NCBI GenBank assembly: GCA_048939465.1
Contig: JBHLPL010000001.1
Location: 23,562 to 87,561, forward strand
From: Promethearchaeota archaeon
Lineage (GTDB): Archaea > Asgardarchaeota > Odinarchaeia > Odinarchaeales > JBHLKK01
Length of the DNA: 64,000 nucleotides
Reading direction: 5' to 3'
Shown here: piece after piece, positions 1 to 64,000 of the stretch
How positions within the stretch are numbered: the stretch's first letter is position 1
Layout: each line of letters opens with the position of its first letter
Notes under the pieces: generated by a model
Database searches by the model: none
What the model saw: only the letters and a program-made list of their open reading frames with translations
Told to the model about the DNA's origin: nothing
Translations under genes and position numbers: made by a program

Positions 1-129
1 GAGATTGCCTCTCTCAGAGAAGTTAGACTGGTACGACTAATAAAGGCAATTTCGCCAGCTGGGGGGATTTAGATGTCAGGGATGACGAGGCAATCGCCGG
101 ACCGAGCATATATAAAATGAGTAATTGAG

Positions 130-1011
130 GTGGATCTGATGCCAGAATTCAAAACAATACAGGATTTGATTCAGCTAGCTGAGAACAAGAATACGTCGAT
201 GGGACAAATAGTCCTAGAATGGGAAGCTGAATCTGCAGAAAAACCCGTCGAGGAAATACGGACCAGAATGAGAAACTACTGGCAAGTAATGAAGCAGTCT
301 ATTGAACAAGGTCTCACTCAAAAAATAAGGTCTGTAACGGGTTTGACGGGCGGAGACGCAAAAAGAATGATGGACTCGAAGGCAAGGATTATTTGTGAAA
401 ACATGAAAGGGGCCATAGCTAGAGGTTTAGCTGTTGCAGAAGTCAATGCGGCAATGAAAAAGATCGTAGCTGCTCCTACAGCTGGCTCCAGTGGAATAAT
501 CCCGGCAACTCTTTCGGTGACAGCTGAAAAGCTAGGAGTATCTGAAAAGCAAGTTATCCAAGCCTTATTCACCGCCTCTGGTGTGGGGGTAGTCATTGCA
601 AATAATGCGACGATTTCTGGAGCTGAGGGAGGATGTCAAGCCGAATGCGGAGTAGCCTCGGCCATGGCCGCTGCCGCCGTCACAGAATTGGCTGGGGGAA
701 CTCCAAAGCAGGCTGGGCATGCAATCGCTATCGCTTTGACGAATACGCTGGGTTTGGTTTGCGATCCTGTGGCAGGACTGGTAGAAATCCCGTGCATTAT
801 GCGAAATGTCATTGGTGTTGTTAACGCTCTGATTTCCGCTGAGATGGCGTTGGCAGGAATAAGGAGTGTCATTCCAGTAGACGAGGTCATTCTTGCTCTG
901 GATGATGTAAGCAAACGTTTGCCGGAAGAACTGAAAGAAACCGCTTGTGGCGGTCTTGCTATAACCCCCACCGGGCTAAGAATAAAAGAGGAATTTCTGG
1001 GGAAAGAATAG
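130..1011 (+). CDS. sdaAA: L-serine dehydratase (Fe-S dependent), alpha chain
   Basis: 293 aa; Gly/Ala-rich with conserved Cys clusters (GGCQAECGVASAMAAA, CDPVAGLVEIPC) typical of SdaA alpha chain; beta chain not in window. Confidence 0.65.
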   Translation: MDLMPEFKTIQDLIQLAENKNTSMGQIVLEWEAESAEKPVEEIRTRMRNYWQVMKQSIEQGLTQKIRSVTGLTGGDAKRMMDSKARIICENMKGAIARGLAVAEVNAAMKKIVAAPTAGSSGIIPATLSVTAEKLGVSEKQVIQALFTASGVGVVIANNATISGAEGGCQAECGVASAMAAAAVTELAGGTPKQAGHAIAIALTNTLGLVCDPVAGLVEIPCIMRNVIGVVNALISAEMALAGIRSVIPVDEVILALDDVSKRLPEELKETACGGLAITPTGLRIKEEFLGKE

Positions 1012-1023
1012 CTGTGTGGTCAT

Positions 1024-1899
1024 TCAAATAACCTTCTCAAAAACTAAAAGGTTGTACTCATCGGAAGGTTCAAAACCCATTTCTCTCAATTTGCTCGGTA
1101 TGGGTTCAAAATTGCAAGCAAAAGCATGTATCTTCTCTAGCTTCCGTTTTAGGGCATAGTTAAGCAGAAACCCCATCATATCGCCAACTGATTCGGGGTC
1201 TCCACCAATATAGCATGTTTGTATGGCCTTTATGTTCCACGCTTGCTCAATTCTATCGTCGAGAAGAATCACACCTTTAATCTTACCTTCCTTCTCTGAG
1301 ATTATCACTCTCTTGTTTCTCGCGAACGTCTTTGTATCTTCTTCTTCCAATGAATACCAAACAAAGAGTATGGTGTAGAGCCCTGAAGACTTGTCGTAGA
1401 CTGCTGAGTTCTTCAAGAACTCGTTTATTTTTTCGACATCCTCCTTTTTACCCCATCGAGCATCCCCAACATCCTCGAAGTAGTATGGTTCGCACTCCAA
1501 ATGCACGAATTCTGTAATAGGTCTGAATCCCAACTTTCGGGCAAAACCCTGGGCTATCTTGTTAATAGATATTATGCAGGACCGGCCTATCTTGGCTCCT
1601 ACTTGTTTGGCGAAAGAAAAACATTCGCGGTTAAGCAAAGTGGCGATACCTTGTTCCCTGTATTGAGGATCCACCCTTAATCCTTGGAACCAAACTTCGC
1701 CGGGCTTAGTAAGCAAAACGTGACAAATCCCGACCGGCCTTTCGTTTATTAGTCCTACGAATAACCTTCCCCTATTATCCTGAATCCAAAGGTCCCATAC
1801 TTCGGAAATGTAGTCCCCCCATTCCCATGTGTTCTGACAGAATTCTAAAACAGTCTCCTTGTCCGAGTTCTTTGCTTTGCGAATCTTGACTTCCCGCAT
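1024..1899 (-). CDS. GNAT family N-acetyltransferase (two GNAT-like halves)
   Basis: 291 aa; acetyl-CoA-binding motif RVDPQYREQGIATLL (Q/R-x-x-G-x-A) in N-terminal half; second acetyltransferase-like half. Confidence 0.55.
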   Translation of the reverse strand: MREVKIRKAKNSDKETVLEFCQNTWEWGDYISEVWDLWIQDNRGRLFVGLINERPVGICHVLLTKPGEVWFQGLRVDPQYREQGIATLLNRECFSFAKQVGAKIGRSCIISINKIAQGFARKLGFRPITEFVHLECEPYYFEDVGDARWGKKEDVEKINEFLKNSAVYDKSSGLYTILFVWYSLEEEDTKTFARNKRVIISEKEGKIKGVILLDDRIEQAWNIKAIQTCYIGGDPESVGDMMGFLLNYALKRKLEKIHAFACNFEPIPSKLREMGFEPSDEYNLLVFEKVI

Positions 1900-1924
1900 T
1901 TTGATGCATACCTTATCAGATTTG

Positions 1925-3481
1925 CTAATAACTTAGCTCTGTGTGTCTTTGGAGATAGGGATGGGGATCCAAGCTAGACCAAGACAAGTCAATATCGCTA
2001 CGCTGAGACATCAACTCCTCAAGTAATCTCCCTGCTTTCTTTGTTTTCCACCAATAGTCACCGTAGTCATGCTCTAGCAATTGTTCGAGTTCAGCAACTC
2101 TTACTGACGCAATAACATAGCTTGGACTATAAAGGTTATAACTCGGCATAACATGATGTAATAGCCAATAGTCACCTGGCAGTCTGTGGAAGAACCTCGC
2201 AGTTAGTTCTTCATAACGCTCGGACGCTCCTTCTATGCTAAGATTATTCCGCCAATATTCAAGTTTCAAAATGCTGTTTGCTGCATAGAAGACCAGAAAC
2301 CAAAGATTCATGAAATGCCTTCTATTAATAATATCATTGGCTACTTCTTCATTGAATTTGAATACTTCGTTTAGAACGAGAGGATTTTCGACGATGTGTT
2401 CAAAGAGAATAGAAAATGTCTCATCAACTCCGATTGGCGTGAAATACCGGTTCCATATTGGTTTATCCGAACGTGCAGATACACCATGTATTGCATGTCC
2501 CATTTCGTGAAAAACGCTGCTTGTATCTTCAAAAGGATCACTTTGTCTAAAAAGAATACGAACATCATTTGGAATCTGAACGTAGAAGGTTACTGGACTT
2601 GGCGTTTTTCCTGGACGATCTGCATCGTCTACATTGACCCGAGATAGATCAAGACCCATTTCTTCAAAAACATCTTTAACAATTTCTATGGGATTTTTCA
2701 ATTTGGCAAAACGTCTTTTGAGGGGATGATAGACCCTACTCCTAAAAACATACATATCATCATAATAATCAAAGGGCTTTCCAAAGAGCTCCTCAGAGTA
2801 TCTCTCAGCACCTTTCATGAATGGTGATTTAGCTCGATCACCTAACATTTCAAGTAGTCTGTGAAGATCCTCGTATCGAACATCTTCCCACTCCAGATAT
2901 TTCTCAAGCGCGGTGGTATTGTACTTTGCATACGTTTGTCTGGAGATTTCAAAGAATTCCTCTATTAATGATTTGATTAAGGAAGCTTTCTGGATAAATT
3001 CATCAAAAACCGCCTTTCTTTTACTGGGCTCGGCTTCAGAATTGAATTGACGCCAATTTCCCCAGTTGACATTTTCTCCTCTGAATCTTTCCTTGCTGGA
3101 GATAACTCTATTGCGTTCTTCGTGTAATTTGTGTGTAACAGGAGTTTGCTCAGAGACAACAATGGACTCAACAAGTCCCTGCTTCAGCCTAAGATTTTCC
3201 GGTTGATGCCGTTGGAGGAACTCCCTTGATATTCGAATCATATCCTTGGCTGCTTTTTCCATCCTGTCCTTATTTACGTCCAAACCAGCGTATTGATTGT
3301 ACAACTCTTCGGCCTCTATGCTGTACAGCATTTCCCATTCTTTGTAGAATTTTGAAGGTTCCACGTTGATCCCCTCAATTGCCCTTCTGCTTTTTGAGAG
3401 ATAATCCTTACGATTATTTATGTTTTTCTTCCACAAGGAGACTCCATCCGCGGGGGTGGACGTGAATCGAGTTGTGTTCAA
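1925..3481 (-). CDS. pepF: M3 family oligoendopeptidase (PepF-like zinc metallopeptidase)
   Basis: 518 aa; zinc-binding HExxH motif HEMGHAIHG and overall M3B architecture. Confidence 0.7.
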   Translation of the reverse strand: MNTTRFTSTPADGVSLWKKNINNRKDYLSKSRRAIEGINVEPSKFYKEWEMLYSIEAEELYNQYAGLDVNKDRMEKAAKDMIRISREFLQRHQPENLRLKQGLVESIVVSEQTPVTHKLHEERNRVISSKERFRGENVNWGNWRQFNSEAEPSKRKAVFDEFIQKASLIKSLIEEFFEISRQTYAKYNTTALEKYLEWEDVRYEDLHRLLEMLGDRAKSPFMKGAERYSEELFGKPFDYYDDMYVFRSRVYHPLKRRFAKLKNPIEIVKDVFEEMGLDLSRVNVDDADRPGKTPSPVTFYVQIPNDVRILFRQSDPFEDTSSVFHEMGHAIHGVSARSDKPIWNRYFTPIGVDETFSILFEHIVENPLVLNEVFKFNEEVANDIINRRHFMNLWFLVFYAANSILKLEYWRNNLSIEGASERYEELTARFFHRLPGDYWLLHHVMPSYNLYSPSYVIASVRVAELEQLLEHDYGDYWWKTKKAGRLLEELMSQRSDIDLSWSSLDPHPYLQRHTELSY

Positions 3482-3742
3482 AACCCCTCTTGAGTGTTTA
3501 TGGCAAGGGTCTGTGACCCTGAAAGGAGAGTTGACATAGGTAACAGGCTCTTAGGCTATATGCTTAAAGAAGGGCTATCCCGCAGTCTGTGGCTGCTTGT
3601 GACGGGAATTTAACCGGCCCCAAACCTCCCCCAATGTTCGTTACTCTGAAAAGAGACTTGTTAGCGTTTCAAAGTCCGAGGGAGAAAACCCCTTGCGAAA
3701 GCTGGAGGTAGTTCACTCAGAGAAGAAGGATTTGTAAAACTT

Positions 3743-5008
3743 CTAGTAATTAGGCCTCGTTTCTTTTCTCAGATGTTTATTTGGTGGAACATCTTTCCAA
3801 ACCGTCAGATTGGGGTCAATTGTGCTGCTAGGACCGATCTTCAAACCAGGCATAATCATAACCCCTATCCCAGTTTTTACATCATCCCCCATAATCGCCC
3901 CCAGTTTACGACGTCCACTATCAACACGAATTCCCTTTAGAGTAACTGGGATGCTCCTTTCATCTAGACGAAGATTCGCAGTAATTGTACCTGCTCCAAA
4001 ATTGACGTTTTCTCCTATAATGCTATCTCCGGCATAAGAAAGATGTGCGATATGGCTCCCGTCCAGAATCACGCAATTCTTTATCTCACAGCCATTACCA
4101 ATTCGACATTCTTTTCCAATGTAGGTGTTTGGACGAATATAGCAATTAGGACCGATATCGGCCCCTTCATCTATTAGTGAAGGCCCTTCAATATAGGAGC
4201 CCGAACGGATAACAGCCCCTGTTTTCACCCCCACAGACCCAACTAGGACTGCTCCGGATTCAATCTTGCCTTCGACCTTCAATTCTTCTTTATTAAGAAG
4301 AATCTTGTTTGCCTCCAGTAGATCCCAAGGACGACCTATATCAATCCAAAAATCTGACAAAACGCAACCATAGACTGTTTTATTCTCCCTGATCATGATT
4401 TGAATGGAATCGGTTATTTCGTACTCATTCCTTCTTGATCGAGGAGTTTTCTTAATAGCATCGAAAATGTCCGTAGATAAAACCATAATGCCAGAACTTG
4501 CCAAGTTACCTGTCATTTCATCTGGCTTTGGCTTTTCGGCAATATCAGTTATTCTCTGTTCAGTGCCAAGTTTAACTACGCCATACAGTGAGGGATCCGA
4601 TACTTCTGCCAGTCCAATCGTGGCCTCGCATTCTTTCTTTTCGTGATGCTCAATAAGCCTCGGATAATTTCTTGAGTCAGTTAAAACATCACCGTTAGTA
4701 ACAATAAAGCTCTCCTGACCAACAAACTCTTCGGCCAGAGCTATAGCGTTTGCAGTACCCAGCACATCTCGTTGAACAGCATATTCAAGCTCTAACCCGA
4801 GATCATCACCGTCTCCGAATAACTCGATAATCTTCTCCTTGAAGTGCCCAACAATAAGCAAGGCCTTTCTTATCCCGGCTTGCTTAAATCCATTCAAGAT
4901 TATCTCCAAAAGCGGATGCCCCGCAACGGGAAGAATTTGCTTGGGACGTGTCAAAGTCAAAGGGTTAAGTCTTCTTCCTTCTCCAGCTGCGAGAACTACG
5001 CCTTTCAT
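3743..5008 (-). CDS. bifunctional sugar-1-phosphate nucleotidyltransferase/acetyltransferase (GlmU-like)
   Basis: N-terminal MKGVVLAAGEGRRLNPLTLTRPKQ nucleotidyltransferase signature; C-terminal left-handed beta-helix hexapeptide repeats (IGKECRIGNGCEIKNCVILDGSHIAHLSYAGDSIIGENVNFGAG). Confidence 0.7.
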   Translation of the reverse strand: MKGVVLAAGEGRRLNPLTLTRPKQILPVAGHPLLEIILNGFKQAGIRKALLIVGHFKEKIIELFGDGDDLGLELEYAVQRDVLGTANAIALAEEFVGQESFIVTNGDVLTDSRNYPRLIEHHEKKECEATIGLAEVSDPSLYGVVKLGTEQRITDIAEKPKPDEMTGNLASSGIMVLSTDIFDAIKKTPRSRRNEYEITDSIQIMIRENKTVYGCVLSDFWIDIGRPWDLLEANKILLNKEELKVEGKIESGAVLVGSVGVKTGAVIRSGSYIEGPSLIDEGADIGPNCYIRPNTYIGKECRIGNGCEIKNCVILDGSHIAHLSYAGDSIIGENVNFGAGTITANLRLDERSIPVTLKGIRVDSGRRKLGAIMGDDVKTGIGVMIMPGLKIGPSSTIDPNLTVWKDVPPNKHLRKETRPNY

Positions 5009-5089
5009 TTAATCACCAGATAAGAGGTAAGTCAATGAATTTAAATAAACAACGGTAGTTCTGGAATTATCCAACAAAAACTCAGGACT

Positions 5090-5755
5090 CTACCAAATCT
5101 CTTCGTCTTCTTTCTTATCATCGTATGTTTTGAAGTGCCTATCTCTGTCTGTTGTATCGAAGCTGGAACGATCCGCTGCGGTGTAGCGCCTGACACCTTC
5201 GGTTCTACGTTCAAGTTTCACGGCCTTTTCTATTGAATTGTGAACCATTTTTGTTGTCAGTGCATCAAATGCTTCTTCTACATGTTCCCCCGTCTTGGCA
5301 CTTGTTTCGATGTATTCACTTCCGATTTCGTTGGCAAACCATTCTGCATCTTCTTGTCTGACCTCTCTCAGGTGAGGCAGGTCCACCTTATTGCCAATTA
5401 AGACAACTGGAGCGTTGGGAGCTCCGTACTTGTATAGTTCCTCCAACCAACCCACTAGGTTTCTGAAGGTTACAATCCTCGTTAAATCAAAAACCAGCAA
5501 AGCTCCAGCGGTTCCTCCGTAGAATGCACTTCTAACCGCCTTAAACCTCTCTTGACCTGCTAGGTCCCATACAGACAGCTTTACCGTTCCTTCATCTGAA
5601 TTTACAGTCTTGGAGAATATGTCAACGCCTATGGTCATTTTGTAGTCTTTTTTGATAAATCCCTTGGTGAATTGAGAAATAAGGCTAGTCTTGCCGACAG
5701 CACCATCCCCCAGAAGCAATGTCTTGAATACGTAGATTGACTCTTTTTGGTTCAT
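5090..5755 (-). CDS. Rab-like Ras-superfamily small GTPase
   Basis: G1 GDGAVGKTSL; switch I Thr in YKMTIGVDIF; G3 WDLAGQERF; G4 GNKVDL; G5 ETSAKTG; charged C-terminal tail. Confidence 0.8.
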   Translation of the reverse strand: MNQKESIYVFKTLLLGDGAVGKTSLISQFTKGFIKKDYKMTIGVDIFSKTVNSDEGTVKLSVWDLAGQERFKAVRSAFYGGTAGALLVFDLTRIVTFRNLVGWLEELYKYGAPNAPVVLIGNKVDLPHLREVRQEDAEWFANEIGSEYIETSAKTGEHVEEAFDALTTKMVHNSIEKAVKLERRTEGVRRYTAADRSSFDTTDRDRHFKTYDDKKEDEEIW

Positions 5756-5830
5756 GTATCTTCACTCTCATGCCTACGACTACCCGCTTGTAGAGACCCT
5801 AAAGATATCTTATCTTTCATGTAAATAAAC

Positions 5831-6349
5831 TTAAGTCTTTTTCCTATATTCGAGCATCCTCCTAGTTATCGCCTTAAATGCTCCATTAACGTTCTTCCCT
5901 GTCTTGGCACTAGTTTCCGTGTATCCGTTACCAGTTGTCTTTGCATTCTGCCTCGCTTTTCGCGTAGATACCTTTCTCCGGTTTGTAAGATCTGTCTTGT
6001 TTCCTATGGTAACCACTGGCACTTTTCCTGCATACTCCTGCATTTCCTGCATCCATTCAGAAAGCGTCTCAAAAGTCGTTGGCCGAGTTACATCATAGAC
6101 AAGTAATGCTCCAGAGGCCCCCTCATAAAAGCCCTTTCTTATTATCTTAAAACGCTCTTGACCGGCAATGTCCCAGATTGTTAATTTGGTCTCGCAATCT
6201 CCTAGACGGATCTGTTTGGTGAAAAGATCCACACCTAGGGTCGGCTTATATTTGTGCCTAAAGCGATTTTCAACGTATTTCAGTGTCAACGTAGTTTTGC
6301 CAACAGAACCATCGCCGATTAGCAGCAGTTTTAAGTTGTACTTCTCCAT
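5831..6349 (-). CDS. Rab-like Ras-superfamily small GTPase (tandem paralog)
   Basis: G1 GDGSVGKTTL; YKPTLGVDLF; WDIAGQERF; GNKTDL; ETSAKTG. Confidence 0.8.
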   Translation of the reverse strand: MEKYNLKLLLIGDGSVGKTTLTLKYVENRFRHKYKPTLGVDLFTKQIRLGDCETKLTIWDIAGQERFKIIRKGFYEGASGALLVYDVTRPTTFETLSEWMQEMQEYAGKVPVVTIGNKTDLTNRRKVSTRKARQNAKTTGNGYTETSAKTGKNVNGAFKAITRRMLEYRKKT

Positions 6350-6478
6350 TTTTGAGGACCTCTCAATTTTTCCCTTCTTAAGTAATTCTTGGAAGCAGAT
6401 TACTTAAATATTTTGCAATTCTGACACTGATTATTTCCGATATGCTCAGAACCATTCCTAATGGCTTTTGTTTCATAA

Positions 6479-7204
6479 TTAAAGACTTCTGAGCTTCCTT
6501 ACAGCTTCTGTAACTGCTTTATCTGGCGTTGGGGCCCTCGAAGCATTATGTATCATTCTTTGATATGATTCAAACCGTTCTTCCGTAATACCGAATTTGC
6601 CGCAGATCTCGCTGACCAAGTCCCCTCGTTTTGTTGCTGAGCTTTTGTTTATAGCAAGCGTGATATCCAGAATTGTAGGAAGAAGCTTTGTTTCAGATTT
6701 GGGATCCCCAAAGCACGATTTCACGGCGTCATACAATTCTGGGCTGGTAACCGTTGCGGTGGTTAAAAAGGAGCTTCGCGTCTCTGTTAATGTCGGTATT
6801 ACCGTCAAAACCAGAGATTTGGAGGAATTACTTATTCTAATACCGCCACCTTCCTCCAATTTTCTAATAGTAATGTCGACTTTACTCTTAAGACAATCCA
6901 GGCTTTTTCTCACTACTTCATCCGAACTTATCTCATATTCCAGTCTTCTTTTCATTAGATTCACCCCAAGAGGCACTTTCGGCAACAGGTTCCTATTTGA
7001 TAGATACCTATTTAAGAGAATTCTCTTAACATAGCTAAAAACATACGGTGATATTAATGAAAAGAAGATTGGTTGTATTAGCGTTGATTGCGGCGTTATG
7101 TCTTTCGATGTACACCTTTGCATTCTCACAAGAAGGTTATGTAGATAATCAAAGACTCTTGGCGGCACCCGCGTTTGCACCAGAGATTTCAAGCTTTCCA
7201 TCAA
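6479..7204 (-). CDS. hypothetical protein (start uncertain; 5' end overlaps the PLD-like gene, internal Met near 6955 more plausible)
   Basis: longest ORF in the gap; no recognisable motif; the overlapping plus-strand ORF 6597..7034 looks compositionally like antisense noise. Confidence 0.3.
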   Translation of the reverse strand: MMESLKSLVQTRVPPRVFDYLHNLLVRMQRCTSKDITPQSTLIQPIFFSLISPYVFSYVKRILLNRYLSNRNLLPKVPLGVNLMKRRLEYEISSDEVVRKSLDCLKSKVDITIRKLEEGGGIRISNSSKSLVLTVIPTLTETRSSFLTTATVTSPELYDAVKSCFGDPKSETKLLPTILDITLAINKSSATKRGDLVSEICGKFGITEERFESYQRMIHNASRAPTPDKAVTEAVRKLRSL

Positions 7205-8397
7205 CTAAATTCACTGGAACAATGAATGTTACAGCTTACACATCGCCCGATTCAAGTTATGATCTGACCCTAGAATACCTACGGAGTGCCGAATTCGAGA
7301 TCGACATCGAGATTTATTCAATAAGTAACGGTTTCCTTGTAAAAGAACTAAATGATGCGCTGGCCAGAAACCATACTATGGAGATGAACGTCATAATCTC
7401 TGAGGGACACGCTTCGGGAGCCGAGACTCACTGGAGCCGAGCGACCATGTACAACCTGTCCCAAGCCAAAATAAGCATTCCAGCACCCAATCTCGATATT
7501 TTCGAATCAAATGGAACTGAATTCACCTTTACTCACGCCAAGTTCATAATCATAGATCGCGAAGTTGTTTTAGTTCAAAGCTGCAACTGGGCCAAGACCG
7601 GCGTTCCGCCTGATCCAAGCAGCGGCCATAGAGAATGGGGTGTTGCCATAAAGGACCAAGATGTAGTTGATTATTTCCTTGATGTGTTTACTAACGATAT
7701 GCTCATCGCAACACCGTATACACCTAACATAGCTCATCAAGACAATTTCGGTTCTTCAATTGATACTGGCCCGTATCCCCACCCATTCTCCTCTCAAACA
7801 TTCGTAGAATCCATGAGTATTCAGCCAGTTGTATCCCCTGATAATTCGAACGCCACTATCGGACAACTCCTAAGATCCGCTAATTCTACCCTGTACGTTC
7901 AACAAATGTATATCAAACGTTATTGGGACAGTGGAGATGACTACTTCCTTGAGGAATTAATAGCCGCAGCGGGAAGAGATGTAACTGTCAAGGTAATCAT
8001 AGATGGTGAAAGCAGTGGAATGACTGAAGTTGCCAACTATCTGATTGATAATGGCGTTGCAGTAGCTTTCGATAATGATACCTATTTCGATGAGCCGCTA
8101 TGGACCCACAATAAGGGCGTAATCGTGGATGGAAAAGTCGTTCTCGTCTCAAGTATCAATTGGTCCCATGAGTCAGTTAATGAAAACAGAGAGACTGGTG
8201 TATTAATATACAGTCAGAACATTGCTAGCTACTTCACTCAGGTCTTCCAATGGGACTGGGATGCTGCTGAATACCTCGGCGGTGGAAACGGCGGCGATGG
8301 TAACGGGTTGCAGATCCCAATTGAGTATTTGGCAATCGGTGGTGTAGTTGGAGTAATCATAATAGCAGTGCTGGCACTTCTTACCAAGAAGAAATGA
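7048..8397 (+). CDS. secreted, membrane-anchored phospholipase D-like protein with two HKD motifs
   Basis: N-terminal signal peptide (MKRRLVVLALIAALCLSMYTFAFS); HKD motifs FTHAKFIIIDREVVLVQSCNW and WTHNKGVIVDGKVVLVSSINW; many N-x-S/T sequons; C-terminal TM helix (IGGVVGVIIIAVLALL) plus KKK. Confidence 0.7.
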   Translation: MILMKRRLVVLALIAALCLSMYTFAFSQEGYVDNQRLLAAPAFAPEISSFPSTKFTGTMNVTAYTSPDSSYDLTLEYLRSAEFEIDIEIYSISNGFLVKELNDALARNHTMEMNVIISEGHASGAETHWSRATMYNLSQAKISIPAPNLDIFESNGTEFTFTHAKFIIIDREVVLVQSCNWAKTGVPPDPSSGHREWGVAIKDQDVVDYFLDVFTNDMLIATPYTPNIAHQDNFGSSIDTGPYPHPFSSQTFVESMSIQPVVSPDNSNATIGQLLRSANSTLYVQQMYIKRYWDSGDDYFLEELIAAAGRDVTVKVIIDGESSGMTEVANYLIDNGVAVAFDNDTYFDEPLWTHNKGVIVDGKVVLVSSINWSHESVNENRETGVLIYSQNIASYFTQVFQWDWDAAEYLGGGNGGDGNGLQIPIEYLAIGGVVGVIIIAVLALLTKKK

Positions 8398-8580
8398 AGA
8401 ACTCACTATAAGACCTTTCACCTTTTTCTATTCTCAACACTCCTGGATAAATCCATCACAATAAGGGGGGCCTTTTGCCGATAGAGTTAAAAGAATCTGC
8501 TCATCTGTCTTGTTGGGTAATTCACAGGCGTTTCAAATGACATATCTTTTTGGAGATATTGCTGTGTAGCGTGATTTCAG

Positions 8581-10164
8581 ATGAGAAAGATTATTGAAAT
8601 CAACGCCCTCAAGAAAGATTTTAAAAAGGTAGACTTACGTTTCGCTCTAGTCTATCCGAATCACTATCGTGCAGGGATGAGTAGCCTTGCTGTCCACCTT
8701 ATTTATGAATTGATAAACGATCGAGAAGACAGTTTGTGTGAACGTATTTTCATGTCTACTCGTCCGCTATCTGTTGAATCAAGACAACCATTGTCAAGGT
8801 TTGATGTCGTGGGTTTTTCTCTTCAATATGAGACTGACTATCTAAATGTCCTAAAGATTTTGAAAGCTTCTGACATACCGTTACGCTCAGCCGATCGAAC
8901 AAGAAGTAACCCTCTGGTAATCGCGGGAGGTCCTTGCGTATCTGAGAATCCAGAACCAATTGCTCATTTCGTTGATGTATTTGTGGTTGGAGAGCTTGAG
9001 CCGATTTTCAATGACCTAATGACAACACTTGTTCAAACTGAGCCTAAATCGAATTTGGAGGAACTTGCAGAAATCAAAGGAATATATGTTCCTTCTCTAA
9101 ATCCAGAATGTGTTGAACGAGTCTGGGCAAAGGACTTGGATTCAACCTACCATTCGATACGACAAATAATCCCTCAGGTTGAAAAAGATGATGAGTATTC
9201 CCCTGCGTTTGGCAAAGCTCTATTGGTGGAAGCATCGAGGGGATGCTGCCATCGGTGTCGTTTCTGTCTGATAGGCTACCAGTGCAACCCCTACCGGGAA
9301 CGCAACTTGAGTCAACTGGCGGCGATTATTGAAGACGGTATCAGAAGCACTGGCGTGAGAAAAATCGCATTAATAGGTCCTGCAATATCGGACTATACTC
9401 GGCTTGAAGATTTATGTTGGCAGATAGTAAACTCTGGATTGGAGCTATCAATTCCGTCTCTAAGGGCAGATCATGTCACCGAAAATATGATACAAGCCCT
9501 TGTTAACGGCGGCCAGAAAACAATTGCCCTTGCTCCTGAGGTAGCTTCTACTGCTCTTGCGGAAAGCATCAATAAGGGAATTACTAAAGATCATGTGCTC
9601 GATTCAGCTCAAACAGCACTAGCCAGCGGAATCAAGAATCTGAAACTCTACTTCATTATTGGCCTCCCGTCAGAAACCGACGACGATGCTCTCCAGATAG
9701 CGTATCTTTCAAAGGAAGTCGCAGATTTAGGATTCACCAAACATTCTGTACGACTTAGCGTAAATCCATTCATACCGAAGCCCCACACCCCCTTCCAATG
9801 GTTTGCGCAGCCACCATTGGATATCCTCAGAAAGAGACTAAGAATCGTCAAGACTCAACTCAAGCATGATTCGAGAATTGAGGTTGAAAACCTTGATCTT
9901 AAATGGGGGAGAATACAGACTGCCCTCTCACTTGGTGACCGCCGGCTCGGAAACGTTCTAGAATCTGCAGCCATGCTCAACGGCGGACTGGGTGATTGGA
10001 GACGCGCCTTTAGACTACATGGCCTGAGAATAGAAGATTACGTCAATAAGCCCAGATCAGTCGATGACAGACTACCATGGAATTTCATCAAAGTTGCGGA
10101 CTCTAATCTTCTTTTAAGGGAATATCGAAAGGCGCTCAATTATGTGGCCCGGTCTCCGAAATGA
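8581..10164 (+). CDS. B12-binding-domain radical SAM protein
   Basis: 527 aa; N-terminal B12-binding-like domain; radical SAM CxxxCxxC in ASRGCCHRCRFCLIGYQ. Confidence 0.7.
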   Translation: MRKIIEINALKKDFKKVDLRFALVYPNHYRAGMSSLAVHLIYELINDREDSLCERIFMSTRPLSVESRQPLSRFDVVGFSLQYETDYLNVLKILKASDIPLRSADRTRSNPLVIAGGPCVSENPEPIAHFVDVFVVGELEPIFNDLMTTLVQTEPKSNLEELAEIKGIYVPSLNPECVERVWAKDLDSTYHSIRQIIPQVEKDDEYSPAFGKALLVEASRGCCHRCRFCLIGYQCNPYRERNLSQLAAIIEDGIRSTGVRKIALIGPAISDYTRLEDLCWQIVNSGLELSIPSLRADHVTENMIQALVNGGQKTIALAPEVASTALAESINKGITKDHVLDSAQTALASGIKNLKLYFIIGLPSETDDDALQIAYLSKEVADLGFTKHSVRLSVNPFIPKPHTPFQWFAQPPLDILRKRLRIVKTQLKHDSRIEVENLDLKWGRIQTALSLGDRRLGNVLESAAMLNGGLGDWRRAFRLHGLRIEDYVNKPRSVDDRLPWNFIKVADSNLLLREYRKALNYVARSPK

Positions 10165-10253
10165 GAATTCTATCGTTGTCTGTTTTTCTATTTGGTCAGT
10201 GATTCCGATGCCTTTATTTATGGCCGTTTCGGTTAGTGACATAGGAAACCGAG

Positions 10254-10616
10254 GTGGGTGAGCGCATGGCTCTCAATCGGAGGGACATGAAAAAACACTT
10301 CCCTAAACTTGCGGAAGAGATCGAAAGCAGCAAGACCAGAAAGGTCGAAGTAGGAGGAGTCCGTTGGTCAGAAACAGATTACTATGAGGAACTTACTAAT
10401 CCTGATGTTATTAGCTTTTTGAGACGTTGTGATACCGAGAAACAAGGACAAGAGATAATAGACTACCTGGAGAATAGGGAAGAGATCACCCCCGAGTATG
10501 CTGACATCCTTCGACATCAATTGCAGACAAGAGGCGTTCGTTCCTTTGGCCCAAAAAAAACATGGGGCTACTTCGAGAAGGTGTACAGAAAGAAAGCAAA
10601 GCCTAAGAAGAAGTAG
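10254..10616 (+). CDS. hypothetical protein with Lys-rich C-terminus
   Basis: 120 aa ORF; basic tail KKAKPKKK; no recognised motif. Confidence 0.35.
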   Translation: MGERMALNRRDMKKHFPKLAEEIESSKTRKVEVGGVRWSETDYYEELTNPDVISFLRRCDTEKQGQEIIDYLENREEITPEYADILRHQLQTRGVRSFGPKKTWGYFEKVYRKKAKPKKK

Positions 10617-10724
10617 CGAGTTGAGAATCGCCGAAAAAGACCAGCAGGCAATGCCTAAAGTATCCTACATTACCTTTTTTTGGTTTGTTACTACATCTAA
10701 TATCAGGCCATTCAGATTTTCGAG

Positions 10725-11060
10725 GTGATATTAATGTGTGAATTCTCCGTTAAACTAGAAAAGAATGGAAATACTATGGTCATTGCAAAGGATATCGTAA
10801 GGGTGAGAATTTCTGATACAAAATGCGTTTTTCAGGACATCTTGAGGTCGAGCCAAGAGACTTCGCCGTATCTTATTGCGAAAGTTGATGTTCCTAACGA
10901 AGAGCTGATAGTTCGTGAGATTCCCATGCTCGGTCTATTGCTAAAGTTTGCTGATGAGTACGAGAAAGCTGAGTCAAGCGGAGAGCTGGCAAATCTAGAA
11001 AGAACGTGGACAAAAATCAAAAAATCGGGAGACGAATTGGTGAGCCAGCTGGCGAAGTAA
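10725..11060 (+). CDS. hypothetical protein
   Basis: 111 aa ORF, no recognised motif. Confidence 0.3.
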   Translation: MILMCEFSVKLEKNGNTMVIAKDIVRVRISDTKCVFQDILRSSQETSPYLIAKVDVPNEELIVREIPMLGLLLKFADEYEKAESSGELANLERTWTKIKKSGDELVSQLAK

Positions 11061-11616
11061 TCCTCTCCTTGAAGCTCAGGGATCGTTCATTCTCGTGCTT
11101 CTTCCTAAGAAATCCTTAGATTTGCTTTTTCTTGAGTAAAATCCATTTTCAATTTTCGATGAGCGAAGAGCAAAAAAAGACATGAGGAGAAGATTGGCTT
11201 TAAATCGGGCACTTGAACTCTGGCATTTTCTGGCCAGACTGATATTATATGATTCTTGAACCAAGATTTCAAAGGTTTTTGCTATCGATCAGAGCCTTAC
11301 AATCTTACGGGGTGAATATGATCCACTCAGCTTTTCTGTGGTTATTGAAGCTCATGATACTCAGAGTGGACAACTTCGGGAATCGTGATTCCATGAGAAG
11401 CAATGTGTATGGAGGTCATGTTTTACCCGCGGGCATTACTAATAGCGCGTTCGATGCAGACACTGCCCGTTAGTTCACCAACCTACTCCAAATTAGAATA
11501 GACGCAAATTGGATTTAAACCTTTCCATACGCTATGAATTATCTTCCGTATGACCAGGAGAACTTGTTGCTTACAATGTATCCTTCTGGGTAAAACATTT
11601 TAAGTCTTGGAAGTAA

Positions 11617-12585
11617 ATGCAGGATGGGAGGAAATCTGGAATGAAGTACTCTATTATAGTTCACGGCGGCGCCGGTACCGTTACACCGGAGAGATCGGAA
11701 GAAGCAAAAAAAGGCGTGCTTGCGGCCCTCCAGAAAGCATCCTCATTACTTGCAGAGGGTAGAGACGCTGTGACCGCAGTAGAAGAATCAGTAAAGATGA
11801 TGGAAGACAATCCAAACTTCAATGCCGGGAAAGGATCCACACTAACGATTGACGGCAGGGTTCAAATGGGAGCCTGTATAATGGATGGAAAAACGTTGGA
11901 TGTGGGTGCTGTCGCGCTGGTTTCAAATGTACGTTATCCTATCTCATTGGCCCGGATCGTCATGAGAGAAACCGATCACGTATTGATCACAGGCGACTTT
12001 GCTGAGCATTTAGCCAAGAAATTCGAGTTGGAAACTAGCGATCCTTTGACAAATAAGAGTGTAGAACGATGGAAACAACTACGCGAGAAGTTTATGAAAG
12101 GGGAACTCAGCTATCTGAAAAAGAATCCGAAGTTGATGAAGATGTTCCCGCGTCTGGTACAGCTTGGGACAGTGGGGGCGGTTGCGATAGATAACGATGG
12201 TAATCTGGCTGCAGCCACATCAACTGGCGGTATTCCCCTAAAATTACCCAATCGGATAGGGGACACCCCCCAAGTTGGGTGCGGAACTTACGCTGACAAC
12301 GCATCAGGAGCGGTTTCAGCCACAGGTGTGGGAGAAGTTATAGCCCGAGTATGTTTGGCAAAAACCGTATGCACCTTCATTGAAACTGGCGAATCCGCCC
12401 AAATGGCAGCCGGCAAGGCCATAGGGGTATTGACTTCGAGGCTAGGAGGGGAGACTGCAGGATGCATAGTCGTGGACAAGGACGGGCGCACCGGTATTTA
12501 TCATAATACCAAGAATCTTGTCTGGGCAAGATTGACACATAAAATGAAAAAGCCAGAAGTTGGGACTGAATATTCATCGGTGTGA
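11617..12585 (+). CDS. isoaspartyl peptidase / L-asparaginase (Ntn-hydrolase, plant-type asparaginase family)
   Basis: N-terminal IIVHGGAGT; autoproteolysis/nucleophile region GTVGAVAIDNDGNLAAATSTGG. Confidence 0.8.
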   Translation: MQDGRKSGMKYSIIVHGGAGTVTPERSEEAKKGVLAALQKASSLLAEGRDAVTAVEESVKMMEDNPNFNAGKGSTLTIDGRVQMGACIMDGKTLDVGAVALVSNVRYPISLARIVMRETDHVLITGDFAEHLAKKFELETSDPLTNKSVERWKQLREKFMKGELSYLKKNPKLMKMFPRLVQLGTVGAVAIDNDGNLAAATSTGGIPLKLPNRIGDTPQVGCGTYADNASGAVSATGVGEVIARVCLAKTVCTFIETGESAQMAAGKAIGVLTSRLGGETAGCIVVDKDGRTGIYHNTKNLVWARLTHKMKKPEVGTEYSSV

Positions 12586-14392
12586 GGGAGAATCTGTGCC
12601 ACGGATAGCAGTAATAAACATAGACAAATGCAAGCCCAAAGACTGCGGGAAACCATGTATGACCTTCTGCCCCGGAGTAAGGATGGGAGAGGAAACAGTG
12701 ACCTTCCCCGACCCTGCGAAACATCCAATAATATCCGAGAGTCTATGCACCGGATGTGGAATCTGTATAAAGAAATGTCCTTACGGCGCTATAAAAATAG
12801 TTAATACTCCAGAGCAATTGGAAGGCGAGGCCAGCCATAGGTACGGAGCTAATGCGTTTGTCTTATACAGACTGCCTGTTCCGAAAATCGGAAAGGTGAC
12901 CGGAATAGTAGGTCAAAATGGTGCGGGAAAGACTACTACCCTAAGAATACTGGCGGGAGAGATAAAACCGAATCTAGGGCACTATGATGATCCCCCCTCT
13001 TGGAATGAAATCGTCACTTTCTACAGGGGATCTGAACTCCAGCTCTATTTCGAAAGAATTGCAAATAATGAAATCAGAGTAAGCTATAAACCTCAGTATA
13101 TAACCGACCTGCCTCAAGTTACAAAAGGCGTAGTTGGTGACCTTCTGGAAAAAACCGACCAGCGAGAAGTTATGGAGGATCTGAAAAGACAGTTAGACTT
13201 GGAGAGCGTATGGGATCATGAGCTTCCAAAACTGTCTGGTGGTGAATTACAGCGGGTGGCGATAGCGGCAGCCTCCGCTAAGGATGCTGATGCATACCTA
13301 TTTGATGAACCAACAAGCTACCTTGATATATTCCAGAGAACCAAGATTGCCAAAGTCATACGCGCGCTTGCAGGAGAAAACAAGACTGTAATAGTAGTGG
13401 AGCACGATCTGGCTATTAACGACTATGTTAGTGACTACACTAGCGTAATCTTCGGAGAACCTGGTGTCTATGGCATAGTCTCCCATCCTTATGGAGTGCG
13501 AGAGGGGATAAATGCTTTCCTTAATGGATACCTAGTGGATGAAAACATTCGCTTCAGAGATCGGAGTATCACATTTCCTTTACATCCACCAACACCGAAA
13601 ACTGCACTTATAGAGACACCGTTAGTATTAGAATTTGGAGCCATGAAAAAGAAGCTGAATGGCTTTAAGCTTGCAATTGGCGGGGGAGTAATTCATCAAG
13701 GAGAAATCATCGGTGTTTTGGGACCAAACGGAATAGGAAAAACAACATTTGTAAAAATCCTTGCTGGGCTTCTCGAAATTGACAAAGGCGAACCTCCCAA
13801 AGTGGAACTAACTGTTTCCTACAAACCTCAGTATATAAGCGCAGAATATGACGGTACTGTTAGAGAGTATCTAAATGAAGCTTCGGGGAGAAAGATCTCC
13901 ACGAGTATCTACAAAACCGAGATAATCGGCCCACTTGGACTGAAAGAACTGCTTGATAGGCGAGTAGACAGTCTTAGCGGCGGAGAACTTCAAGCGGTTA
14001 CCATAGCTGGCTCACTGTCTAGAAAAACTGATCTCCTGCTCATAGACGAACCAAGCGCTTTTCTAGATGTGGAGCAAAGACTTGCTTCTGCAAAGACAAT
14101 AAAGCGAACAGTTGAGAGATATAAAAACGCCGCATTTGTTGTTGAGCATGACGTGGTTTACATCGATACCGTGGCTGATCACCTGATGGTTTTCGAGGGT
14201 GTGCCAAGCCTAGCAGGTCAAGTTGGTCCGCCGGTTAATATGCGTAGCGGCATGAACAAGTTTCTAAAGACAGTTGGCATTACCCTAAGAAGAGATGCGC
14301 GTACGGGGAGACCAAGGGTTAACAAGTCAGGTTCACGCCTCGACCAGGAGCAGAAGGCATCTGGAGAGTATTACTACGCACCGGCGAAGTAG
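12560..14392 (+). CDS. abcE1: ABCE1 / RNase L inhibitor (ribosome-recycling ABC ATPase)
   Basis: N-terminal Fe-S domain (CKPKDCGKPCMTFCP, CTGCGICIKKCP); two ABC domains (Walker A GQNGAGKTT and GPNGIGKTT, signature LSGGELQ twice); 5' end overlaps preceding gene by ~26 nt. Confidence 0.9.
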   Translation: MGLNIHRCEGESVPRIAVINIDKCKPKDCGKPCMTFCPGVRMGEETVTFPDPAKHPIISESLCTGCGICIKKCPYGAIKIVNTPEQLEGEASHRYGANAFVLYRLPVPKIGKVTGIVGQNGAGKTTTLRILAGEIKPNLGHYDDPPSWNEIVTFYRGSELQLYFERIANNEIRVSYKPQYITDLPQVTKGVVGDLLEKTDQREVMEDLKRQLDLESVWDHELPKLSGGELQRVAIAAASAKDADAYLFDEPTSYLDIFQRTKIAKVIRALAGENKTVIVVEHDLAINDYVSDYTSVIFGEPGVYGIVSHPYGVREGINAFLNGYLVDENIRFRDRSITFPLHPPTPKTALIETPLVLEFGAMKKKLNGFKLAIGGGVIHQGEIIGVLGPNGIGKTTFVKILAGLLEIDKGEPPKVELTVSYKPQYISAEYDGTVREYLNEASGRKISTSIYKTEIIGPLGLKELLDRRVDSLSGGELQAVTIAGSLSRKTDLLLIDEPSAFLDVEQRLASAKTIKRTVERYKNAAFVVEHDVVYIDTVADHLMVFEGVPSLAGQVGPPVNMRSGMNKFLKTVGITLRRDARTGRPRVNKSGSRLDQEQKASGEYYYAPAK

Positions 14393-14514
14393 TTTTGTTC
14401 TTGATTTTTTACGCCTTCAGAAAAGCTTTTATACTCTTGCATTAATCGAGTTTCTGCGAGTTAGAACTGGTTTTGTCATGCTCGCACTGATCATAAGAGG
14501 TCAAGAATAGAGGG

Positions 14515-16497
14515 TTGAGAAAGAACATGCCGAGAACTAAAGCCATTAAGTGGGTTGTTAAGGACCCCAAGAAAGACATGTATTGGCCGAGTGAAGAAAA
14601 CAAAAAGAAAGCGTGGGTCAACGACGAATCAATCTATGATGAGGCAAATAGAGACCCGGTCGCTTTTTGGGAAAAGCTGGCAAGAGAAGGGCTGGATTGG
14701 TACAAGGAATGGGACAAAGGGTATGAATGGAACCCGCCGTTCTATAAGTGGTTTGTGAATGGGAAAATCAATGCATGCTATAATGCTGTTGATCGACATG
14801 CAATGACGTGGAGGCGGAACAAAGCCGCAATAATCTGGGAACCAGAGCCAATTGGGGAAATGCCCCGAATACTCACTTATTATGACCTATATAGAGAAGT
14901 CAACAAGTTCGCCAACGTACTAAAGGATTTTGGCGTGAAGAAAGGAGATAGAGTGGGAATATATTTACCAATGATTCCAGAAGTTCAAATCGCCATGTTA
15001 GCGTGCGCTCGAATCGGAGCCGTTCACAGTGTGGTTTTCTCAGCGTTCAGCGGAGAATCTCTTAAGACAAGAATGATAGACGCTAAAGCCAAGGTTGTAA
15101 TTACGGCAGATGGCTACTATCGAAGAGGAAAGCTCATCGATCTCAAAAAGAGCGCAGATATTGGTGTAGAAGGAGCCGAAGTGAATAAGGTTGTTGTAGT
15201 AAAGAGAGCCGGAAATGATGCGAGAATGGTAGCAGGCAGAGACTTTTGGTGGCATGAACTGATGAAAAACGTGGAAGAGAAATATTGTGAACCCGAAGTG
15301 ATGGATAGTGAAGACTTGCTCTTTCTACTCTACACAAGCGGTACTACCGGACGTCCAAAAGGTGTCATGCACACTACGGGAGGCTATTTGACACAAGCAT
15401 ACTGGACATCTAAGTGGGATTTTGACCTTCATGATGAAGATGTATATTGGTGTACGGCAGATATCGGCTGGGTAACAGGCCACACTTATGCTTGCTACGG
15501 ACCGCTGCTGTGTGGTGCAACCATCCTGATCTTTGAAGGGTCGCCAGATTATCCACAATATGATCGATGGTGGGAGATAGTTGAAAAATACGGTGTGAAT
15601 AGCTTTTACACCGCTCCAACTGCAATAAGGATGTTCATGAAGCAGGGCAAAGAATGGCCTCTGAAACACGATTTAAGCAGTCTTCATGTTTTGGGCACGG
15701 TAGGTGAACCCATCAATCGAGAGGCGTGGATGTGGTACTTCGAGAATATCGGCGGCGGAAGATGCCCAATAATCGACACGTGGTGGCAGACTGAGACTGG
15801 AGGGAATCTGATTACTGCGCTACCTGGCGTCGGGCCGTTCATTCCGACAGTTGCGGGAAGGGGATTTCCGGGGACTGTCATGGAAGTGCTAGATGAAGAA
15901 GGAAAACCAGTAGGAATCGGCGAAGGTGGTTACCTGGTTCAGAAAAGTCCATTTGCCCCCGGAATGCTACGAGGGGTCTACGGCAACCCCCAAAGGTACA
16001 AGGATACCTACTGGAGTGAATATGGTGAGAAGATATACTATACAAGTGATGGTGCGCGATGGTACGATGAGAAGAATATACGTATCACGGGTAGGGTTGA
16101 CGACGTACTGAAAGTTGCCGGCCATAGAATGGCTACAGCAGAAGTTGAAAATGCGCTGACTGAACATGAAGCTGTTGCAGAGGCAGCAGTCGTCGGAGCG
16201 CCTCACGACATCAAAGGTGAAGTTCCAATTGCGTTCGTTTGCCTAAAGGGAGTTAAACCGTCTGATGAGTTACGAAAGCAATTGATGGACAAAGTACGGG
16301 AAATGATAGGACCAACTGCAAGACCTGAAAAGATTTACTTCACACCGGATTTGCCCAAAACAAGGAGTGGGAAAATCATGCGGAGAGTCCTGAAGAAACT
16401 TCTGATCAACGAATCGCTAGGAGATATAACAACTCTAAGCAATCCTGAGAGTGTAGAACTGCTCAAAAAAGAGGTAGGGTATTCAGGACCTAGCTAG
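14515..16497 (+). CDS. acs: acetyl-CoA synthetase (AMP-forming)
   Basis: 660 aa; AMP-binding motif YTSGTTGRPKGV; canonical Acs N-terminus; C-terminal Lys in PKTRSGKIMRR. Confidence 0.9.
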   Translation: MRKNMPRTKAIKWVVKDPKKDMYWPSEENKKKAWVNDESIYDEANRDPVAFWEKLAREGLDWYKEWDKGYEWNPPFYKWFVNGKINACYNAVDRHAMTWRRNKAAIIWEPEPIGEMPRILTYYDLYREVNKFANVLKDFGVKKGDRVGIYLPMIPEVQIAMLACARIGAVHSVVFSAFSGESLKTRMIDAKAKVVITADGYYRRGKLIDLKKSADIGVEGAEVNKVVVVKRAGNDARMVAGRDFWWHELMKNVEEKYCEPEVMDSEDLLFLLYTSGTTGRPKGVMHTTGGYLTQAYWTSKWDFDLHDEDVYWCTADIGWVTGHTYACYGPLLCGATILIFEGSPDYPQYDRWWEIVEKYGVNSFYTAPTAIRMFMKQGKEWPLKHDLSSLHVLGTVGEPINREAWMWYFENIGGGRCPIIDTWWQTETGGNLITALPGVGPFIPTVAGRGFPGTVMEVLDEEGKPVGIGEGGYLVQKSPFAPGMLRGVYGNPQRYKDTYWSEYGEKIYYTSDGARWYDEKNIRITGRVDDVLKVAGHRMATAEVENALTEHEAVAEAAVVGAPHDIKGEVPIAFVCLKGVKPSDELRKQLMDKVREMIGPTARPEKIYFTPDLPKTRSGKIMRRVLKKLLINESLGDITTLSNPESVELLKKEVGYSGPS

Positions 16498-16534
16498 ACA
16501 CACCATTTCTCCGTTCATTTATTCCAAATAAGGT

Positions 16535-16548
16535 CCTCTCTTTTTTCA
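16535..16548 (+). terminator. T-rich tract immediately downstream of acs (putative archaeal terminator)
   Basis: cctctcttttttc 38 nt after the acs stop; archaeal terminators are oligo-T runs. Confidence 0.3.
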
Positions 16549-16574
16549 TCGAAAAACCTCATTTTCTTGATCCA

Positions 16575-17837
16575 TTGCGTAAGATTTATAACTTATCTGT
16601 ATTTAGGAATTGGAAAAAGTCTTCATCCAATAATGGCCCGCAACTTCGGCCGCAAAGGCGGGGCAAGATAAGGTGTCTGCCGTTGAAAGCCCGAAAATCA
16701 TGGAATGATGCGGCACTTATACTTGAAGACGGGACTGCTTTTGTAGGGCAGGGATTTGGCTCCCAAAAAAAGGTAACAGGTGAGGTTGTTTTCAATACCG
16801 GGATGGTTGGGTATCCTGAGTCAATTACCGATCCGTCTTACTATGGACAAATCCTCACTTTGACATATCCCCTGATTGGAAATTATGGAGTACCTTCTTT
16901 TGGTGAAACGGAGCACGGAATACCCAGATTCTTCGAATCAGATTCTGTGAAGGTTAGAGGGCTTGTCGTCCACGAGCACTGTTATCTGCCGAGCCACTGG
17001 TCTTCCACTAGAACCTTAGATCAATGGTTGAAAAACGAGGGTGTGCCGGCCATCATGAATGTTGATACCCGCAAACTCACAAAAAGACTGCGTGAACACG
17101 GCGTAATGCTGGGTATTCTACAGGTGTGTAGCGAAGAAGAAAAAATCGATATATCTGGGCTTCGTGAAGAGGCAAGAAATATCGAAAATCCCAACAAGAG
17201 GAATCTTGCCGGAGAAGTTGCAACAGACAAACCAATTACTTATGATTGTCACGGTAAAGGAACAGTTCTAATTCTGGATTGTGGCGTAAAGTACAACATC
17301 CTGAGAAGTTTTTTGAAAAGAAATCTGAATGTTGTTCGGGTTCCTTATAATACCTCAATCTCAGAGATACTTGATTATCAACCGAATGGCGTTGTAATCA
17401 GCAATGGACCCGGCGACCCCAAGAGGATTCCGAGTATTACTCAGACTGTTACTGAAATAATTGGAGAAGCTCTTCCTCTTCTTGGAATCTGTCTTGGAAC
17501 TCAGATTCTGTCACTTGCCTGCGGTGGGGATACCTACAAACTGAAGTATGGCCACCGCTCTCAGAATCAGCCAAGTATGAACCTAGAAACTGGTCGCTGT
17601 TTTATTACAAGCCAAAATCACGGCTATGCTGTTGATCCGACTTCTTTGAAAGAGACAGATCTGGAAATCTGGTTTGTTAATGCAAATGATAAGACCATAG
17701 AAGGGATTAAACACAAAAGGGTCAATGCATTCGCAGTTCAGTTTCATCCTGAACATGCACCCGGACCTGTTGATACTGAATATATATTCTGGCAATTTAT
17801 CAAAGCCATGGGGGGTCAAAAGTCTGCCCAGATTTGA
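16575..17837 (+). CDS. carA: carbamoyl-phosphate synthase small (glutaminase) subunit
   Basis: ALILEDGTAFVGQGFG N-terminal CarA motif; GATase catalytic Cys in GICLGTQIL; His in FHPEH; true start probably downstream of 16575 (conserved core begins near aa 45). Confidence 0.85.
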   Translation: MRKIYNLSVFRNWKKSSSNNGPQLRPQRRGKIRCLPLKARKSWNDAALILEDGTAFVGQGFGSQKKVTGEVVFNTGMVGYPESITDPSYYGQILTLTYPLIGNYGVPSFGETEHGIPRFFESDSVKVRGLVVHEHCYLPSHWSSTRTLDQWLKNEGVPAIMNVDTRKLTKRLREHGVMLGILQVCSEEEKIDISGLREEARNIENPNKRNLAGEVATDKPITYDCHGKGTVLILDCGVKYNILRSFLKRNLNVVRVPYNTSISEILDYQPNGVVISNGPGDPKRIPSITQTVTEIIGEALPLLGICLGTQILSLACGGDTYKLKYGHRSQNQPSMNLETGRCFITSQNHGYAVDPTSLKETDLEIWFVNANDKTIEGIKHKRVNAFAVQFHPEHAPGPVDTEYIFWQFIKAMGGQKSAQI

Positions 17838-20800
17838 ATGGATACGTAAAACCCTAGTACTGGGAAGCGGGGCCATCCAAATAGGCCAGGCTGGAGAATT
17901 TGACTATTCTGGAAGCCAAGCGCTCAAAGCCCTTCGCGAAGAAGGAATAAAGTCCGTTCTAATAAACTCAAACATCGCTACAATTCAGACAGACCCCAGG
18001 TTGGCGGGGGATGTATATTTGCTGCCCGTAACTCCAGAATTCGTCGAGAAGGTAATTCAGAAGGAAAAGCCTGATAGTATTCTCCTCAGTTTTGGTGGTC
18101 AAACCGCTCTAAACTGCGGTGTCGAACTTGCAGCACAGGGTATCTTGGAGAAATACGATGTAAAGGTGTTGGGAACGCCGATTGAGGCTATTGAGAAAAC
18201 TGAAGATCGAGAATTGTTCAAAAAATCCATGCGGCAAGCCGGTGTTGACGTTCTAAGGAGCAAGATTGCGAAGACGGTCAAACATGCCGTTTCCATAGGC
18301 GATGAGCTTGATTATCCCGTAATCATTCGTGCGGCCTATACTCTGGGTGGCAGAGGATCAGGAGTAGCCAGGACCAAAAGCGAATTGAAGGAAATAGCCG
18401 CGCGAGGTCTGGCTCAGAGTATGATACACCAAATCTTGGTTGAAGAGTATGCCAAACATTGGAAAGAAATTGAATATGAGGTTGTTCGCGACCACGAAGA
18501 CAATTGTATTACCGTATGCAACATGGAGAATTTGGATCCTATGGGTGTACATACTGGGGAGTCCATTGTTGTTTCCCCCTCACAAACCTTGACTAACCGT
18601 GAGTATCATCTGCTGAGGGGTGCCTCGATAAGGGCTGTTCGATCAATAGGGGTAGTGGGGGAATGCAATATCCAATATGCCCTTCATCCCTATTCAGAAG
18701 CCTTTAGGGCAATAGAGATTAACGCCCGCTTATCACGTTCATCTGCGCTCGCATCTAAAGCAACTGGCTATCCTCTGGCATATGTCGCAGCTAAGCTAGC
18801 ACTTGGCCATACCCTTCCAGAGCTCGTAAACAATGTTACTCATGTTACCACAGCTTGCTTCGAACCCGCCTTGGACTACATAGTTGTGAAAATACCTAGA
18901 TGGGATCTCCAAAAGTTCAAAAGTGTTAGCAGACGGATTGGGACCCAGATGAAGAGCGTTGGCGAAGTTATGGGCATTGGAAGGTGCTTTGAAGAGGCTC
19001 TGCAAAAGGCAGTTCGAATGCTTAACATCGGAAGAATCGGGATCGTTGGGAACGGGGAAGAAAGCATCCCAAATGAAGAACTGGCTGAATTATTGAAGGA
19101 ACCAACTGACAAGAGATTGTTTGACATAGTTAGAGCCATGAAAGCCGGCATATCTGTTGACAGAATCTATGAGTTAACCGGCATTGACAAATGGTTTCTC
19201 TTCAAAATCCACAATATTATTCGTACTGAAAATGCACTGATGGAGATAGGCAAGCAAACCGTTATCGAAAGAACTGGTGATGATTATCTGAGTCACGTCG
19301 TAAGAGAAGCAAAGAGATTGGGCTTTTCTGATGATCAAATTGCCAGGTGTTTGGGAATCTCAGCCCCAGAAGCGCGTGAGTACAGGAGGAAAAGGGGCAT
19401 AGTTCCTGTAGTGAAGCAGATTGATACTCTAAGTGCAGAATGGCCTGCCCAAACGAACTATTTGTACGTAACCTATGGAGGAGAAGAAAACGATGTATCG
19501 TCTGATGTGAGATCTTTAAAGAAAGTAATAGTGTTGGGTTCAGGATCCTATAGGATCGGGAGTAGCGTCGAATTCGATTGGTGCGGTGTAAACATGGTAT
19601 GGGCCCTAAAAGAAGCAGGAATAGAAGAAGTCATAATGGTAAATTGTAATCCTGAAACTGTTTCAACCGATTTCGATATTGGCGACAAATTGTATTTTGA
19701 GGAACTGTCCGTCGAAAGAGTCCTAGATATTTGTGAGATGGAATATCCCTATGGAGTAGTTGTGTCTGTTGGAGGACAAATACCCAACAATCTGGCACTG
19801 GAGCTCGCAGGAGCTGGAGTCAGAATATTAGGAACATCGGCAGATGATATTGATCGTGCCGAAGATCGGTCGAAATTTAGCCAGCTTCTTGATGAGCTCA
19901 AGATCCCTCAGCCTCAATGGAGGGAGATAACTTCAATGGCGTCTGCAGAAACGTTTTCAAAGAGAGTGGGTTTTCCGGTACTCATACGCCCATCTTATGT
20001 GCTTTCTGGAGCAGCCATGAGGGTTGCTTATAATGAAAAGCAGCTTAGGGAGTTCCTAGGACTAGCGGAAAGAGTATCTAAAGAACATCCCGTAGTTTTA
20101 AGCAAGTTCATGCGAGACGCTAAGGAGGTTGAAGTTGACGGGGTCTCAGACGGTGAGTCCGTATTGATTGGGGCGATCATCGAGCACGTTGAACACGCAG
20201 GAACTCATAGCGGGGACGCTACTATGGTTATTCCGCCGCAAACATTAGCCAGCAAAATCTTGGAGAAAATAAGAGACCATACAAAGAATATAGCTACTGC
20301 CCTAAACATAAAGGGGCCTTTCAATATTCAGTTTCTCGTCAAGAATGGGTCTGTATACGTCATAGAATGCAATCTCAGAGCTTCCAGATCAATGCCCTTT
20401 GTTTCCAAAATTAGAGGCTTAAATCTAATGACCATGGCGGCTCCTGCAATACTGGGTCATAGGCTCACCAACATTCCTGAAGAGGTTTATTCAGAGTTTG
20501 CTGGAGTGAAGGTTCCCCGATTCTCTTTTATGAGACTAGAGGGAGCCGACCCCGTTCTGGGCGTTGAAATGATGTCTACAGGTGAAGTAGCATGTATCGG
20601 AAGAAACTTCGAGGAAGCTTTCATTAAAGCACTCCTGTCTGCGGAAATGAAGATTCCGCTTAGTAGGGGGAGAGTATTGATAACAGTTGGCGGGATTGAG
20701 CTGAAAAAGAGAATACTCCCTGTCGCCAAAATGTTCTCAGACCTCGGATACGAAATATTCGCAACCGAACATACAGCCGAACCTCTGGAAAAAGAAGGAA

Positions 20801-21105
20801 TTAAGACAAAGATTCTTTATAAGCTCATGGAAGATCGTGAACCTAACCTTCGCAACTTCATTATCAGGAGGAAACTCGATTTAATCATTAACATCCCTGC
20901 GACGACGACTCTCGAAAAGTATGTTCAGATGCTTGAGGATGAATACAATATGCGAAGAAATGCAGTTGAGTATAATATACCCCTTATAACCAGCTTAGAG
21001 CTTGCTAATGCTCTGGCAGCTGCTCTCAAGAGAATCAAGAAAGAGAAATTGACGATAATCTCTCTTAATGAGTACATTGATATGTTGACCCAAAAAAAAT
21101 GGTAG
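17725..21105 (+). CDS. carB: carbamoyl-phosphate synthase large subunit
   Basis: KTLVLGSGAIQIGQAGEFDYSG and second-half VIVLGSGSYRIGSSVEFDWCG ATP-grasp duplications; MGS-like C-terminus; ORF start overlaps carA by >100 nt and no ATG/GTG/TTG lies near the expected start (~17842). Confidence 0.88.
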   Translation: MHSQFSFILNMHPDLLILNIYSGNLSKPWGVKSLPRFEWIRKTLVLGSGAIQIGQAGEFDYSGSQALKALREEGIKSVLINSNIATIQTDPRLAGDVYLLPVTPEFVEKVIQKEKPDSILLSFGGQTALNCGVELAAQGILEKYDVKVLGTPIEAIEKTEDRELFKKSMRQAGVDVLRSKIAKTVKHAVSIGDELDYPVIIRAAYTLGGRGSGVARTKSELKEIAARGLAQSMIHQILVEEYAKHWKEIEYEVVRDHEDNCITVCNMENLDPMGVHTGESIVVSPSQTLTNREYHLLRGASIRAVRSIGVVGECNIQYALHPYSEAFRAIEINARLSRSSALASKATGYPLAYVAAKLALGHTLPELVNNVTHVTTACFEPALDYIVVKIPRWDLQKFKSVSRRIGTQMKSVGEVMGIGRCFEEALQKAVRMLNIGRIGIVGNGEESIPNEELAELLKEPTDKRLFDIVRAMKAGISVDRIYELTGIDKWFLFKIHNIIRTENALMEIGKQTVIERTGDDYLSHVVREAKRLGFSDDQIARCLGISAPEAREYRRKRGIVPVVKQIDTLSAEWPAQTNYLYVTYGGEENDVSSDVRSLKKVIVLGSGSYRIGSSVEFDWCGVNMVWALKEAGIEEVIMVNCNPETVSTDFDIGDKLYFEELSVERVLDICEMEYPYGVVVSVGGQIPNNLALELAGAGVRILGTSADDIDRAEDRSKFSQLLDELKIPQPQWREITSMASAETFSKRVGFPVLIRPSYVLSGAAMRVAYNEKQLREFLGLAERVSKEHPVVLSKFMRDAKEVEVDGVSDGESVLIGAIIEHVEHAGTHSGDATMVIPPQTLASKILEKIRDHTKNIATALNIKGPFNIQFLVKNGSVYVIECNLRASRSMPFVSKIRGLNLMTMAAPAILGHRLTNIPEEVYSEFAGVKVPRFSFMRLEGADPVLGVEMMSTGEVACIGRNFEEAFIKALLSAEMKIPLSRGRVLITVGGIELKKRILPVAKMFSDLGYEIFATEHTAEPLEKEGIKTKILYKLMEDREPNLRNFIIRRKLDLIINIPATTTLEKYVQMLEDEYNMRRNAVEYNIPLITSLELANALAAALKRIKKEKLTIISLNEYIDMLTQKKW

Positions 21106-21139
21106 GTTGATGATTGGAGCAATTTATCCCGTAGTCACC

Positions 21140-21646
21140 TTATAGGTGTTGAAAACCATCGAGTAACTCTCTGGATTGCTCCTTGAAATCCTCCAAATCT
21201 CTATCGACGATTTCGTGGGATTCCAGCTCTTTTGCCTTCTCTATCTCTTTTCCTATGGCTTCATTGAGCGTAGGAGCGGCCATGGGTGCTTCTTCTTTGG
21301 CAAATGCTTTGGCAAACACAAGCGATTTGAGCCTGCCATAAGCATACTTCCTAAACTCATCTTCCTTCCTCTTTGATAGCCAGGCCCGTCCCAGATACGC
21401 GACGGTGTTTGCCGCTCCCGATATCCCCTCAAATTTCTCAGCTTGTATCAAAGCAAGGCCGGATAATCCCTTATCTTCAATACCAATAAGCACTGGTCGT
21501 TCCGAGGTCCTCAATATGGCAATTGATGACGCGAAACCAAATAGATCTATGTACTCAATTTCGTAACCTACGCCTCTCCGGCGCAACATGCGTATAGCAT
21601 CTTCGAAGTTTTCGGGCTTTTCAGACATCTTCCTCTCAACTAGCAA
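21140..21646 (-). CDS. hypothetical protein (downstream of gelsolin-domain gene, same strand)
   Basis: 168 aa ORF, no recognised motif. Confidence 0.35.
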   Translation of the reverse strand: MLVERKMSEKPENFEDAIRMLRRRGVGYEIEYIDLFGFASSIAILRTSERPVLIGIEDKGLSGLALIQAEKFEGISGAANTVAYLGRAWLSKRKEDEFRKYAYGRLKSLVFAKAFAKEEAPMAAPTLNEAIGKEIEKAKELESHEIVDRDLEDFKEQSRELLDGFQHL

Positions 21647-21686
21647 TTCAAAATTCTGTTAATTGATACTCCAAATCTCGTTTGAA

Positions 21687-22541
21687 TTAGTTCGTGGGTA
21701 AGTTCTTGGCCACTTCGACGAATATCTTTTGAATTCTTATCTTCTTTTCCTCGCCGCCAAAAGTTGATTCGGGAGATATGATCAACTTTGAACCATCTAC
21801 CCTAAACTTGCATACTGTACCATCGGGCGCTTCCAGTTCATATTCTTCGCTTTCTTTTGCTGATCGACAATTCACATATAGCTCGGGGTATTCTTTCATC
21901 ACGCTTGTGATTAGGATACCTGTTTTGATACTGCCCAAAACGTCGCTTAAACTCTCCTTGGGGGCCGAAGGAGTCTCGCTCGCATTACTCACTTGGCTCA
22001 TTATCTCTTGGGGAGTTATTTTCAAGACCGCTGGTGTTGATGGTTCAGGCTGTACGTTCACATCAACTTCCGGGGAAGCTTGCGGTTCAGGAGGTTGAGG
22101 AGCAGGCTGAATTATTGTTTCAACTTCAGGCAAGCCCACAGGTTTGGCAGCAATAGCCTTATCTCCAAAAGAGACAAGGAATTTGCCAACAGGTGAAAAA
22201 TCCGACTGTACCAATCTCTTCAGTTTTTCGTATTTCTCCTTCATATCGGATTCTCCCAAGAGACTTTCCTCGATAACCTCTAGTGTCTTAATGCCTTTGC
22301 CTACAAGGATATTCTGAACCTCGTATCCGAATCGTTTGATAGAATTAGCAATCCGACTTGCTGCTCTTTTCCGGACAAAACTGATCTGCTGGCCGATCCA
22401 AAGCCAGACCACCTCATTCGGCTCATCAATTACAACTACCACATTTTCTCCCTTTAGACTTTCCTCGGAAAATGGTATCAGTACACTTTCTCCACTCTCA
22501 TCTAAGCTGAGCATCAGACTGTATCTTGATATCTTTGACAT
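21687..22541 (-). CDS. gelsolin-domain protein (gelsolin/villin fold N-terminal, Pro-rich linker, C-terminal extension)
   Basis: N-terminal ~90 aa VVVVIDEPNEVVWLWIGQQISFVRKRAASRIANSIKRFGY matches the gelsolin repeat pattern (hydrophobic strand-D-x-G-x-hydrophobic-W-x-G-x-x-S..E/K..A); followed by PQPPEPQ linker. Confidence 0.5.
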   Translation of the reverse strand: MSKISRYSLMLSLDESGESVLIPFSEESLKGENVVVVIDEPNEVVWLWIGQQISFVRKRAASRIANSIKRFGYEVQNILVGKGIKTLEVIEESLLGESDMKEKYEKLKRLVQSDFSPVGKFLVSFGDKAIAAKPVGLPEVETIIQPAPQPPEPQASPEVDVNVQPEPSTPAVLKITPQEIMSQVSNASETPSAPKESLSDVLGSIKTGILITSVMKEYPELYVNCRSAKESEEYELEAPDGTVCKFRVDGSKLIISPESTFGGEEKKIRIQKIFVEVAKNLPTN

Positions 22542-22632
22542 ATTAATTCACCAATCCATCCGCAAGGAAGCCCACAATTTCAGTCGTGATTTCTTGACTA
22601 ATTAACTTTTTCTACATTTTCGCTATAAAATG

Positions 22633-24399
22633 TTAAGATTGTTTTTTCTTTCTTAGCTTCATTTTATACATTTGTGTTATCTCCTCTTCGGTTGTAGCAT
22701 CTTCAGGGGCCTTATCTTGACGCCAATTGCCGGTAAACCTTGGAAATCTTATGGCAAGCCCGCTTCCTTTTGCTACTTTATCAAAACCGCATGTGTGAGT
22801 TGGACTCAATGTGATCTCAGCCCCTTTCACTTCTAACACTGAGTTGGGCACGAACCAAACATCTGCATCCTGCTGCGAATTAACTCGGGAATGTATATGA
22901 TCTATCTTGTATTTTCTTAACTTTGATGGTAATGCCTCGAGTTCCTCGTCACTGAATCCGCTTCCAACTCTTGCTACAGTCTTAAAAACATCGTTCTCCG
23001 GGTCGTAACATGCAAGCAGTAATGCTCCATAGGTTCCAGCCCTTCTTCCACGACCCATGAAAGCACCAACAACCACTAAATCAACAGTATCTGCCAGTTC
23101 ACTTATGGCTTCTCTTTTGAACTTTATCCAAAGCCAGCCTCTGGCACCCGCTTGATATATGGAATCGGGATTAATTGATTTTGCCATTAGACCTTCACAG
23201 CCTGCTTCAACAGCCTCATCAAAGAAATCTTCCAGATCTTTCGGAGATTCCACGGTCCTCTGGTTCGCGATTCTGATCCTCTTATTGCCTTTCACAATTC
23301 TTATTAGCTCCTCTCTTCTCCTGGGGTATGGCTCCTTAATTAAATCCTTTCCATTGATCAGAAGGCTATCAAAAAGGAATAAGCTTACGGGATACTCTTC
23401 CATAGCCCTTTTTACTTCGTATTTTCTTCTCCTATGCATGAGTTCTTGAAATGGTCTGAACTCATCCGTATCCAAATCAATTGCAACAACCTCACCCTCA
23501 ATGATTGCCTCCCTAGCCTTTATGTTACTACGGATTAAGGCGACTATATCGGGGTATTGTTGAGTAATATTCTCAAGTCTCCTTGAAAAAATCCTTATAA
23601 TATTCTCCTTCTTATGTATTTGAAGCCTTTCGCCGTCGTATTTGTATTCTGCTGCAAGCCTTCCTCCCAACTTCTCCAATATCCCCTCAGGATCTGTAAG
23701 TCTCTGAGCAGCCATCATACGGATTGGTTTACCTACCTCTATTGAGAACTTCTTTATGGCTTTGATTCCTTCCTTTGCCAATGCTTTTGCCACATATCCC
23801 AGGTCAGAACTCAGGTTATATGCTTCTTCGATTGGAGGACGATTCTCTTTGCCTCCGGCAAAGGCTTGAGCCAAAGTGTCTAGTATGGTCATATCGGCTA
23901 TTCCAAGTCTGAGCGTCCCTGTTACGGTCCTTGCCAAGAATTTTGCCTCAATGGGCCTGGCGCTAAGCAGCAATCCTGAGAAGAGTCTCTTCTTCAACCC
24001 GACAGAACCTGCCCCGCTCGCGGCAGCAATCTTATCTAGTCTATTATAGACCTCATCAATAGTCAAGGGTTTAGCAAGAAGAGATCTCTGTTTTTTCTCT
24101 CTCGTTTCATATTCGGCAGTTAACCCTATGTCACCCATTTTCAATAGGGTCTTTTCTATGTGGCTATTCCTAACTCCGACTGCGATTGATATGGCATCAA
24201 CGACCATTTTTTCGGCCATGCCTATTTCGGGCAGCCCCATCCAGTCTGGATGCAGTTTTCCTTGCGTAAGATAAATAACCTTGTCTATGATTTGTATGGG
24301 AGTCTTCTCAAACAAGTCCGTTAGCAAATCAATCATTTCTAGTCTTTTTGATGTGTCCTCAATCTTTGAGTAGTATTCACACAAAGTCTCATATCTCAT
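22633..24399 (-). CDS. lig: ATP-dependent DNA ligase
   Basis: 588 aa; adenylation motif I EYKYDGERLQIH (KxDG); archaeal/eukaryal Lig architecture. Confidence 0.9.
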   Translation of the reverse strand: MRYETLCEYYSKIEDTSKRLEMIDLLTDLFEKTPIQIIDKVIYLTQGKLHPDWMGLPEIGMAEKMVVDAISIAVGVRNSHIEKTLLKMGDIGLTAEYETREKKQRSLLAKPLTIDEVYNRLDKIAAASGAGSVGLKKRLFSGLLLSARPIEAKFLARTVTGTLRLGIADMTILDTLAQAFAGGKENRPPIEEAYNLSSDLGYVAKALAKEGIKAIKKFSIEVGKPIRMMAAQRLTDPEGILEKLGGRLAAEYKYDGERLQIHKKENIIRIFSRRLENITQQYPDIVALIRSNIKAREAIIEGEVVAIDLDTDEFRPFQELMHRRRKYEVKRAMEEYPVSLFLFDSLLINGKDLIKEPYPRRREELIRIVKGNKRIRIANQRTVESPKDLEDFFDEAVEAGCEGLMAKSINPDSIYQAGARGWLWIKFKREAISELADTVDLVVVGAFMGRGRRAGTYGALLLACYDPENDVFKTVARVGSGFSDEELEALPSKLRKYKIDHIHSRVNSQQDADVWFVPNSVLEVKGAEITLSPTHTCGFDKVAKGSGLAIRFPRFTGNWRQDKAPEDATTEEEITQMYKMKLRKKKQS

Positions 24400-24500
24400 A
24401 TTCAGTTCCCTACAACAGATTAATCATTAACTCCTTGTGAGTTTCTCTTTATTTTACTTTCCCCCGCCCTCCGGCATTTGACGTTAAAGATAAATACGGT

Positions 24501-25763
24501 TTGTTTGTAATAGATATGCGTGGTGATACTTTGGCCAATGAACCACCATCTTCACTTTCTGAATCGCAGAATTCTAGAATGCACGAACATGGCGAGGTCA
24601 AAATTGGTAAGGGCGAGATAGCCATAATTATGTGCGTGGCAGCGATATACGTTTATCTTCGTTTCTTCTATGCAGCGGATACCCTTTTTGGTTTCCCTAT
24701 GGATTACTTACTACTGCCTATAGGATTCACTATAGGTGTTTGGCTTGCACTTAGAATGAGTGATCTGGCTATCAAGGGACTGGCTGCAACAGCTATATAC
24801 TTCGGCCTAAGCCTATATGTAGTAGGAGTCCTATCCAGCATTGCATCTAACACACCGGAACTCGTAGTCGGGCTTTTGATGTCATGGAGGGGTTACACAC
24901 ACCCAGATCCGGTTCTAGGTTTGACTCTAACTGAGACTTCTATCTTGACGGTTCTTACAGCCTCTGGTTTCAACACCCTTCTTCTAAGCCTAATAATCCT
25001 TTTGGGCTCAAGGAAGAGTGGATATGTTAAAGTGCCTCGAGAACTAATTCTTAGCGAATCTGAGCTCATAAGGAGCACGTTTATTGCAATAATGATGATT
25101 TTTACGTTTGGTCTTATACTCCATGTTTTTCCGATAGGCGGGGGTGAAGGCGGAATCGGATATATCCCCCCCTTAGTTGCATTCTGCTTATTGCTGATAT
25201 ACCTTTTCTACGTCGTTCAGCTGTTGAGAAGAAAAGAACATGATTTGATGGTTTCGCCAGCAAGAACTGAATCTCCAAAACCTTCAGAAAACGAACGCCG
25301 TGAACGCACCGCCGGTATTTCTATGAAAATGGCGGTCGTTTTCATGATTGTGTCTTTTCTTGGGATTTTTGCTGCTGGAGAGGTGATCACAAGCACAGTG
25401 GAACTTACTATTGAACACTTCGAGCTTGAGGTTCCCGTTGTCGCTCTCATAGTGGGTGCCTGTGGTTCGATACCTGAGCATGGCATCGCACTGGTTGCTG
25501 CGAGGAGAGGGCAACTTAATGTAGCTCTGGGCAATATCATTGGCGGATTGGCGCAGATAGTGTTGATGGTCTTGGGTGTTGTGGGTATTGTTGTTCCGAT
25601 ACCACTCGACGCCTTTGTTTTGTTTCAACTGATAGTAACCGGCTGGGTCCTATACTATGTCAAACGTGCAATACTTGATGACGAACGTCTCGACTTCATG
25701 GAGGGATTCATAATCCTGATCTTCCAAATAATTGCGTTCTCACTACTACTGGGACTTCTATGA
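24501..25763 (+). CDS. Ca2+/cation antiporter (CaCA family, Na+/Ca2+ exchanger-like)
   Basis: two alpha-repeats with the CaCA signature (SSIASNTPELVVG and CGSIPEHGIALVAA); ~10 TM helices; start likely downstream of 24501. Confidence 0.6.
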   Translation: MFVIDMRGDTLANEPPSSLSESQNSRMHEHGEVKIGKGEIAIIMCVAAIYVYLRFFYAADTLFGFPMDYLLLPIGFTIGVWLALRMSDLAIKGLAATAIYFGLSLYVVGVLSSIASNTPELVVGLLMSWRGYTHPDPVLGLTLTETSILTVLTASGFNTLLLSLIILLGSRKSGYVKVPRELILSESELIRSTFIAIMMIFTFGLILHVFPIGGGEGGIGYIPPLVAFCLLLIYLFYVVQLLRRKEHDLMVSPARTESPKPSENERRERTAGISMKMAVVFMIVSFLGIFAAGEVITSTVELTIEHFELEVPVVALIVGACGSIPEHGIALVAARRGQLNVALGNIIGGLAQIVLMVLGVVGIVVPIPLDAFVLFQLIVTGWVLYYVKRAILDDERLDFMEGFIILIFQIIAFSLLLGLL

Positions 25764-25786
25764 TCCTAGATCGCTTAAAAAAACTC

Positions 25787-26503
25787 TCACTTCTTCATCA
25801 TGATTGCAATCGGCACGCTTGCCTCGCGCCATTTGGCATACTTCCCCTCGTATTCGATCTGAATCTCGTGCCGTCCATGATCCCCGAGTACAATCAATAG
25901 AGTTCCAGGTATGGCTTGCTTAAAGAGAGACAGAATCCAGTTATCCGTACGTGTAATTAATTTCTGGGCTATTTCTTCTGGTGGCTGAGTGCTGTATTTT
26001 TGATACATGGCCTCAAAATCCAGAAAGTGGAGCCAAATGAAGTCCACCCTGTTAATCACTTTTATCGCTTCAATATACGTTCTCATGTCATCCTCGGCTG
26101 CTTTTGCTTTGGTTTTTCCCATGAACATTACTAAATCCTCTGCCCTCCCGATCATGGTAACGTTTTTCCTGCTCTTAGCCAAGAAATCCAACAAATGGAA
26201 CTTCTTCTTTGAGGCACTTCCGTAGACTATCTCGTTTAAGACATTGAACGTATGAGGGTCTTCTGTATTTAATACCAGTATCGCCTCTGAGGTTTTTATC
26301 AAAAACTTGGGCTTATAATATGTACATTCGAAAAGTCCAAAGTTGTCGAAGATGGCCAATATTACATGGTCTGATCTGAATTCATCTATTCCCGTAATGG
26401 GTGGAGGGATTTTCTTTGGAGGTTGCAGTCCTAGCAAATGGGATAGAGTAGCGGGAATTTGTGTCATGTTCCCTTCAAACGTAGGTAATTCCTCTTTGGC
26501 CAT
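25787..26503 (-). CDS. alkaline-phosphatase-superfamily (metalloenzyme/phosphodiesterase-like) protein
   Basis: 238 aa; C-terminal LLIVLGDHGRHE resembles the conserved DHG metal-binding motif of the AP/type-I phosphodiesterase superfamily. Confidence 0.35.
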   Translation of the reverse strand: MAKEELPTFEGNMTQIPATLSHLLGLQPPKKIPPPITGIDEFRSDHVILAIFDNFGLFECTYYKPKFLIKTSEAILVLNTEDPHTFNVLNEIVYGSASKKKFHLLDFLAKSRKNVTMIGRAEDLVMFMGKTKAKAAEDDMRTYIEAIKVINRVDFIWLHFLDFEAMYQKYSTQPPEEIAQKLITRTDNWILSLFKQAIPGTLLIVLGDHGRHEIQIEYEGKYAKWREASVPIAIMMKK

Positions 26504-26595
26504 TGGACTTCATCTACCGATACCTGAACGATAAGTAAGTATTAGCTTTAAATAACTTCTTTCATATATTAAATTACACACTGCGAGGGACACAC

Positions 26596-26691
26596 ATGTC
26601 CAGGAGATGGAGAAGAATATTAGGTGGGCTCTTCTTTGTTATCCTCATGTTGGCTGGGCTTTTTACATACCTAGTACTCTACTTCTTGTAA
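26596..26691 (+). CDS. possible small single-TM protein (31 aa), absent from the ORF track
   Basis: MSRRWRRILGGLFFVILMLAGLFTYLVLYFL: positive N-terminus plus one hydrophobic helix; sits in an otherwise empty 200-nt gap. Confidence 0.2.
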   Translation: MSRRWRRILGGLFFVILMLAGLFTYLVLYFL

Positions 26692-26711
26692 TGATTAATT
26701 ATTAATCGTGC

Positions 26712-28097
26712 TTGCAGGATTTTGTTTGTAAAACCTGCGAACGAAAGCAGATAATTGAGGGATTGAAATTGCCGGGACTTGAAATTACTTTGCTTGGTGG
26801 TGCCCGTGAAGTTGGCCGATCTTGCATCTTGATATCTGGGGGGAGTTCACATTTGCTATTAGATGCAGGCATAAAACTGGGTGTAGATCCTCCAGAGAAA
26901 TACCCGCTAATTCCGCCTGAAACACCTGATGCCATAATAAACTCTCATGCGCATCTCGATCACACAGGTTTTGTGCCCGCTTTTGTGAAGAGGTATGATT
27001 GCCCGGTGTATGCTACACCGCCCACGCAAGATATATCTGAGCTGCTGTTTATGGACTCAATCAAAATCTCTAAGGAGGCTGATGAAGAACCACCTTATGA
27101 CGTAGAGGATGTTATGGCCGTAAGAAGACGCGCCATTGATTTGTATTATAACGTTCCTATTGAAATGCAGGATGCAAGAATCGTGCTGTACAGAGCCGGA
27201 CATATCTTAGGCTCAGCCATGATAAAGCTTGAACTTGCAGGGATCTCCATTCTCTACACTGGAGATTTCAGTATGAGAAATACGCGTACGCTTCAAATGG
27301 CGGATTTCAACGTAGGAAAAATCGATGTTCTTGTAATAGAATCCACCTATGGGTCACCCTCAGATAAGCATCCGAGCCATAAAAGAATTGGTCGTGAATT
27401 TGCCAATGCCGTAGACAGGACAACAAAACGCGGGGGAAAAGTAATCATTCCAGTTTTTGCCGTCGGACGAGCTCAGCAGGTAATGCTAATGCTGGAAGAT
27501 TATATGCGGAGCAACTATATCGATCAAGTGAATATCTTTGTTGATGGGCTTGTCAGAAGAGTAAATAGAGTCTATGAACTCTATTGGGAGTGGTTGAAAC
27601 CGGAGATTCAGAAAAGGATACGATATACTCATAGTAGTCCATTAGAATCTGAGATCTTTCATGTTGTGGGAGACCGCGATGAACCGATAGAATATGATGG
27701 ACCATGCATAATCATCACTACTTCAGGAATGGTTGAGGGAGGACCGGTCTTACATTACCTTAAGGAGTTAGGTAACGATCCCAGTAACTTGATATGCTTA
27801 ACTGGCTATCAGGCCCCAAAGACTCGTGGAAGAGCTCTTCTTGATGGTTCGAGAGAACTAACGGTTCACAATAACACAAAAATCGACATTTCTGCAGAGG
27901 TTTTAACCTTTGAATTTAGCGCTCATGCTGATCGGTCAAACATTCATAGGTTTGTCTCCATGCTTAACGGGGTGAGGCATGTTCTATGCGTCCACGGTGA
28001 AGAAGCGAAAACGATAGCGTTGGCAAATAGCATAAAGAAATTGAAAAAAGTAGATGCATACGCTCCAAAAATTGGAGAGACTATTGATTTAGTATGA
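26712..28097 (+). CDS. beta-CASP family metallo-beta-lactamase ribonuclease (aCPSF2/RNase J-like, no KH domains)
   Basis: MBL motif INSHAHLDHTG (HxHxDH); further His/Asp motifs (FSAHAD, VLCVHGE); ~460 aa. Confidence 0.8.
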   Translation: MQDFVCKTCERKQIIEGLKLPGLEITLLGGAREVGRSCILISGGSSHLLLDAGIKLGVDPPEKYPLIPPETPDAIINSHAHLDHTGFVPAFVKRYDCPVYATPPTQDISELLFMDSIKISKEADEEPPYDVEDVMAVRRRAIDLYYNVPIEMQDARIVLYRAGHILGSAMIKLELAGISILYTGDFSMRNTRTLQMADFNVGKIDVLVIESTYGSPSDKHPSHKRIGREFANAVDRTTKRGGKVIIPVFAVGRAQQVMLMLEDYMRSNYIDQVNIFVDGLVRRVNRVYELYWEWLKPEIQKRIRYTHSSPLESEIFHVVGDRDEPIEYDGPCIIITTSGMVEGGPVLHYLKELGNDPSNLICLTGYQAPKTRGRALLDGSRELTVHNNTKIDISAEVLTFEFSAHADRSNIHRFVSMLNGVRHVLCVHGEEAKTIALANSIKKLKKVDAYAPKIGETIDLV

Positions 28098-28358
28098 TTC
28101 TACCGGTTTTCTAACTGTTGCAATAGTCCTGTCTGAATGACCATTGCTTTTCATCTCATCTATGTTTAGCCACACTTCATTCTCCGGGATGTCCGGATTG
28201 GCAAGAGCACTAAAAGAAAACCGTCTCTTGTTAACGACGATCTCAATAGTATTGCCGACATTCACTCCTATGCTTCTGAGGATCTTTGCGTTCAAAACAG
28301 CTTCACCGGTCTTAACCTCTGTTTTCTGCATTAGTCTCATTCTCTTTTCCATATCCAA
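28089..28358 (-). CDS. small AbrB/MazE-like (swapped-hairpin) domain protein
   Basis: 89 aa; GEAVLNAKILRSIGVNVGNTIEIVV resembles the SpoVT/AbrB fold pattern. Confidence 0.3.
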   Translation of the reverse strand: MDMEKRMRLMQKTEVKTGEAVLNAKILRSIGVNVGNTIEIVVNKRRFSFSALANPDIPENEVWLNIDEMKSNGHSDRTIATVRKPVESY

Positions 28359-28400
28359 ACCTCAGTTAAGCAGTACTATAGGGAACCTCCAGGCTTAAAT

Positions 28401-30137
28401 CTATATGGTTTTTCCGAGCTCTTCAAACCCGATTCTTTCCTTGAAAAACTCGCCAAAAAGCTTGCCTAGATCTTCTATTTTGTTTCGCAACTGCTGCCAG
28501 CTATCTCGATTTCTTATCGTTACCGTATCATCCTCCAGAGTTTGATAGTCTACCGTTACTGCTACTGGAGTCCCGATTTCATCCGACCTGGCATATCTAC
28601 GTCCGATGCTTCCAGACACATCCAATTCTGCCCTAAATCCTTCTTCAAGTAACATGTTATAGATGTCTTGTGCGACTTCGGGGAGTTTGTCTCTTTCCAA
28701 TAGAGGAAATACTGCAATCTGTATTGGCGTAATGGCCGGAGGAAGCCTCAATATGATCCTCTTCTCTCTCTCAGAGTAAGCACATTCCAAAGCCGAATAT
28801 ACGAGTCTATCCGCCCCAAATGAGGGTTCTATGACGTGTGGAATGAATCTGGAACCAGATGCCTTCTCCGTTCTCTCATCAAAAGTTAAGAGTTCAGAAC
28901 CTACGCGGTTTTCTCCTATTAAATAAAAACCGTCCTCTCTTACAGATTTCTGGACAATCTCGGGATCACTTCCTTTCAGAGAAGAAAGAATCTCTCCTGT
29001 TGCGTTACCGAACTTCTCTCTTATCGCCTTTACGTGTGGCTTAATTATGGTTCTCTTTACAATCTTAGGCTGTTCGTATTGTTTGAAAGCACGAAGATCG
29101 GTTCCACTAAATTTCATATGTCTGCCTAGGTCCCAGTCAGTCCTGTAAGCGTGTCCCGCTACCTCTGACCAACCAAATCTCTCCAAAAGAACTTGATGGT
29201 CTATAGTCTGTTTGGAATAATGCGCTCTTTCCCATGGAAGTTGCTCCCTAAATCGCTGTTTCTCTGGAGGGACACCAAGACTTGAAACGAAAGACTTTGA
29301 TATAACTAGAAAATAAGCTATCCACTCACTGACAACTACTCCCCTTTTAACAGCTTCTCTTGCTGTAATGACTTCTGTATCGCCTTCCTTTTGCTGGGCA
29401 TCCGACGTCAGAATAGCCAGTTCCTCATTCTCTACATCAACTAACCTAGCACATGAAGCCAACTCGCTCGGATCAATGAAGACTTCAACTTCCATAATGG
29501 TGAACTCACGAAGGCGGATTACCCCCTTTCTGGGTGAAATTTCGTTTCTAAACGTACGACCAATCTGAGCAATACCTAGAGGCAGTTGTTCACGCTTTGC
29601 ACTAAATATGCGCTTGAAGTCTACGAACATTCCCTGAGCTGCTTCCGGTCTAGCGTAACCAACATTCCCTCCGTACGGGCCAATTGTCGTTCTAAACATC
29701 AGATTGAATAGTTCAACTTTGCCCAGAGATCCACCGCAATCCGGGCAGGTAATGTTATTCTCTTTTATCAAACTATCGAGTTCTTCTGTGGTAAGCCCTT
29801 CAACGATCTTACCTATAGCGTTCTCGACCAAATGATCTGCTCTATACTGTTTCTTGCAATCCAGGCAGCCAACCATTGGGTCCGTGAAGTGATCTGAATG
29901 TCCGCTTGCCTTGAAAACCACTTGAGGCATAATTATGGGAGAATCTATCTCCACAAACTCTTGTTTAGTTATAAACCACTCACGCCACTTATCTTCCACA
30001 TTCCTTTTGAGTATGGCTCCGATCGGTCCATATGTTACGAATCCACTCAATCCGCCATATATCTCGAAACTTGGCCAAAGTATACCGCGTCTTCTACAAA
30101 GCTCCATGACTTTCTCGTATTTATCCAACGTCTTCAC
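28401..30137 (-). CDS. glyS: glycine--tRNA ligase (archaeal/eukaryal-type class II)
   Basis: 578 aa; N-terminus KVMELCRRRGILWPSFEIYGGLSGFVTYGPIG and class II motifs typical of dimeric GlyRS. Confidence 0.9.
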   Translation of the reverse strand: MKTLDKYEKVMELCRRRGILWPSFEIYGGLSGFVTYGPIGAILKRNVEDKWREWFITKQEFVEIDSPIIMPQVVFKASGHSDHFTDPMVGCLDCKKQYRADHLVENAIGKIVEGLTTEELDSLIKENNITCPDCGGSLGKVELFNLMFRTTIGPYGGNVGYARPEAAQGMFVDFKRIFSAKREQLPLGIAQIGRTFRNEISPRKGVIRLREFTIMEVEVFIDPSELASCARLVDVENEELAILTSDAQQKEGDTEVITAREAVKRGVVVSEWIAYFLVISKSFVSSLGVPPEKQRFREQLPWERAHYSKQTIDHQVLLERFGWSEVAGHAYRTDWDLGRHMKFSGTDLRAFKQYEQPKIVKRTIIKPHVKAIREKFGNATGEILSSLKGSDPEIVQKSVREDGFYLIGENRVGSELLTFDERTEKASGSRFIPHVIEPSFGADRLVYSALECAYSEREKRIILRLPPAITPIQIAVFPLLERDKLPEVAQDIYNMLLEEGFRAELDVSGSIGRRYARSDEIGTPVAVTVDYQTLEDDTVTIRNRDSWQQLRNKIEDLGKLFGEFFKERIGFEELGKTI

Positions 30138-30388
30138 ATTCCTGGCCGTCTTTATCCTGCAAAGAAATTCAGCCAGCAGGGATGGCGACAGACTACACTG
30201 AGTTAAATATGATTCTGGATATTAAATTTTGGGTAAAGAGACAAGAATCGAACTCCGTTAGTTTTTTCGACGGAAAACCCCTCCGCGGAAGCACGTGGGC
30301 AGAATCATCCATTTTCTGTCTCATATTCTAAACGTTAGCTAAACCTTATTCATAGTAACAATTGAGACAAATCAAGAAAGATTTTTGA

Positions 30389-31555
30389 ATGTCCGGTAAT
30401 TTAAATATTAGAGCCACTGAGGTGTTATGGATGCAAGTCTCGGCACAAAGGTTAGAGAGCATCAGGAGAATAATGACCAGAGAAGGAATAGATGTCTTGT
30501 TTTCTACAAAAACAGAAAACATATTCTACCTAGCTGGATTTGCCCCCTCAATAGTACCCTCTCTCGCGATCATCGTACCCGTGGATAATGAGGCAACTCT
30601 AATAGCCCCCTCTAATGTGCTGGCCCTAGCAGATGAGCCCTCAAAAATCAAAAGCATAAGACCCTACTTTCTGCATCCGACAGAAGGTGAAAGTGAAAGA
30701 AAGAGACCGGGCTTTCTTGATACTATTAAAACTGTACTGGGTGAAAACGGTCTGGAAAAAGGAATCATCGGGTTAGAATATGACGATATCTCGCTTTCTG
30801 TTTTTAATAGATTGAAGGATACACTGCCCGATGCTGGTTTCAAAGACTCATCCCCTCTAATTTGGGAAATGAGAATGATCAAAGAAGAATCTGAGCTCGA
30901 AACGATGTCTAAGACTATAGAGGTCGCTGAAATCGGATTAAGGACTGCCATCGAGATCATACAACCGGGTATTACAGAACTTGAAGTTGCTCTGGAGCTC
31001 CGGAATACAATGATCAGAGCCGGTGCCTCAAGAGACTTGTGCCTAGGCAGCGTGACATCTGGTCCACGCGCAGGTTCTCCCCGTGCGGCCACAGAGTCTA
31101 GAAAGATCGAGAAAGATGAGTTTGTGGTTATTAATGTCTGCATAATGTTTGACAATTACTGTGGACATGTAGCACGCACGATTTTCACAGGTACACCCAG
31201 AAAGGAGTGTAGAACACTCTTCAACGCAGCAAAGAACGTACTAAACGTCGCTTTGAAAGAAGCCAGACCTGGAACTACTGCCGGCGATCTTACTGTCGCA
31301 GTCTGCAAGAGGATAAGTAAACTGGGGTATATTGACTATCACAATTATCCGATAGGCTATGGTGTTGGCTTGAATCCACGTGAACCTCCGATCCTCGAGA
31401 CTGGTGATAATACACTTCTTCGCCCGGGAATGGTCTTGCACGTATATTCTAATATTTACATTCCTGAAGTATGGGGAATCAAGATTGGAGGACAGATACT
31501 TGTTGCTGAAGGAGAGTCGAAGATTATGGAGAAACTGCCCTTGGAGATGATTTGA
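30389..31555 (+). CDS. M24 family metallopeptidase (Xaa-Pro aminopeptidase/prolidase-like)
   Basis: creatinase N-domain plus pita-bread C-domain; metal ligand motifs HYPIGYGVGLNPREPP and DNYCGHVARTIF. Confidence 0.8.
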   Translation: MSGNLNIRATEVLWMQVSAQRLESIRRIMTREGIDVLFSTKTENIFYLAGFAPSIVPSLAIIVPVDNEATLIAPSNVLALADEPSKIKSIRPYFLHPTEGESERKRPGFLDTIKTVLGENGLEKGIIGLEYDDISLSVFNRLKDTLPDAGFKDSSPLIWEMRMIKEESELETMSKTIEVAEIGLRTAIEIIQPGITELEVALELRNTMIRAGASRDLCLGSVTSGPRAGSPRAATESRKIEKDEFVVINVCIMFDNYCGHVARTIFTGTPRKECRTLFNAAKNVLNVALKEARPGTTAGDLTVAVCKRISKLGYIDYHNYPIGYGVGLNPREPPILETGDNTLLRPGMVLHVYSNIYIPEVWGIKIGGQILVAEGESKIMEKLPLEMI

Positions 31556-31564
31556 TTTGGAGGT

Positions 31565-32266
31565 TTGAGAGTGCTCAAGGCTGTTGCGACTGACATTGAC
31601 GGAACCATAACGTACGCTAACAAGCACCTAAGCTTCGAAGCAATAGATGAGATAAGACGACTCGAAGAAAACGGAATACCCGTTATCTTGGTAACCGGAC
31701 ATATGCTTTGTGTAGCCGGGGCTTTAAGCGAATATATCGGGACTTCTGGTCCGCTAGTATGCGAAAATGGCTCCATTGTGACTTCGAAGCGATGGAAAGC
31801 TCCGATGATTTTAGGATCCAGAAGGAAGACAGATGAAGCTCTTGCCGTCTTAAAAAGGGAATTAGGGAAGCAAGTAGAAGTGAAACCTCACATAGATTAC
31901 CGTGTAGTTGATATCTCTCTACAAAGAACTTTTGATGTAAACAAGGGAAATCTGATTCTGGAGAAATACAAGTTGGGGGTGTACCTCACTGACAGCGGCT
32001 ATGCAATACACATTACGGACAGTGATGTGAATAAGGCCAAGGGCTTGAGGAAAGCTGCTGAAATGATAGATATTGAGACTAGTGAAATCGCTGGCATTGG
32101 AGACGGCAAAAACGATATCCCCCTGCTTGAGGAAACCGGATACAGTATAGCTTTAAACAACGCTCCTGAAGAGCTAAAAAGGTTTGCGGACTACGTTACA
32201 AGAAATAGCTACGGAAAAGGATTTGCTGAAGCCGTAAACCATCTAAGGCAAAATCGCCTAATATGA
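31565..32266 (+). CDS. HAD-superfamily phosphatase (archaeal phosphoglycolate phosphatase/Cof-like)
   Basis: motif I ATDIDGTIT (DxDGT); motif IV GIGDGKNDIPLL; likely TTG start. Confidence 0.7.
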   Translation: MRVLKAVATDIDGTITYANKHLSFEAIDEIRRLEENGIPVILVTGHMLCVAGALSEYIGTSGPLVCENGSIVTSKRWKAPMILGSRRKTDEALAVLKRELGKQVEVKPHIDYRVVDISLQRTFDVNKGNLILEKYKLGVYLTDSGYAIHITDSDVNKAKGLRKAAEMIDIETSEIAGIGDGKNDIPLLEETGYSIALNNAPEELKRFADYVTRNSYGKGFAEAVNHLRQNRLI

Positions 32267-32336
32267 GCCAATATTGCGAACATAGGCAACAATACGCCAA
32301 CTCAAAAAAATGAGAATGAGAATCAATCATGAACTC

Positions 32337-32744
32337 TCAAATGATCTTATTAATCTCTCTTGCGGCCCTGTCAGCTGCAATATATGCTGTTTGTGGAGAG
32401 CCTTGGCTTGTAATATAGCACATAAATAGTGCTTTTTGTCCTACGGCCGCAACAACTAAGTGCCCCATACCTTTCATGTTGGTTGCAATGAACCTATCTT
32501 GAGTAGCATTGATTGTTGAATACTTTATGCCCTGAACTACAACACTGGGCGTTTTGTTTGTAAAAGCTGAAACAATATCGGGTCCTTGAACTGTCCAGTT
32601 TTGTGTTTGGTGGATTATTCCCCCATTCATGCCAACTAATGCTGTGGCTGTTATGTTTGGATCAGACTGCATCAGGTTACTAGATATAGACGCAACATCT
32701 GCCATTATTATACCTCCGAGACCTTTCAGCTGTTTCGTTCTCAA
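32337..32744 (-). CDS. profilin
   Basis: 135 aa; alignable block-by-block to eukaryotic profilin: ATALVGMNGGIIHQTQNW ~ AAAIVGHDGSVWAQSASF; VVVQGIKYSTINATQDRFIATNMKGMGHLVVAAVGQKALFMCY ~ [42 protein letters not shown]; C-terminal helix. Confidence 0.6.
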   Translation of the reverse strand: MRTKQLKGLGGIIMADVASISSNLMQSDPNITATALVGMNGGIIHQTQNWTVQGPDIVSAFTNKTPSVVVQGIKYSTINATQDRFIATNMKGMGHLVVAAVGQKALFMCYITSQGSPQTAYIAADRAAREINKII

Positions 32745-32777
32745 TTGAATATAATCTCTCTTTAGTCATTTAAGTTT

Positions 32778-33245
32778 TTGGCAAGTTGCAAAGGGGTAAA
32801 ATATTGTTTGGCCAACAGTCCTTCTGAGAAGTTCAATCTGCCGAATAACTTACAAAATGGAAAGACATGTTCCGTGAGACTTATAAGAAACCAGGAAACA
32901 GATTGCTCAACGAGGGCAGCTATCTTGCAGGAAAGTCAGGAGATTGAAAAACGAGAAGAAGAGAAAACAAGTCCAATATCGGTACTTTCTTTTATTCTCT
33001 TCTGCGCCGTTGTAGTCTATCTGCTTCAAGCTCAGTATATTGGATTATTCCCTTTCCGACCATTAGATTTTCCTGACCGAGGCACCATGTTGATCTCCCC
33101 ATCTGGTCTCTATCTGATATATTGGGTCGGCATGATGGGATTGCTTTTGGGGCTTTATAGGGAAACAAAGGATAAACTGCTTCTCGGAGTGGTATTCTTC
33201 TTTGCGTCTCTGATATTCCTTTTCATCCTAATCTCCACATTATGA
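32778..33245 (+). CDS. hypothetical small membrane protein (start uncertain)
   Basis: C-terminal half has 3 hydrophobic helices; N-terminal part may be untranslated. Confidence 0.3.
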   Translation: MASCKGVKYCLANSPSEKFNLPNNLQNGKTCSVRLIRNQETDCSTRAAILQESQEIEKREEEKTSPISVLSFILFCAVVVYLLQAQYIGLFPFRPLDFPDRGTMLISPSGLYLIYWVGMMGLLLGLYRETKDKLLLGVVFFFASLIFLFILISTL

Positions 33246-33316
33246 CAGCTGAAGCTGATAATAACGCAACCTTAAAACGTTAGGCCTTATTAGTAAAAAG
33301 ACGGGATGGATAAAAC

Positions 33317-34276
33317 ATGACTCTTGAAGAAATGATCCTCAAGAAAAGATTGAAATATATTCTGTTTGGAGGAAAAGGCGGTGTGGGGAAAACAACCGCT
33401 GCTGCTGCGTGCTCAGTATGGGCCGCTCAACAAGGAAGAGAGACACTCATAATAAGCACCGATCCTGCACATAGCTTATCGGACAGCCTAGCTCAGGATC
33501 TAAGTGGCGGAGACATCAAAGAAGTTCGAGGGGTACCTGATCTTTATGGATTGGAGGTGAATCCTCAAAAGGAGTTCTCAAAATATCAAAAAAGCCTTGA
33601 GTCGGCTTCTGATTCTTCTGAAATCGCAGGTATCCCGGGTTCTGAATTACTTGAGGATTTGGGAGGACTTACCCCACCAGGTGCAGATGAGGCCCTAGCA
33701 TTTGCAAAAGTGCTAGAATTCATCGAAAAAAGTGAGCACGACCTCATCATATTTGATACAGCACCCACGGGTCACACCCTGCGCCTACTGAGTCTGCCCG
33801 ACCTCCTGAATAGCTTCTTTGGCAAACTTCTCACTTTTAGGCTCAGGCTGTCCAGAGTCTGGGGAAGGATTAAGAGACTCTTTGGCCGAGGGGAGGAAGA
33901 GGAGGACAGGACTCTTGAGACTTTAGAAAGACTTAAAACCACCATTGATGCGGCTGGCAAAGAACTCAAGGACGAAACGAAGACAAACTTCGTCATAGTC
34001 ATGATTCCCGAACTCATGGCTATCTATGAGACTGAGAGGCTGCTTTCGGCATTGTACGAATACGAGATTCCTGCAAGTTTTATTCTTGTAAATATGGTCT
34101 ATCCAGATATACCAGATTGTTGGTTCTGTAAGTCCAGAAAATCGATGCAGGATAAACATCTGAAGGAGATTAGAGAACTTTACGACGAGTTTACGATCAT
34201 AGAGATTCCCTTGGCTGAAACAGAGATTCGAGGAATAGAAGGATTAGAAAGGATCGGCAAAATCCTTTTCATCTAA
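33317..34276 (+). CDS. Get3/ArsA-family ATPase (tail-anchored-protein targeting factor homolog)
   Basis: P-loop GGKGGVGKTT; A-loop/switch DTAPTGHTLRLL; conserved CxxC pair (DIPDCWFCKSR) characteristic of Get3 dimer zinc site; single ATPase domain (319 aa). Confidence 0.8.
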   Translation: MTLEEMILKKRLKYILFGGKGGVGKTTAAAACSVWAAQQGRETLIISTDPAHSLSDSLAQDLSGGDIKEVRGVPDLYGLEVNPQKEFSKYQKSLESASDSSEIAGIPGSELLEDLGGLTPPGADEALAFAKVLEFIEKSEHDLIIFDTAPTGHTLRLLSLPDLLNSFFGKLLTFRLRLSRVWGRIKRLFGRGEEEEDRTLETLERLKTTIDAAGKELKDETKTNFVIVMIPELMAIYETERLLSALYEYEIPASFILVNMVYPDIPDCWFCKSRKSMQDKHLKEIRELYDEFTIIEIPLAETEIRGIEGLERIGKILFI

Positions 34277-34301
34277 TTTACTCTTTGAAAGGGGATGTGA
34301 A

Positions 34302-34712
34302 TTGACTGTATACACTAAATCGTTTGAAGTCAAGACAAAGAACCGTATAGAATGGGTTGACATCACAGAAAGCATCAGAGATATTGTTAAGAGTTCAAAT
34401 ATTCTGAATGGGACTGTCGCTATCTTCACAAAACACACGACCACAGGGATCACGATTAATGAGCATGAAAGCGGCCTACTCCATGATTTACGCTCCAAAC
34501 TTTCCGAACTCATTCCACGAGGAGCTGGTTATCTCCATGACAGGGTCGATGACAATGCTGACTCTCATCTTAAGTGTTCGATACTGGGAAATTCGGCAAG
34601 TGTACCTTTGGTTGACGGGTCCCCCGCCCTAGGTACGTGGCAATCTGTCCTATTTGGAGAGTTTGATGGGCCAAGAACTCGAACTGTTTTGGTCGTTGTT
34701 TCTGGAGATTAA
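34302..34712 (+). CDS. YjbQ/UPF0047 family protein (secondary thiamine-phosphate synthase-like)
   Basis: 136 aa; WVDITESIRDIV, TKHTTTGITINEHESGLLHDL, HLKCSILGNSASVPLVDG match UPF0047. Confidence 0.7.
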   Translation: MTVYTKSFEVKTKNRIEWVDITESIRDIVKSSNILNGTVAIFTKHTTTGITINEHESGLLHDLRSKLSELIPRGAGYLHDRVDDNADSHLKCSILGNSASVPLVDGSPALGTWQSVLFGEFDGPRTRTVLVVVSGD

Positions 34713-34715
34713 GAA

Positions 34716-35951
34716 CTAAGACTTGATTCCATGTATCGGAAAAACATCATCTTTAATTCTCTTGACCATTTTCTTTGTGTAACCAAATATGGCTCTCCGC
34801 ATGCTGGGGCTCACTTTCATGGTCGGCGTATATTGGTCAAATATTGTTTCTGGAGCTTCCTCTCCTGTCAATTCTCTGTACTCTTCACGCCAGGTGGCAG
34901 GAGCTGCTTTTGGAATAGCTGTTTCAGAAACTACAGAAACTATAATCGTCCAGACTCTTGTGGTTGCATTAATACTATAGCCGCCGCCGCCCGTTGCCAA
35001 ATACCTACCCTTTGAATGTTTATGTGCCAGGAAATGCATTGTTGCAGCAATCTCTGCATAGGCTGTTGTGGTAAGCCCTAGGTGAGCAAGCCTATCCAAG
35101 AAGTGCGCATCAGCACCGCACTGATGTACGATTACTTCCGGTTTGAATGCATCAACAAGGGGCGGAACGATTTCTCTAAACGCGTAGAGATACTCCTTAT
35201 TTGAAGTGTAGGGTTGAAGGGGAACATTCACTGAATAACCCTTCGCGTCACTCTCTCCAATATCATCGACAAAGCCTGTGCCTGGAAAAATATAGCTTCC
35301 GCTTTCATGAAGTGATATTTTCAATACTTGTGGGTTCGAGTTGAATATTCTTTGAACACCATCAGCGTGATGCGCATCTATGTCTAGATATAGAACCCGC
35401 GATATGTTGAATTTCTCAATTAAATACTGAATTGCGATCGCCACGTCATTAAAAATACAGAATCCTGATGCCTGTTCTCTTGAAGCGTGATGGAACCCAC
35501 CACCTGGATTCCACGCGTAATCGACTTCCCCGTCCATGATTAGATCAGCTGCCTTAAGTGTTGCCCCCACAGCCATCTTCCCGGCTTCATACATCCCCTT
35601 GAAAGCAGGCGTATCTCCCGTATCTAGGTAGCCCGTTCCGGAGAGACTGCCTTTGCGAATTCTCTCTATATACCTCTTACTGTGGACAAGTTCTATCTCT
35701 TCGTCAGTTGCAATTCTTGGCTCGTATAAGAAGATTCTTGGCTCATATAGGAAGACATCCGATCTTTCGAATCCTCCAATCTCCCTAAAGAGCTTATAAT
35801 GAAGTGGTATTCTCACTTGGTTTAACGGATGTAGTTTTCCGAAATCGTATTTTACAAAATCATCGCTGTAAATGAACGCGGTCTTATCACGCATTGTCTT
35901 TTCTTCAATTTTGTCGCTGTCGATGAAGGCTTTATTATACATATTCTTCAC
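34716..35951 (-). CDS. histone deacetylase-family enzyme (HDAC/AcuC/acetylpolyamine amidohydrolase-like)
   Basis: GGGFHHA, charge-relay DIDAHHADG, zinc ligands; contains an in-frame 7-aa tandem repeat FLYEPRI-FLYEPRI. Confidence 0.85.
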   Translation of the reverse strand: MKNMYNKAFIDSDKIEEKTMRDKTAFIYSDDFVKYDFGKLHPLNQVRIPLHYKLFREIGGFERSDVFLYEPRIFLYEPRIATDEEIELVHSKRYIERIRKGSLSGTGYLDTGDTPAFKGMYEAGKMAVGATLKAADLIMDGEVDYAWNPGGGFHHASREQASGFCIFNDVAIAIQYLIEKFNISRVLYLDIDAHHADGVQRIFNSNPQVLKISLHESGSYIFPGTGFVDDIGESDAKGYSVNVPLQPYTSNKEYLYAFREIVPPLVDAFKPEVIVHQCGADAHFLDRLAHLGLTTTAYAEIAATMHFLAHKHSKGRYLATGGGGYSINATTRVWTIIVSVVSETAIPKAAPATWREEYRELTGEEAPETIFDQYTPTMKVSPSMRRAIFGYTKKMVKRIKDDVFPIHGIKS

Positions 35952-36078
35952 TTTTCCATGATGAACCGATTCTACTCTCCACTTGAATGGATATAAACCC
36001 GCTGATTTGAATCACAATGCTAAATTGACAGAAAAAACTTATCAACCTTTGTGTCGAAACATTTCTTGAGGTAATAAG

Positions 36079-36864
36079 ATGAAGTGTCCCCGATGCGATT
36101 ATGAGATTTCAGCAGATCAATTAACATGCCCGCAATGTGGTTTTAGAATGACGATTGAAAAACTTGAACGCGTAATTCCCTTGCTTAGACGCCCCGTTAG
36201 AACAACTGTAGAACCGTTATCTACCCTGCAGAGACTGAAAGGGACGTTCATTTCTCCAGCTTTGACCTTCTGGAACATTTCCAAAATCCCTGACAAAAAG
36301 GGATTCTTGTTCATTTTATTCTTCAATGCACTCCTTATTTCTCTCAATTACCCCATCTTATGGACGCACATAAATGTAATAGGATCTGAAACCTTCGTCG
36401 GAATTGTAAGTCTCCACATATGGGGGAGCTTTATTGGCTTGTTTCTATCTGGCCTTGGCATATTATTGCTCGCGTGGATTCTGATCGTTTTTGCATTCTG
36501 GACAATCTCCAGAGTGACTGGAGGAAAAGGATCATATCGAGCAACCTTTCTGGTCACAAGCTATGCCTTTGCCCCTCTTATAATCGCAAGGTTAATTTCT
36601 CTGGTTGTCTTGGCAGGTGGACTCCCAAGCGTTACCATTACCGAAGCCATGGCTCCTGGAGAATTGGGCACAGCACTGATACCTTTACTCAATTCTGTAG
36701 TCTGGACTTATTCCCTTGGTGTTGAGACTTTCTTTTGGCTTTGGTCTGCACTGCTTTCTTCATTGGCAATAAGAGAAACTCAGAATACGTCAACTCTCAA
36801 AGCGGTAGTAATGGCTTACGCTGTTATCATATGCTCTCTACTAATACTTTGGACAATTCATTGA
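36079..36864 (+). CDS. zinc-ribbon-containing polytopic membrane protein (possibly Yip1-like)
   Basis: N-terminal CPRCDYEISADQLTCPQCGF zinc ribbon followed by ~5 TM helices; family assignment tentative. Confidence 0.35.
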   Translation: MKCPRCDYEISADQLTCPQCGFRMTIEKLERVIPLLRRPVRTTVEPLSTLQRLKGTFISPALTFWNISKIPDKKGFLFILFFNALLISLNYPILWTHINVIGSETFVGIVSLHIWGSFIGLFLSGLGILLLAWILIVFAFWTISRVTGGKGSYRATFLVTSYAFAPLIIARLISLVVLAGGLPSVTITEAMAPGELGTALIPLLNSVVWTYSLGVETFFWLWSALLSSLAIRETQNTSTLKAVVMAYAVIICSLLILWTIH

Positions 36865-36931
36865 AGATAGGTCTGGGAACTGGCTTGGTCCATATTTGAA
36901 AGTCCTGTAATCTCTGAAGGGCTCAAGTAGG

Positions 36932-37954
36932 TCATCGGATCATCACTATGAGTTTGATGGGACTGGCCAGATTCTTATCATTAACAAAAATGAGATCTCC
37001 TTCTTTCACTCCGGTATCTTTCAATACGATGCTATCCGGGACAATCTTGCCCTCGATAATAATCTCAGGATTCTGAAGGCCATAGGTCATTATCAGCCTG
37101 TTTTTTAATTCTTGAATGGGTTCTTCCAGGTTCACGACATATTTGACGCCTACGGTGCGGTACTTAGGACTGCAAACAACACAGCTCGGATTACGGACAA
37201 GCCTAATCTTTGTAAAAGACTGGCTCAATCCATCGTAAAATAGATAGTTGTCAAGCAGATCCTTGCGTTCTAAAATAATCTTTAGCGTTTCTTGTGCTTG
37301 GATTCCTCCGACTACTGTAGTTGTTGTGGAAATCATTGGAAATTTCTCCTTCTCTTGCTCTTTCTCTTTTCGCGCCTCTCCAGGAAGAGTACAGGCCTTC
37401 TGTAATCTTTCTTTTGGTATCAATGGTTGGCATTCCAGGCAGGGCGTTTCAAAGGGGATGATTACCTGAACGTTCCCCCACCAGCCAAATAATCCTCCAT
37501 GAATTAGAGGCTTATTCAAGTGAACACACATGGAATTCAGCCATCTGCGTGCCTCAAAAGTATCTAAGCCTTCCACGATGACCGAACTTCTCTGGTAGAC
37601 TTCTTTATCTATCGACCGCATATCCTTCATATAGGTACTTACCTTGACTTCCGGATTGAGTTTCTCAAGGAATTCCTCAGCAGCCTCCACTTTCAATCTT
37701 CCAATATCTTCTTCTCTGAAAAGTATTTGTCGGTTCAAATTCGAAAGCTCAATTGTGTCGTTGTCTATAAGAATCAACTTTCCTATTCCCATCAACGCCA
37801 GATCAAGAGCAACTACCGAGCCTAAAGCCCCCACTCCTACGACCAAAACCGTTGAATTGCGAATCAATCCTTGGTCCCATTCTTCGAGAAGTTCCTGTCT
37901 ATGATAACGACCTTCTCCTTCTTTCAAGCCTGCCCCCTCCTGAGGTGTTTCCAA
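36932..37954 (-). CDS. ubiquitin-activating E1-like enzyme (ThiF/MoeB/UBA family) with C-terminal beta-grasp-like extension
   Basis: Rossmann nucleotide motif VLVVGVGALGSVVALDLALMGIGKLILIDNDTIELSNLNRQ; catalytic region; two CxxC zinc pairs (TPCLECQ, PSCVVCSP); ~90-aa C-terminal extra domain. Confidence 0.8.
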   Translation of the reverse strand: METPQEGAGLKEGEGRYHRQELLEEWDQGLIRNSTVLVVGVGALGSVVALDLALMGIGKLILIDNDTIELSNLNRQILFREEDIGRLKVEAAEEFLEKLNPEVKVSTYMKDMRSIDKEVYQRSSVIVEGLDTFEARRWLNSMCVHLNKPLIHGGLFGWWGNVQVIIPFETPCLECQPLIPKERLQKACTLPGEARKEKEQEKEKFPMISTTTTVVGGIQAQETLKIILERKDLLDNYLFYDGLSQSFTKIRLVRNPSCVVCSPKYRTVGVKYVVNLEEPIQELKNRLIMTYGLQNPEIIIEGKIVPDSIVLKDTGVKEGDLIFVNDKNLASPIKLIVMIR

Positions 37955-38364
37955 GTAGCATACCTTTTGATATACTCTTTTACTTTCTCCTTGAATTCTC
38001 TTGGCGACTCACGCATTTCCTTTGCAGCCACTCGATTCAGAGGGTCGTGAGGGTTGGGAAAGCTCAGGACGTTTCTTATGGCCTCGATTACGCCAACTAA
38101 ATTTATGCTTGGAGACCAATCTTTCCCCAGAATGCCCAGACATATTCTTCCCTCCCTGGTGATATTTGGATGCCAAATTGGAGTCAAGAACCGAGCTTTG
38201 GGAGGTTTAAATGGATAGCTTCTGTCTACTTCTAACTCGATTTGGAAGACCCCTCCATCGTAAACACTGGTACCTAGAATGAATCCACGCCATTTTGTGA
38301 GGTCTCCACTTAGCGGTTGAAATGAAGGTTCCTCCTCCTCTATGCTCTTAGCTTCAAGTGCCAA
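37924..38364 (-). CDS. ubiquitin-conjugating enzyme E2 (UBC fold, catalytic Cys present)
   Basis: FKPPKARFLTPIWHPNITREGRICLGILGKDWSPSINL: canonical HPN motif and active-site Cys; overlaps E1 by 31 nt. Confidence 0.8.
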   Translation of the reverse strand: MALEAKSIEEEEPSFQPLSGDLTKWRGFILGTSVYDGGVFQIELEVDRSYPFKPPKARFLTPIWHPNITREGRICLGILGKDWSPSINLVGVIEAIRNVLSFPNPHDPLNRVAAKEMRESPREFKEKVKEYIKRYATWKHLRRGQA

Positions 38365-38540
38365 GCGCTCTAAGAATGCCTCTCTGTCTAAAATCTTTCC
38401 ATACCTCCCTCTGAATATGTAAAATCACAAAGAAATAAGTATGTGAAAAATATTAAAACCTTATAGTTCAGGATCGATCCTCCTGAATGATACGGCCTTC
38501 TATCCTCCAGATGAAAGATCCTAAGCGAAATAGAAAGTAT

Positions 38541-38783
38541 TTAAGGATCTCCTCCTTCGGTTCTAGTAATAAGATACACCTTATCTCTTTCGACGCACCC
38601 TGCTTCTTTAAGTGTCGTACTATCCAGCTGTTCCATACCTTTGAATGCAAGGACAAAGGTTGCTTCTGGTATACGTCTCTGTCTGGCAATTATTCTCTTG
38701 AGTTCACCGAATGAAATATTAGGCGCCACATCAAGTGTGGTCTTCATTCCACCAATTGCAGAGACAATCTCTACCTCCATCAT
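38541..38783 (-). CDS. ubiquitin-like beta-grasp protein with C-terminal GG-DP (pro-ubiquitin)
   Basis: alignable to ubiquitin over its length (MEVEIVSAIGGMKTTLDVAPNISFGELKRIIARQRRIPEATFVLAFKGMEQLDSTTLKEAG..LITRTEGG) and ends ..TEGGDP. Confidence 0.65.
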   Translation of the reverse strand: MMEVEIVSAIGGMKTTLDVAPNISFGELKRIIARQRRIPEATFVLAFKGMEQLDSTTLKEAGCVERDKVYLITRTEGGDP

Positions 38784-38798
38784 AAATCACCCCAATTA

Positions 38799-39038
38799 CT
38801 ATTTTACCATAAGATGTCTAGTGGAGAGTTTTCTTTTGCAGAAGGGACATTGGCCCTTCGTCTTAACCCATTCCAGCAGTTCAATCTTGTGAGCTTGGCT
38901 TCCGCAGTATGGACAGTATATTGTCTTCTCGCCGGGTCTTATTGGCAGAAGGCAAACGATGCACCTTTCTGGCTCCCAAAGCCACTCTCCTAAGACTCTA
39001 ACTTGCTTTATTACGAATCTGTCAGCTGCCTTCGACAT
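38799..39038 (-). CDS. Cys-rich RING-like zinc-finger protein (candidate E3)
   Basis: CIVCLLPIRPGEKTIYCPYCGSQAHKIELLEWVKTKGQCPFCK: CxxC-x12-CxxC-x4-H-x15-CxxC; paralogous to N-terminus of the next gene. Confidence 0.5.
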   Translation of the reverse strand: MSKAADRFVIKQVRVLGEWLWEPERCIVCLLPIRPGEKTIYCPYCGSQAHKIELLEWVKTKGQCPFCKRKLSTRHLMVK

Positions 39039-39181
39039 TTAGTATCTCCAAAGAAGATTAATTAAGAACACTATTAAATACTTTTGCGAATGCCCCCACT
39101 CGGGGCAGTTCAGACTCTTTGCTCTGAATTGATCATCTCCTACAGCCTTGGAATTGCAGATTAGTCGAAAAACCAACAGAG

Positions 39182-39913
39182 CTAACCCCCCAAAACCTCT
39201 TCAAACATATCAAGCAAAACATAGCGAGTTGAGGGATCAATGGCAACAGTTCCATAAGTTGGCACACCCAATAGTCTTCCCACAAGTTCTGGGTCCAATG
39301 AGTGGGGAAGGTCTTGTTTGTTTGCAATTGCAACAACCTTTGCATCAGGAACACGTTCTTGGACGAGGCTCATGATTCTCTTCCTGGTCCTGGCTACACT
39401 CGTTACAGACGAGTCCGTAACAACGATGATAATATCTGAGCCCCTGATCATTACGTCCCAGAATCGACCAAATCGTTCTTGTCCAGCGAAATCCCACACG
39501 ATCACTTTTACTGGCGTTTCCACCCCTTCGAGATTTTTGATATTGACCATTAGGGTAGGAGTATGGTTTATGGGAACTTCTTCATCAAAAAGCAATTTCA
39601 GCAGTGTTGTCTTGCCTGCACCGCCAAATCCCAAAAAGGAGACCTTAATGATCCTCATTAGCTGGCTTACGGAAAGTCTCATCTTACAGAAGGGACATTT
39701 ACCTTTGGTCTTAACCCATTCAAGTATTTCTCTTCTGTGAGCAATACATCCACAGTTTGGGCAGTCTATTGTCTTATCGTTAGGTCCTATTGGCAGAAGG
39801 CATACTATGCAATTCTTCGCTCCCACTTTTTCCACCCAGTCTTCCGATCTGTGGATATTGCAGAGCGTCAAATCGATTAGGAAATCCTGTCTCTCTTCAC
39901 TGGGCCACCTCAA
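39182..39913 (-). CDS. RING-like zinc finger fused to small GTPase
   Basis: N-terminal CIVCLLPIGPNDKTIDCPNCGCIAHRREILEWVKTKGKCPFCK; GTPase G1 GFGGAGKTTL, G3 WDFAGQERF, G4 ANKQDL. Confidence 0.7.
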   Translation of the reverse strand: MRWPSEERQDFLIDLTLCNIHRSEDWVEKVGAKNCIVCLLPIGPNDKTIDCPNCGCIAHRREILEWVKTKGKCPFCKMRLSVSQLMRIIKVSFLGFGGAGKTTLLKLLFDEEVPINHTPTLMVNIKNLEGVETPVKVIVWDFAGQERFGRFWDVMIRGSDIIIVVTDSSVTSVARTRKRIMSLVQERVPDAKVVAIANKQDLPHSLDPELVGRLLGVPTYGTVAIDPSTRYVLLDMFEEVLGG

Positions 39914-40074
39914 ATCTTACAAGATTTTGTAGCCTAACTACATAATTGACACTTGTAGTATAAAAGATTTGTGATGCGCTATTAATTCACAGCAAAGAAG
40001 TGTGTAAAACACGGTAACCCGCGGTTTCTTTGTTTAGAGTGAGTTGAAGGTACGATTAAATCTCCTTTGAGTAA

Positions 40075-40623
40075 TTGAGTACTACGAATGTTTTTAAGTA
40101 TTCTACTACAAATATGTATTGCGTTTGTGAGGGACTGAATTTGAGCAGTTCAAAGCGGAAGCAATTTGAGATAAAGCTTGAAGTAATCAAAACTCCTAAG
40201 GGTGAAGTTCCCACGGTCAAAAGCTTAAGGCAGGTAGTTATGGGTCTAAATGAATTGAATAGTGATATCGTTAATGTGAGGTCTCAGATTATGGGGGAAA
40301 TAAAGGATTTAAAGCGTGATGTTACCGCAGTAAAGAAGTTGCTTGCCGAAGAGGCGGTTACTTTTGATGCCATCAATGAGAAGTTCACAGACCTTAACAA
40401 CAGCTTGGAGTCTCTATTAAAGCAAAAAACAGATGATAAAACCCTGAAGGCTGTTAAGGGGGTAGGGGCTACTCTAAACTCTCTTGAGACTCAGCTTTCT
40501 GAAATGGCGAAAAATGTGAAAGATGGACTTGCGGAACAGGCCAAAAATGTTGCTAATGCCGTAGGCAAACTCTACCTTTTCCTTGAAAAGGCAGAAGAAG
40601 GAAAGAAGAAAAAGACCTCCTAG
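40075..40623 (+). CDS. coiled-coil protein of unknown function (start uncertain)
   Basis: heptad-rich, K/E-rich sequence; no motif recognised. Confidence 0.35.
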   Translation: MSTTNVFKYSTTNMYCVCEGLNLSSSKRKQFEIKLEVIKTPKGEVPTVKSLRQVVMGLNELNSDIVNVRSQIMGEIKDLKRDVTAVKKLLAEEAVTFDAINEKFTDLNNSLESLLKQKTDDKTLKAVKGVGATLNSLETQLSEMAKNVKDGLAEQAKNVANAVGKLYLFLEKAEEGKKKKTS

Positions 40624-40633
40624 GCCTCTCTTA

Positions 40634-41689
40634 TTATGTGTAAAATCTATCTCTCTGTCTTTGTCTCTCTTCTAAGAAACTCACAAAGTCACTTAGGGTC
40701 GGATCATTCTCAAGTTCGTCGTGAATCAGTTCGGCTACGCTCAGAATTGATGCTGCAACATGTGCCTTGACTTGTTGTGTTTTCTTGTCGTCGGGCTTCA
40801 GGAAACTCATTATTCTTTTTTGAAACTGCTGTAGAGTCAGCAACCTATCAACCAAAAGACCGAATGATTTCATAATGTTCTCTCTTGTGGCTGAAGCATC
40901 CTCCTTTATTCCTACTGCTTCCATGGCACGAAGACATGGATATAATATCTCAGAGCCAAACCAATTTACCAGAAGGCCTCTTTTGTCTATGGTCTTGAGA
41001 AAAACCGATAGTGGAATCCCAAGTTCTTTTATTCTATTCTTCGCCAGCTGGGCCGCTTTTTCTAGCCCTACTTCATGTGTGGCCTTAAGAACCCCTACCA
41101 TGATTGAACTGACGGCAATGGAAAGAACCCTCCTGAGATTGTTGGCTTCCAACAGCTTGTTGATTAGCTCCTTTGCTTCATCCAGATTAATGTCTGATAT
41201 GACAAATGATTTTACGATTTCCAAAAGCTGACCTCTGACCTCTAAGCTTTTCCCGTAACCTGTTCCGTCCAGGGCAAGTAGAGTATAGGCAGTCTCAAGT
41301 ATTTCTTTATCAAACCATTGCACGACCAGGTATTCATTTGTAACCCTTCTCAAATCTGTGGCGGTCTTAACGTCTTTGAGTATATGTGCTAGCCGTTCAA
41401 TAAACGTTTCAAAAATCGCAACTATGTATTCTTGGACATTTGCGTCTATTCCGTATCTCTTCAACTCTTTTTTTATAATCTTTCTAAAGCCGGACTCGGT
41501 TATCTCTCCCTTCAAGTATTTAATGAACGGAGCAAAAAGATCTTTTTTGAGATTGTCCAAAGAGGGCGGCTTGAGTTCCCTGACTAGCCTCTCAGTCATT
41601 CCCCACACTATGAAATAGTAGAAGTCTCCCATTGCCTTATAGTATTCGCTAGCGAATTCCTCACCCAATTGCTGCTCACCTCTCATCAA
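40634..41689 (-). CDS. hypothetical all-alpha protein (operonic partner of HerA-like ATPase)
   Basis: 351 aa; overlaps upstream ATPase gene by 14 nt, suggesting co-translation. Confidence 0.4.
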   Translation of the reverse strand: MMRGEQQLGEEFASEYYKAMGDFYYFIVWGMTERLVRELKPPSLDNLKKDLFAPFIKYLKGEITESGFRKIIKKELKRYGIDANVQEYIVAIFETFIERLAHILKDVKTATDLRRVTNEYLVVQWFDKEILETAYTLLALDGTGYGKSLEVRGQLLEIVKSFVISDINLDEAKELINKLLEANNLRRVLSIAVSSIMVGVLKATHEVGLEKAAQLAKNRIKELGIPLSVFLKTIDKRGLLVNWFGSEILYPCLRAMEAVGIKEDASATRENIMKSFGLLVDRLLTLQQFQKRIMSFLKPDDKKTQQVKAHVAASILSVAELIHDELENDPTLSDFVSFLEERQRQRDRFYT

Positions 41690-44282
41690 TGAGGTTTATC
41701 AGAGTATTCAAGAGTTCGCAGAACTTCCTGGCGTCTTCTTCGCTAGATGATACACCGACAAGAGATGCGATAGCGATTCTGTTGTTCTTTGCCGAAGTAA
41801 TGGCAATTCTCAAGTTTCCCTTTCCAGCCAAAATTACAGGTATCTCCTCATCTGATGGCACACTATCGATTGTCCAATTCTTGGATTTCAGTAAATCATG
41901 GATCTCCTGCAGGACTACTTGAGGTTCCTTGGATACTTTCTTGTGACAAGTCTTGGAATATACCTTGATATCACTTGGGAACAAATGTTCGTGATATCTA
42001 TACCTCATAAGTCTATTTAGAAATCTTTTTAACATGTCATCTGGAACATCAAGGGTCTTCGGTGCTGGTATTTCATAAGATCCGGCCGCTGCCACTTTTT
42101 CTGAGTCTTCGGGGTTGGCCCCTTCTTCAATGACTTCTTCGTCAGGTATTGCATATTCAATAAGCTTTGGAGATGCTTCTCTTCCGGCATGCTGACTTGT
42201 TCTGGGTCGAATTCTCAAAACAAATCCCCGGTTCGTAGTTAGTCTGGTTGACTGATCCATTATTATGGGGGTTCCAACTGGAAGGCTTCTTATGAAACTC
42301 GACTTTGAAATTTCTTTGGGAATCTCTGCCGGGGATCTTTTCATGAGTGCCTTAATATCATCTGCATAAGTCAAGTTGTGAGCAATCAGAATATCTACTT
42401 GAGAGAGGATACGGGCGTCAGTTGCTGCTGGTTGTTGGGTACACAACAACAGCCCACATCCCGGTTTTCTGCCTTCTTTAGCGTAATCAATGAGGGGCTC
42501 AGAAGCAATTGTCTCTCCATCTGAAGGGACTACTTGCTGGGCTTCGTCTATTAGAAGCCAGGTTACTGGTATCTTTTCTTCTATATCCCCATATCCGAGA
42601 TGTTTTGCCTCAATCGTTCTGGAGATCTTCTTTCGCTCTCTTAGGATCTTCCGTGCAAGAATCCCAACTACCAACTCCCGGATACTGTCCCCCAGAAAGC
42701 TTACATCTACTATAGTAATCTGATTTGGAACAACTATTTCGTTGAATGCTGTCCCTTTCTTAGAGAATATCCCCCATTGTTTGGCGGATTCCAGTCTAGA
42801 AATAACGGCTCTTCGAGTATCAAGTCTGAATCCTCCTTCCTTGGAAAGGATTTCCGTATCATCTTGAACGCACTTTATCATATCGTCAATAGTGTAATCT
42901 TCTCCTTTACCATCAATACGCATTCGGTTTCCATAGGCATCCACCACGGAATAGCCGTCTCTAACCTTATTGACTACTCTTCCGGTCAGAAAACCTCTTG
43001 GACTGGACTGCTCCAGTTTAAAGAGATAACACCAATCATCTGCAGTAAGCTCACCAGGCTTTATCGAGAATGCATCATCTCTTGTTTGTTCTGGAATCTG
43101 ATGGAATAATCCTACAGGAACTAGGACCTGAACGTTTGAATATCCCTCTGGGTCTAGTTTCCATTCCCCAAGATTCTCTAGCTCGTCCTTCTCCCAGTTC
43201 GGATATTTCATGCTCCAAAATATGCCCATCGGATCAACTATCACAACAGCTATCCCGAGACCACATCTAGCTAGTTCTTCAGCAATGACTCCGAGTGTGT
43301 ATGATTTTCCGGATCCCCGATGGCCGCATATGAAAATAACGTGGGGTTTCACTGCGTCTACCAGTACCTTACGGCCGAAATACCCTTTACCGCCAGCAGG
43401 TTTTTCGCAGATCCTCCCAATATACAAAGTCCCACGACATCCAAATTTCTCTTGAAATTGCTTGGTCCTCCCAACAATAACTGACTCTCCGAGACAGTCA
43501 TCAAGGAGTCTCAGCTCCTCCTTCATTGCGGGGCTGTATTCAACAGGAAACGATTCCTCCTTGAGGACTCTCATCTCCCCCCTTACGTGGTTGATGAGCA
43601 TCTGCAGTTCTTCTATACTTCTCGGAGGTATGGTCAGCATGCTTTCTATATATTTCCGAAGCTTATCCTTCTTTGGATAGTGCCCAGAGGAATATCCTGA
43701 GAGTTCCCACAGCATAAGCTCGATAGTCTCTTCTTTCGTCAGCCCCTCAAAAGGCACTGCGTCAACTGAAGCGGTGTCCAGAAATTTTGAATCACCCAAC
43801 GCGAGGTACAAAAGGAGGGACGCATTTATCCTATCGTTTCCGTCGAATTCCTTCAGCATACTGATAGCATTCTCTAGGTATCTCGGTTCTTTTTTCACGT
43901 TATATGCCTGAAGAAGTATGCGAAATCGATGTACGTCTATCTTGTTGTTAGATAGTGCGTAATCATATACCTTCTTCTCAGCCTCGTCAATATTTATTTC
44001 TAAGGCTCCCGAGGCTCCTTTCAATGCTTGAATGGTTTCCCAGGTATTCTTCAAAGGATCATCCTGAAATGCCCATTCCCCGGATGGTAATTGTGAGGAG
44101 AGAATGTCTTCGACAATGATTGATGCTATTTCCAGAAAGACAAGGTCTTTTGTCATCTGATAGACTCGTACGCATGCATCGACGAGGAACGGTCTATCAA
44201 CAGCTCTTGCGGATTCGGCACTGAAACTTGTTATGTAGTCTAGGATATGTGGTAATATTTCACATAGAGGTCTTCCATGCAA
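41676..44282 (-). CDS. HerA/DUF87-like P-loop ATPase with large novel N-terminal domain
   Basis: Walker A HVIFICGHRGSGKSYTLGVIAEEL, then VVIVDPMGIFW (HerA-like DphGEY equivalent); Walker B LLIDEAQQVVP; N-terminal ~290 aa with repeat-like SGEWAF..WETIQAL segment. Confidence 0.55.
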   Translation of the reverse strand: MHGRPLCEILPHILDYITSFSAESARAVDRPFLVDACVRVYQMTKDLVFLEIASIIVEDILSSQLPSGEWAFQDDPLKNTWETIQALKGASGALEINIDEAEKKVYDYALSNNKIDVHRFRILLQAYNVKKEPRYLENAISMLKEFDGNDRINASLLLYLALGDSKFLDTASVDAVPFEGLTKEETIELMLWELSGYSSGHYPKKDKLRKYIESMLTIPPRSIEELQMLINHVRGEMRVLKEESFPVEYSPAMKEELRLLDDCLGESVIVGRTKQFQEKFGCRGTLYIGRICEKPAGGKGYFGRKVLVDAVKPHVIFICGHRGSGKSYTLGVIAEELARCGLGIAVVIVDPMGIFWSMKYPNWEKDELENLGEWKLDPEGYSNVQVLVPVGLFHQIPEQTRDDAFSIKPGELTADDWCYLFKLEQSSPRGFLTGRVVNKVRDGYSVVDAYGNRMRIDGKGEDYTIDDMIKCVQDDTEILSKEGGFRLDTRRAVISRLESAKQWGIFSKKGTAFNEIVVPNQITIVDVSFLGDSIRELVVGILARKILRERKKISRTIEAKHLGYGDIEEKIPVTWLLIDEAQQVVPSDGETIASEPLIDYAKEGRKPGCGLLLCTQQPAATDARILSQVDILIAHNLTYADDIKALMKRSPAEIPKEISKSSFIRSLPVGTPIIMDQSTRLTTNRGFVLRIRPRTSQHAGREASPKLIEYAIPDEEVIEEGANPEDSEKVAAAGSYEIPAPKTLDVPDDMLKRFLNRLMRYRYHEHLFPSDIKVYSKTCHKKVSKEPQVVLQEIHDLLKSKNWTIDSVPSDEEIPVILAGKGNLRIAITSAKNNRIAIASLVGVSSSEEDARKFCELLNTLINLIDER

Positions 44283-44324
44283 ATGGTTTCCCCCATTGGC
44301 AGATTCAGATGTTTTCAGAAGGAA

Positions 44325-44939
44325 TCATGACCTGCTTTCCTTTAGTTTCTTAATTTCTTTTTCCAGCTCTGAGACCTTCTTCTCCGGTGCTGGAAGAGCA
44401 ATACCTGTTTCAACAGTTATCTCCTGATCGATTTCGGTCAACGTTTTTTCAATTTCCTTATCACTAATCTCTTGCGAAACCGTGATTTCGAGTCCTGATT
44501 CAGCGATCTCTTTCGACACCTCAAATTGCTGTAGCTGACCTTCAACTTCTTTAATCAATTTGGCTATCTTTGGTACCTTCACAGCGTTCTTAAGTCCCCC
44601 AAGGACGTTACGGAGACTACCTAATATTTTGGACAAATCAGTAACAGATTCGCTTTGTCTGAGTTTTACAATTAGTCCCTCTATGGTCAATCTGTAGTTG
44701 TCAATGCCAACTGCCCACTTCTGAAATTGCAGGTAATGCTTTGCGTACGTCTTTGCAGCCTCATTATTGCCCTTGATACGTTGAGTTCGAGCTTTAGTAC
44801 GGCTCTTGTCGCCTTCTCTTTCCAGTTGCATCCTTTGTCTATCGAGTTTCCGTGTGAGCAAATCCAACTGAAAAATGGCCTTCTCAAGCCTTTTTCTCTT
44901 AGACCCCCCTAACCAGTCAAACAAACGGCCTAACGACAA
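44325..44939 (-). CDS. ESCRT-III (Snf7/CHMP family; Vps2/24/46-like)
   Basis: 204 aa; basic N-terminal helices (KRKRLEKAIFQLDLLTRKLDRQRMQLERE...KGNNEAAKTYAKHYLQ) and acidic C-terminal helices with E/I-rich tail; Snf7-like charge asymmetry. Confidence 0.6.
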   Translation of the reverse strand: MSLGRLFDWLGGSKRKRLEKAIFQLDLLTRKLDRQRMQLEREGDKSRTKARTQRIKGNNEAAKTYAKHYLQFQKWAVGIDNYRLTIEGLIVKLRQSESVTDLSKILGSLRNVLGGLKNAVKVPKIAKLIKEVEGQLQQFEVSKEIAESGLEITVSQEISDKEIEKTLTEIDQEITVETGIALPAPEKKVSELEKEIKKLKESRS

Positions 44940-45100
44940 CTATTACACCTCATTAGTCACTGAAAGGTTGTACAACACACACAATTAAAGCTTACGAAAT
45001 TACATCAAATACGGCTTTTCATCACCTAAGTTTTTTAGGTTTGTTCTTCTAATAGTTAACTAGCCTATCGCAATGTCTACAGAATCCTATTTTCCTGAGG

Positions 45101-46264
45101 TTGGGATTGATGTCTGATAAGCTGTTCAAATACGCCACCCAGATGGCGAAGGAAGCTGTGAAACTTGACAAGCAAGGCAAACAGAAGCTGGCTGTACAGA
45201 AATATATTCATGCGGCCGATATCTTGATGAGGTTTCTGAAATTAACCGAGAATCCCGCACTGAGAAAAGTATGTTATGAAAAGGCGGAGCAGTATGTGCA
45301 AAGAGCTAAAGAACTACAAGGTGTAACACCAGGTCTGCCGGCAGTATCAGAAAAAGCAGCGGGGAAAGCGCTGACCAAGGAAGATCAAGCCCTCCAAGAA
45401 GCAATCTCGGATACCATAATCACTGAGAAACCAAGTGTTGAATGGGAAGACGTAGCAAATCTAGAGACGGCAAAACAAGCCTTGAGAGAGGCTGTTATCT
45501 TACCGATGCTCAGACCAGATATTTTTACTGGTGCAAGGGAACCTTGGCGTGGATTATTGTTGATCGGACCACCCGGATGTGGAAAAACACTGCTCGCAAA
45601 AGCTGTGGCGAACGAATGCAACGCAACATTCTTCAGCGCTGACGCAGCCTCTTTGGTTTCAAAGTGGCTGGGAGAATCGGAAAAACTTGTAAGCACATTA
45701 TTTACCGTTGCACGAAGTAGCTCCCCTTCCGTTGTGTTCATCGACGAAGTGGATGCTTTGGCAACAGTTAGATCGGGTGATGAGGTTGGAGGTGAGCGGA
45801 GAATGAAGACGCAGCTATTAATAGAAATGGATGGGGTTCGAAAACGAAAGGGAGAGCAAGTAGTAGTTCTTGGCGCCACGAACAGGCCATGGGATCTTGA
45901 CCCGGGTTTTCGTAGAAGGTTCGAAAAAAGAATTTATGTGCCCCTTCCTGATAAGGAAGGCCGTCGCGAGATATTTAAGATTCACGTCAGAGGAATTGAA
46001 ATAGCTTCAGATGTTGATTTTGATGAACTAGCGACTCTTACTGAGGGATACTCCGGCTCAGATATTGCGCTGATATGTAGGGATGCTGCCATGATGCCAA
46101 TACGTGAACTGGATACCGCAGGCACGTTGACTAGGAAAGATATCAAAGTTCGATCGGTAGATCGTGAGGATTTTCTGAAGTCCATGAAAAAGGTTAGGCC
46201 AACTGTTTCACCAGACGAACTGGAGAAATACGAGGAATGGACCAAAGAATTCGCATCAGAATGA
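45101..46264 (+). CDS. vps4: Vps4-like AAA ATPase (N-terminal MIT domain)
   Basis: MIT-like three-helix N-terminus (LDKQGKQKLAVQKYIHAADILMRFLKL...AEQYVQRAKELQ); AAA Walker A GPPGCGKTLLAKAVA; Walker B VVFIDEVD; second region of homology. Confidence 0.85.
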   Translation: MGLMSDKLFKYATQMAKEAVKLDKQGKQKLAVQKYIHAADILMRFLKLTENPALRKVCYEKAEQYVQRAKELQGVTPGLPAVSEKAAGKALTKEDQALQEAISDTIITEKPSVEWEDVANLETAKQALREAVILPMLRPDIFTGAREPWRGLLLIGPPGCGKTLLAKAVANECNATFFSADAASLVSKWLGESEKLVSTLFTVARSSSPSVVFIDEVDALATVRSGDEVGGERRMKTQLLIEMDGVRKRKGEQVVVLGATNRPWDLDPGFRRRFEKRIYVPLPDKEGRREIFKIHVRGIEIASDVDFDELATLTEGYSGSDIALICRDAAMMPIRELDTAGTLTRKDIKVRSVDREDFLKSMKKVRPTVSPDELEKYEEWTKEFASE

Positions 46265-46278
46265 ACTGGTGATATATA

Positions 46279-47025
46279 TTGTCGGTAAGGGAAAAGCCAC
46301 GTAAAAAAGCTGGGAAGTCTCAAAAGGAAGAAACTGACAAGAAGGAGCGAATCAAAGAAGAGCTTGAGGAACTCAAGGAAGAAGTTGAAACAATGGTGGA
46401 GGCAGAAGAAGCTGAGACAATAGAAGAGGTTGAGAAAATCCAAGAGCCTAGCGCTAGGCAACTTCCGAAGGCGGTTGCTGAGGAAATCTCCTCTGAATTG
46501 GAGAAGATCTGTAACTTATATGAATGGGTTGCAAATCCTGAACAAGTCAGATGGATGTATTGGATGCCCTCCAATAAAGAGCATATTGATTCATGGAGAG
46601 ACGAATGGGCTGATTTCTTGTTTCAATGGGCCCGAGCAAAAATCCTTCATATAGTAACACTGGTCTTGCTTATGGGTGAACACCCATTTGATAAGTTATC
46701 TCCAAAGGTGGATTCGCTGAGAGTTATTATGAAAACCCTAGCTGAGAAGGATCTTGCTGAATTCTTGGATAATAAAGAAACCAGATTGCGAATATACTGG
46801 AGGACTCTTAATGAGTGGGCAGAAATAATCTATAACTGGGCACTCAATACCGGAAGAATGGATATAAGTGTTTTTGATGTTATTAATGACAGAGGGGAAA
46901 AGTGGGGCTTTCACACGCTGCCAGCGAAAGAAATTAGACTCATCTTCAGGATTATGGTAGAGCGTGGGTTGGCCCGTTGGATGGACGAGAAGAGAGGCCA
47001 TATTGAGATAAGAGTAGACTTTTGA
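46279..47025 (+). CDS. Vps25-like ESCRT-II subunit (tandem winged helix) with acidic N-terminal extension
   Basis: IYWRTLNEWAEIIYNWALNTGRMDISVFDVIND ~ human VPS25 IMWRRPEEWGKLIYQWVSRSGQNNSVFTLYEL; C-terminal HTLPAKEIRLIFRIMVERGLARWMDEKRGHIEI ~ HGLDEATLLRALQALQQEHKAEII..DGRGVKF. Confidence 0.6.
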   Translation: MSVREKPRKKAGKSQKEETDKKERIKEELEELKEEVETMVEAEEAETIEEVEKIQEPSARQLPKAVAEEISSELEKICNLYEWVANPEQVRWMYWMPSNKEHIDSWRDEWADFLFQWARAKILHIVTLVLLMGEHPFDKLSPKVDSLRVIMKTLAEKDLAEFLDNKETRLRIYWRTLNEWAEIIYNWALNTGRMDISVFDVINDRGEKWGFHTLPAKEIRLIFRIMVERGLARWMDEKRGHIEIRVDF

Positions 47026-47145
47026 CCTGTCTTTCGCGGTTATGCACCATCTAAGCGGATTATCTTGCGAAAATCTTAAATCTTTTTATGTGAATATTAT
47101 AACAGATCACGCGTAACTCCGATTCATGGATTAGATTAAGATGAA

Positions 47146-50100
47146 GTGGTCGTCATGCAAGCCAAAAGAAAAAATCTGCTAATATCTCTGGTCTTCACAC
47201 TATTTCTGATCTCAACGCTCTCATCAATTACAGTTCCACCCGTCACAGCTTCTCCAGATACTGCTGACTGGTGGAATTATAACTGGAATCAGAGGGTTCC
47301 AGTGATGATAAACACAACAGGTCACAACACATCCGACATACCGATAAAGATCGAAGGAATTAATTTCACTCAGCTTCTACTGGATCTGGGTGTCGGCTCT
47401 CCCCACGATAATAACTCGGTAAGAGTCGTGGAGTGGAACGTAGCATCGGAACTGAACACTGAATTACCGAGCTTATTTGCTCCTGCAGGCACGTATGACA
47501 GCTCCAGCAATGCTGTAGGTGATGTTTACTGGACAATGAATGGAACAACACTTGAAAACACAAACAGAACCTTCTATGTATACTTCGATACTACTGATGC
47601 TCCTGGTGGTCCCAAGAGCCCACCAAGCTACAGTGTGGATCCTCGTCTACCTGAAGGAATAGCCTATGTAAGAAACGCTAAGGACGATATATCTTATGAA
47701 TCGGCCCAACAACTTGCTGCGGAATATGGGCTCGCCCAAGCTGCACTGTTCAATGAAAGCGTGAAATCAGGAAGTCATTACAGGAGCGGATCGGGTTGGC
47801 AAAACAACAGTATAGATCTCGTACCTGATGACTACTCAATGATAATACTTGGGTCAGACTCCCTAGACGGTGGCGAAATACCTGGAAAACTCGATATAGA
47901 CTCCCAATTCAGATCAAACTTGGAAGCTTTCATTGCTGGCGGCGGGATACTTGTTATTCAACAGATAACGTCAAGCGATCCTGCCCAGCCACTGACTGGA
48001 ATTCAGTTCACAAGCTCTCACGGAGAAAGCTATAAGAAACCACTGCAACAGCACGAAATCACAACTAATCCAAACAATATTCGAACTGAAAATCTCAATT
48101 CGCTTTCAGATGGATTTGATAAAATTACGGACTCTACTCGCTACTCTTCGATAGCCAACGTGACAGATAACGGCGGAGGTCCAACAGGCCATCGAATCAG
48201 AATCATTCAGAGAGGAGCAGGCTATGTTATTGTAGAGGTACTGGGATGGACCTCAACTGGCGATATAGATAAGTGGAAACAGATCTTTGAAAACTATCTG
48301 AATTATCATATCAACCACACAAAGGATAGTCTGGCCATAACCGTTGGCAGCCAAGCAGAATATAGTCTGATTAACGATGTTACCGTAGTTGTAACAAATC
48401 ATGAAGGATTATTCGTTCCTGACGCAAATGTTACTATGGTCAACACGACAGCCCAGGCAAACAATCTTAGTGGCTACAACCAATGGGCATTAACAGATAG
48501 CAACGGCCAAGTTTTCTTCCCGGATGTACCAGATAACAACTATAATGTTACGGCAACTTACGTAACTAACATGGGAGATAGCACCGGAATTCTGAACGAT
48601 ACATTTTCAAACTTCAACATCAATTATACTCAAACCCTCAATCTTAAAGTAAACATTACAAGGCTATTAGTGAACATCACTGATGTAGATAATATGACCC
48701 AGTATGATCTGATACCTAACTGGGCAGAACATTATATCGTTGGCCTTTTCAACCAGTCCGATGGGAGTCCGATGGCCAACACAACGACAACAACCTTGTA
48801 CGAGTCTGGTGGTATTAACTGGCTTGTAGGAGAACTCTGGTGGCATAATTCATCGGACAATCATGTGATCAAAGTATTGTATGAGCATCCTGATTATTCG
48901 AATACACTGACTCTTAACGAGACTAGTAACATACAACTTGATGTTTCGACTTCCTTCAACGTCAACGTCAGTATGACAAGGCTGACTGTTTTTGCCCGTG
49001 GGTATCCGACCATCGATCCGCTTGTTAATGTGGTTCTTGAGTTGAGCAACGATACGCAAGCAATAGCTAATGTCACAGCAGACGATTCAGGAGCGGTAGT
49101 CTTCTACTGGAGGACTCAACCCTCGCAGAATTACTCTATACGCGCATTCTACTTCGATACACTGGTCTCATTCATCAAATTCCATGAAAGCTGGTCTGAT
49201 TGGAATGAAAGCGTTAGCCTACCACTTCCAAATGCTACCGAAAAGCTGATTGATATTCAGCTGGGTGCGGAGTATGAGACGGATCTTGTACTAACTGCTT
49301 TTACCCCCGACGTCACGTATGGGGATAACGTAACGGTCACCGTGTATTTCAATGTCACAAGTCCTTCGCCAAGACCCGTAACTGGAGCAACCGCCAGATG
49401 CTACCTCAGAGTGGGAACAACAGATATCTTTATGGAAACAATGACTGAGGCAGGTTCCGGATATTATACACTGACATTCAACACGACTCACTACGGTGGC
49501 ATAATAGGCGATGAAAACATAGAATATCGTATCTTAGTAATTGTTGAAAAATCAGGGTATACCTCTCCTACGCCGATATTCACCGACCTGACAATCAGGG
49601 GGCTCGCAACAACTTTGGATTGTTCAATCTCACCAGAAACCATTTACTGGGGCGACCTCATAACAGTAGACGTTACGTACGAGGATTTGGAGGACGCAAC
49701 AGTCTCATACATAATTGGAAGTTGGGATTCTGGCGTATTCAGTGATCTTGGAAATGGAAACTACCGCACCTCGATAGACACCTCTAAATCGTCCTTCTGG
49801 GGAGACTACATATTAAAAATAACTGCCGAAAAGCCGAATTATGAAATGAAGTACGCAGAAATAGCTCTTAGAATCAATCAGATACAGACTCTGATAAACG
49901 GATCTCGTATACTTGTCACATCACCCATCAGCGTGTATGCAATGGAAGACAGTTTAATACACTTCAACTACACAACAGCTGGCAATATCGGCATCAACTC
50001 GACAGTCCATCAGTACTACTGGGAGAGCATATCAAGCGGTAGTGGCTACGGAGACTTGTCTTATCTTGGGAACGGTATGTATGGGCTGGATTTTGATACT

Positions 50101-51102
50101 TCGAACAGATTTGTTGATGAATACACAATTGCTGTTATATTTGAGAAATCGAATTATGAGGCAAGAACTGCTACATTCAATCTGAAGGTACTCGGGAGAC
50201 CCGCAGATTTTGAAACCGTCAGTTCATCCGTTTCAGCTGCTCACGGTAATGAGGCAACATTCAGCTTCCACATTTCAGATGCTCTAACCGGTCTTCCTCT
50301 TGAAAATGTGTCCATAGTCCTAGACTGTAGCATAAATCCGGCATATTTGTCTTGGATTAATGGTAGTGGATGGTATAACCTAACCATACTCACTGCAAAT
50401 CTTTCGCCCGGTTCATACGATATCAAATTGGTCATTACTCAATCAAACTACACAACTGAAGTCGAAAACGTTCATATGACCGTTGAATATGAAAGAATCC
50501 TTGGGATGCCTTGGCCTTCATTTATTCTAATGATTTCATTCATAGCTGGTGCCGTTGCTGCTACTGGGGGCCTTTTCAGATTCTACACTTGGAAGAAAGT
50601 ACCGCCTCTTGTCAGGAACATCAATAAGAGCCTCAAACACATGCAGCAAGGAGAAGTTGTAAACATAAAAAAGACGTTTCCAGACACAAAGGATAGGGAC
50701 TATGTTCTCGGAGAATTCCTGAACGAAGAGCTGGAGATTCTGGGAATAAGATCTGCAGCCTATGGGGAAGAAGGTTCTCAACTGCTCTCCATAGTTTCGG
50801 CGGCGACTTCATCCGAAACCGAAACAACGGAGTCTGAAACGCAGGTTATCAGGGCAGCGGAATCTGAGACTTTGCCTGAACCGGAAGCAACACAACCTGA
50901 AATGAAGGAATCTGAAGCAATGCCAAAAGAACCAGTCGAAGAACTTGAGGTAACCAAGGAACCTGAAATAGAGAAACCGGAGAAGAAAAAGCCTTACTCG
51001 GCAAAAGCCGGACCTAAGAGGCTAAAGACCAAGAAAACAGAAAAGAGAGAATCGAAATCAAGGTCAGGGAAGTCAAAGGCAAAAAACAAGGTGCAGAAAT
51101 AA
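47146..51102 (+). CDS. large N-glycosylation-sequon-rich surface protein (type I membrane topology, long cytoplasmic tail)
   Basis: signal peptide (LLISLVFTLFLISTLSSITVPPVTASP); >60 N-x-S/T sequons; beta-rich repeats; single TM (ILMISFIAGAVAATGGLF) near aa 1115; ~200-aa acidic then Lys-rich tail. Confidence 0.6.
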   Translation: MVVMQAKRKNLLISLVFTLFLISTLSSITVPPVTASPDTADWWNYNWNQRVPVMINTTGHNTSDIPIKIEGINFTQLLLDLGVGSPHDNNSVRVVEWNVASELNTELPSLFAPAGTYDSSSNAVGDVYWTMNGTTLENTNRTFYVYFDTTDAPGGPKSPPSYSVDPRLPEGIAYVRNAKDDISYESAQQLAAEYGLAQAALFNESVKSGSHYRSGSGWQNNSIDLVPDDYSMIILGSDSLDGGEIPGKLDIDSQFRSNLEAFIAGGGILVIQQITSSDPAQPLTGIQFTSSHGESYKKPLQQHEITTNPNNIRTENLNSLSDGFDKITDSTRYSSIANVTDNGGGPTGHRIRIIQRGAGYVIVEVLGWTSTGDIDKWKQIFENYLNYHINHTKDSLAITVGSQAEYSLINDVTVVVTNHEGLFVPDANVTMVNTTAQANNLSGYNQWALTDSNGQVFFPDVPDNNYNVTATYVTNMGDSTGILNDTFSNFNINYTQTLNLKVNITRLLVNITDVDNMTQYDLIPNWAEHYIVGLFNQSDGSPMANTTTTTLYESGGINWLVGELWWHNSSDNHVIKVLYEHPDYSNTLTLNETSNIQLDVSTSFNVNVSMTRLTVFARGYPTIDPLVNVVLELSNDTQAIANVTADDSGAVVFYWRTQPSQNYSIRAFYFDTLVSFIKFHESWSDWNESVSLPLPNATEKLIDIQLGAEYETDLVLTAFTPDVTYGDNVTVTVYFNVTSPSPRPVTGATARCYLRVGTTDIFMETMTEAGSGYYTLTFNTTHYGGIIGDENIEYRILVIVEKSGYTSPTPIFTDLTIRGLATTLDCSISPETIYWGDLITVDVTYEDLEDATVSYIIGSWDSGVFSDLGNGNYRTSIDTSKSSFWGDYILKITAEKPNYEMKYAEIALRINQIQTLINGSRILVTSPISVYAMEDSLIHFNYTTAGNIGINSTVHQYYWESISSGSGYGDLSYLGNGMYGLDFDTSNRFVDEYTIAVIFEKSNYEARTATFNLKVLGRPADFETVSSSVSAAHGNEATFSFHISDALTGLPLENVSIVLDCSINPAYLSWINGSGWYNLTILTANLSPGSYDIKLVITQSNYTTEVENVHMTVEYERILGMPWPSFILMISFIAGAVAATGGLFRFYTWKKVPPLVRNINKSLKHMQQGEVVNIKKTFPDTKDRDYVLGEFLNEELEILGIRSAAYGEEGSQLLSIVSAATSSETETTESETQVIRAAESETLPEPEATQPEMKESEAMPKEPVEELEVTKEPEIEKPEKKKPYSAKAGPKRLKTKKTEKRESKSRSGKSKAKNKVQK

Positions 51103-51175
51103 GGGACGCCTAAGGTGCCCCCTGAATCAATTTAAACCTCGGAGCGAACCCCCTCATTCCTATTTTCCTGTTTAC

Positions 51176-51922
51176 TTATGAGTTTTTACTTGCCTTGCCT
51201 CCTAGCCCGGGAAAGTAGTACTTTTCTCCTCTTGAATAGCTAGGATCCATTCTGGTAACCTTGGCTTTTTTTAATGCCTCTAATGCTCTTTTGACTCTGG
51301 TCTCGTTCCACCCGGTTTTCACCATGATTTCCTCAGGAGTCGTCCAGCCTTTCTCGCTTGCAATGTTCAATATCTCATTCTGATCATTTCCCAGCTCCAC
51401 AGAAATGAATTGAACAACCTTCACGTCTGACTTCAACTTCATGATTCCTGGTATCATATCTTCTTCTTCCATTTTCCTTATGGCCTTCATAACATCCTCT
51501 ACTGATATCTTTCCCTTGATCATTCCTGTGTTGACCAATAAAACAGCTTCTGGAATTGTCATAATTCCACCTGTTTCTTGCCTTCTCATCAGGGCTCTCT
51601 GATAAAGAAGCAAACCCAGTTTCTCATGATCAACTTTAGTTCTGAAAAATCCCTTCCTCACCACATCCTCTTCTCTCACAATCTGGGTAATAATAGCGCT
51701 TTTGGGAATACCGAACTTCTTTCTAATCTTTTCAACTTCCGAGCGGAACTCGGGATTTATGTCGAGCAGGATTCCATACTTCTTGACTATCTCTACCAGC
51801 TTTTCCCTCGTACGCTTGGCCATTTCAAGCTCGCTTGCCATATTCTGAAGTCTCAACTCAACGCCTTTTTCTTCCAAGGCTCGTTTTGCTCTCATCTCCT
51901 TCTCAATTTCGTAAAGACCCAA
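51176..51922 (-). CDS. Vps22-like ESCRT-II subunit (EAP30 domain)
   Basis: tandem winged-helix EAP30-like pattern: GGIMTIPEAVLLVNTGM...ISVEDVMKAIRKMEE...ILNIASEKGWTTPEEIMVKTGWNETRVKRALEALKKAKVTRMDPSYSRGEKYYFP. Confidence 0.55.
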   Translation of the reverse strand: MGLYEIEKEMRAKRALEEKGVELRLQNMASELEMAKRTREKLVEIVKKYGILLDINPEFRSEVEKIRKKFGIPKSAIITQIVREEDVVRKGFFRTKVDHEKLGLLLYQRALMRRQETGGIMTIPEAVLLVNTGMIKGKISVEDVMKAIRKMEEEDMIPGIMKLKSDVKVVQFISVELGNDQNEILNIASEKGWTTPEEIMVKTGWNETRVKRALEALKKAKVTRMDPSYSRGEKYYFPGLGGKASKNS

Positions 51923-52729
51923 TCAAACGCCCCCCTCGGACACTTCCTTCAGCTTAGCTTCAAAGTCTTTAAGCCATCTATCCGCTTGGAACCCAAGCCT
52001 TTCGGCCTCCTCTTCACTGACAGTCTCGCTTGGTTTTCGAGACTTAAGCCTGTCGCGCCATTCTTCAATCTCCTTGATAACCCAGTACTTCGCATTGAAT
52101 CCAGGAAATCTCTTCATAATACTCAGAAGCTCGTCTAGTCGTGGAACAAGCATATCAACTCTTGCTACGTCCTTCAGTCTTGTAAGATCCATCACAGTAA
52201 TCAGATTCGTTGTGATGTCGAGCGTTTTAGAAGCGACTGTTGCAGGAGAAGCTGTCAAAATCTCTAGAAGAGCGCCTGTCTCACCCTCTGCAAGTTTTAG
52301 TTTATTGATCGCCAAAGGAAACTCCCTTACTATTCCTTCATCTTCCAAGAACTTGGCAACGTCGATATTCAGTTCTTCCAATCTGCCTTTAGCCTTGAAT
52401 GCGCCTGTCATTAGCGCTCGGACTTGACGCTTGTACATTGCTGGCTCTATTCTGGCTTCCTTGAAACTCTCGATTATGGATTCCAGTGTTGCGATGCATG
52501 CATAGAGTTCTGCCTGTTTGTCAAGAACGTATTTTCTCTGGGAAGGACTGAGCCTCTGAAGTGCTTCAGACTCCCCCCCTCGAACCGACTCGCTTAGTGT
52601 CGATTTGTATTCCGACGCAGTTGAGCTGTTTTCAAGGGGCTCTTTTGGGGCTTCTTCTTTTTTCTTTTCCTTTCTTTTCTTTTCTGCCTCGGATGTTTCA
52701 CGCTTTCTGGTTACTTCCATCCCGTTCAC
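51923..52729 (-). CDS. Vps28-like ESCRT-I subunit
   Basis: AELYACIATLESIIESFKEARIEPAMYKRQVRALMTGAFKA ~ human VPS28 [42 protein letters not shown]; C-terminal ITVMDLTRL ~ ITVMDKLRL four-helix-bundle region. Confidence 0.6.
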   Translation of the reverse strand: MNGMEVTRKRETSEAEKKRKEKKKEEAPKEPLENSSTASEYKSTLSESVRGGESEALQRLSPSQRKYVLDKQAELYACIATLESIIESFKEARIEPAMYKRQVRALMTGAFKAKGRLEELNIDVAKFLEDEGIVREFPLAINKLKLAEGETGALLEILTASPATVASKTLDITTNLITVMDLTRLKDVARVDMLVPRLDELLSIMKRFPGFNAKYWVIKEIEEWRDRLKSRKPSETVSEEEAERLGFQADRWLKDFEAKLKEVSEGGV

Positions 52730-52750
52730 CAGCGAGTGAGAAAAAGAATA

Positions 52751-53548
52751 TTACTTCTTCAGTTCCTCAAGCTTCTTGGTAACCAAATACAAGTCTTTCT
52801 TATAACGTTTATAGAGCTTACCATACTCTACGTCGCTGATTTCGCCCGATTCGTACTTCATCTCGAGGTTTTGCAGGAGGTCCTCAGTTGCGATCTTTTC
52901 ACCCTCAAGGTCCAATATCCTCTCTTCTTTTGGGTCGCCAAGTTTGGGGGCCTCATGTTGGCCTGAAAGCGAAATGCTTCGAGCGTCCATCGCTCCGCGT
53001 ATTCTGGCCAGTTCCTCGTCCTTTTTCTGCATAACATCTCTCAATCTTAACGTTTCTCTCTCAAGGTTCAGAACCTTTGATTGGAGTTGTCTAACGCCTT
53101 CCGAAACCGCGGCTGTAGGTTCCAGAGCAGTTGTGGCTGTTGCGGGGGCAGAAACATATATGGGTCTGGGCGGCTTACGTGCAAAGAGACCTTTCAGTGT
53201 ATTGACAACCTGATGGATGTGATATTCTGGACGCCATTCGGAGAGTATTTTCAGGCTAACTTCTCCGGATTGCCTATTGATCTGGGGGTGATCTGTCGGC
53301 GTAATCATTTTCACACTAGGCGCTGACCTTGGAAAGTCATCAGGTAATGCTATCTCAACTTCGAATCTCCTCTTCGCGTGTTGTCCTCTACCCGGTATGG
53401 AACCTCTCCAAAGCCTCAGGTTTCCTCTGACTGGAGTAAATTCCTGCGCTCGTCTGTACATGAGTTGGGCTTCTTTAGCAACAATCAATTCAGCATCTTC
53501 AGACAAGTGATTGCCTCCCTTTTGGGTTTTTTCAAGAATAATTATCAA
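52751..53548 (-). CDS. UEV-domain protein (Tsg101/Vps23-like ESCRT-I subunit; catalytically inactive E2 fold plus coiled-coil stalk)
   Basis: UBC-fold region FPRSAPSVKMITPTDHPQINRQSGEVSLKILSEWRP with HP(N) motif but the E2 catalytic Cys replaced by Ser (EVSLKIL vs RICLGIL in the true E2 at 37924..38364); C-terminal coiled coil. Confidence 0.55.
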   Translation of the reverse strand: MIIILEKTQKGGNHLSEDAELIVAKEAQLMYRRAQEFTPVRGNLRLWRGSIPGRGQHAKRRFEVEIALPDDFPRSAPSVKMITPTDHPQINRQSGEVSLKILSEWRPEYHIHQVVNTLKGLFARKPPRPIYVSAPATATTALEPTAAVSEGVRQLQSKVLNLERETLRLRDVMQKKDEELARIRGAMDARSISLSGQHEAPKLGDPKEERILDLEGEKIATEDLLQNLEMKYESGEISDVEYGKLYKRYKKDLYLVTKKLEELKK

Positions 53549-53602
53549 GAACAGACATAAAAACTCTTGCCATATTGTGCTTCTCAGAAGGAAAAGGAAT
53601 GA

Positions 53603-54946
53603 TTATTTCAGAAACTTCTTTTCAAACGAATTGACTACTTCTTCAAGGTTTGGTCTACCAATCTCTTGGAGTTCGTACCTGACCCTTACAGTCGGTTTGT
53701 CAATTCTGATAATCCTGGTTAAATCTATTGGCGTTCCTATTACAACAACATCACAGTCGGCCGCATTGATCGTGTCCTCAAGATCTTTTATTTGCTCTTC
53801 GCCGTAGCCTACAGCAGGCAGCACTTTACCTATGTGTGGGTATTTCTCAAAAATCCTTTTGATAGATCCAGTGGAATAAGGACGGGGGTCAATAACTTCT
53901 GCTTCAAGTTCTCGAGCCATGATCATGCCCGCGCCGTAAGCCATACCGCCGTGTGTTACGCTCGGACCGTCTTCGATGACCAAAACCCGCCTTCCTTTTA
54001 TCGACTGATCTTTATCTATGGACTTCTTCATAACCGCCCTAATTATCGTTGCCTTTGGATTCACGTGTTCTATATTATTCCTCACATATTCTACGTTTTT
54101 TTGGGCCGCAGTATCTACCTTATTGATTATTACCACGTCTGCCATCCTGAGATTTGCCTCGCCAGGATGATAAGTAATCTCATGGCCTGGTCTGTGAGGA
54201 TCTGTTATCACGATATGTAAGTCGGGTTTGATAAATGGCAAGTCATTATTGCCTCCATCCCAAATAATTACGTCTGCCTCTGCCTCTGCCTCTCTCAGAA
54301 TCCTTTCATAATCTACGCCGGAATAAACTACAATTCCTTGTTCTATGTGTGGGGCATAATCTTCCCTTTCCTCAATTGTGCAGTCATATTTATCCAGATC
54401 TTCGAAAGTCGCAAATCTCTGACTTATTTGGTTTATTAAGTCTCCATAAGGCATTGGGTGCCTTATGACAACAGTGCGATATCCCTTACTCCGCAATATC
54501 CTACTCACTCTCCGCGTTGTTGGTGATTTTCCGGCTCCGGTTCTGACTGCGCACACAGAAATAACCGGTTTTCTGGATGTCAGTGCTGTGCTTTTGAGAC
54601 CCATCAGTCTGAAATCTGGGCCACATGAAAGCACGATAGAAGCTTTATGCATTACTTCCACATGAGAAAGATCACTGTATGCCAGAACTACTTGGTCTAC
54701 ATCATGTTCTTTTATTAGATTTGGCAAATCCTCCTCGGGATATATAGGAATCCCATTGGGGTAATTCGGACCAGCTAACTTGGGATGATACAATCTGTTG
54801 GCAATATTGGGTATTTGAGACGCTGTAAATGCGATGACGCGATATCTTTTGTCGTTCCTGAAGTATACGTTGAAATTGTGGAAGTCCCTTCCCGCAGCAC
54901 CCATTATGACTACTTTTATCTGTTTCACCAACCTCACCAACTTCAA
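53603..54946 (-). CDS. P-loop NTPase of the COG2403 / cyclic 2,3-diphosphoglycerate-synthetase-like family
   Basis: 447 aa; Walker A VCAVRTGAGKSPTT; family assignment from recollection, not verified. Confidence 0.4.
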   Translation of the reverse strand: MKLVRLVKQIKVVIMGAAGRDFHNFNVYFRNDKRYRVIAFTASQIPNIANRLYHPKLAGPNYPNGIPIYPEEDLPNLIKEHDVDQVVLAYSDLSHVEVMHKASIVLSCGPDFRLMGLKSTALTSRKPVISVCAVRTGAGKSPTTRRVSRILRSKGYRTVVIRHPMPYGDLINQISQRFATFEDLDKYDCTIEEREDYAPHIEQGIVVYSGVDYERILREAEAEADVIIWDGGNNDLPFIKPDLHIVITDPHRPGHEITYHPGEANLRMADVVIINKVDTAAQKNVEYVRNNIEHVNPKATIIRAVMKKSIDKDQSIKGRRVLVIEDGPSVTHGGMAYGAGMIMARELEAEVIDPRPYSTGSIKRIFEKYPHIGKVLPAVGYGEEQIKDLEDTINAADCDVVVIGTPIDLTRIIRIDKPTVRVRYELQEIGRPNLEEVVNSFEKKFLK

Positions 54947-55266
54947 CCCTATTTGATAGGAGACGGTCTACCAAAGATTGGGGATGAAAATTGCCGAGTA
55001 TTTATGTCCTTCTTCTTTATATATTTTTGACACTTGAAATTCCGGGCATTTCTAATTCCGAAATAGGAGAATCAGATCCTTGATCGGTAATCAGTGTATA
55101 TGGATTCGATCTATCAAGATTCCAAAAAAAGGAAAATCTTCTTGACGCTCTTCCCTATCGGCGGGTAGAATTGGCGCAGTCTGCGCACCCAGAAAAGAAG
55201 CAAACTACTCCCCCCTTCAGGAAGGAGTCTCCTTGAGGTGGTTTAGATGGATTCTCCAATTAATGA

Positions 55267-55791
55267 CTACTCACTCTGGGTTTTCAACTTCGTAAAAAGT
55301 TGCTTTAACTCCATGTTTAGTGCTCTTCGGACATTTACTGGACTGATAGGTATTGCGGGTCTGGGCGGCTCAGCTGCTCCTTGTGCGGCCACAGGAGTAG
55401 CTCCGCCTGTAGCTGCGGGTGCAACTCCAGGAGCAGTAGCGGGGGTAGGTGACGGTGAAGCTGAGGCAGACGTAGAGGCTGGAGCCGTTGGCGATACTGC
55501 TGAAGGTCTTATTGCGGTCTCTGCAGGTTTCCCAGCGGCCCCTTGGGAAACGGTACTTGCAGTGACTGGAAGAGAGACTCGAGACTCAATCGAGTTAATC
55601 CTACTCTCTATTACGCCTATTTTGATTTCGAGGTTCTTGGACAGACTATTCAGGTTTTGCTCCAGCATATCAATGGCGTTTATAACGATTTCCATAACTC
55701 TGCTTAGTATCGTACTAATTTCCTGGATACGCTTTGGTTGTGACAGCGTTTCATCAATAAGCCTTACGAAGTCTTCTCCCATATCGAACAC
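55267..55791 (-). CDS. coiled-coil protein with Ala/Pro/Thr-rich low-complexity segment
   Basis: N-terminal heptad pattern (LEQNLNSLSKNLEIKIGVIESRINSIESRV); APAST-rich middle; competing plus-strand ORF 55247..55810 covers the same biased DNA. Confidence 0.35.
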   Translation of the reverse strand: MFDMGEDFVRLIDETLSQPKRIQEISTILSRVMEIVINAIDMLEQNLNSLSKNLEIKIGVIESRINSIESRVSLPVTASTVSQGAAGKPAETAIRPSAVSPTAPASTSASASPSPTPATAPGVAPAATGGATPVAAQGAAEPPRPAIPISPVNVRRALNMELKQLFTKLKTQSE

Positions 55792-55806
55792 CGTCTATGA
55801 TTATCA

Positions 55807-56649
55807 CTAAACTTTGCGGTTTATAATCTTTTCTTTTGTATGACTAATAATCATCGCTGTCTTTTTCCCTTCTTCTTTCCTCCTGTCCGAGGCAACCTCG
55901 TGGTTAGTGTTTTGGGTCTCTTTTGCTTCCATCTTCTCCCCCGAGATCTCTTCCTTTCTTTTCTCCTTGGTTATGAATGAACCCCAATCTATTCTGAGCA
56001 TCAGATAGACCAATAGAATCGTTCCCAAAATTCCTATCACGGTACCTGCTGTGCCCCCGCCTCCAAATAATGCTTCAACCAGCGGCCGGAAAAACCTCCC
56101 TCCGTAAGCCAAGATTGCGCATAGAACTATCTTCCCCAAAATGGCTGCGACAACCGCTTTGACAATGCTATACTTCATTACGCCTACAGGGATAAGAAGC
56201 ATATCATCAGGTAAAGGCGTAGCTGCGAACAAGAATATTGCTGCAAATCCATACTTCTCAATTAACTTCTTCATGGATTCTATTCTCTTACCGTATTTTT
56301 CTTCGATTAGCTCCCTTCCTCCCCGCCCTATCGCATAGGCGCTCAATTCTCCAATAGCTGCGCCAAATCCGCAGACTAATGCAAGTATCAGCGGCTCAAT
56401 AAACTCCTGGGTTCCCAGAAGGATTACAGCCAGAGCGTAGGGAACGGGTAGGAAAACTGTGAAGTTGCCAAAGGTGGATATTAGGAAGGCCCCGAAATAG
56501 ACAGACAGTGGACTTCCCACAGCAAAGTTGAACATCCCAATCGTTAAGCTGTCAAAGAAATTGGCAATAGCTTCTATTGAAAACAGAACCACCAATGCTA
56601 TTCCGGTGATTACAAAAGCTATTATGAAAATAATGTCTCGACGTTCCAT
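55807..56649 (-). CDS. DedA/TVP38 family membrane protein
   Basis: DedA core: AYAIGRGGRELIEEKYGKRIESMKKLIEKYGFAAIFLFAATPLPDDMLLIPVGVMKYS (G-R-x-x-G ... re-entrant P-containing helices); ~6 TM. Confidence 0.55.
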   Translation of the reverse strand: MERRDIIFIIAFVITGIALVVLFSIEAIANFFDSLTIGMFNFAVGSPLSVYFGAFLISTFGNFTVFLPVPYALAVILLGTQEFIEPLILALVCGFGAAIGELSAYAIGRGGRELIEEKYGKRIESMKKLIEKYGFAAIFLFAATPLPDDMLLIPVGVMKYSIVKAVVAAILGKIVLCAILAYGGRFFRPLVEALFGGGGTAGTVIGILGTILLVYLMLRIDWGSFITKEKRKEEISGEKMEAKETQNTNHEVASDRRKEEGKKTAMIISHTKEKIINRKV

Positions 56650-56719
56650 GCTTCATCCGCTCGGTCTGCATCGCGATATGTATAACGTGATGTATAGTAA
56701 TATAAGCCAATAAGCATAT

Positions 56720-57685
56720 ATGACTATTTCCACTCCGAATTCTCCGTTAACCTTGATGGAGGATATACTGCTGGCAGAGCTTAAGGCCCTTGTAGAAATA
56801 ATTCGGTTGCCCAATTGCCTCATGGGTAGCTTGACCACGTCGATTTCCGTATTGACAGTAGACAGCATCCTAGACCTGACAGCCGGAGTAAGCCTGTCCG
56901 CTGTTAGCCTCATCTGGTTGCTTGTTATTGCCTATATTACTTACGTCTTTGCAGCGGCTGCAGGGAACGTTGTAAATGACGTATTCGATATCGAAGTAGA
57001 CAGGATAAATCGGCCAAATCGGGTGCTTCCAAGAAGAGCACTAACTGTGCGTCAAGCTAAGATATACACAATTCTGCTTTGGCTGGCCTGTTCATTCTGC
57101 GCCTTCTTAACAAGCATCCCGGCTGGAATTATTGCTACAACCTTTTCACTAGTTGGTTTCGGTTATGCATCAAGGGCCAAACTGCTAGGAATATGGGGGA
57201 ACTTCACCGTTTCGTTTTCTTTTGCCTTTGGTTTGATTTACGGCTCTCTAATAACTTATTATGCCGCTTTGGGCACGCTGGGTCTCCCCCTCCTAATATG
57301 GCTTTACTTCTTCACGGCGTTCTTTATCCTTCAGGGCAGAGAAGTGATTAAGGGGATGGAGGATGTTGAGGGTGACCGAGTGAGGGGTGTGAAAACCGTA
57401 GCTTTGGTTTACGGCTTTAGGAGGGCATCTATCGTGGCTGCTCTTTTCAATATCATAAGCATGATTTGCTTCACAGCCGCGTGGTTTCTGAGTTGGTCCG
57501 GCTGGTCGTCCTTACCAAATATCTGGTACACCGTTTTTCTATTACCCGGCGATGGTATTGTGCTGGCTTCTACAATCTTGATCTTAATGAAATCATCTTC
57601 ATCTTCAGCTCAGAATAGAGCCAGTTTCTATTCCAAAATAGGAAGTCTCCTAGGTCTGTTGGCATTCTTGGTAGGAGCACTATAA
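56720..57685 (+). CDS. UbiA-family prenyltransferase (DGGGP-synthase-like)
   Basis: Asp-rich motif NDVFDIEVDRINRPNRVLP (NDxxDxxxD); 8-9 TM helices; second Asp-rich region EDVEGDRVRGVKT. Confidence 0.8.
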   Translation: MTISTPNSPLTLMEDILLAELKALVEIIRLPNCLMGSLTTSISVLTVDSILDLTAGVSLSAVSLIWLLVIAYITYVFAAAAGNVVNDVFDIEVDRINRPNRVLPRRALTVRQAKIYTILLWLACSFCAFLTSIPAGIIATTFSLVGFGYASRAKLLGIWGNFTVSFSFAFGLIYGSLITYYAALGTLGLPLLIWLYFFTAFFILQGREVIKGMEDVEGDRVRGVKTVALVYGFRRASIVAALFNIISMICFTAAWFLSWSGWSSLPNIWYTVFLLPGDGIVLASTILILMKSSSSSAQNRASFYSKIGSLLGLLAFLVGAL

Positions 57686-57902
57686 ACGGTTTTCTGAGAG
57701 TCTGCGCATCTCGAATTGCGTAGTTCTCAACATAAAGCTGATTTCATTAAAGATTCAACATTAAAACCTACTGCGTCTCGTAATGTTTTTATACTATTAT
57801 GACAATAATTTATGTAGCTAAACTACAAAATTGGGAACCTCTCGATGATGTGTCTGCTGAGTGACCTAGAAACTCTACACTAATCATTGTGAGGGATATG
57901 CA

Positions 57903-58760
57903 ATGATTCATTCGGTTTATGTAATCCGAAGGACAGGAGAATGCCTATTCTCCAGAGTATATGATAAGAACGGAATCGACGAAGCCCTAATATCCGGCTT
58001 CTTAAGCGCTCTACAATCTTTCATAAATGAAATCAGTGGAGATTATGTAAGGACTCTGAAAACTGGAAATGTGAAATTTGTCTATAATTTACTGGATGAT
58101 CTGATATTCGTATTCTGCGTCGATCTAGAAGAAGATGAGGAAAAACTGAGAAAGAAGATAAATCTCACTCAGAGTGTCTTCGTAAGGAGATTTGGCAGCA
58201 TAATAGAAGGCTGGAATGGTCAAACCAGCATCTTCGAATCCTTCAATGTAACAGTAGATGACATTGTTACAGATCTCGTAAAGGTATCCGTAATTGGATT
58301 TGGGGGTGTCGGTAAGACGACTCTCCTCAAGCTTATTCTAAGGGAAGAAGTTCCCGTACAACACATTCCAACAATAGCGGTTGATATCAAAGATCTTAAC
58401 GGTGTAAAATCCCCGGCAAAGGTGGTCATGTGGGATTTTGCTGGACAACAGCGTTTTGAATCCCTTTGGGATGTGATGATTAAAGGCTCAGACGTTATTC
58501 TAATTGTTACGGATTCTTCCATGTTAAATATAGTAAAGACCAAGAAAAAAATCATCTCCCTCATTAAAGAGCATAATCCCGGCGCGAGAGTTATTGCTAT
58601 TGCAAACAAACAAGACCTTCCGAATTCGATAAAGCCAAGAGCAATTAGTGACCTTCTAGGCGTACCGGTTTATGGAATTGTCGGCATAGACCCTTCAAAT
58701 CGAGGGCAATTGCTTGAGATAATAGGCGATACTGTTAATAGCTGGCTAGAATATTCATAA
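57903..58760 (+). CDS. roadblock/longin-like domain fused to small GTPase
   Basis: N-terminal ~100 aa MIHSVYVIRRTGECLFSRVY...ISGFLSALQSFINEISGDY (roadblock/LC7-longin-like); GTPase G1 GFGGVGKTTL, G3 WDFAGQQRF, G4 ANKQDL; ~60% identical to GTPase core of 39182..39913. Confidence 0.7.
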   Translation: MIHSVYVIRRTGECLFSRVYDKNGIDEALISGFLSALQSFINEISGDYVRTLKTGNVKFVYNLLDDLIFVFCVDLEEDEEKLRKKINLTQSVFVRRFGSIIEGWNGQTSIFESFNVTVDDIVTDLVKVSVIGFGGVGKTTLLKLILREEVPVQHIPTIAVDIKDLNGVKSPAKVVMWDFAGQQRFESLWDVMIKGSDVILIVTDSSMLNIVKTKKKIISLIKEHNPGARVIAIANKQDLPNSIKPRAISDLLGVPVYGIVGIDPSNRGQLLEIIGDTVNSWLEYS

Positions 58761-58806
58761 ACTATCCACTAGGCCGTTTGTTCATTCGCCGCTGGAGTAG
58801 GGCTTA

Positions 58807-59559
58807 ATGTTTCTTGTGGGGGCCGTAGGAGACATTCATGGACCGAAGTATCTATACCTGTTTAAGAATGGACTAAGCTCACTAAAAGGAAATGTCTTAG
58901 ACGATATTAATTGTCTATTTTTTGCCGGCGATATCATATCAAAAGGCCATACTGAAGATCTCCAAGCGGTAATAAGGACCATCGATGACTTTGAAGTTAG
59001 ATGTCCTTTGATCTCCTGCTTCGGTAACGAGGAGTATGAAGAAACGCATAACATAATACGAGAGAAATTCGGCAGTAGGGTTACATTCCTGGATGATGAG
59101 TCTTTTGTCTTGAACCTGAAAGACGATAGGACACTAGGGATTGTGGGATCTAAAGGGAGTCTAGATCGACCCACATGGTGGCAAAGTAGGAATATTCCAA
59201 ACATCCTTCAGATATATTCTCAGAGAATCAGTGTAATAGGTGGTCTCCTTCAGAAATTGAAGACTGATTTCAAGATCTTACTCCTACATTATGCTCCGAC
59301 TTTCAAAACATTAGGTGGCGAAGGAAGAACTTTTTACCAGCAATTAGGAAGCAAAAAGCTTGAGACTATAATCAGCAGAAGCAAACCGGACGTAGTTATC
59401 CATGCCCATGCCCACAATGGACGCAGATTTGCCCTTTTGGGTGAGATTCCTATATACAACGTTTCTCTTCCTCTTACCCGGACAATCACAGTCATAAAAC
59501 TACCGGGATTTGCTATCTCCGATTCCTCGGAAGATAATAAGGAAGAATATACATCATGA
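58807..59559 (+). CDS. calcineurin-like metallophosphoesterase
   Basis: motifs GDIHG, FFAGDIISKGH, GNEEYE, HAHAHN. Confidence 0.6.
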   Translation: MFLVGAVGDIHGPKYLYLFKNGLSSLKGNVLDDINCLFFAGDIISKGHTEDLQAVIRTIDDFEVRCPLISCFGNEEYEETHNIIREKFGSRVTFLDDESFVLNLKDDRTLGIVGSKGSLDRPTWWQSRNIPNILQIYSQRISVIGGLLQKLKTDFKILLLHYAPTFKTLGGEGRTFYQQLGSKKLETIISRSKPDVVIHAHAHNGRRFALLGEIPIYNVSLPLTRTITVIKLPGFAISDSSEDNKEEYTS

Positions 59560-59838
59560 ATACTTCAGTGTTATTTATGTTTATATGACTTAAAAAACAT
59601 CTAACTCCTTGTTGTGCAAAACGACTTTATCCCTTTCACCGTCGCTTAGTCCGGCGAGACACGATTCTGATAAGCTAATCTGATTGCTGTTGCCGATTGG
59701 ATAAGGTCTTGTAGATCGCTTCAATCTGATGAAAATGTGAGGGTCAAATCCTTTAATCTGAAAATGCTGCCCTTGAGAGCGACCAGAATAGCCCGACTCC
59801 TCGTGAGGTCAAACAACCCGTTTGCTTGAGGGAGTTTC

Positions 59839-61644
59839 ATGAAGACTGTGAGAATCTGCAATTTTTGTGGAAGCAGAGAAGCAACTCATTATTGTGAGGA
59901 GTGTGGAGCCTCATTCTGCAGCAGGTGCGCAAGAAAGAAGAAGATCCAAATTAGCATATGTGTAAATTGCGGTGCATCTGTTGACAAACTCAGAAAACAG
60001 AGTAGTATTACGGCCTGCAATGACTGTAATCCGTCAAGCACAAAATCTGCGATAAAATACATAACCCTATGCCCTGATTGCTCTTCAAAGACGGTAGTAC
60101 GCATCAAGAAAAAAAACCATGATTTGTTGATCAAACTCAAAAGTGCAGTTTCAAGTCTTATATCCGGCTACTATATCCTAAAACAATTTTTGGCTGAAGT
60201 GAATACCGTACGGCGCAGGATAGTAGCAATGAGGTATTATGGATTTAGACAGTATCCTGAACTCGAAAAGACATTGATTGCTGTCTATTCTGAAGTTCAT
60301 ACGTTGGGTCAGAACTTTGTCAATACAGTATTCAAAACATTACAGGGAGTAGATTCTGAATTGCTTGTGGTTCTAAGGAAGAGACCATGGGACTCCAAAG
60401 ATTTTCCCTCGGTAGAATCTCTGACAGAACAACTTAGAAAAGATGGACAGATGACTCAGAAAGACTTGATGAACAGACTAACTGATTTAAGACAGCTATT
60501 TATCGACCTTCTTCCTCTAATTGGGTCTCTGGAGTACTTCAGACAAGTGTACGATAGCATAGGGGAGCATTTAATCCTTGATAAGTATGAGAGAATCATC
60601 TGTGCGTTTAGCAAGGTGTCTCTGTCATCGAACTCATCCAAGCGGAGCAAGAATAACGGAACCTTGGTTCTTACAAACCGCAGAATAGTTCTTCATCAAC
60701 AAGCAAAGGGAAAAGGGGCTTTCAATGTAATTGGGGCAAGATTGACTGATTTAAACTCCTATCATGTCGATGAAACAGATGGAAGAATAACTCTGGAAAC
60801 AACGAATGGTAGAACGGAGTTCCTTGTTTCACAGAATGCTGCGAGTTTATTCAAGAGATCTCTAGAGGTAACCGACCGATACGACGGGAATTTAGTAGAT
60901 TTGGATCGCTTAAATCGTCTCATTAATATCCAGTGGGTTTCTTCGGAGTTATATCGTCTGAATAAGAAACTGCAGCTAGAGGTTCTCAATGTGCTGGGGG
61001 AGAAACCCAGACTTCTCGATTCAGCAGTTGTTGCTACATCTGTCTTTAGAGAGTACTCAAATGACACTCCTGAGCCACCGCAGGAGGGGCCAAATGTCTC
61101 GTTTGGGATCAAGAAAGACGATCCCAAAGAGGCCATGAATTCGGAATCTTATAAGGGAACCAAGCCGGCAGGCGTTATTCGTCGCATTGTGAATTTATTT
61201 AAGAATAATAGAAATCGTGAATTATCCGATCTAGTTCTGGAAATTGGCAGAAAGAACAGAACCAATACGGGCGGGATGGTTCCTTTAGCTGAAGTGTACC
61301 TATCGATAAAAGAACTCAGACCTAATCGGAACATCGATGTTGAGGAAGTTGAAAAAGCAATTGAAACACTTAAAGAAAAAGGACTTATAGTTGATTTTAG
61401 GGAACATAACTCTGGAATAAAAGTTGTTGAGTTCTTTCCATTAGAGTTCAGTAGTGATAAGAATACTGTTATAGATTTGGCAGCAGAAAGAGGTCACCTG
61501 ACGCTTGAGGATGTCATACGCAATACGGGATGGTTAGGGGTCAGAGCTGCAAGAGCACTTAAAGGGTTAGAGAAAATTGGGATAGCCAAGCTTGACCCTA
61601 CATATTCTAGGGGAAAGCGTTGGTATTTCCCATACCTGAAATGA
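59839..61644 (+). CDS. Vps36-like ESCRT-II subunit (N-terminal zinc ribbons, GLUE/PH-like domain, C-terminal EAP30-like winged helices)
   Basis: CNFCGSREATHYCEECGASFCSRCA / CVNCGAS / CNDCNPS / CPDCSSK zinc-ribbon pairs; GRAM/GLUE-like GTLVLTNRRIVLHQQAKGKGAFNVIG...ITLETTNGRTEFLV; C-terminus TLEDVIRNTGWLGVRAARALKGLEKIGIAKLDPTYSRGKRWYFP paralogous to 51176..51922 C-terminus. Confidence 0.55.
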   Translation: MKTVRICNFCGSREATHYCEECGASFCSRCARKKKIQISICVNCGASVDKLRKQSSITACNDCNPSSTKSAIKYITLCPDCSSKTVVRIKKKNHDLLIKLKSAVSSLISGYYILKQFLAEVNTVRRRIVAMRYYGFRQYPELEKTLIAVYSEVHTLGQNFVNTVFKTLQGVDSELLVVLRKRPWDSKDFPSVESLTEQLRKDGQMTQKDLMNRLTDLRQLFIDLLPLIGSLEYFRQVYDSIGEHLILDKYERIICAFSKVSLSSNSSKRSKNNGTLVLTNRRIVLHQQAKGKGAFNVIGARLTDLNSYHVDETDGRITLETTNGRTEFLVSQNAASLFKRSLEVTDRYDGNLVDLDRLNRLINIQWVSSELYRLNKKLQLEVLNVLGEKPRLLDSAVVATSVFREYSNDTPEPPQEGPNVSFGIKKDDPKEAMNSESYKGTKPAGVIRRIVNLFKNNRNRELSDLVLEIGRKNRTNTGGMVPLAEVYLSIKELRPNRNIDVEEVEKAIETLKEKGLIVDFREHNSGIKVVEFFPLEFSSDKNTVIDLAAERGHLTLEDVIRNTGWLGVRAARALKGLEKIGIAKLDPTYSRGKRWYFPYLK

Positions 61645-61689
61645 TGTTGAAGAAATCTCTTGAGAAAGCCCATCAGCCTGGCTTTTGGT

Positions 61690-62238
61690 TCATCGCCTTC
61701 CCTCGCGGGAACGGCGGTAAGATCCCCTACTGTAGGGTCTTCGTCTTGGTCTAAATCGGTCCTGTTCATATTGTTTTTCGGAGAGATTGTTCTCTGTGTT
61801 TACATCGCCAAACTCGGCATCCTCAAATGACTCAATCGTACCATATCTACCGATATTTAATCGCAAGGATCCCTTGAATACTGTACAGTATCCGTTGTTG
61901 ATTTTGTATATCTGATCTATTTCCACCTTGTCAATGTCCTGATTCCAAAGAGTTAAGTACACGCTACCAGTCTCGTCACCCACCAGAGCTTCGGTGACTC
62001 TTAGTTGTTCACCTGTCTTTCTTGAGAATACCTCTCTTGCCTCATTCTTAGAGGCTACCTTAACTTTTACGTTTACACCTCTAGAGTTCGGATTTAGCTC
62101 TTCTACGACTACAAATTCCTCAGATTCGCTCATTTTAGTTACATCTCTATTCATATACTTTGTTCGTTTAACAAGGATAGCAAAACAAGTCCCTAGAGCA
62201 AGTTTTACATCCTTAAGCGGTATCGGGTTAGATTCCAA
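61690..62238 (-). CDS. OB-fold single-strand nucleic-acid-binding protein (SSB/RPA-like) with Arg-rich tail
   Basis: VNVKVKVASKNEAREVFSRKTGEQLRVTEALVGDETGSVYLTLWNQ...YKINNGYCTVFKGSLRLNIG OB-fold pattern; C-terminal RRRPYSRGSYRRSREGRR. Confidence 0.5.
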   Translation of the reverse strand: MESNPIPLKDVKLALGTCFAILVKRTKYMNRDVTKMSESEEFVVVEELNPNSRGVNVKVKVASKNEAREVFSRKTGEQLRVTEALVGDETGSVYLTLWNQDIDKVEIDQIYKINNGYCTVFKGSLRLNIGRYGTIESFEDAEFGDVNTENNLSEKQYEQDRFRPRRRPYSRGSYRRSREGRR

Positions 62239-62279
62239 GATATTTAAACCTTACTATATGGAAGAAATAGCTTTCTCGA

Positions 62280-62927
62280 TTACTCTTTTTCTTTTTCCTC
62301 TTCTGGTATGTCTTCTTTAAGCCCTTTCTTAATATCTTCAAGTTCCTTCCGTATTTTGTCCTTCTTCTTTTCAGCGACAGCCTTCTCTTTTTCGGTGGGA
62401 ATCTCAGGTAACTCTTCTTCTATGGCCACTTCCTCTTGAAGTTTTGCTAACTCCCTCTCTACGTCAATGTCTTCGCCTTCATCCAAAGCTGTGGCACTTA
62501 ACATCTCACTGGTTTTCTCTATCTCATCAACCAGTTGTTCAGTTTTTAGCATAACTTCAGTAGCTTTCTCACTTGACATAAGTCTTCTTGCTTCTTCAAG
62601 TTGTTCAAGACCAACTTCAAGGGCACGTCCCATGTCGGCAGTATCTCTAGCAGTCTCGATCATATCAATAACATCTTCTAGGCTGCCTACCTGTCTATGA
62701 TAACGATTCATCCATGTGGTATATCTTTTCCATTTTCGAAGATGTGTCCTTGCCCCATCTGTGTTTCCTTGCCTTACAAGCTCTCTTGCTCTCTGCTTGC
62801 TTTCTCCTGCCTTTCTTTCAAATCCACGAACTCTGAGTGTCATCTTGTTGATTGTTGCACGCATTTCTGTAACTGCTTCGTCTCTGCTTTCCTTTTTCTT
62901 GGGGAATAGCTTCCTCAGAAAACCCAA
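62280..62927 (-). CDS. ESCRT-III (Snf7/CHMP family; Vps20/32/60-like)
   Basis: 215 aa; N-terminal MGFLRKLFPKKK basic start, basic helices (ARELVRQGNTDGARTHLRKWKRY), acidic C-terminal half ending in EEL..EKEKE; Snf7 organisation. Confidence 0.6.
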   Translation of the reverse strand: MGFLRKLFPKKKESRDEAVTEMRATINKMTLRVRGFERKAGESKQRARELVRQGNTDGARTHLRKWKRYTTWMNRYHRQVGSLEDVIDMIETARDTADMGRALEVGLEQLEEARRLMSSEKATEVMLKTEQLVDEIEKTSEMLSATALDEGEDIDVERELAKLQEEVAIEEELPEIPTEKEKAVAEKKKDKIRKELEDIKKGLKEDIPEEEKEKE

Positions 62928-63636
62928 ACAACTTCACCTCATCAATACTAGAATTGACATTTTGAGCTTATTATACTTTACTTTTTAGTTCTCCTATTTC
63001 TAAACCTTATGCTCTGTCGAAAGGAGCACTGAGTCTCCTCATTCTTTCTTATCGTCTTTGCCTATTTCCCTTATTAGCGGCTTTTCCTCCTTCAGTCCGA
63101 GAATTCTGAACTTGGGGTATTGCTTTTCCAATTGTTCTCTCAGTCTTTCTTTATTTACGTTTCCGTGCGTTTCAACATTAACAATCGGTCTGTCGCCTTC
63201 GTATGTTACTTGAATCGGATAACCGCCTGCACCGCCAAAATCGTCGTTCAGAAATCTCTTTTCTAAGGCCTCAGATAATCCGAAATCTTCATCAAATGGA
63301 TCAGAAATGGTTCCCTTTTTTTTCTTTTTGCCTAAAGGGTTCCCCCCCTGCTGAAAAATATACCCAATTATCTTATGATTTACGGAAAAATAAAAAACTA
63401 ATGGTTTCCGATAAGGTTTATCGTTTGAGGGTTAGGTATGGTTTCCTAGAAATGCTTTTCATCAGGGAATTCGCATACTTCCCGCATGTGGGTGGTTTTG
63501 CTGTCACTGAAGGGAAAATCGAGGAAGCACGGGAGAGGAGATTGAGAAGGCTTGGGAAATAAGTTCACGAGGGCTGTCAAGAGGGATTGTTATACGTCTA
63601 TGATCGACTCAATGAGTTGAAGGACCAGGAGGAATT

Positions 63637-64000
63637 ATGTTGGTTGGCAAAAAATACTCATCGCTCAAAAAGAAAATCGTAGAAATAGAAAAAAAGCTCC
63701 TTGAAAAGGGTTTTGTTGTTGGCCCTGCAGGAAATGTAAGTGCTAGGACTCCCGAAGAGGACAAGATCCTCATAACTCCAAGTGGAGTAACTCATGATAG
63801 GATTAAGACTGAGGATATCCTGATCGTAGATTTTAAAGGTGATATCTTAGATGGTGAGCTTGCCCCCTCGAGTGAAATAGAAATGCACTTGTCTATATAC
63901 CGAACGCAAGAAGATGCTGGTGCAGTAATCCACTCTCACCCACCCTTTTCCACAGCTTTGGCAGTCGTTGGGGAAACTATTCCTCCTCTTACGGATGAAT
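63637..64000 (+). CDS. class II aldolase/adducin-family protein (partial, runs off window end)
   Basis: GFVVGPAGNVSAR...ILITPSGV...EIEMHLSIYRTQEDAGAVIHSHPPFSTALA matches class II aldolase N-domain (fuculose-P aldolase/MTRu-1-P dehydratase-like). Confidence 0.6.
   Translation, partial: MLVGKKYSSLKKKIVEIEKKLLEKGFVVGPAGNVSARTPEEDKILITPSGVTHDRIKTEDILIVDFKGDILDGELAPSSEIEMHLSIYRTQEDAGAVIHSHPPFSTALAVVGETIPPLTDE

Follow-up and report, generated by a model that had tools for sequence, protein, structure and literature searches.

Asgard gene clusters described in Odinarchaeum LCB_4, Heimdallarchaeota AB_125, Loki, Hel and Thor (PMC9192718, PMC10936438) encode ESCRT-IIIA and ESCRT-IIIB, Vps4, Vps25, a Vps22-like EAP30 protein, Vps28, a UEV-Vps23 protein, and ubiquitin with E1, E2 and RING proteins. 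In these clusters vps25 directly follows vps4, Vps25 carries an N-terminal extension, and the vps22-like, vps28 and vps23-like genes form a co-directed second block, the usual arrangement being one in which vps25 is co-directed with both vps4 and ESCRT-III (PMC10936438). The functional split between A-type and B-type ESCRT-III, and the recruitment of B before A, were demonstrated with Heimdallarchaeota AB_125 proteins in a study that describes the cellular role of Asgard ESCRT as unknown (PMC11804906). Yeast two-hybrid experiments with Asgard proteins detected interactions of Vps25 with ESCRT-IIIB and of Vps4 with ESCRT-III (PMC9192718), and Asgard Vps4 complements a yeast vps4 null (PMC7240154).

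The window (the whole 64-kb stretch of Asgard DNA analysed here) encodes E1, E2, ubiquitin, RING, UEV-Vps23, Vps28, a Vps22-like protein, a second EAP30 paralog, Vps25, ESCRT-IIIA, ESCRT-IIIB and Vps4, and shares with the described clusters the position of vps25, the second block and the extension of Vps25. It contains a trio of ESCRT-III, vps4 and vps25 genes, whose ORFs are all in the ORF list of the window where the preliminary description had placed them, embedded in a ubiquitin/ESCRT-I/ESCRT-II supercluster:

36932..39913, minus strand: ubiquitin module of E1 ThiF, E2, ubiquitin, RING and RING+Arf-like GTPase (Pfam)
44325..44939, minus strand: ESCRT-III, A-type (Vps2/24/46, CHMP1-3-like), 204 aa (Pfam Snf7, PDB matches)
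44337..44369, minus strand: MIM1-like C-terminal helix of ESCRT-IIIA, ELEKEIKKLKE, residues 191-201, after LPAP
45110..46264, plus strand: Vps4 AAA+ ATPase, 384 aa, ORF opening at TTG 45101 (Pfam, yeast Vps4 match)
45134-45319, 45554-45946 and 46130-46252, plus strand: MIT, AAA and Vps4_C domains of Vps4 (Pfam)
46279..47025, plus strand: Vps25 (ESCRT-II subunit), 248 aa, TTG start (Pfam, PDB, fold search)
46279..46518, plus strand: N-terminal extension of Vps25, residues 1-80 (AF2 secondary structure, charge profile)
46519..47022, plus strand: tandem winged-helix core of Vps25, residues 81-248 (AF2, superposition with 7pb9, yeast and human)
51176-51922, minus strand: Vps22-like EAP30 (ESCRT-II; Pfam EAP30 2.5e-16)
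51923-52729, minus strand: Vps28 (ESCRT-I; Pfam VPS28 8e-17, full model, positions 2-188)
52751-53548, minus strand: UEV/E2-variant Vps23-like protein (Pfam UQ_con/UEV)
62280..62927, minus strand: ESCRT-III, B-type (Vps20/32/60, CHMP4-7-like), 215 aa (Pfam Snf7 7.5e-20)

Judged by sequence, the trio encodes the central part of an ESCRT machinery for membrane cutting, of eukaryote-like type, in an Asgard archaeon related to Hodarchaeota, a group placed closest to eukaryotes in some phylogenies. Its cluster type has already been described (Hatano 2022, Makarova 2024), and the window provides one further example. By contrast with the described clusters, ESCRT-III is divergent here instead of co-directed, only the A-type gene is adjacent, with the B-type gene about 15 kb downstream of vps25 and 18 kb from the ESCRT-IIIA gene, a gene for a 1318-aa surface protein is inserted after vps25, before the ESCRT-II/I block, and Vps28 matches the full-length Pfam model. 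The surface protein gene is also present in both related MAGs, in which the gene order from E1 to UEV is identical and the proteins are ~80-93% identical; the ubiquitin module is conserved in related MAG L002, and the order of the EAP30, Vps28 and UEV genes is the same in L001. The result is a compact, syntenic and apparently complete ubiquitin-ESCRT gene set that is suited to reconstitution, and the trio adds a well-preserved example to the documented picture of ESCRT-II, ESCRT-III and Vps4 as older than eukaryotes and encoded alongside ubiquitin machinery.

The preliminary description had proposed searches with Snf7, MIT, Vps4_C and ESCRT-II profiles, all four of which matched above their thresholds. 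The ESCRT-III gene does lie on the minus strand, opposite vps4, as had been claimed, and its product belongs to the Snf7 family (PF03357, 52.1 bits, above the cutoff of 27.3; E 8e-14), but the label 'Snf7-like' does not extend to its subtype. In a sequence search of the PDB the best matches are CHMP1B (7e-7), CHMP2A (3e-6) and CHMP3 (3e-5), with Snf7, CHMP4 and CHMP6 all unmatched at E<=1. The protein is classed as A-type from these closer CHMP1-3 matches together with the MIM1-type helix. ESCRT-III proteins, which polymerise on membranes, have a basic core at the N-terminus and an acidic, autoinhibitory C-terminal part; this charge asymmetry is present here, residues 1-110 being basic (pI 10.5) and residues 111-204 acidic (pI 5.0). 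Each of the six A-type orthologs in the alignment keeps the MIM1-like helix as ELEK[ED]IK[KR]LKE, which fits the description of Asgard MIM1 with Ile replacing Leu (PMC7240154), suggesting MIT binding. ESCRT-IIIB shows the reverse match pattern (Heimdall ESCRT-IIIB 9ftl 2.9e-17, Vps20/32/60-like 9fn1 1e-11, Snf7 7e-4) and carries an LPEIP MIM2-like motif; both kinds of tail are kept in orthologs and agree with the published Asgard motifs (PMC7240154).

The description of Vps4 as MIT plus AAA was correct, the Pfam domains MIT (4e-12), AAA (7.5e-42), AAA_lid_3 (6.5e-16) and Vps4_C (1.5e-12) all scoring above gathering thresholds. Its Walker A (GPPGCGKT), Walker B (VVFIDE) and pore loop 1 (KWLGE) motifs are intact, and residues 13-347 align with yeast Vps4 (5uie_A, 2.7e-91). 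The gene is flanked by those for ESCRT-IIIA and Vps25, which is the genomic association used as a criterion by Makarova et al. 2024.

The assignment of the C-terminal part of the third protein to Vps25 holds in profile, PDB-sequence and structure searches. The match to the Pfam ESCRT-II family (PF05871) reaches 47.5 bits, above the cutoff of 27, and is limited to residues 145-195. With phmmer against the PDB, residues 81-244 match the crystal structure of an Odinarchaeota Vps25 (7pb9, 7.5e-41), to which the core is 38% identical, and human and yeast Vps25 are matched at 6e-7 and 4e-5, respectively. The AF2 model (pLDDT 89 overall and 96-98 over residues 81-248) superposes on 7pb9 with TM 0.92 and rmsd 1.3 Å over 167 columns. 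Its best seven fold matches are all Vps25, with yeast and human proteins at ranks 2-7 over 163-177 columns (yeast 1xb4_A, 174 columns, E 1e-7; human 3cuq_C, 163 columns). A search of 1.84 billion representatives gave 167 homologs at E<=1e-3, and NCBI holds an identical 248-aa protein labelled as hypothetical protein.

The three genes very likely encode the late-acting components at the core of a ubiquitin-ESCRT pathway of eukaryote-like type, for which the following mechanism is proposed. Going beyond the protein identities, motifs and synteny observed in the window, the interactions, order of action and cellular process would follow described systems by analogy. Vps25 would form the ESCRT-II arm, docking on a dimer of the Vps22-like EAP30 protein via its first winged-helix domain or its extension, and its second winged-helix domain would nucleate the B-type ESCRT-III (62280-62927), the partner to be expected for Vps25, on the membrane. 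The B-type polymer would then recruit the A-type ESCRT-III (44325-44939), which would narrow the membrane neck. The MIT domain of Vps4 would bind the MIM1-like and MIM2-like tails, and Vps4 would use ATP to pull subunits from the ESCRT-III polymer, leading to remodelling and recycling. Set against this pathway are the location of the expected Vps25 partner, ESCRT-IIIB, outside the trio, the divergent ESCRT-III gene in place of the usual Asgard co-direction with vps4 and vps25, and the fact that the most conserved Asgard neighbour of ESCRT-IIIA is a HerA-like ATPase and not vps4.

The eukaryotic ESCRT-II/III/Vps4 machinery shares with the window the fold of Vps25 with its tandem winged helices (yeast 1xb4, human 3cuq), ESCRT-III proteins of both A-type and B-type that carry MIM1-like and MIM2-like tails, and a Vps4 consisting of MIT, a single AAA cassette and a C-terminal helix. 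It differs in sequence, with eukaryotic Vps25 16-20% identical to the window protein, and in the number of ESCRT-III paralogs, which is at least eight in eukaryotes, with two seen in the window. Eukaryotic Vps4 has a beta-domain insertion to which Vta1 binds; the length of Vps4 is 437 aa in yeast and 384 aa here. Unlike in eukaryotes, the window genes are clustered and have ribosome-binding sites.

Such sites precede the start codons of all three trio genes. The ESCRT-IIIA gene starts with TTG, with GAGGTG upstream at 6-nt spacing. For vps4, ATG 45110 is a more likely start than TTG 45101, given a GAGGT 8 nt before it and a related MAG whose ortholog has been called with 384 aa. The intergenic region thus measures 161-170 nt and not 160 nt, as previously given. 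The TTG of vps25 is preceded by GGTGA 7 nt upstream and lies 14 nt past the vps4 stop, a gap reported earlier as 15 nt. Because this gap is so short and contains the vps25 ribosome-binding site, vps4 and vps25 are probably one transcript. On the other side, the ESCRT-IIIA gene is divergent from vps4 as described, but it does not stand alone: it heads a co-directional run and appears to be the first gene of a second unit, with genes for a HerA-type hexameric ATPase and a 351-aa helical protein. The region between the two units was previously proposed to hold both promoters, and contains the following features:

44940..45109, no strand: divergent intergenic region between the ESCRT-IIIA operon (minus) and vps4-vps25 (plus), with candidate promoters and 5' leaders
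44969..45001, no strand: 33-nt block invariant in three genomes, 30-62 nt upstream of the ESCRT-IIIA start codon
45028..45039, plus strand: invariant AAGTTTTTTAGG, 71-82 nt upstream of ATG 45110 (three-way alignment)

This region is 81-82% identical to those of two related MAGs, compared with 57-60% at vps4 four-fold degenerate sites, and contains A/T-rich invariant blocks in the three-way alignment; Rfam gave no match to it. The 33-nt block includes AATTAAAG (CTTTAATT on the minus strand), a candidate TATA/BRE for the ESCRT-IIIA operon, and AAGTTTTTTAGG is a candidate TATA-like element for vps4-vps25. The conservation makes putative promoters for both units plausible, as evidence that is weak because the three compared genomes are close relatives.

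The ATPase and helical protein genes of the second unit are as follows:

41676..44282, minus strand: HerA/FtsK-superfamily ATPase, 868 aa (Pfam DUF87), 42 nt downstream of ESCRT-IIIA
40634..41689, minus strand: 'X', a helical protein of 351 aa, whose gene shares 11-14 nt with the HerA-like gene

The ATPase comprises an all-helical N-domain (1-242), a HerA core (~250-700), a linker and a C-terminal alpha/beta domain (748-868). Its AF2 model (pLDDT 87) has HerA hexamers as best Foldseek matches, and its Walker A (GHRGSGKS) and Walker B (LLIDEA) motifs are invariant. Full-length homologs occur across several Asgard groups (group names from source records). HerA-NurA, Sir2-HerA, DUF4297-HerA and FtsK/SpoIIIE systems have the HerA/FtsK-type core in common with it, down to a beta-rich region that precedes the P-loop domain. 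By contrast with these systems, no NurA, Sir2 or DUF4297 partner was found in its neighbourhood, where PADLOC gave only generic HerA matches, and no membrane anchor was found in its sequence; its gene-order partners are ESCRT-III proteins and X. With the HerA models of NCBIfam it scores 44 bits at best, where the cutoff is 800, and so falls far below all HerA equivalogs. The N-domain (240 aa) and C-domain (120 aa) have no significant Pfam match and no recognisable relatives, and X has no significant match in Pfam, NCBIfam, PADLOC or the PDB.

The ESCRT-IIIA/HerA-like/X module recurs in loci of Loki, Jord, Hel, Heimdall and Thor (by record name). The gene order A-HerA-X-B is found in Lokiarchaeia and Jordarchaeaceae, A-HerA-B in Helarchaeota and two further loci, and HerA-X-B in one 'Asgard group' MAG, and in Heimdallarchaeota HerA-X has a B-type ESCRT-III gene 6 kb away. 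In Loki, Jord and Hel loci, the Snf7 gene 5' of the HerA-like gene has a product 44-50% identical to ESCRT-IIIA. ESCRT-IIIB is orthologous to the product of the Snf7 gene 3' of HerA/X in other Asgard loci, and the loci of Loki, Jord, Heimdall, Thor and the 'Asgard group' have an X ortholog 3' of the HerA-like gene; the window A, B and X proteins match their counterparts with E 1e-33 to 1e-73. Of 14 loci with the Asgard-type HerA, 12 have an ESCRT-III gene nearby, whereas none of 76 generic HerA/DUF87 loci does (Fisher p = 3e-13, many loci being related and so not independent), and the module loci represent at least four different surrounding gene contexts. No paper describing the module was found in the literature, and PMC9192718 and PMC10936438 do not discuss the HerA-like and X genes beside ESCRT-IIIA.

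These gene orders tentatively suggest an undescribed Asgard module of ESCRT-IIIA, a HerA/FtsK-type hexameric ATPase whose N- and C-domains are lineage-specific, a ~350-aa helical protein and ESCRT-IIIB, in which the ATPase might quite possibly be a second, Vps4-independent ESCRT-III ATPase that couples DNA translocation or clearance to abscission or remodels the polymer, joined here to vps4-vps25 via a divergent control region common to both. The more interesting point of the locus is that both Asgard ESCRT-III genes show a conserved linkage to genes for a HerA-type ATPase and a helical protein; were this linkage functional, the DNA-translocase-like partner would point to division/abscission or to vesicle-mediated DNA handling. 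Somewhat less probable is that ESCRT-IIIA acts mainly in this separate module, of which ESCRT-IIIB is a part in many lineages, with the adjacency to vps4-vps25 being lineage-specific. FtsK clears or pumps DNA at bacterial septa, and the translocase might likewise clear or pump DNA through a closing neck, or act on the polymer as a second motor. The recurrent gene orders, the orthology of A, B and X, the ESCRT-III linkage across several contexts, the invariant ATPase motifs with a fold matching the HerA DNA translocase, and the missing NurA and defence-system partners all favour such a role. In addition, vps4 was not found within 7-8 kb in seven other Asgard HerA-like/ESCRT-III loci with called genes; because of this, and of its conserved HerA-like neighbour, part of ESCRT-IIIA function may be Vps4-independent. 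Against it, the case is one of guilt by association, one Thorarchaeota locus (5.5 kb available) contains HerA-X without ESCRT-III, and a DNA-handling role cannot be told from a polymer-handling one by sequence because the N-domain, C-domain and X lack recognisable relatives. The A-type tail also retains its MIM1-like motif, which argues that ESCRT-IIIA is still a Vps4 substrate. A role in this module and one in the ubiquitin-ESCRT pathway are compatible and not exclusive.

ESCRT-III and Vps4 divide Sulfolobales cells, and the cluster might be a Cdv-type division system like TACK CdvB/CdvC instead of one for ubiquitin-linked sorting, which we consider unlikely. CdvABC of TACK archaea likewise has genes for an ESCRT-III homolog and an MIT-AAA ATPase side by side, the best NCBIfam match of Vps4 is cell_div_CdvC (NF041006), and the unknown function of Asgard ESCRT (PMC11804906) leaves room for such a role. 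However, the CdvC score of 340.9 bits is far under the equivalog cutoff of 650, no CdvA gene was found (the only trace being a sub-threshold CdvA-like coiled-coil match in the UEV protein, with 19.2 bits where the cutoff is 30), CdvB proteins lack a MIM1-like tail such as that of the A-type protein (PMC7240154), and the same cluster holds ESCRT-I, ESCRT-II and ubiquitin genes, which are absent from Cdv systems. This rejection covers membership of the Cdv family, and not a division role of the machinery.

It is scarcely credible that the ESCRT-III-like gene encodes a PspA/Vipp1-type membrane-repair protein, as the preliminary description had asked, or that the Vps25 match is spurious: PspA and ESCRT-III belong to one superfamily and the Pfam ESCRT-II match spans just 51 residues, but Snf7 is the only Pfam match at E<=0.1, with the PspA/IM30 profile not matched, the PDB matches are CHMP proteins, and Vps25 aligns over 164 residues with 7pb9 and matches yeast and human Vps25 by fold.

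Within the ubiquitin-ESCRT machinery, the N-terminal extension is a part of Vps25 that departs from eukaryotes. It had been described as an acidic extension of ~70 aa; it is indeed present with a net charge of -8 (residues 1-80), but is ~80 aa long, basic and then acidic (+5 over residues 1-25, -11 over residues 26-60), and usual for the family. In the AF2 model it consists of a basic motif (MSVREKPRKK), a charged helix (15-44), a low-confidence linker (45-63) and a second helix (64-80). An extension of at least 40 aa precedes the winged-helix core in 87 of 107 representatives (median 79 aa), and is thus the family norm, as already noted in the literature. Eukaryotic Vps25 has N-terminal PPXY motifs that contact Vps22/Vps36, whereas a scan of the entire window protein found no PPxY motif, and the 80-aa charged extension with its basic N-terminal motif is present instead; PPXY is a feature of the eukaryotic branch only, and Asgard Vps25 proteins carry the charged extension. 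Among 83 Vps25 homologs, 42 have the pattern phi-[KR]-E-[KR] within their first 12 residues, compared with 6.4+/-2.5 in shuffles.

The ESCRT-III, vps4 and vps25 genes are three clean open reading frames, placed as they had been in the preliminary description:

44325-44939, minus strand, ESCRT-III (204 aa; Pfam Snf7, 52.1 bits, E 8e-14)
45101-46264, plus strand, Vps4 (Pfam MIT, AAA, AAA_lid_3 and Vps4_C, each over its gathering score)
46279-47025, plus strand, Vps25 (248 aa; Pfam ESCRT-II, 47.5 bits, over residues 145-195 only)

The proposed ESCRT-III/Snf7-like identity of the first protein is borne out by Snf7 being its sole Pfam family, and a better match to PspA/Vipp1 is set aside since no PspA/IM30 Pfam model was matched. 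Vps4, previously read as MIT plus AAA, contains AAA_lid_3 and Vps4_C besides, carries the Walker A motif GPPGCGKT, the Walker B motif VVFIDE and the pore loop KWLGE, and is alignable with yeast Vps4 over residues 13-347 (2.7e-91). A yeast vps4 null is complemented by Vps4 of other Asgard archaea. With vps4 as the sole query, one genome-contig scan recovered two true relatives only, plus bacterial AAA proteins. The Vps25 alignment survives profile, PDB-sequence and fold comparison: beyond the Pfam match, a PDB sequence search placed the crystal structure of Odinarchaeota Vps25, 7pb9, against residues 81-244 (7.5e-41), and also recovered a second archaeal ESCRT-II subunit, 9uyv (3e-26), human Vps25 (6e-7) and yeast Vps25 (4e-5). 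An AlphaFold2 model built from 80 homologs (pLDDT 89; core 96-98) superposes on 7pb9 with TM 0.92 and an rmsd of 1.3 A, and on yeast and human Vps25 over 174 and 163 columns, respectively, and all seven of its best PDB fold matches are Vps25. The trio is real and was correctly interpreted, yet it belongs to a well-known kind; what the analysis adds is chiefly a conserved linkage between ESCRT-III, a HerA-like ATPase and a helical protein, together with a correction of the ESCRT-III subfamily and the recognition of a family-wide Vps25 extension with an N-terminal motif.

The HerA-like gene (868-aa DUF87/HerA ATPase, 41676-44282, minus strand) lies on the same strand as the ESCRT-III gene, 42 nt past it, and overlaps by 11-14 nt the gene for a 351-aa helical protein, here called X (40634-41689, minus strand). 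Full-length homologs of the HerA-like protein (33-43% identity, 86-100% coverage) are present in MAGs labelled Jord-/Freyarchaeota, Lokiarchaeia, Helarchaeota, Thorarchaeota and Heimdallarchaeota, in the following gene neighborhoods.

Gene order at loci of HerA-like homologs
Lokiarchaeia and Jordarchaeaceae loci: Snf7, HerA-like, ~345-aa protein, Snf7
Helarchaeota and one other MAG: Snf7, HerA-like, Snf7
'Asgard group' MAG: HerA-like, X, Snf7
Heimdallarchaeota locus: HerA-like, X; Snf7 6 kb off
Thorarchaeota locus: only HerA-like and X, the contig being short

At these loci, Snf7 genes upstream are orthologous to the vps4-adjacent ESCRT-III gene (E 1e-56 to 1e-64, identity 44-50%) and those downstream to a second ESCRT-III gene of the window, at 62280-62927 (1e-33 to 1e-40), while the ~345-aa proteins are orthologs of X (1e-72). 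Where genes were called, at seven loci, no vps4 lay closer than 7-8 kb to the HerA-like gene. A metagenome scan gave five further loci of the Asgard-type ATPase, four of them with ESCRT-III genes alongside, and no ESCRT-III gene was found by generic DUF87/HerA cores in ~75 loci or in a Methanofastidiosum control. ESCRT-III genes are thus near the Asgard-type ATPase at 12 of 14 loci versus 0 of 76 for generic HerA-like proteins (Fisher p = 3e-13, with several of the loci related and hence non-independent). Together, ESCRT-IIIA (the vps4-adjacent type), a HerA/DUF87-like ATPase of 870-1020 aa, a helical protein of ~316-351 aa and ESCRT-IIIB (the 62280 type) form a conserved Asgard module, represented by 40634-44282 (minus strand) in the window and by the homolog loci L015, L016, L017, L018, L019, L020, L021, L024, L027 and L039. 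The main comparative study, by Makarova et al. (PMC10936438), makes no mention of the HerA-like/ESCRT-III linkage, and no paper linking HerA/DUF87 to Asgard ESCRT-III was found in a literature coverage that was incomplete and does not imply that the linkage is unreported.

In the AlphaFold2 model of the HerA-like protein (pLDDT 87), an all-helical N-domain of 240 residues precedes a HerA-type core, for which the PDB offers HerA hexameric DNA translocases as the best matches; a disordered linker then leads to an alpha/beta C-domain of 120 residues. Its Walker A and Walker B motifs are invariant among 46 homologs, and its isolated N- and C-domains gave nothing significant in Pfam. A defence-island reading of the gene is rejected, the PADLOC matches being to generic HerA only; a NurA partner, a defence partner and a membrane segment are all absent. 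For X, neither Pfam, NCBIfam and PADLOC nor PDB sequences gave a match, its profile likewise found nothing in the PDB, and a word-indexed homolog search returned two close relatives only. The ATPase may pump DNA at a closing neck, serve as a second motor on the polymer, or do something unrelated. A 182-aa coiled-coil ORF (40075-40623, plus strand) converges on the X gene; it is 79% identical in the related locus L002 and without a Pfam family. It was considered as a degenerate ESCRT-III and rejected, its similarity to the B-type being marginal at best (E ~2e-3 in a 14-sequence database) and a Snf7 Pfam match being absent.

The subfamily of each ESCRT-III is indicated by its closest relatives and named here, A or B, after Souza et al. 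(PMC11804906). The PDB matches of the 44325-44939 protein are CHMP1B, CHMP2A, CHMP3 and CHMP1A, with no Snf7, CHMP4 or CHMP6 entry at E<=1. The 62280-62927 protein matches a Heimdallarchaeota ESCRT-IIIB (2.9e-17), a Vps20/32/60-like protein (1e-11) and yeast Snf7, and CHMP1B at 0.39 at best. By sequence, the vps4-adjacent gene is thus classed as A-type (Vps2/24/46) and the distant 62280 gene as B-type (Vps20/32/60). The C-terminal tail of the A-type protein ends in LPAPEKKVSELEKEIKKLKE, which is kept in its orthologs and agrees with the Asgard MIM1 description (PMC7240154), and the B-type protein contains the MIM2-like motif LPEIP. Because published yeast two-hybrid assays for other Asgard archaea showed binding of Vps25 to the B-type and not the A-type protein (PMC9192718), the direct partner of Vps25 is likely the product of the non-adjacent gene rather than of the neighboring ESCRT-III gene.

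The acidic N-terminal extension ascribed to Vps25 is present, though it is not plainly acidic, as residues 1-25 carry a net charge of +5 and residues 26-60 of -11. In the model, a long charged helix (15-44) leads through a linker of low confidence to a confidently predicted helix (64-80). Such extensions have precedents: crystals of Odinarchaeota Vps25 were reported only once residues 1-58 had been deleted, MK-D1 Vps25 was described as having an 'unstructured N-terminal extension', and additional N-terminal subdomains were mentioned for Vps25 by Makarova et al. (PMC10936438). Scanned in full with HMMER, 1.84 billion representatives yielded 167 Vps25 homologs; among the 107 with a near-complete core, the segment before the first winged helix has at least 40 residues in 87 and at least 60 in 78 (median 79), so that an extension is the norm of the family. 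At the extreme N-terminus, a motif of the form hydrophobic-[KR]-E-[KR], commonly with P and further basic residues after it, occurs within residues 1-12 in 42 of 83 diverse homologs, compared with 6.4+/-2.5 in shuffled extensions; in the window Vps25 it takes the form MSVREKPRKK (within residues 1-14, 46279-46320), and the homologs considered with it are P0004-P0133. In eukaryotic Vps25, N-terminal PPXY motifs hold Vps22/Vps36. PPXY is absent from the window protein. The basic N-terminal motif, conserved as described, is a candidate PPXY replacement, or else a candidate membrane or partner contact.

Shine-Dalgarno-like sequences precede all three genes: GAGGTG 6 nt upstream of the TTG start of the ESCRT-III gene, GAGGT 8 nt upstream of the vps4 ATG at 45110, and GGTGA 7 nt upstream of the TTG start of vps25. 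The latter start is backed by an NCBI protein of 248 aa with the identical sequence, and also by homologs 80-84% identical that retain the entire N-terminus. For vps4, ATG 45110 is the likelier start since a related MAG has the ortholog annotated with 384 aa, and the intergenic region, previously given as 160 nt, is therefore 170 nt (44940-45109); the gap between vps4 and vps25 likewise measures 14 nt, not 15. A hairpin, CATCAG-AATGAA-CTGGTG (46254-46271, plus strand), spans the vps4 stop and contains the GGTG of the vps25 ribosome-binding site; as a consensus-scan match only, it could modulate translational coupling. Identity of the 170-nt spacer among three related genomes is 81-82%, versus 57-60% at four-fold degenerate vps4 sites, and the spacer contains two invariant blocks:

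44969-45001, invariant 33-nt block containing AATTAAAG, 30-62 nt upstream of the minus-strand ESCRT-III start
45028-45039, invariant AAGTTTTTTAGG, 71-82 nt upstream of the vps4 ATG

On comparison of these three close genomes, the two blocks can reasonably be taken as candidate TATA/BRE elements of two archaeal promoters firing in opposite directions. Rfam gave no match over 44200-47300, so the conserved intergenic block belongs to no known RNA family. A sigma-70 scan, a bacterial model not applicable to archaea, returned 0 sites, and the terminator-like matches of the bacterial scan fall mostly within coding sequence.

Proteins identical or nearly identical to those of the window carry the labels 'Promethearchaeota archaeon' and 'Candidatus Hodarchaeota archaeon', which marks the window as part of an Asgard MAG. 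The trio is embedded in a larger set of ubiquitin and ESCRT genes, beginning with the following block:

36932-39913, E1 (ThiF), E2, ubiquitin, a RING protein and a RING plus Arf-like GTPase protein (Pfam)

It is followed by the coiled-coil ORF, X, HerA-like, ESCRT-III, vps4 and vps25, then by a 1318-aa surface protein, EAP30 (Vps22-like), Vps28 and a UEV/E2-variant protein, and farther downstream by a longin plus GTPase protein, a 601-aa second EAP30 paralog and the second ESCRT-III (62280-62927). The order from E1 to the gene past UEV is the same in two other MAGs, with proteins ~78-93% identical. A canonical ubiquitin-linked ESCRT pathway is the best-supported reading, in which Vps25, as the ESCRT-II arm, would nucleate the B-type polymer, the A-type protein would be recruited by this polymer, and the MIM-like tails would be recognised by Vps4 to drive turnover, the whole chain being tied to the ubiquitin system encoded alongside; every interaction is taken from homologs studied elsewhere (PMC9192718, PMC11804906, PMC7240154). 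In the 'typical' Asgard arrangement, vps25, vps4 and ESCRT-III are co-directed (PMC10936438). By contrast, the A-type gene of the window points the other way and is part of the HerA-like/X unit. Most economically, ESCRT-IIIA/HerA-like/X and vps4/vps25 are two conserved units set back to back in this lineage and sharing a control region.

Several neighbors deserve mention. The two RING-finger genes by ubiquitin (38799-39913, minus strand) are paralogous and both kept in L002, and one is a 243-aa fusion of a RING finger and an Arf/Roc-like GTPase. The 1318-aa protein (47146-51102, plus strand), between vps25 and the ESCRT-II/I genes, is a predicted type I surface protein. It has a signal peptide, one CarboxypepD_reg-like domain and 41 N-x-S/T sequons, where ~18 would be expected; its only membrane segment is C-terminal, near residue 1125, and its predicted cytoplasmic tail is Lys/Glu-rich and 173 aa long. 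Both related MAGs encode it at this position, with 77-81% identity, and it could be a pathway cargo or adaptor, or a mere passenger. The Vps28 homolog (51923-52729, minus strand) spans in one protein the whole Pfam VPS28 model (positions 2-188 of 188). Near the B-type gene, the 601-aa EAP30 (Vps22/36-family) paralog (59839-61644, plus strand) has six CxxC pairs within residues 1-81, which probably make up three zinc ribbons, and a C-terminal region matching the EAP30/Vps22 family. Its match to the GLUE/PH-like domain of Vps36, which in eukaryotes is a genuine PH domain, is sub-threshold (residues 246-290; 22 bits, cutoff 24.1). It may be the counterpart of the family that Makarova et al. describe in Asgard archaea as 'wH + SB + three Zn ribbons'. 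Close to this paralog and to ESCRT-IIIB is a fusion of a Fuz_longin_1 longin-like domain and an Arf/Ras-like small GTPase (57903-58760, plus strand). The cluster is flanked by genes for an ArsA/Get3-like ATPase (33317-34276, plus strand; 7.8e-87), a zinc-ribbon plus Yip1-domain membrane protein (36079-36864, plus strand) and a VTT/DedA-domain protein (55807-56649, minus strand), all predicted to be of a membrane-biogenesis or trafficking type.

Follow-up and report, generated by a model that had tools for sequence, protein, structure and literature searches.

The three-gene locus and its reading frames

Three genes lie side by side on the minus strand of a 64,000-nt stretch of archaeal DNA (the window), raising the question of whether they encode an ESCRT-I module physically linked to ESCRT-II, and whether this module could be the upstream half of a ubiquitin-ESCRT pathway. 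The original prediction had read their products, in gene order, as a Tsg101-like UEV protein, Vps28 and an EAP30 protein. In the ORF listing, the three minus-strand frames span 52751-53548 (265 aa), 51923-52729 (268 aa) and 51176-51922 (248 aa), which reproduces exactly the tight packing originally described, with gaps of 21 nt between UEV-Vps23 and Vps28 and of 0 nt between Vps28 and EAP30. The Vps28 and EAP30 ORFs abut, the TTG start of the latter directly adjoining the TGA stop of the former; the sequence GAGGGGGG lies upstream of this start.

The true starts of the first two genes are probably located slightly inside their ORFs. For UEV-Vps23, whose ORF reaches the first in-frame TTG at 53548, the likely start is the TTG at 53506, with GGGAGG 7 nt upstream, giving a protein of 251 aa. 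For Vps28, whose ORF reaches a GTG at 52729, it is the ATG at 52720, giving 265 aa and widening the first gap to 30 nt. On public contigs encoding identical proteins, gene callers used these inner starts. The coordinates of the three genes and of the other features discussed below are collected in Table 1.

The HMM check proposed with the prediction (UEV, VPS28, EAP30) was run with Pfam and placed all three proteins above the curated cut-offs, while an NCBIfam search of the same three proteins gave no meaningful match. Comparing the trio with one orthologous locus (79-88% protein identity), we counted 98, 108 and 79 differences at third codon positions of the three genes, compared with 17-43 at the first and second positions. 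Since the substitutions fall mostly on third positions, all three are genes under purifying selection. The possibility that they are chance ORFs was rejected on the grounds of this bias and of Pfam scores far beyond chance. Scans of the whole window for tRNA genes and Rfam families were empty.

The order and strand UEV-Vps23, Vps28, EAP30 were found in all six related Asgard loci compared, from Hodarchaeota-like, Jordarchaeales/LC30 and Atabeyarchaeia genomes, a small sample because a contig scan with Vps28 patterns gave five loci only. Together, the spacing of 0-30 nt and the conserved order suggest that the three genes are probably transcribed together as an operon. GenBank lists the exact proteins of the trio under a MAG of a 'Promethearchaeota archaeon', two of the three being annotated as 'hypothetical'. 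The nearest named relatives of the source lineage are labelled Hodarchaeota.

Table 1. Features of the locus and of its surroundings (positions in the window)
Feature	Coordinates	Strand	Evidence
UEV-Vps23 gene, 251 aa, predicted ESCRT-I ubiquitin-binding subunit	52751..53506	-	Pfam UQ_con + UEV
UEV domain, residues 1-115, truncated UBC fold	53162..53506	-	AlphaFold pLDDT >90, Foldseek
Stalk helix, residues 134-180	52967..53107	-	AlphaFold
C-terminal helical hairpin, residues 192-250, Vps23 core / 'steadiness box'	52757..52933	-	AlphaFold, family-level Pfam
Vps28 gene, 265 aa	51923..52720	-	Pfam VPS28, PDB match
Vps22-like EAP30 gene, 248 aa, ESCRT-II subunit	51176..51922	-	Pfam EAP30, PDB match
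Paralogue (601 aa) of the Vps22-like protein, perhaps a second ESCRT-II stalk subunit	59839..61644	+	Pfam, AlphaFold, Foldseek
Vps25 (ESCRT-II), directly downstream of Vps4	46279..47025	+	Pfam ESCRT-II 47.5 bits
Vps4 AAA ATPase (MIT + AAA + Vps4_C)	45101..46264	+	Pfam AAA 143, MIT 46, Vps4_C 48 bits
ESCRT-III Snf7 family, copy 1	44325..44939	-	Pfam Snf7 52 bits
ESCRT-III Snf7 family, copy 2	62280..62927	-	Pfam Snf7 71.7 bits
Ubiquitin cassette, whole	36932..39913	-	Pfam
E1 of the cassette	36932-37954	-	Pfam ThiF 228 bits
E2 with catalytic Cys	37924-38364	-	Pfam UQ_con 130 bits
Ubiquitin-like protein	38541-38783	-	Pfam ubiquitin 29 bits
RING protein	38799-39038	-	Pfam zf-RING_2 29.5 bits
RING-Arf-like GTPase fusion	39182-39913	-	Pfam Arf 73 bits + zf-RING_2 25.5 bits

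The first gene encodes a cysteine-less E2 variant with a Vps23-type C-terminus

The product of the first gene (GenBank MFX1485561.1, 'ubiquitin-conjugating enzyme E2 variant', in its 251-aa form) had been described as a UBC fold with an HP motif and a Ser in place of the catalytic Cys. Re-inspection for a retained catalytic Cys found no Cys in the whole protein. Residues 73-75 read HPQ, and the former catalytic position is taken by Ser84, which aligns with the catalytic Cys of the active E2 of the window ('GEVSLKIL' vs 'GRICLGIL') and with the residue mutated in the active site of Ubc13 C87S (2gmi). In 33 relatives this column is never Cys; S, D, N, R, H, T, K and Q occur there. In the AlphaFold model (pLDDT 83.8), a truncated UBC fold is followed by the stalk helix and, at the C-terminus, by a helical hairpin. 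Residues 97-110 form the last helix of the UEV domain, and the model lacks the two C-terminal E2 helices; the UQ_con match stops at profile position 111 of 140.

The resemblance to Tsg101 holds in part. The Cys-less UBC fold, the stalk and the hairpin are as expected of a Tsg101-like protein, while the domain itself is nearer to canonical E2s than to the Tsg101 UEV, as judged both by sequence and by predicted fold: of the Tsg101-specific UEV features, which include an additional N-terminal helix and a longer beta-hairpin, the Pfam UEV profile gave 29.4 bits, barely over its cut-off of 27 and far under the 62.1 bits of UQ_con, and the best Foldseek matches of the model were E2 enzymes (E about 2e-7), not Tsg101.

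Behind the UEV domain, a Pro/Ala/Thr-rich, disordered linker (residues 119-134, pLDDT <50) leads to the modelled stalk helix, which agrees with the coiled-coil stalk proposed originally, and then to the steadiness-box hairpin, formed by helices H192-220 and H225-250 (pLDDT >90). Pfam Vps23_core was found in 16 of 17 members of the UEV-Vps23 family (best 5.3e-9); in the hairpin of the window's own protein it was not detected at E<=1, the only match being CdvA at 19-20 bits, and for this reason the assignment was made at the family level. The Vps23-core identity of this hairpin is supported by its relatives and by the model. A profile of the stalk and hairpin of the family, searched against the PDB, matched the Tsg101 headpiece (6vme_B, E 0.014) and yeast Vps23 (2p22_A, E 0.6) in a search dominated by generic coiled coils (GCN4 constructs), and we take these matches as supporting, not decisive. 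By analogy with the UEV domains of Heimdall, Odin and other Asgard archaea, which bind ubiquitin in vitro (Hatano et al., 2022; PMC9192718), UEV-Vps23 would be a catalytically dead E2 domain acting as a non-covalent ubiquitin binder.

The second and third genes encode Vps28 and a Vps22-like protein

The second product (GenBank MFX1485560.1, 'hypothetical protein') matched Pfam VPS28 (62 bits) along positions 2-188 of the 188-position profile, comprising both the N- and the C-domain, and a PDB search paired its C-terminal four-helix domain with that of Xenopus Vps28 (2j9w, E 8e-4). The predicted likeness to Vps28 in both domains was thereby confirmed, and profile methods, whose failure had been named as grounds for refutation, recover the family over its full length. 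An E/K/S-rich extension occupies residues 1-65 and is followed by the N-terminal core and the C-terminal domain; Hodarchaeota-like and Atabeyarchaeia orthologues share this extension, which those of Jordarchaeales lack. The alignment of 14 orthologues contains 40 invariant columns.

For the third product, the predicted EAP30-type tandem winged helices were supported by Pfam EAP30 (60.5 bits, profile positions 2-211 of 219) and by an end-to-end alignment of residues 6-239 with human SNF8/Vps22 (2zme_A, E 5.8e-12). Yeast Vps22 was matched at 1.7e-6, and Vps36 at 1.8e-4. An N-terminal helical region, with a 'GLxEI' motif at the N-terminus that is kept in orthologues, precedes the tandem winged helices. 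By these sequence comparisons the protein is nearer to Vps22 than to Vps36, an affinity that agrees with the published phylogeny (PMC9192718).

A ubiquitin cassette and the remaining ESCRT partners are present in the window

The ubiquitin cassette that had been placed 13 kb from the trio was recovered about 13 kb away, with a ThiF-type E1, an E2 retaining its Cys, ubiquitin and RING proteins. The ubiquitin-like protein has an Ala at the Ile44-equivalent position and a GG-DP tail, so that its recognition by the UEV domain may differ in detail. Vps25, Vps4 and two Snf7-family ESCRT-III genes are also encoded in the window (Table 1), and no Vps37 or Mvb12 gene was detected in the 64 kb.

The present analysis shows the domain identities and the fold, the loss of the catalytic Cys, the conservation of the gene order and the presence of every partner in the window. 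We consider it very likely that the trio is the upstream half of an Asgard ubiquitin-ESCRT pathway, probably co-transcribed. With ubiquitin binding, stoichiometry, assembly order and membrane remodelling taken from the published biochemistry of relatives and from eukaryotic ESCRT, the UEV domain would bind ubiquitin non-covalently and, through the flexible linker, connect to the stalk helix and steadiness-box hairpin, which would assemble with the homologous hairpin of the Vps28 N-terminal half into an ESCRT-I core. The C-terminal helical domain of Vps28 would then contact the Vps22-like protein of the abutting gene, which would bind Vps25; Vps25 would nucleate filaments of the two ESCRT-III proteins, to be remodelled by Vps4. 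In relatives, Vps28 interacts with its partners in SEC and two-hybrid assays, the Odin Vps23 is a dimer binding one Vps28 (two Vps23 per Vps28 were measured in Odinarchaeota), Asgard Vps22 homodimerises, and two-hybrid data link Vps28/Vps23 to Vps22 and Vps25 to ESCRT-IIIB (PMC9192718). That the Vps28 gene is neighboured by those of both its partners in 6 of 6 loci lends indirect support to such binding here. The process served in Asgard archaea could be vesicle budding, division or repair.

A 601-aa EAP30 paralogue carries zinc ribbons and a PH domain

A second EAP30 protein of the window, 601 aa long (AlphaFold pLDDT 82.5), combines three Zn ribbons with a helical bundle, a PH domain (residues 246-345) and, behind a disordered linker, tandem winged helices; its ribbons, PH domain and winged helices make up the same set of domains as in yeast Vps36. 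It matched Pfam EAP30 with 44.6 bits (residues 460-585), whereas Vps36_ESCRT-II (GLUE) gave 22 bits, under the cut-off of 24.1, and it shares 37% identity over 127 aa with the EAP30 protein of the trio. Foldseek retrieved Vps22 (4.6e-8), Vps36 (1.1e-5), PH domains and the GLUE domain 2hth_B (5.9e-3), the latter ranking 49th among the PH matches.

Orthology of this protein to Vps36 was not adopted, since its winged helices resemble Vps22 and the EAP30 protein of the trio more closely. In the published view, Vps36 arose only during eukaryogenesis. A word-index homology search returned three close relatives only, and an exhaustive search was then used, in which both halves of the protein co-occur only in its own cluster. 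This makes an independent, convergent fusion more likely than ancestry of Vps36. The Vps22-like protein may pair with the 601-aa paralogue instead of homodimerising, although we consider such pairing rather unlikely; if it occurred, an archaeon would possess an asymmetric, eukaryote-like ESCRT-II with an arm that binds membrane or ubiquitin, and the paralogue would be a functional counterpart of Vps36.

Alternative readings of the locus

The same proteins might do another job, namely recruit ESCRT-III for division or membrane repair in the manner of CdvA in TACK archaea, with ubiquitin binding being dispensable or purely regulatory and not a cargo-sorting signal. The weak likeness of the UEV-Vps23 C-terminus to CdvA (below the cut-off of 30 bits) is in line with this, as are the published proposal that CdvA and the Vps23 steadiness box descend from a common ancestor (PMC10936438; bioRxiv 2023.07.25.550441) and the distance of the ubiquitin cassette, which is not adjacent to the trio. 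CdvA itself has no UEV domain, recruits CdvB directly and serves cell division, and the gene context here is ESCRT-I/II, not cdvABC. Against this reading, the UEV domain is kept in all relatives, ubiquitin is bound by Asgard UEVs in vitro, and a full E1/E2/ubiquitin/RING set lies in the same neighbourhood. A role in division or repair also overlaps with the ubiquitin-ESCRT reading, as eukaryotic ESCRT does both sorting and division, and as a separate explanation we consider it improbable.

Much less probable still is that UEV-Vps23 is not an inert reader of ubiquitin but an oxyester-forming E2 using Ser84, or an Mms2-like chain-building cofactor of the neighbouring E2. By sequence, its best matches in the PDB are indeed Ubc13, among them the C87S mutant, on which ubiquitin is trapped as an oxyester; the family keeps the HP motif without change or almost so, and Ser is found in four of the four closest relatives. 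Elsewhere in the family, though, the Ser84 position is occupied by the other residues listed above, so that no nucleophile is conserved there, and on this basis an active Ser-based E2 was rejected. The loss of the two C-terminal E2 helices likewise speaks against catalysis or cofactor function, and the fusion to a Vps23 stalk and hairpin, with Vps28 always next, fits ESCRT-I and not a chain-building cofactor.

Discussion

The reading of the trio is correct, and its arrangement has already been published for Asgard archaea. The family, the gene order and the biochemistry of relatives were described by Hatano et al. (2022; PMC9192718), Lu et al. (2023; bioRxiv 10.1101/2023.07.25.550441) and Makarova et al. 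(2024; PMC10936438), and the finding is for this reason ordinary. The closest known systems are the Asgard UEV-Vps23, Vps28 and Vps22-like proteins already described (asCOG005829/asCOG007313 in Lu et al., 2023), with the same architecture of all three proteins and nothing essential differing. The co-directed order vps23-like, vps28-like, vps22-like (PMC10936438) and the adjacency of Vps25 and Vps4 (PMC9192718) are shared with published loci, and a ubiquitin cassette with Yip1 and a small GTPase is common to this window and to Hodarchaeia as published. The differences are that Vps23 and Vps28 are separate genes, but fused in Heimdallarchaeota AB_125; that Vps28 is full length, but split in some Asgard lineages, and bears a charged N-terminal extension of 65 residues; and that the UEV-Vps23 gene does not adjoin ubiquitin but lies 13 kb away.

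With eukaryotic ESCRT-I (Tsg101/Vps23, Vps28, Vps37, Mvb12) the locus shares the Cys-less UBC-fold domain, stalk and steadiness-box hairpin, as well as the N-terminal core and C-terminal helical domain of Vps28. In contrast to it, the window is without a detected Vps37 or Mvb12 and the UEV without clear Tsg101-specific features, and nothing points to a role in P(S/T)AP binding; where eukaryotes pair Vps23 with Vps37, Asgard relatives use a Vps23 homodimer (PMC9192718). With respect to eukaryotic ESCRT-II (Vps22/SNF8, Vps36, two copies of Vps25), the alignment of the Vps22-like protein covers the helical N-terminus and both winged helices, and Vps25 is present. The literature reports no Asgard Vps36 orthologue and proposes Vps22 homodimers; besides the Vps22-like protein, the window encodes the 601-aa EAP30 paralogue, which bears Zn ribbons and a PH domain.

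Asgard ESCRT-I/II genes are a main line of evidence for ubiquitin-directed membrane remodelling before eukaryotes. This locus is a further clean and complete example, with ubiquitin cassette, ESCRT-I, ESCRT-II, two ESCRT-III genes and Vps4 inside 27 kb, and it brings no new principle. Its practical value is that the subunits are separate and full length and form a compact set with which to attempt reconstitution, and that it improves the annotation of GenBank 'hypothetical' proteins, and the 601-aa Zn-ribbon/PH/winged-helix paralogue is the only element of the locus that could alter the picture of ESCRT-II evolution.

Gene Structure and Coding Status of the Trio

The window derives from an Asgard archaeon, and GenBank holds the exact proteins of the trio on a 96.7-kb contig labelled 'Promethearchaeota archaeon', where UEV-Vps23 (MFX1485561.1) is annotated as 'ubiquitin-conjugating enzyme E2 variant' and the other two (MFX1485560.1 and MFX1485559.1) as 'hypothetical protein'; the closest named relatives carry the label Candidatus Hodarchaeota. 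The ORF list agrees exactly with the original prediction of three minus-strand genes with gaps of 21 nt (UEV-Vps23/Vps28) and 0 nt (Vps28/EAP30), the TGA stop of Vps28 abutting the TTG start of the EAP30 gene, just upstream of which lies GAGGGGGG. For the first two genes the most likely starts are internal to the ORFs, namely TTG at 53506 for UEV-Vps23 (251 aa; GGGAGG 7 nt upstream) and ATG at 52720 for Vps28 (265 aa), since gene callers chose them on public contigs with identical proteins and the N-termini of relatives align with both. A TATA-like TTTTTATG is found about 45 nt upstream of the UEV-Vps23 start.

In a comparison with one orthologous locus (79-88% protein identity), codon positions 1/2/3 showed 23/21/98 differences for UEV-Vps23, 43/31/108 for Vps28 and 25/17/79 for EAP30, a third-position excess indicating coding sequence under purifying selection. 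This pattern and the Pfam scores excluded chance ORFs.

Features tabulated over 27 kb of the window (trio as in the ORF list)
Feature	Position	Strand	Length
Yip1-domain protein	36079-36864		
E1	36932-37954		
E2	37924-38364		
Ubiquitin-like protein	38541-38783	-	
RING protein	38799-39038		
RING-Arf-like GTPase	39182-39913	-	
Gene between cassette and Snf7 copy 1	40075-40623	+	
Gene(s) between cassette and Snf7 copy 1	40634-44282	-	
Snf7, copy 1	44325-44939		
Vps4	45101-46264		
Vps25	46279-47025		
CarboxypepD_reg protein	47146-51102	+	1318 aa
EAP30 (trio ORF 3)	51176-51922	-	248 aa
Vps28 (trio ORF 2)	51923-52729	-	268 aa
UEV-Vps23 (trio ORF 1)	52751-53548	-	265 aa
P-loop protein	53603-54946	-	447 aa
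Ala/Gly-rich ORF	55247-55810	+	187 aa
Overlapping ORF	55267-55791	-	174 aa
Longin-Arf-like GTPase	57903-58760	+	
Second EAP30 protein	59839-61644	+	601 aa
Snf7, copy 2	62280-62927		

UEV-Vps23 Lacks the Catalytic Cysteine

Protein 1 (UEV-Vps23) matched Pfam UQ_con (62.1 bits) and UEV (29.4 bits, cut-off 27) and contains no cysteine at all, in agreement with the predicted UBC fold with HP motif and Ser at the catalytic position. Its 'HPQINRQSGEVSLKIL' aligned to 'HPNITREGRICLGIL' of the window's active E2, which places Ser84 at the catalytic Cys, and the top PDB sequence match was the Ubc13 C87S mutant, Ser aligned to Ser. No C occurs in the catalytic column among 33 family members (S, D, N, R, H, T, K or Q instead), and the HP-motif His is invariant. 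An AlphaFold model built from this alignment (mean pLDDT 83.8) has a UBC fold whose last helix is 97-110, so that the two C-terminal E2 helices are absent, and Foldseek retrieved E2 enzymes from the PDB (E ~2e-7). A disordered Pro/Ala/Thr linker (119-134) leads to the long helix 134-180, corresponding to the anticipated coiled-coil stalk, and to a helical hairpin (192-220 and 225-250). Of 17 family members, 16 have a Pfam Vps23_core match in this hairpin, the best at 5.3e-9, and only the protein of the window gave none at E<=1; with the family profile, weak hits to the Tsg101 headpiece of human (6vme_B, E 0.014) and to Vps23 of yeast (2p22_A, E 0.6) stood amid generic coiled coils.

Vps28 and the Vps22-Like Protein

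The profile searches upheld the remaining two assignments, all three expected families being matched in Pfam. Neither outcome that would have contradicted the original prediction, a retained catalytic Cys in protein 1 or a Vps28 similarity lost in profile searches, was seen. Protein 2 matched VPS28 (62 bits) over profile positions 2-188 of 188, so both Vps28 domains are present, and it matched the solved Xenopus Vps28 C-terminal domain (PDB, E 8e-4). Its first ~65 residues form an E/K/S-rich extension common to Hodarchaeota-like and Atabeyarchaeia orthologues and absent in Jordarchaeales. Protein 3 matched EAP30 (60.5 bits, 2-211 of 219); its residues 6-239 align with human SNF8/Vps22 (E 5.8e-12), and the match to Vps36 (E 1.8e-4) was poorer than to human or yeast Vps22 (the latter E 1.7e-6).

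Conservation and Neighbourhood

Order and strand of the three genes were kept in all six related loci examined (Hodarchaeota-like, Jordarchaeales/LC30 and two Atabeyarchaeia genomes). From this and the tight spacing, which support the predicted operon, we infer co-transcription. One locus, L008 (Atabeyarchaeia CP147779.1), carries a TnpB/Cas12f-like gene (11850-13088) between Vps28 and EAP30, an insertion splitting the otherwise tight trio. In the Helarchaeota locus L006 (GCA_013375455.1), the gene after UEV-Vps23 is a 153-aa ORF (10888-11349), itself followed by Vps4; the ORF matches the Vps28 family profile (6.7e-21), has no Pfam match on record, and seems to be a split or shortened Vps28.

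The layout is exactly that described for Asgard archaea by Makarova et al. (2024; PMC10936438), the UEV-Vps23 family was defined by Lu et al. (2023; bioRxiv 10.1101/2023.07.25.550441), and Asgard ESCRT proteins were characterised biochemically by Hatano et al. (2022; PMC9192718); given these descriptions, the ESCRT-I/II reading is correct but already known. The ubiquitin cassette predicted nearby was also recovered (E1, E2, ubiquitin-like and RING, 36932-39038), and the window shares Yip1 and a small GTPase with the Hodarchaeia cluster of Lu et al. (2023), which includes Yip1 and a Rab-like GTPase. Two unusual small GTPases fuse an Arf/Roc-like domain to a RING finger and to a longin domain, respectively.

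With its GG-DP end, the ubiquitin-like protein would require C-terminal trimming, and it has Ala at the position of eukaryotic ubiquitin Ile44, a residue central to UEV binding. The stretch between the cassette and Snf7 copy 1 encodes an 868-aa HerA-like ATPase, an overlapping protein of 351 aa without family match and a coiled-coil protein of 182 aa; Lu et al. (2023) report from such clusters an uncharacterised protein with a coiled coil, asCOG005522.

Vps25 and the EAP30 gene flank the gene for the 1318-aa protein, which carries a CarboxypepD_reg domain, a single membrane helix at the C-terminus, a K/E-rich tail and numerous N-x-S/T sequons; this protein is kept in the Hodarchaeota-like locus L005 and absent at the corresponding place in L008. 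CarboxypepD_reg is fused directly to EAP30 in other Asgard proteins (P0113, P0120, P0144). The P-loop protein, encoded on the trio's own strand 96 nt upstream, has weak LpxK/CobW matches and is kept there in the closest relatives only. Further upstream, two long ORFs overlap almost completely on opposite strands, neither with a Pfam match. Public gene calls chose the plus strand; the minus-strand ORF, which lies 15 nt downstream of a VTT-domain gene and has a Pro/Ala linker between a helical N-terminus and a C-terminal helix, looks more protein-like.

A Second EAP30 Protein

Six kilobases from the trio, the 601-aa protein (MFX1485568.1, 'hypothetical' in GenBank) comprises three CxxC zinc ribbons, a helical bundle, a PH domain, a disordered linker and a tandem winged-helix module (model pLDDT 82.5), the domain set of yeast Vps36. 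In Pfam, EAP30 scored 44.6 bits, and Vps36 GLUE reached 22 bits, short of that family's cut-off; Foldseek retrieved Vps22 (4.6e-8), Vps36 (1.1e-5), the GLUE domain of human (5.9e-3, TM-score 0.62 on target) and many PH domains. Full-length Vps36 was not found in Asgard archaea by Hatano et al. (2022), who placed its origin in eukaryogenesis. Three results speak against orthology to Vps36: the winged helices share 37% identity with the neighbouring Vps22-like protein, they are closer to Vps22 than to Vps36, and when 1.84 billion representatives were searched exhaustively, the N- and C-halves matched different protein sets, joined only in the protein's own cluster. We therefore read it as a rare, lineage-restricted fusion. 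Its N-half family shares the domain order Zn ribbon, coiled coil, PH with the Asgard 'Znr_PH_CC_SB' proteins (Makarova et al., 2024). The 601-aa protein may serve as a Vps36-like partner of the trio's Vps22-like protein.

Proposed Mechanism

That protein 1 acts as a Ser-based E2 or an Mms2-like cofactor is very improbable, as the residue at the catalytic position varies and the domain invariably continues into the Vps23 stalk, with Vps28 coming next. A role in division or repair, with ubiquitin merely a regulator, draws on a weak CdvA similarity and overlaps the main model; we consider it rather unlikely.

The analysis shows the domain identities, the folds, the loss of the nucleophile and the kept adjacency, and all downstream partners are present. 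In relatives, Asgard UEV domains bind ubiquitin via its hydrophobic patch, an odinarchaeotal Vps23 dimer binds one Vps28, Vps22 forms homodimers, and two-hybrid data connect Vps28/Vps23 with Vps22, and Vps25 with ESCRT-IIIB (Hatano et al., 2022; PMC9192718); UEV-ubiquitin affinity by SPR is micromolar or tighter (Lu et al., 2023). By analogy with this biochemistry, the most likely course is that UEV-Vps23 would read ubiquitin-like marks, its hairpin would pack against that of Vps28, the Vps28 C-terminal domain would engage the Vps22-like protein, and Vps25 would nucleate ESCRT-III, to be recycled by Vps4. The direct junction of the Vps28 and Vps22-like genes would promote the coupling of translation and assembly.

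Follow-up and report, generated by a model that had tools for sequence, protein, structure and literature searches.

Longin–Arf-Like GTPase Gene at a Conserved Position Beside Ubiquitin and ESCRT Genes in Hodarchaeota and Odinarchaeia

The Locus and Its Product

The window analyzed here is a 64,000-nt stretch of a Promethearchaeota archaeon contig (JBHLPL010000001.1). It carries an ORF with an ATG start that encodes a longin domain followed by a small GTPase domain (Table 1); a Shine-Dalgarno-like GAGG element lies 9 nt upstream of the ATG. The product is 100% identical to NCBI entry MFX1485566.1, named [quoted passage not shown], and it contains all of the peptide strings quoted for it in a first-pass annotation of this DNA. 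The AlphaFold2 (AF2) model of the full-length protein (pLDDT 81.5, pTM 0.62) has only moderate inter-domain confidence. The sequence shows no lipid-anchor or lipidation motif, no transmembrane segment and no amphipathic terminus, and direct membrane anchoring is for this reason not proposed. Judged by its motifs, the protein is a two-domain, catalytically complete predicted molecular switch.

The gene is part of a ubiquitin–ESCRT supercluster, in the order E1, E2, Ub, RING, RING–GTPase, 182-aa protein, 351-aa protein, HerA-like, Snf7, Vps4, Vps25, 1318-aa protein, EAP30, Vps28, UEV/E2, cobW-like, 174-aa protein, VTT/DedA, UbiA (DGGGP-synthase-like), longin–GTPase, metallophosphoesterase, Zn/GLUE/EAP30 (Vps36-like), OB-fold SSB, and Snf7. 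The SSB gene in this block is unrelated to trafficking. Two further small GTPases are encoded elsewhere in the window.

TABLE 1. Features of the locus (nucleotide positions in the window; aa, residues of the respective product).
Feature	Position	Strand	Basis
Longin–Arf-like GTPase, complete CDS (285 aa plus stop)	57903..58760	+	ORF list of the window
Longin domain (aa 1–123)	57903..58271	+	AF2 topology, Pfam
Longin β1 (aa 2–9), β2 (14–19), α1 (27–41), β3 (50–54)			DSSP of AF2 model
Longin β4 (aa 57–64), β5 (67–74), α2 (79–101), α3 (114–122)			DSSP of AF2 model
Arf-like small GTPase domain (aa 125–285)	58275..58757	+	Pfam Arf/Roc/Ras, PDB profile, Foldseek
G1/P-loop GFGGVGKT (aa 132–139)	58296..58319	+	Sequence
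G3/switch II DFAGQ (aa 178–182), catalytic Gln182	58434..58448	+	Sequence
G4 NKQD (aa 235–238), guanine specificity	58605..58616	+	Sequence
RING–GTPase fusion (NCBI MFX1485551.1), probably 214 aa from GTG 39826	39182..39826	-	BLASTP, Pfam
Stand-alone RING finger gene	38799..39038	-	Pfam zf-RING_2
Ubiquitin–ESCRT supercluster with both GTPases	36932..62927	.	Pfam and NCBIfam scans

The Longin Domain

The N-terminal module had been described as a roadblock/LC7-longin-like unit of about 100 aa. Its longin character was upheld and its roadblock character was not, and the domain boundaries give a length of about 123 aa. DSSP assignments for AF2 models of the full-length protein and of the N-domain alone (pLDDT 83.7, pTM 0.79) yield the order β-β-α-β-β-β-α-α. 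There is no N-terminal helix, and five strands are followed by two C-terminal helices, the order of longin domains, in which these helices pack on one face of the sheet; structure prediction, which the earlier reading had suggested as a check, thus agrees with the longin sandwich. The roadblock order α-β-β-α-β-β-β(-α) does not fit a head that opens with a β-strand at residue 2, and at the level of predicted fold topology a roadblock/LC7 head is refuted. The HMM search suggested at the same time gave a marginal longin match, to the first longin domain of FUZ/MON1/HPS1 (Fuz_longin_1, PF19036, 27.2 bits against a cut-off of 26.1), the best longin match in Pfam. Clat_adaptor_s remained under threshold (17.9 bits, E = 0.003), and Robl_LC7 gave no Pfam match at E ≤ 0.1.

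The longin family profile was closest to the AP-2/3/4 σ subunits and δ-COP (E = 2e-4 to 3e-3; AP-2 σ, 2e-4). Homolog searching from the longin-only alignment gave just one hit and was uninformative; an exhaustive search of representatives was used instead. In structural comparison, solved longin domains scored 3–5 Z units above roadblock domains, and the SNARE, TRAPP and adaptin longins outscored SRX.

The GTPase Domain

The C-terminal domain has the G1, G3 and G4 motifs, the switch-I threonine and the six-stranded, Rossmann-like fold of a Ras-like (TRAFAC) small GTPase. All G motifs are invariant or nearly so in a 62-sequence family alignment. This holds for G132, V136, G137, K138 and T139 of the P-loop (with G135 at about 90%) and for switch-I Thr157. 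W177 precedes DFAGQ and an Arf-type W189 follows it; W177, D178, G181, Q182 and W189 are invariant columns, as are N235, Q237 and D238, with K236 at ≥90%. In the longin head of the same homologs G12, F33 and Y61 are invariant, and conservation reaches 90% or more at W104, G106, F111 and F114, which belong to the α2–α3 loop and the linker. This pattern speaks for a longin and a G domain that form one fixed unit.

Profile searches point to the Arf family. The domain scored 64.4 bits with TIGR00231 small_GTP (cut-off 42.5) and 64.9 bits with Pfam Arf (PF00025, cut-off 22.3, E = 8.5e-18); Roc and Ras were also matched. All of the top 60 PDB matches of the family profile were Arf or Arl (Arf1, 1.3e-23), and no solved structure of a family member was found. 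The top Foldseek matches were GerdArfR1 (8oum), HodArfR1 (8ouk), Arl8, Arl2 and Arl1, with about 22–25% identity to Arf structures. PTI in switch I, LW, VxDS after β4 and NKQD are Arf-like; GFGGVGKT and WDFAGQxRF are more Ras/Rab-like, the Arf signatures being GLDxAGKT and WDxGGQ. By these comparisons we class the GTPase half as Arf-like. Arf proteins have an N-terminal amphipathic, usually myristoylated helix, which inserts into the membrane and is coupled to the interswitch toggle. No such helix is found in the AF2 model, where longin α3 runs almost directly into β1 (aa 125–131) of the G domain.

Membership in the Rag/MglAB or SRβ/longin systems, to which the first-pass annotation likened the pairing, was not supported. 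Gtr1_RagA (PF04670) stayed below threshold (20.9 bits against 22, E = 2.6e-4), and the modeled chain ends with G-domain helix α5 (aa 264–284) and has no C-terminal roadblock domain. Rag membership was rejected because of this score and the wrong domain order; by the tests run the GTPase is not a Rag, nor is it MglA-like by PDB profile and Foldseek. The protein is a single chain with no hydrophobic N-terminal segment or transmembrane anchor, and SRPRB (PF09439) was not matched at E ≤ 0.1, contrary to what an SRβ/SRX system would show; other longins outscored SRX, as noted above. Some homologs do match PF09439.

Homologs and Gene Neighborhood

We found 785 homologs of the longin–GTPase at E ≤ 1e-3. 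The best 120 come from Hod-, Odin-, Hel-, Loki-, Thor-, Jord- and Freya-archaeal lineages and, except for one 242-aa partial sequence, are 282–325 aa long with 93–100% coverage. The gene belongs to an orthogroup, here group A, confined to Hodarchaeota and Odinarchaeia. A paralogous group B has products of 308–325 aa, and exactly one group B member was present in every GTDB genome with group A, four in all: Hod DZ1B.307 (loci L008 and L013), Hod H2M.176 (L007, L014), Odin J65 (L011, L015) and Odin HHBFW-2 (L009, L012). The two groups are never adjacent and their conserved neighborhoods differ. Both share invariant longin α1 and β3–β4 motifs; in helix α1 the invariant residues are L29–Q38, F40, E43 and S45.

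The order of the supercluster is common to Hodarchaeota loci L001 and L007 and to the covered part of the short contig L008, and a corresponding arrangement occurs in Odinarchaeia L003, L009, L010 and L011. Group A adjoins VTT/UbiA wherever that flank is present. It lies next to OB-SSB and Snf7 in the window and in L001, L007, L003, L009, L010 and L011; the short contigs L002 and L008 stop before these genes. ESCRT genes stand beside group A in every locus long enough (the window and five of seven fetched loci), and the position is kept between Hodarchaeota and Odinarchaeia at 52–57% protein identity. In Odin L011 the cluster runs on to RING–Ub–E2–E1, 7–9 kb away. In Odinarchaeia the genes flanking group A are on the opposite strand, so that the neighborhood is not an operon. 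No ESCRT genes were found near group B or the distant Loki, Jord and Hel homologs at the loci checked; the claim of ESCRT linkage is for this reason limited to group A.

The RING–GTPase Paralog and Other RING Fusions

The earlier proposal that one GTPase cassette carries alternative heads, longin in 57903..58760(+) and RING in 39182..39913(-), was borne out. Pfam zf-RING_2 matched aa 34–77 of the latter product (E = 1.6e-5), confirming the RING in its N-terminus. Its G domain (aa 88–236) aligned by BLASTP with aa 125–273 of the longin–GTPase at 88/149 identities (59%; 81% positives, no gaps, E = 9e-67), far beyond chance and in agreement with the roughly 60% first estimated. The TTG-started 243-aa ORF is probably over-extended, since all five clusters of RING–GTPase homologs are 213–214 aa long, as is expected for a start at the GTG (Table 1). 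The named clusters are Hodarchaeota or "Promethearchaeota" MAGs, and judging by these the fusion is restricted to Hodarchaeota.

The RING–GTPase gene is the first of an operon RING–GTPase > RING > Ub > E2 > E1 and has the same position in L037 and L038, that is, in three genomes with the window. Its RING is 67% identical to the stand-alone RING over 54 aa (E = 5e-25), and the latter gene is probably either the source of the RING head or its tandem duplicate. The G domain is 57% identical to Hodarchaeota group A, 49.5% to Odinarchaeia group A and 43% to group B. Neighbor-joining (NJ) bootstrapping with Kimura distances resolved the origin weakly (Hod-A with RING, 57/100; Odin-A with RING, 0/100), and in the point-estimate NJ tree the RING clade fell outside group A. 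The RING–GTPase was probably derived from the group A orthogroup: most likely a G-domain copy of that lineage would have been fused to a duplicate of the neighboring RING gene, replacing the longin head.

Independently of this fusion, two homologs (P0259 and P0257) are longin–GTPase–RING triple fusions with the RING at the C-terminus. They were found with the loose pattern CxxC…CxxC…H…CxxC; a classical C3HC4/RING-H2 regular expression had no match. By sequence comparison the GTPase cassette has acquired RING fingers on two or more independent occasions, in two orientations.

Comparison with Known Systems

The architecture itself, in which a single ORF of an Asgard genome encodes a longin followed by an Arf/Rag-like GTPase, is known and has been reported since 2016. 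In Lokiarchaeum, five longin domains were described as fusions with Arf-like GTPases (Klinger et al., 2016, as cited in PMC4917890), and such fusions were later traced across Asgard genomes and filed under the "Rag family" (Liu et al., 2021, 10.1101/2020.10.19.343400). In strain MK-D1, 26 of 74 GTPases were reported with roadblock or longin domains, and AF2 models of these roadblock/longin–GTPases predicted Rag-like dimers (Tran et al., 2024, PMC10933270). The same study found GTPase genes generally outside operons with their regulators, and other Asgard proteins (a small GTPase, a roadblock protein, TRAPPC3) diffuse in HeLa cells as GFP fusions. Asgard genomes encode 70–110 small GTPases each (PMC10933270; PMC4917890). 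The published fusions share with this gene the domain order, a length of about 285–300 aa and the phylum; the gene differs in belonging to a Hodarchaeota/Odinarchaeia-only orthogroup beside ESCRT genes. In this Asgard longin–GTPase literature (PMC4917890; 10.1101/2020.10.19.343400; PMC10933270) we found no description of group A beside ESCRT genes, of a Hodarchaeota RING–GTPase heading a RING–Ub–E2–E1 operon, or of longin–GTPase–RING triple fusions. Neither LokiRagO (8yl2) nor LokiRagM (9m28), both solved structures, is a close relative.

Eukaryotic Arf/Arl and Asgard ArfR (8oum, 8ouk) provide the best match to the G domain, sharing PTI, WDxxGQ, LW, VxDS and NKQD; the present protein differs in having a longin domain in place of the amphipathic helix and in its more Ras/Rab-like P-loop and WDFAGQxRF. 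In Rag/Gtr proteins (RagA–RagC, Gtr1–Gtr2), too, a small GTPase is covalently linked to a longin/roadblock-superfamily domain, which serves for dimerization; they also have no lipid anchor and occur as two paralogs, but here the domain order is reversed and the domain is a longin. In the SRP receptor, SRα (with SRX and an extra NG domain) and membrane-anchored SRβ are separate chains, whereas the present product is, by sequence, one soluble chain. AP and COPI coats, whose σ and ζ/δ subunits have longin domains, are recruited by Arf1-GTP, and AP-2/3/4 σ and δ-COP are the closest in sequence to the longin head, if by weak matches; the large adaptin and coatomer subunits are absent from the neighborhood of this gene. 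Mon1–Ccz1, TRAPP, FLCN–FNIP, GATOR1 and MglA–MglB also pair a longin or roadblock platform with a small GTPase. These platforms, however, work in trans, each a dimer formed by separate proteins (MglB being a roadblock), and no catalytic residues can be mapped in the present protein.

Proposed Function

The analysis shows what the two domains are, that the GTPase motifs are intact, that the protein is widely conserved across Asgard lineages and where its gene lies. The interpretation to which we lean, as probable but well short of secure, is that of an Asgard longin–Arf-like switch with a longin platform, acting in ubiquitin/ESCRT-linked membrane remodeling, with the RING–GTPase as a derivative. 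By analogy with the longin/roadblock platforms of other small GTPases, the head would be a built-in platform at the site where eukaryotic Arf carries its membrane-inserting helix; it may mediate homo- or heterodimerization, dock a G domain, or both, and nucleotide state would control complex assembly through it. The face bearing α1 is the one on which longin and roadblock domains generally dimerize and dock GTPases (described by Levine, 2013). A role of group A in ubiquitin/ESCRT-linked remodeling is suggested by the ESCRT-III, -II and -I genes and the lipid-related VTT/DedA and UbiA genes next to it, and by the repeated joining of the cassette to RING fingers.

A deflationary reading, which we consider doubtful, assigns the gene to no specific pathway: it would be interchangeable with dozens of other Asgard small GTPases, and its ESCRT position would be a historical accident of synteny. 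The large number of small GTPases per genome, two more of them in this window, and the general placement of GTPase genes outside operons of their regulators fit such a generic paralog. The conserved order may indeed be inherited synteny, because there is no operon in Odinarchaeia and the block includes the SSB gene. Against this stand the position kept between Hodarchaeota and Odinarchaeia in every locus long enough, the independent joining to RING in two orientations, and the RING derivative, which three genomes have as the first gene of the ubiquitin operon. RagA/RagC and Gtr1/Gtr2 pair through C-terminal roadblock domains, and groups A and B could likewise form an obligate heterodimer through their longins, a combined two-state sensor and not a membrane-traffic switch. 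One B in all four genomes with A (suggestive only), the α1 and β3–β4 motifs invariant in both groups, the Rag-like dimers modeled for MK-D1 (PMC10933270) and the filing of such fusions under Rag (10.1101/2020.10.19.343400) speak for the pairing. We nevertheless judge it unlikely, given the subthreshold Gtr1_RagA score beside 64.9 bits for Arf, the N-terminal longin in place of a C-terminal roadblock, and two groups that are never neighbors and keep different neighborhoods.

The longin domain (SRX) of SRα binds SRβ-GTP. A comparable contact within one chain, with the longin bound to its own switch regions as an SRX–SRβ-like autoinhibited switch or a cis GAP/GEF, and its face freed in one nucleotide state only, would make the protein a self-regulating monomer. 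This is quite improbable: SNARE, TRAPP and adaptin longins score above SRX, PF09439 and a transmembrane anchor are missing, and α3 stands so close to β1 that the α1 face may miss the switches of the same chain. A roadblock/MglB-type head, as a GAP platform for an MglA-like GTPase, is scarcely credible in view of the longin topology, the Z scores, the missing Robl_LC7 match and the Arf-like G domain.

The debate on the origin of eukaryotic membrane trafficking turns largely on the small GTPases and longin/roadblock domains of Asgard archaea, yet to our knowledge hardly any of them has a known pathway. What this gene adds is no new architecture but a conserved address beside ESCRT and ubiquitin genes, common to two lineages that are distantly related, accompanied by a natural domain swap (RING for longin) and natural triple fusions. 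Together these give a testable hypothesis on the system regulated by one Asgard GTPase family; if the link is inherited synteny only, nothing sets the gene apart from the rest of a large family that has already been catalogued. More speculatively, and with small probability in our estimation, group A and its RING derivative could be unrecognized ubiquitin–ESCRT components, a GTP switch with a built-in longin platform that couples ubiquitylation (RING in cis or trans) to ESCRT remodeling; A and B might in addition form a Rag-like heterodimer. Endosomal sorting of the Arf/Rab-regulated, ubiquitin-dependent kind would then have had a prokaryotic forerunner. Distant members of the family, at 36–41% identity, occur in Loki/Promethearchaeota, including lineages studied in publications.

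The longin–GTPase gene and its GTPase domain

The longin–GTPase is encoded by a clean reading frame with a GAGG element 9 nt upstream of the start codon (see table). The product is identical to NCBI MFX1485566.1, 'ADP-ribosylation factor-like protein [Promethearchaeota archaeon]'. BLASTP aligned its aa 125-273 with aa 88-236 of the RING–GTPase, the paralogue encoded at 39182..39913(-), at 59% identity (88/149; 81% positives, 0 gaps, E=9e-67). The two genes thus share one GTPase cassette, and the similarity of about 60% reported in the first-pass annotation is confirmed. Its interpretation, a roadblock/longin-like head whose pairing with the GTPase recalls Rag/MglAB-type and SRβ/longin systems, was supported only in part: the head is longin, not roadblock, and the GTPase Arf-like, not Rag.

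The full set of nucleotide-binding elements is present. GFGGVGKT (aa 132-139), Thr157, W-DFAGQ with the catalytic Gln (aa 177-182) and NKQD (aa 235-238) are invariant or nearly so in 62 homologues. Judged by these motifs, the Arf-like GTPase is catalytically complete; the longin domain lies directly in front of it. Pfam scores were 64.9 bits for Arf, 63.6 for Roc and 55.0 for Ras; Gtr1_RagA reached 20.9 bits, under its 22-bit threshold, which speaks against the Rag-type assignment. The top 60 matches of the family profile among PDB sequences were all Arf/Arl (Arf1 at 1.3e-23), and Foldseek put GerdArfR1 (8oum), HodArfR1 (8ouk), Arl8, Arl2, Arl1 and Arf at the top. Visual inspection shows Arf-like features in switch I (PTI), the LW tryptophan, NKQD and the VxDS that follows β4, whereas the P-loop and WDFAGQxRF resemble Ras/Rab more than Arf. 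The domain is called Arf-like by profile and fold, without a claim to membership of the eukaryotic Arf clade. Longin α3 (aa 114-122) runs almost directly into GTPase β1 (aa 125-131), so that the longin domain sits where Arf proteins have their amphipathic helix. Profile and structure comparisons with the PDB found no solved structure of this longin–Arf-like family.

The N-terminal domain

In a Pfam scan, aa 5-98 matched Fuz_longin_1, the FUZ/MON1/HPS1 first longin domain (E=5e-6; 27.2 bits, barely exceeding the cut-off of 26.1). The clathrin-adaptor small chain matched more weakly, and Robl_LC7 gave no match. AlphaFold2 models of the full-length protein (62-sequence alignment; pLDDT 81.5, pTM 0.62) and of aa 1-123 alone (pLDDT 83.7, pTM 0.79) both run β-β-α-β-β-β-α-α, as in longin domains; the roadblock arrangement begins with a helix. 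Structure comparison scores (Z units) were 15.6 for the Sec22b longin, 14.8 for TRAPPC4, 13.8 for VAMP7, 13.3 for δ-COP, 12.7 for σ-AP3 and 12.5 for SRX. The sequence profile of the domain also matched AP-2/3/4 σ and δ-COP (E=2e-4 to 3e-3). Model topology, structure scores and profile matches all bear out the predicted α/β/α sandwich expected in the first-pass annotation. Of its 'roadblock/LC7-longin-like' head, the longin half stands: on the models, the domain is a longin. The roadblock/MglB reading was rejected on the lack of an initial helix and of Robl_LC7, and on scores of about 10 for roadblocks (MP1, LAMTOR3, MglB, MK-D1 roadblock) vs 12.5-15.6 for longins.

Distribution and paralogue groups

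A protein search returned 785 homologues at E<=1e-3. The best 120 have 282-325 aa and 93-100% query coverage, except for one 242-aa partial protein; among them, identity is 80-89% in Hodarchaeota, 52-57% in Odinarchaeia and 36-41% in Hel, Loki/Promethearchaeota, Thor, Jord and Freya lineages. The longin–GTPase is thus conserved across Asgard lineages. The architecture is already published and well documented, among others by Liu et al. Dey, Thattai and Baum (PMC4917890), in their summary of Klinger et al. 2016, give 41 longin domains for Lokiarchaeum, five of them joined to Arf-like small GTPases. In MK-D1, Tran et al. (PMC10933270) counted 26 of 74 GTPases with a roadblock or longin domain and modelled dimers of such proteins.

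Two closely related paralogues occur in both Hodarchaeota and Odinarchaeia: group A (285-298 aa, including the protein studied here) and group B (308-325 aa, 44-48% identical). Both groups share an invariant longin helix α1 (L29-Q38, F40, E43, S45) and TGNxKFxY strand; in the α2-α3 loop, W104, G106, F111 and F114 show at least 90% conservation over the whole family. From this conservation we infer that longin and G domain form a fixed unit with a functional α1 face.

Genomic context

The region 36.9-62.9 kb of the window is a ubiquitin–ESCRT supercluster. Its order is E1, E2, Ub, RING, RING–GTPase, two unknown genes, HerA-like ATPase, Snf7, Vps4, Vps25, 1318-aa protein, EAP30, Vps28, UEV/E2, cobW-like 447-aa protein, 174-aa protein, VTT/DedA, UbiA, longin–GTPase, metallophosphoesterase, Zn/GLUE/EAP30 (Vps36-like), OB-fold SSB and Snf7. 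The block cobW-like–174aa–VTT–UbiA–longin-GTPase–OB-SSB–Snf7 has the same order in Hodarchaeota loci L001 and L007; L002 and L008, on shorter contigs, match as far as they reach and stop before OB-SSB/Snf7. It was found in Odinarchaeia wherever flanks were present (L003, L009, L010, L011), running directly into Snf7, Vps4, Vps25, EAP30, Vps28 and UEV/E2, and in L011 further into RING-Ub-E2-E1. Group A thus lies beside ESCRT and ubiquitin genes. Because the flanking genes are on the opposite strand in Odin, we regard this as a conserved neighbourhood rather than a demonstrated operon. The longin–GTPase is not mentioned in Makarova et al. 2024 (PMC10936438) or in the UEV-Vps23 paper (10.1101/2023.07.25.550441).

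Group B has a different location, with GatE and three conserved, functionally uncharacterised membrane proteins as neighbours. This neighbourhood is common to Odin and Hod (L012, L013, L014, L015): the next gene upstream, on the same strand, encodes a ~240-aa membrane protein, and downstream come two proteins of ~480-520 aa, membrane or secreted; none has a Pfam match. In the Loki, Jord and Hel loci, ESCRT genes were not near the more distant homologues.

The RING–GTPase paralogue and domain modularity

As annotated at first pass, a RING finger (zf-RING_2, aa 34-77) precedes the GTPase cassette. Only five database clusters (90% identity) were found, named ones from Hodarchaeota or 'Promethearchaeota' MAGs. 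Since all are 213-214 aa and a GTG is present at 39826, the true gene is probably 39182..39826, not the 243-aa TTG ORF. It heads a co-directional operon (RING-GTPase > RING > Ub > E2 > E1) in L037 and L038 as well as in the window, and its RING shares 67% identity with the stand-alone RING next to it. Its G domain averages 57% identity with group A of Hod, 49.5% with that of Odin and 43% with group B; NJ bootstrapping joined it to Hod-A in 57/100 replicates and never to Odin-A. With moderate confidence, the likeliest origin is local duplication within the supercluster, a group-A-lineage G domain being joined to a duplicate RING that replaced the longin head.

Searched exhaustively, the longin profile matched 2786 representative proteins at E<=1e-3, of which 540 reached E<=1e-10. 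The domain is nearly always N-terminal, and the 150 matches listed span 79-874 aa. Besides longin–GTPase, sampled architectures include longin–GTPase–C-terminal RING (P0259, 465 aa, L036 926..2323; P0257, 455 aa), both from another Asgard MAG, GCA_016840985.1; here cassette and RING finger came together independently. Cassette and RING are thus combined in two independent orientations, which by Rosetta-stone logic supports a functional tie to ubiquitylation. The same longin subtype is fused to a carbon-nitrogen hydrolase domain in P0308 (874 aa) and to a prenyltransferase α-α toroid in P0244 (425 aa; PF00432, E=5e-30). The latter is intriguing because Asgard GTPases are, to our knowledge, without known prenylation machinery.

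Possible role

The longin–GTPase would be a nucleotide-dependent switch, with the longin domain as its putative dimerisation or docking platform, by analogy with longin/roadblock domains that serve GTPases in TRAPP, Mon1–Ccz1, Rag–Ragulator, SR and MglAB. It is quite possible, if short of probable, that this switch operates in ubiquitin/ESCRT-linked membrane remodelling. Group A and group B proteins might instead form a Rag-like heterodimer; group B is present in 4/4 GTDB genomes holding group A. Another candidate is an autoinhibited monomer, closed in cis like SRX–SRβ. The protein could also be a generic paralogue whose ESCRT address is inherited synteny. We regard the ESCRT/ubiquitin address, the replacement of longin by RING and the triple fusions as useful leads; none of them is a discovery of something new in kind.

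Neighbouring genes

Several genes listed below recur in related loci. VTT/DedA and UbiA are lipid-handling genes adjoining ESCRT genes. The 447-aa and 174-aa proteins, kept between UEV/E2 and VTT/DedA in Hodarchaeota and Odinarchaeia (50% and 44-46% identity), could be ESCRT-neighbourhood members that have yet to be characterised. The 601-aa protein resembles a Vps36-like ESCRT-II subunit that carries a zinc-finger head; Hodarchaeota loci conserve it at 59-64% identity, and the Odin clusters lack it. The HerA-like and 1318-aa genes are embedded between ESCRT-III/Vps4/Vps25 and EAP30. Eukaryotic Yip1 proteins are Rab-interacting factors; the Yip1-domain gene adjoins E1 here and in L037 and L038, where the ArsA/Get3 and histone-deacetylase-family order is also repeated, with a profilin gene just beyond.

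Coordinates of the longin–GTPase and other genes of the window
Position	Strand	aa	Description
5090..5755	-	221	Small GTPase, no longin domain; G-domain HMM E=5.7e-17; adjacent to next
5831..6349	-	172	Small GTPase, no longin domain; G-domain HMM E=1.5e-21
33317..34276	+		ArsA/Get3-type ATPase, flanks ubiquitin operon
34716..35951	-		Histone-deacetylase-family protein, flanks ubiquitin operon
36079..36864	+		Yip1-domain membrane protein, N-terminal zinc ribbon
41676..44282	-	868	HerA/DUF87-like ATPase; also in Hod L037
47146..51102	+	1318	CarboxypepD_reg-like domain
53603..54946	-	447	Weak cobW/HypB/LpxK P-loop matches only
55267..55791	-	174	No family match
55807..56649 / 56720..57685	- / +		Divergent pair immediately upstream of longin–GTPase, Hod and Odin: one VTT/DedA membrane protein (weak matches to UptA, polyprenyl-phosphate transporter), the other UbiA prenyltransferase (best NCBIfam matches DGGGP synthases)
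57903..58760	+	285	Longin–GTPase, ATG start
59839..61644	+	601	N-terminal B-box/zinc-ribbon; Vps36 GLUE-like/bacterial-PH, aa 246-321; C-terminal EAP30
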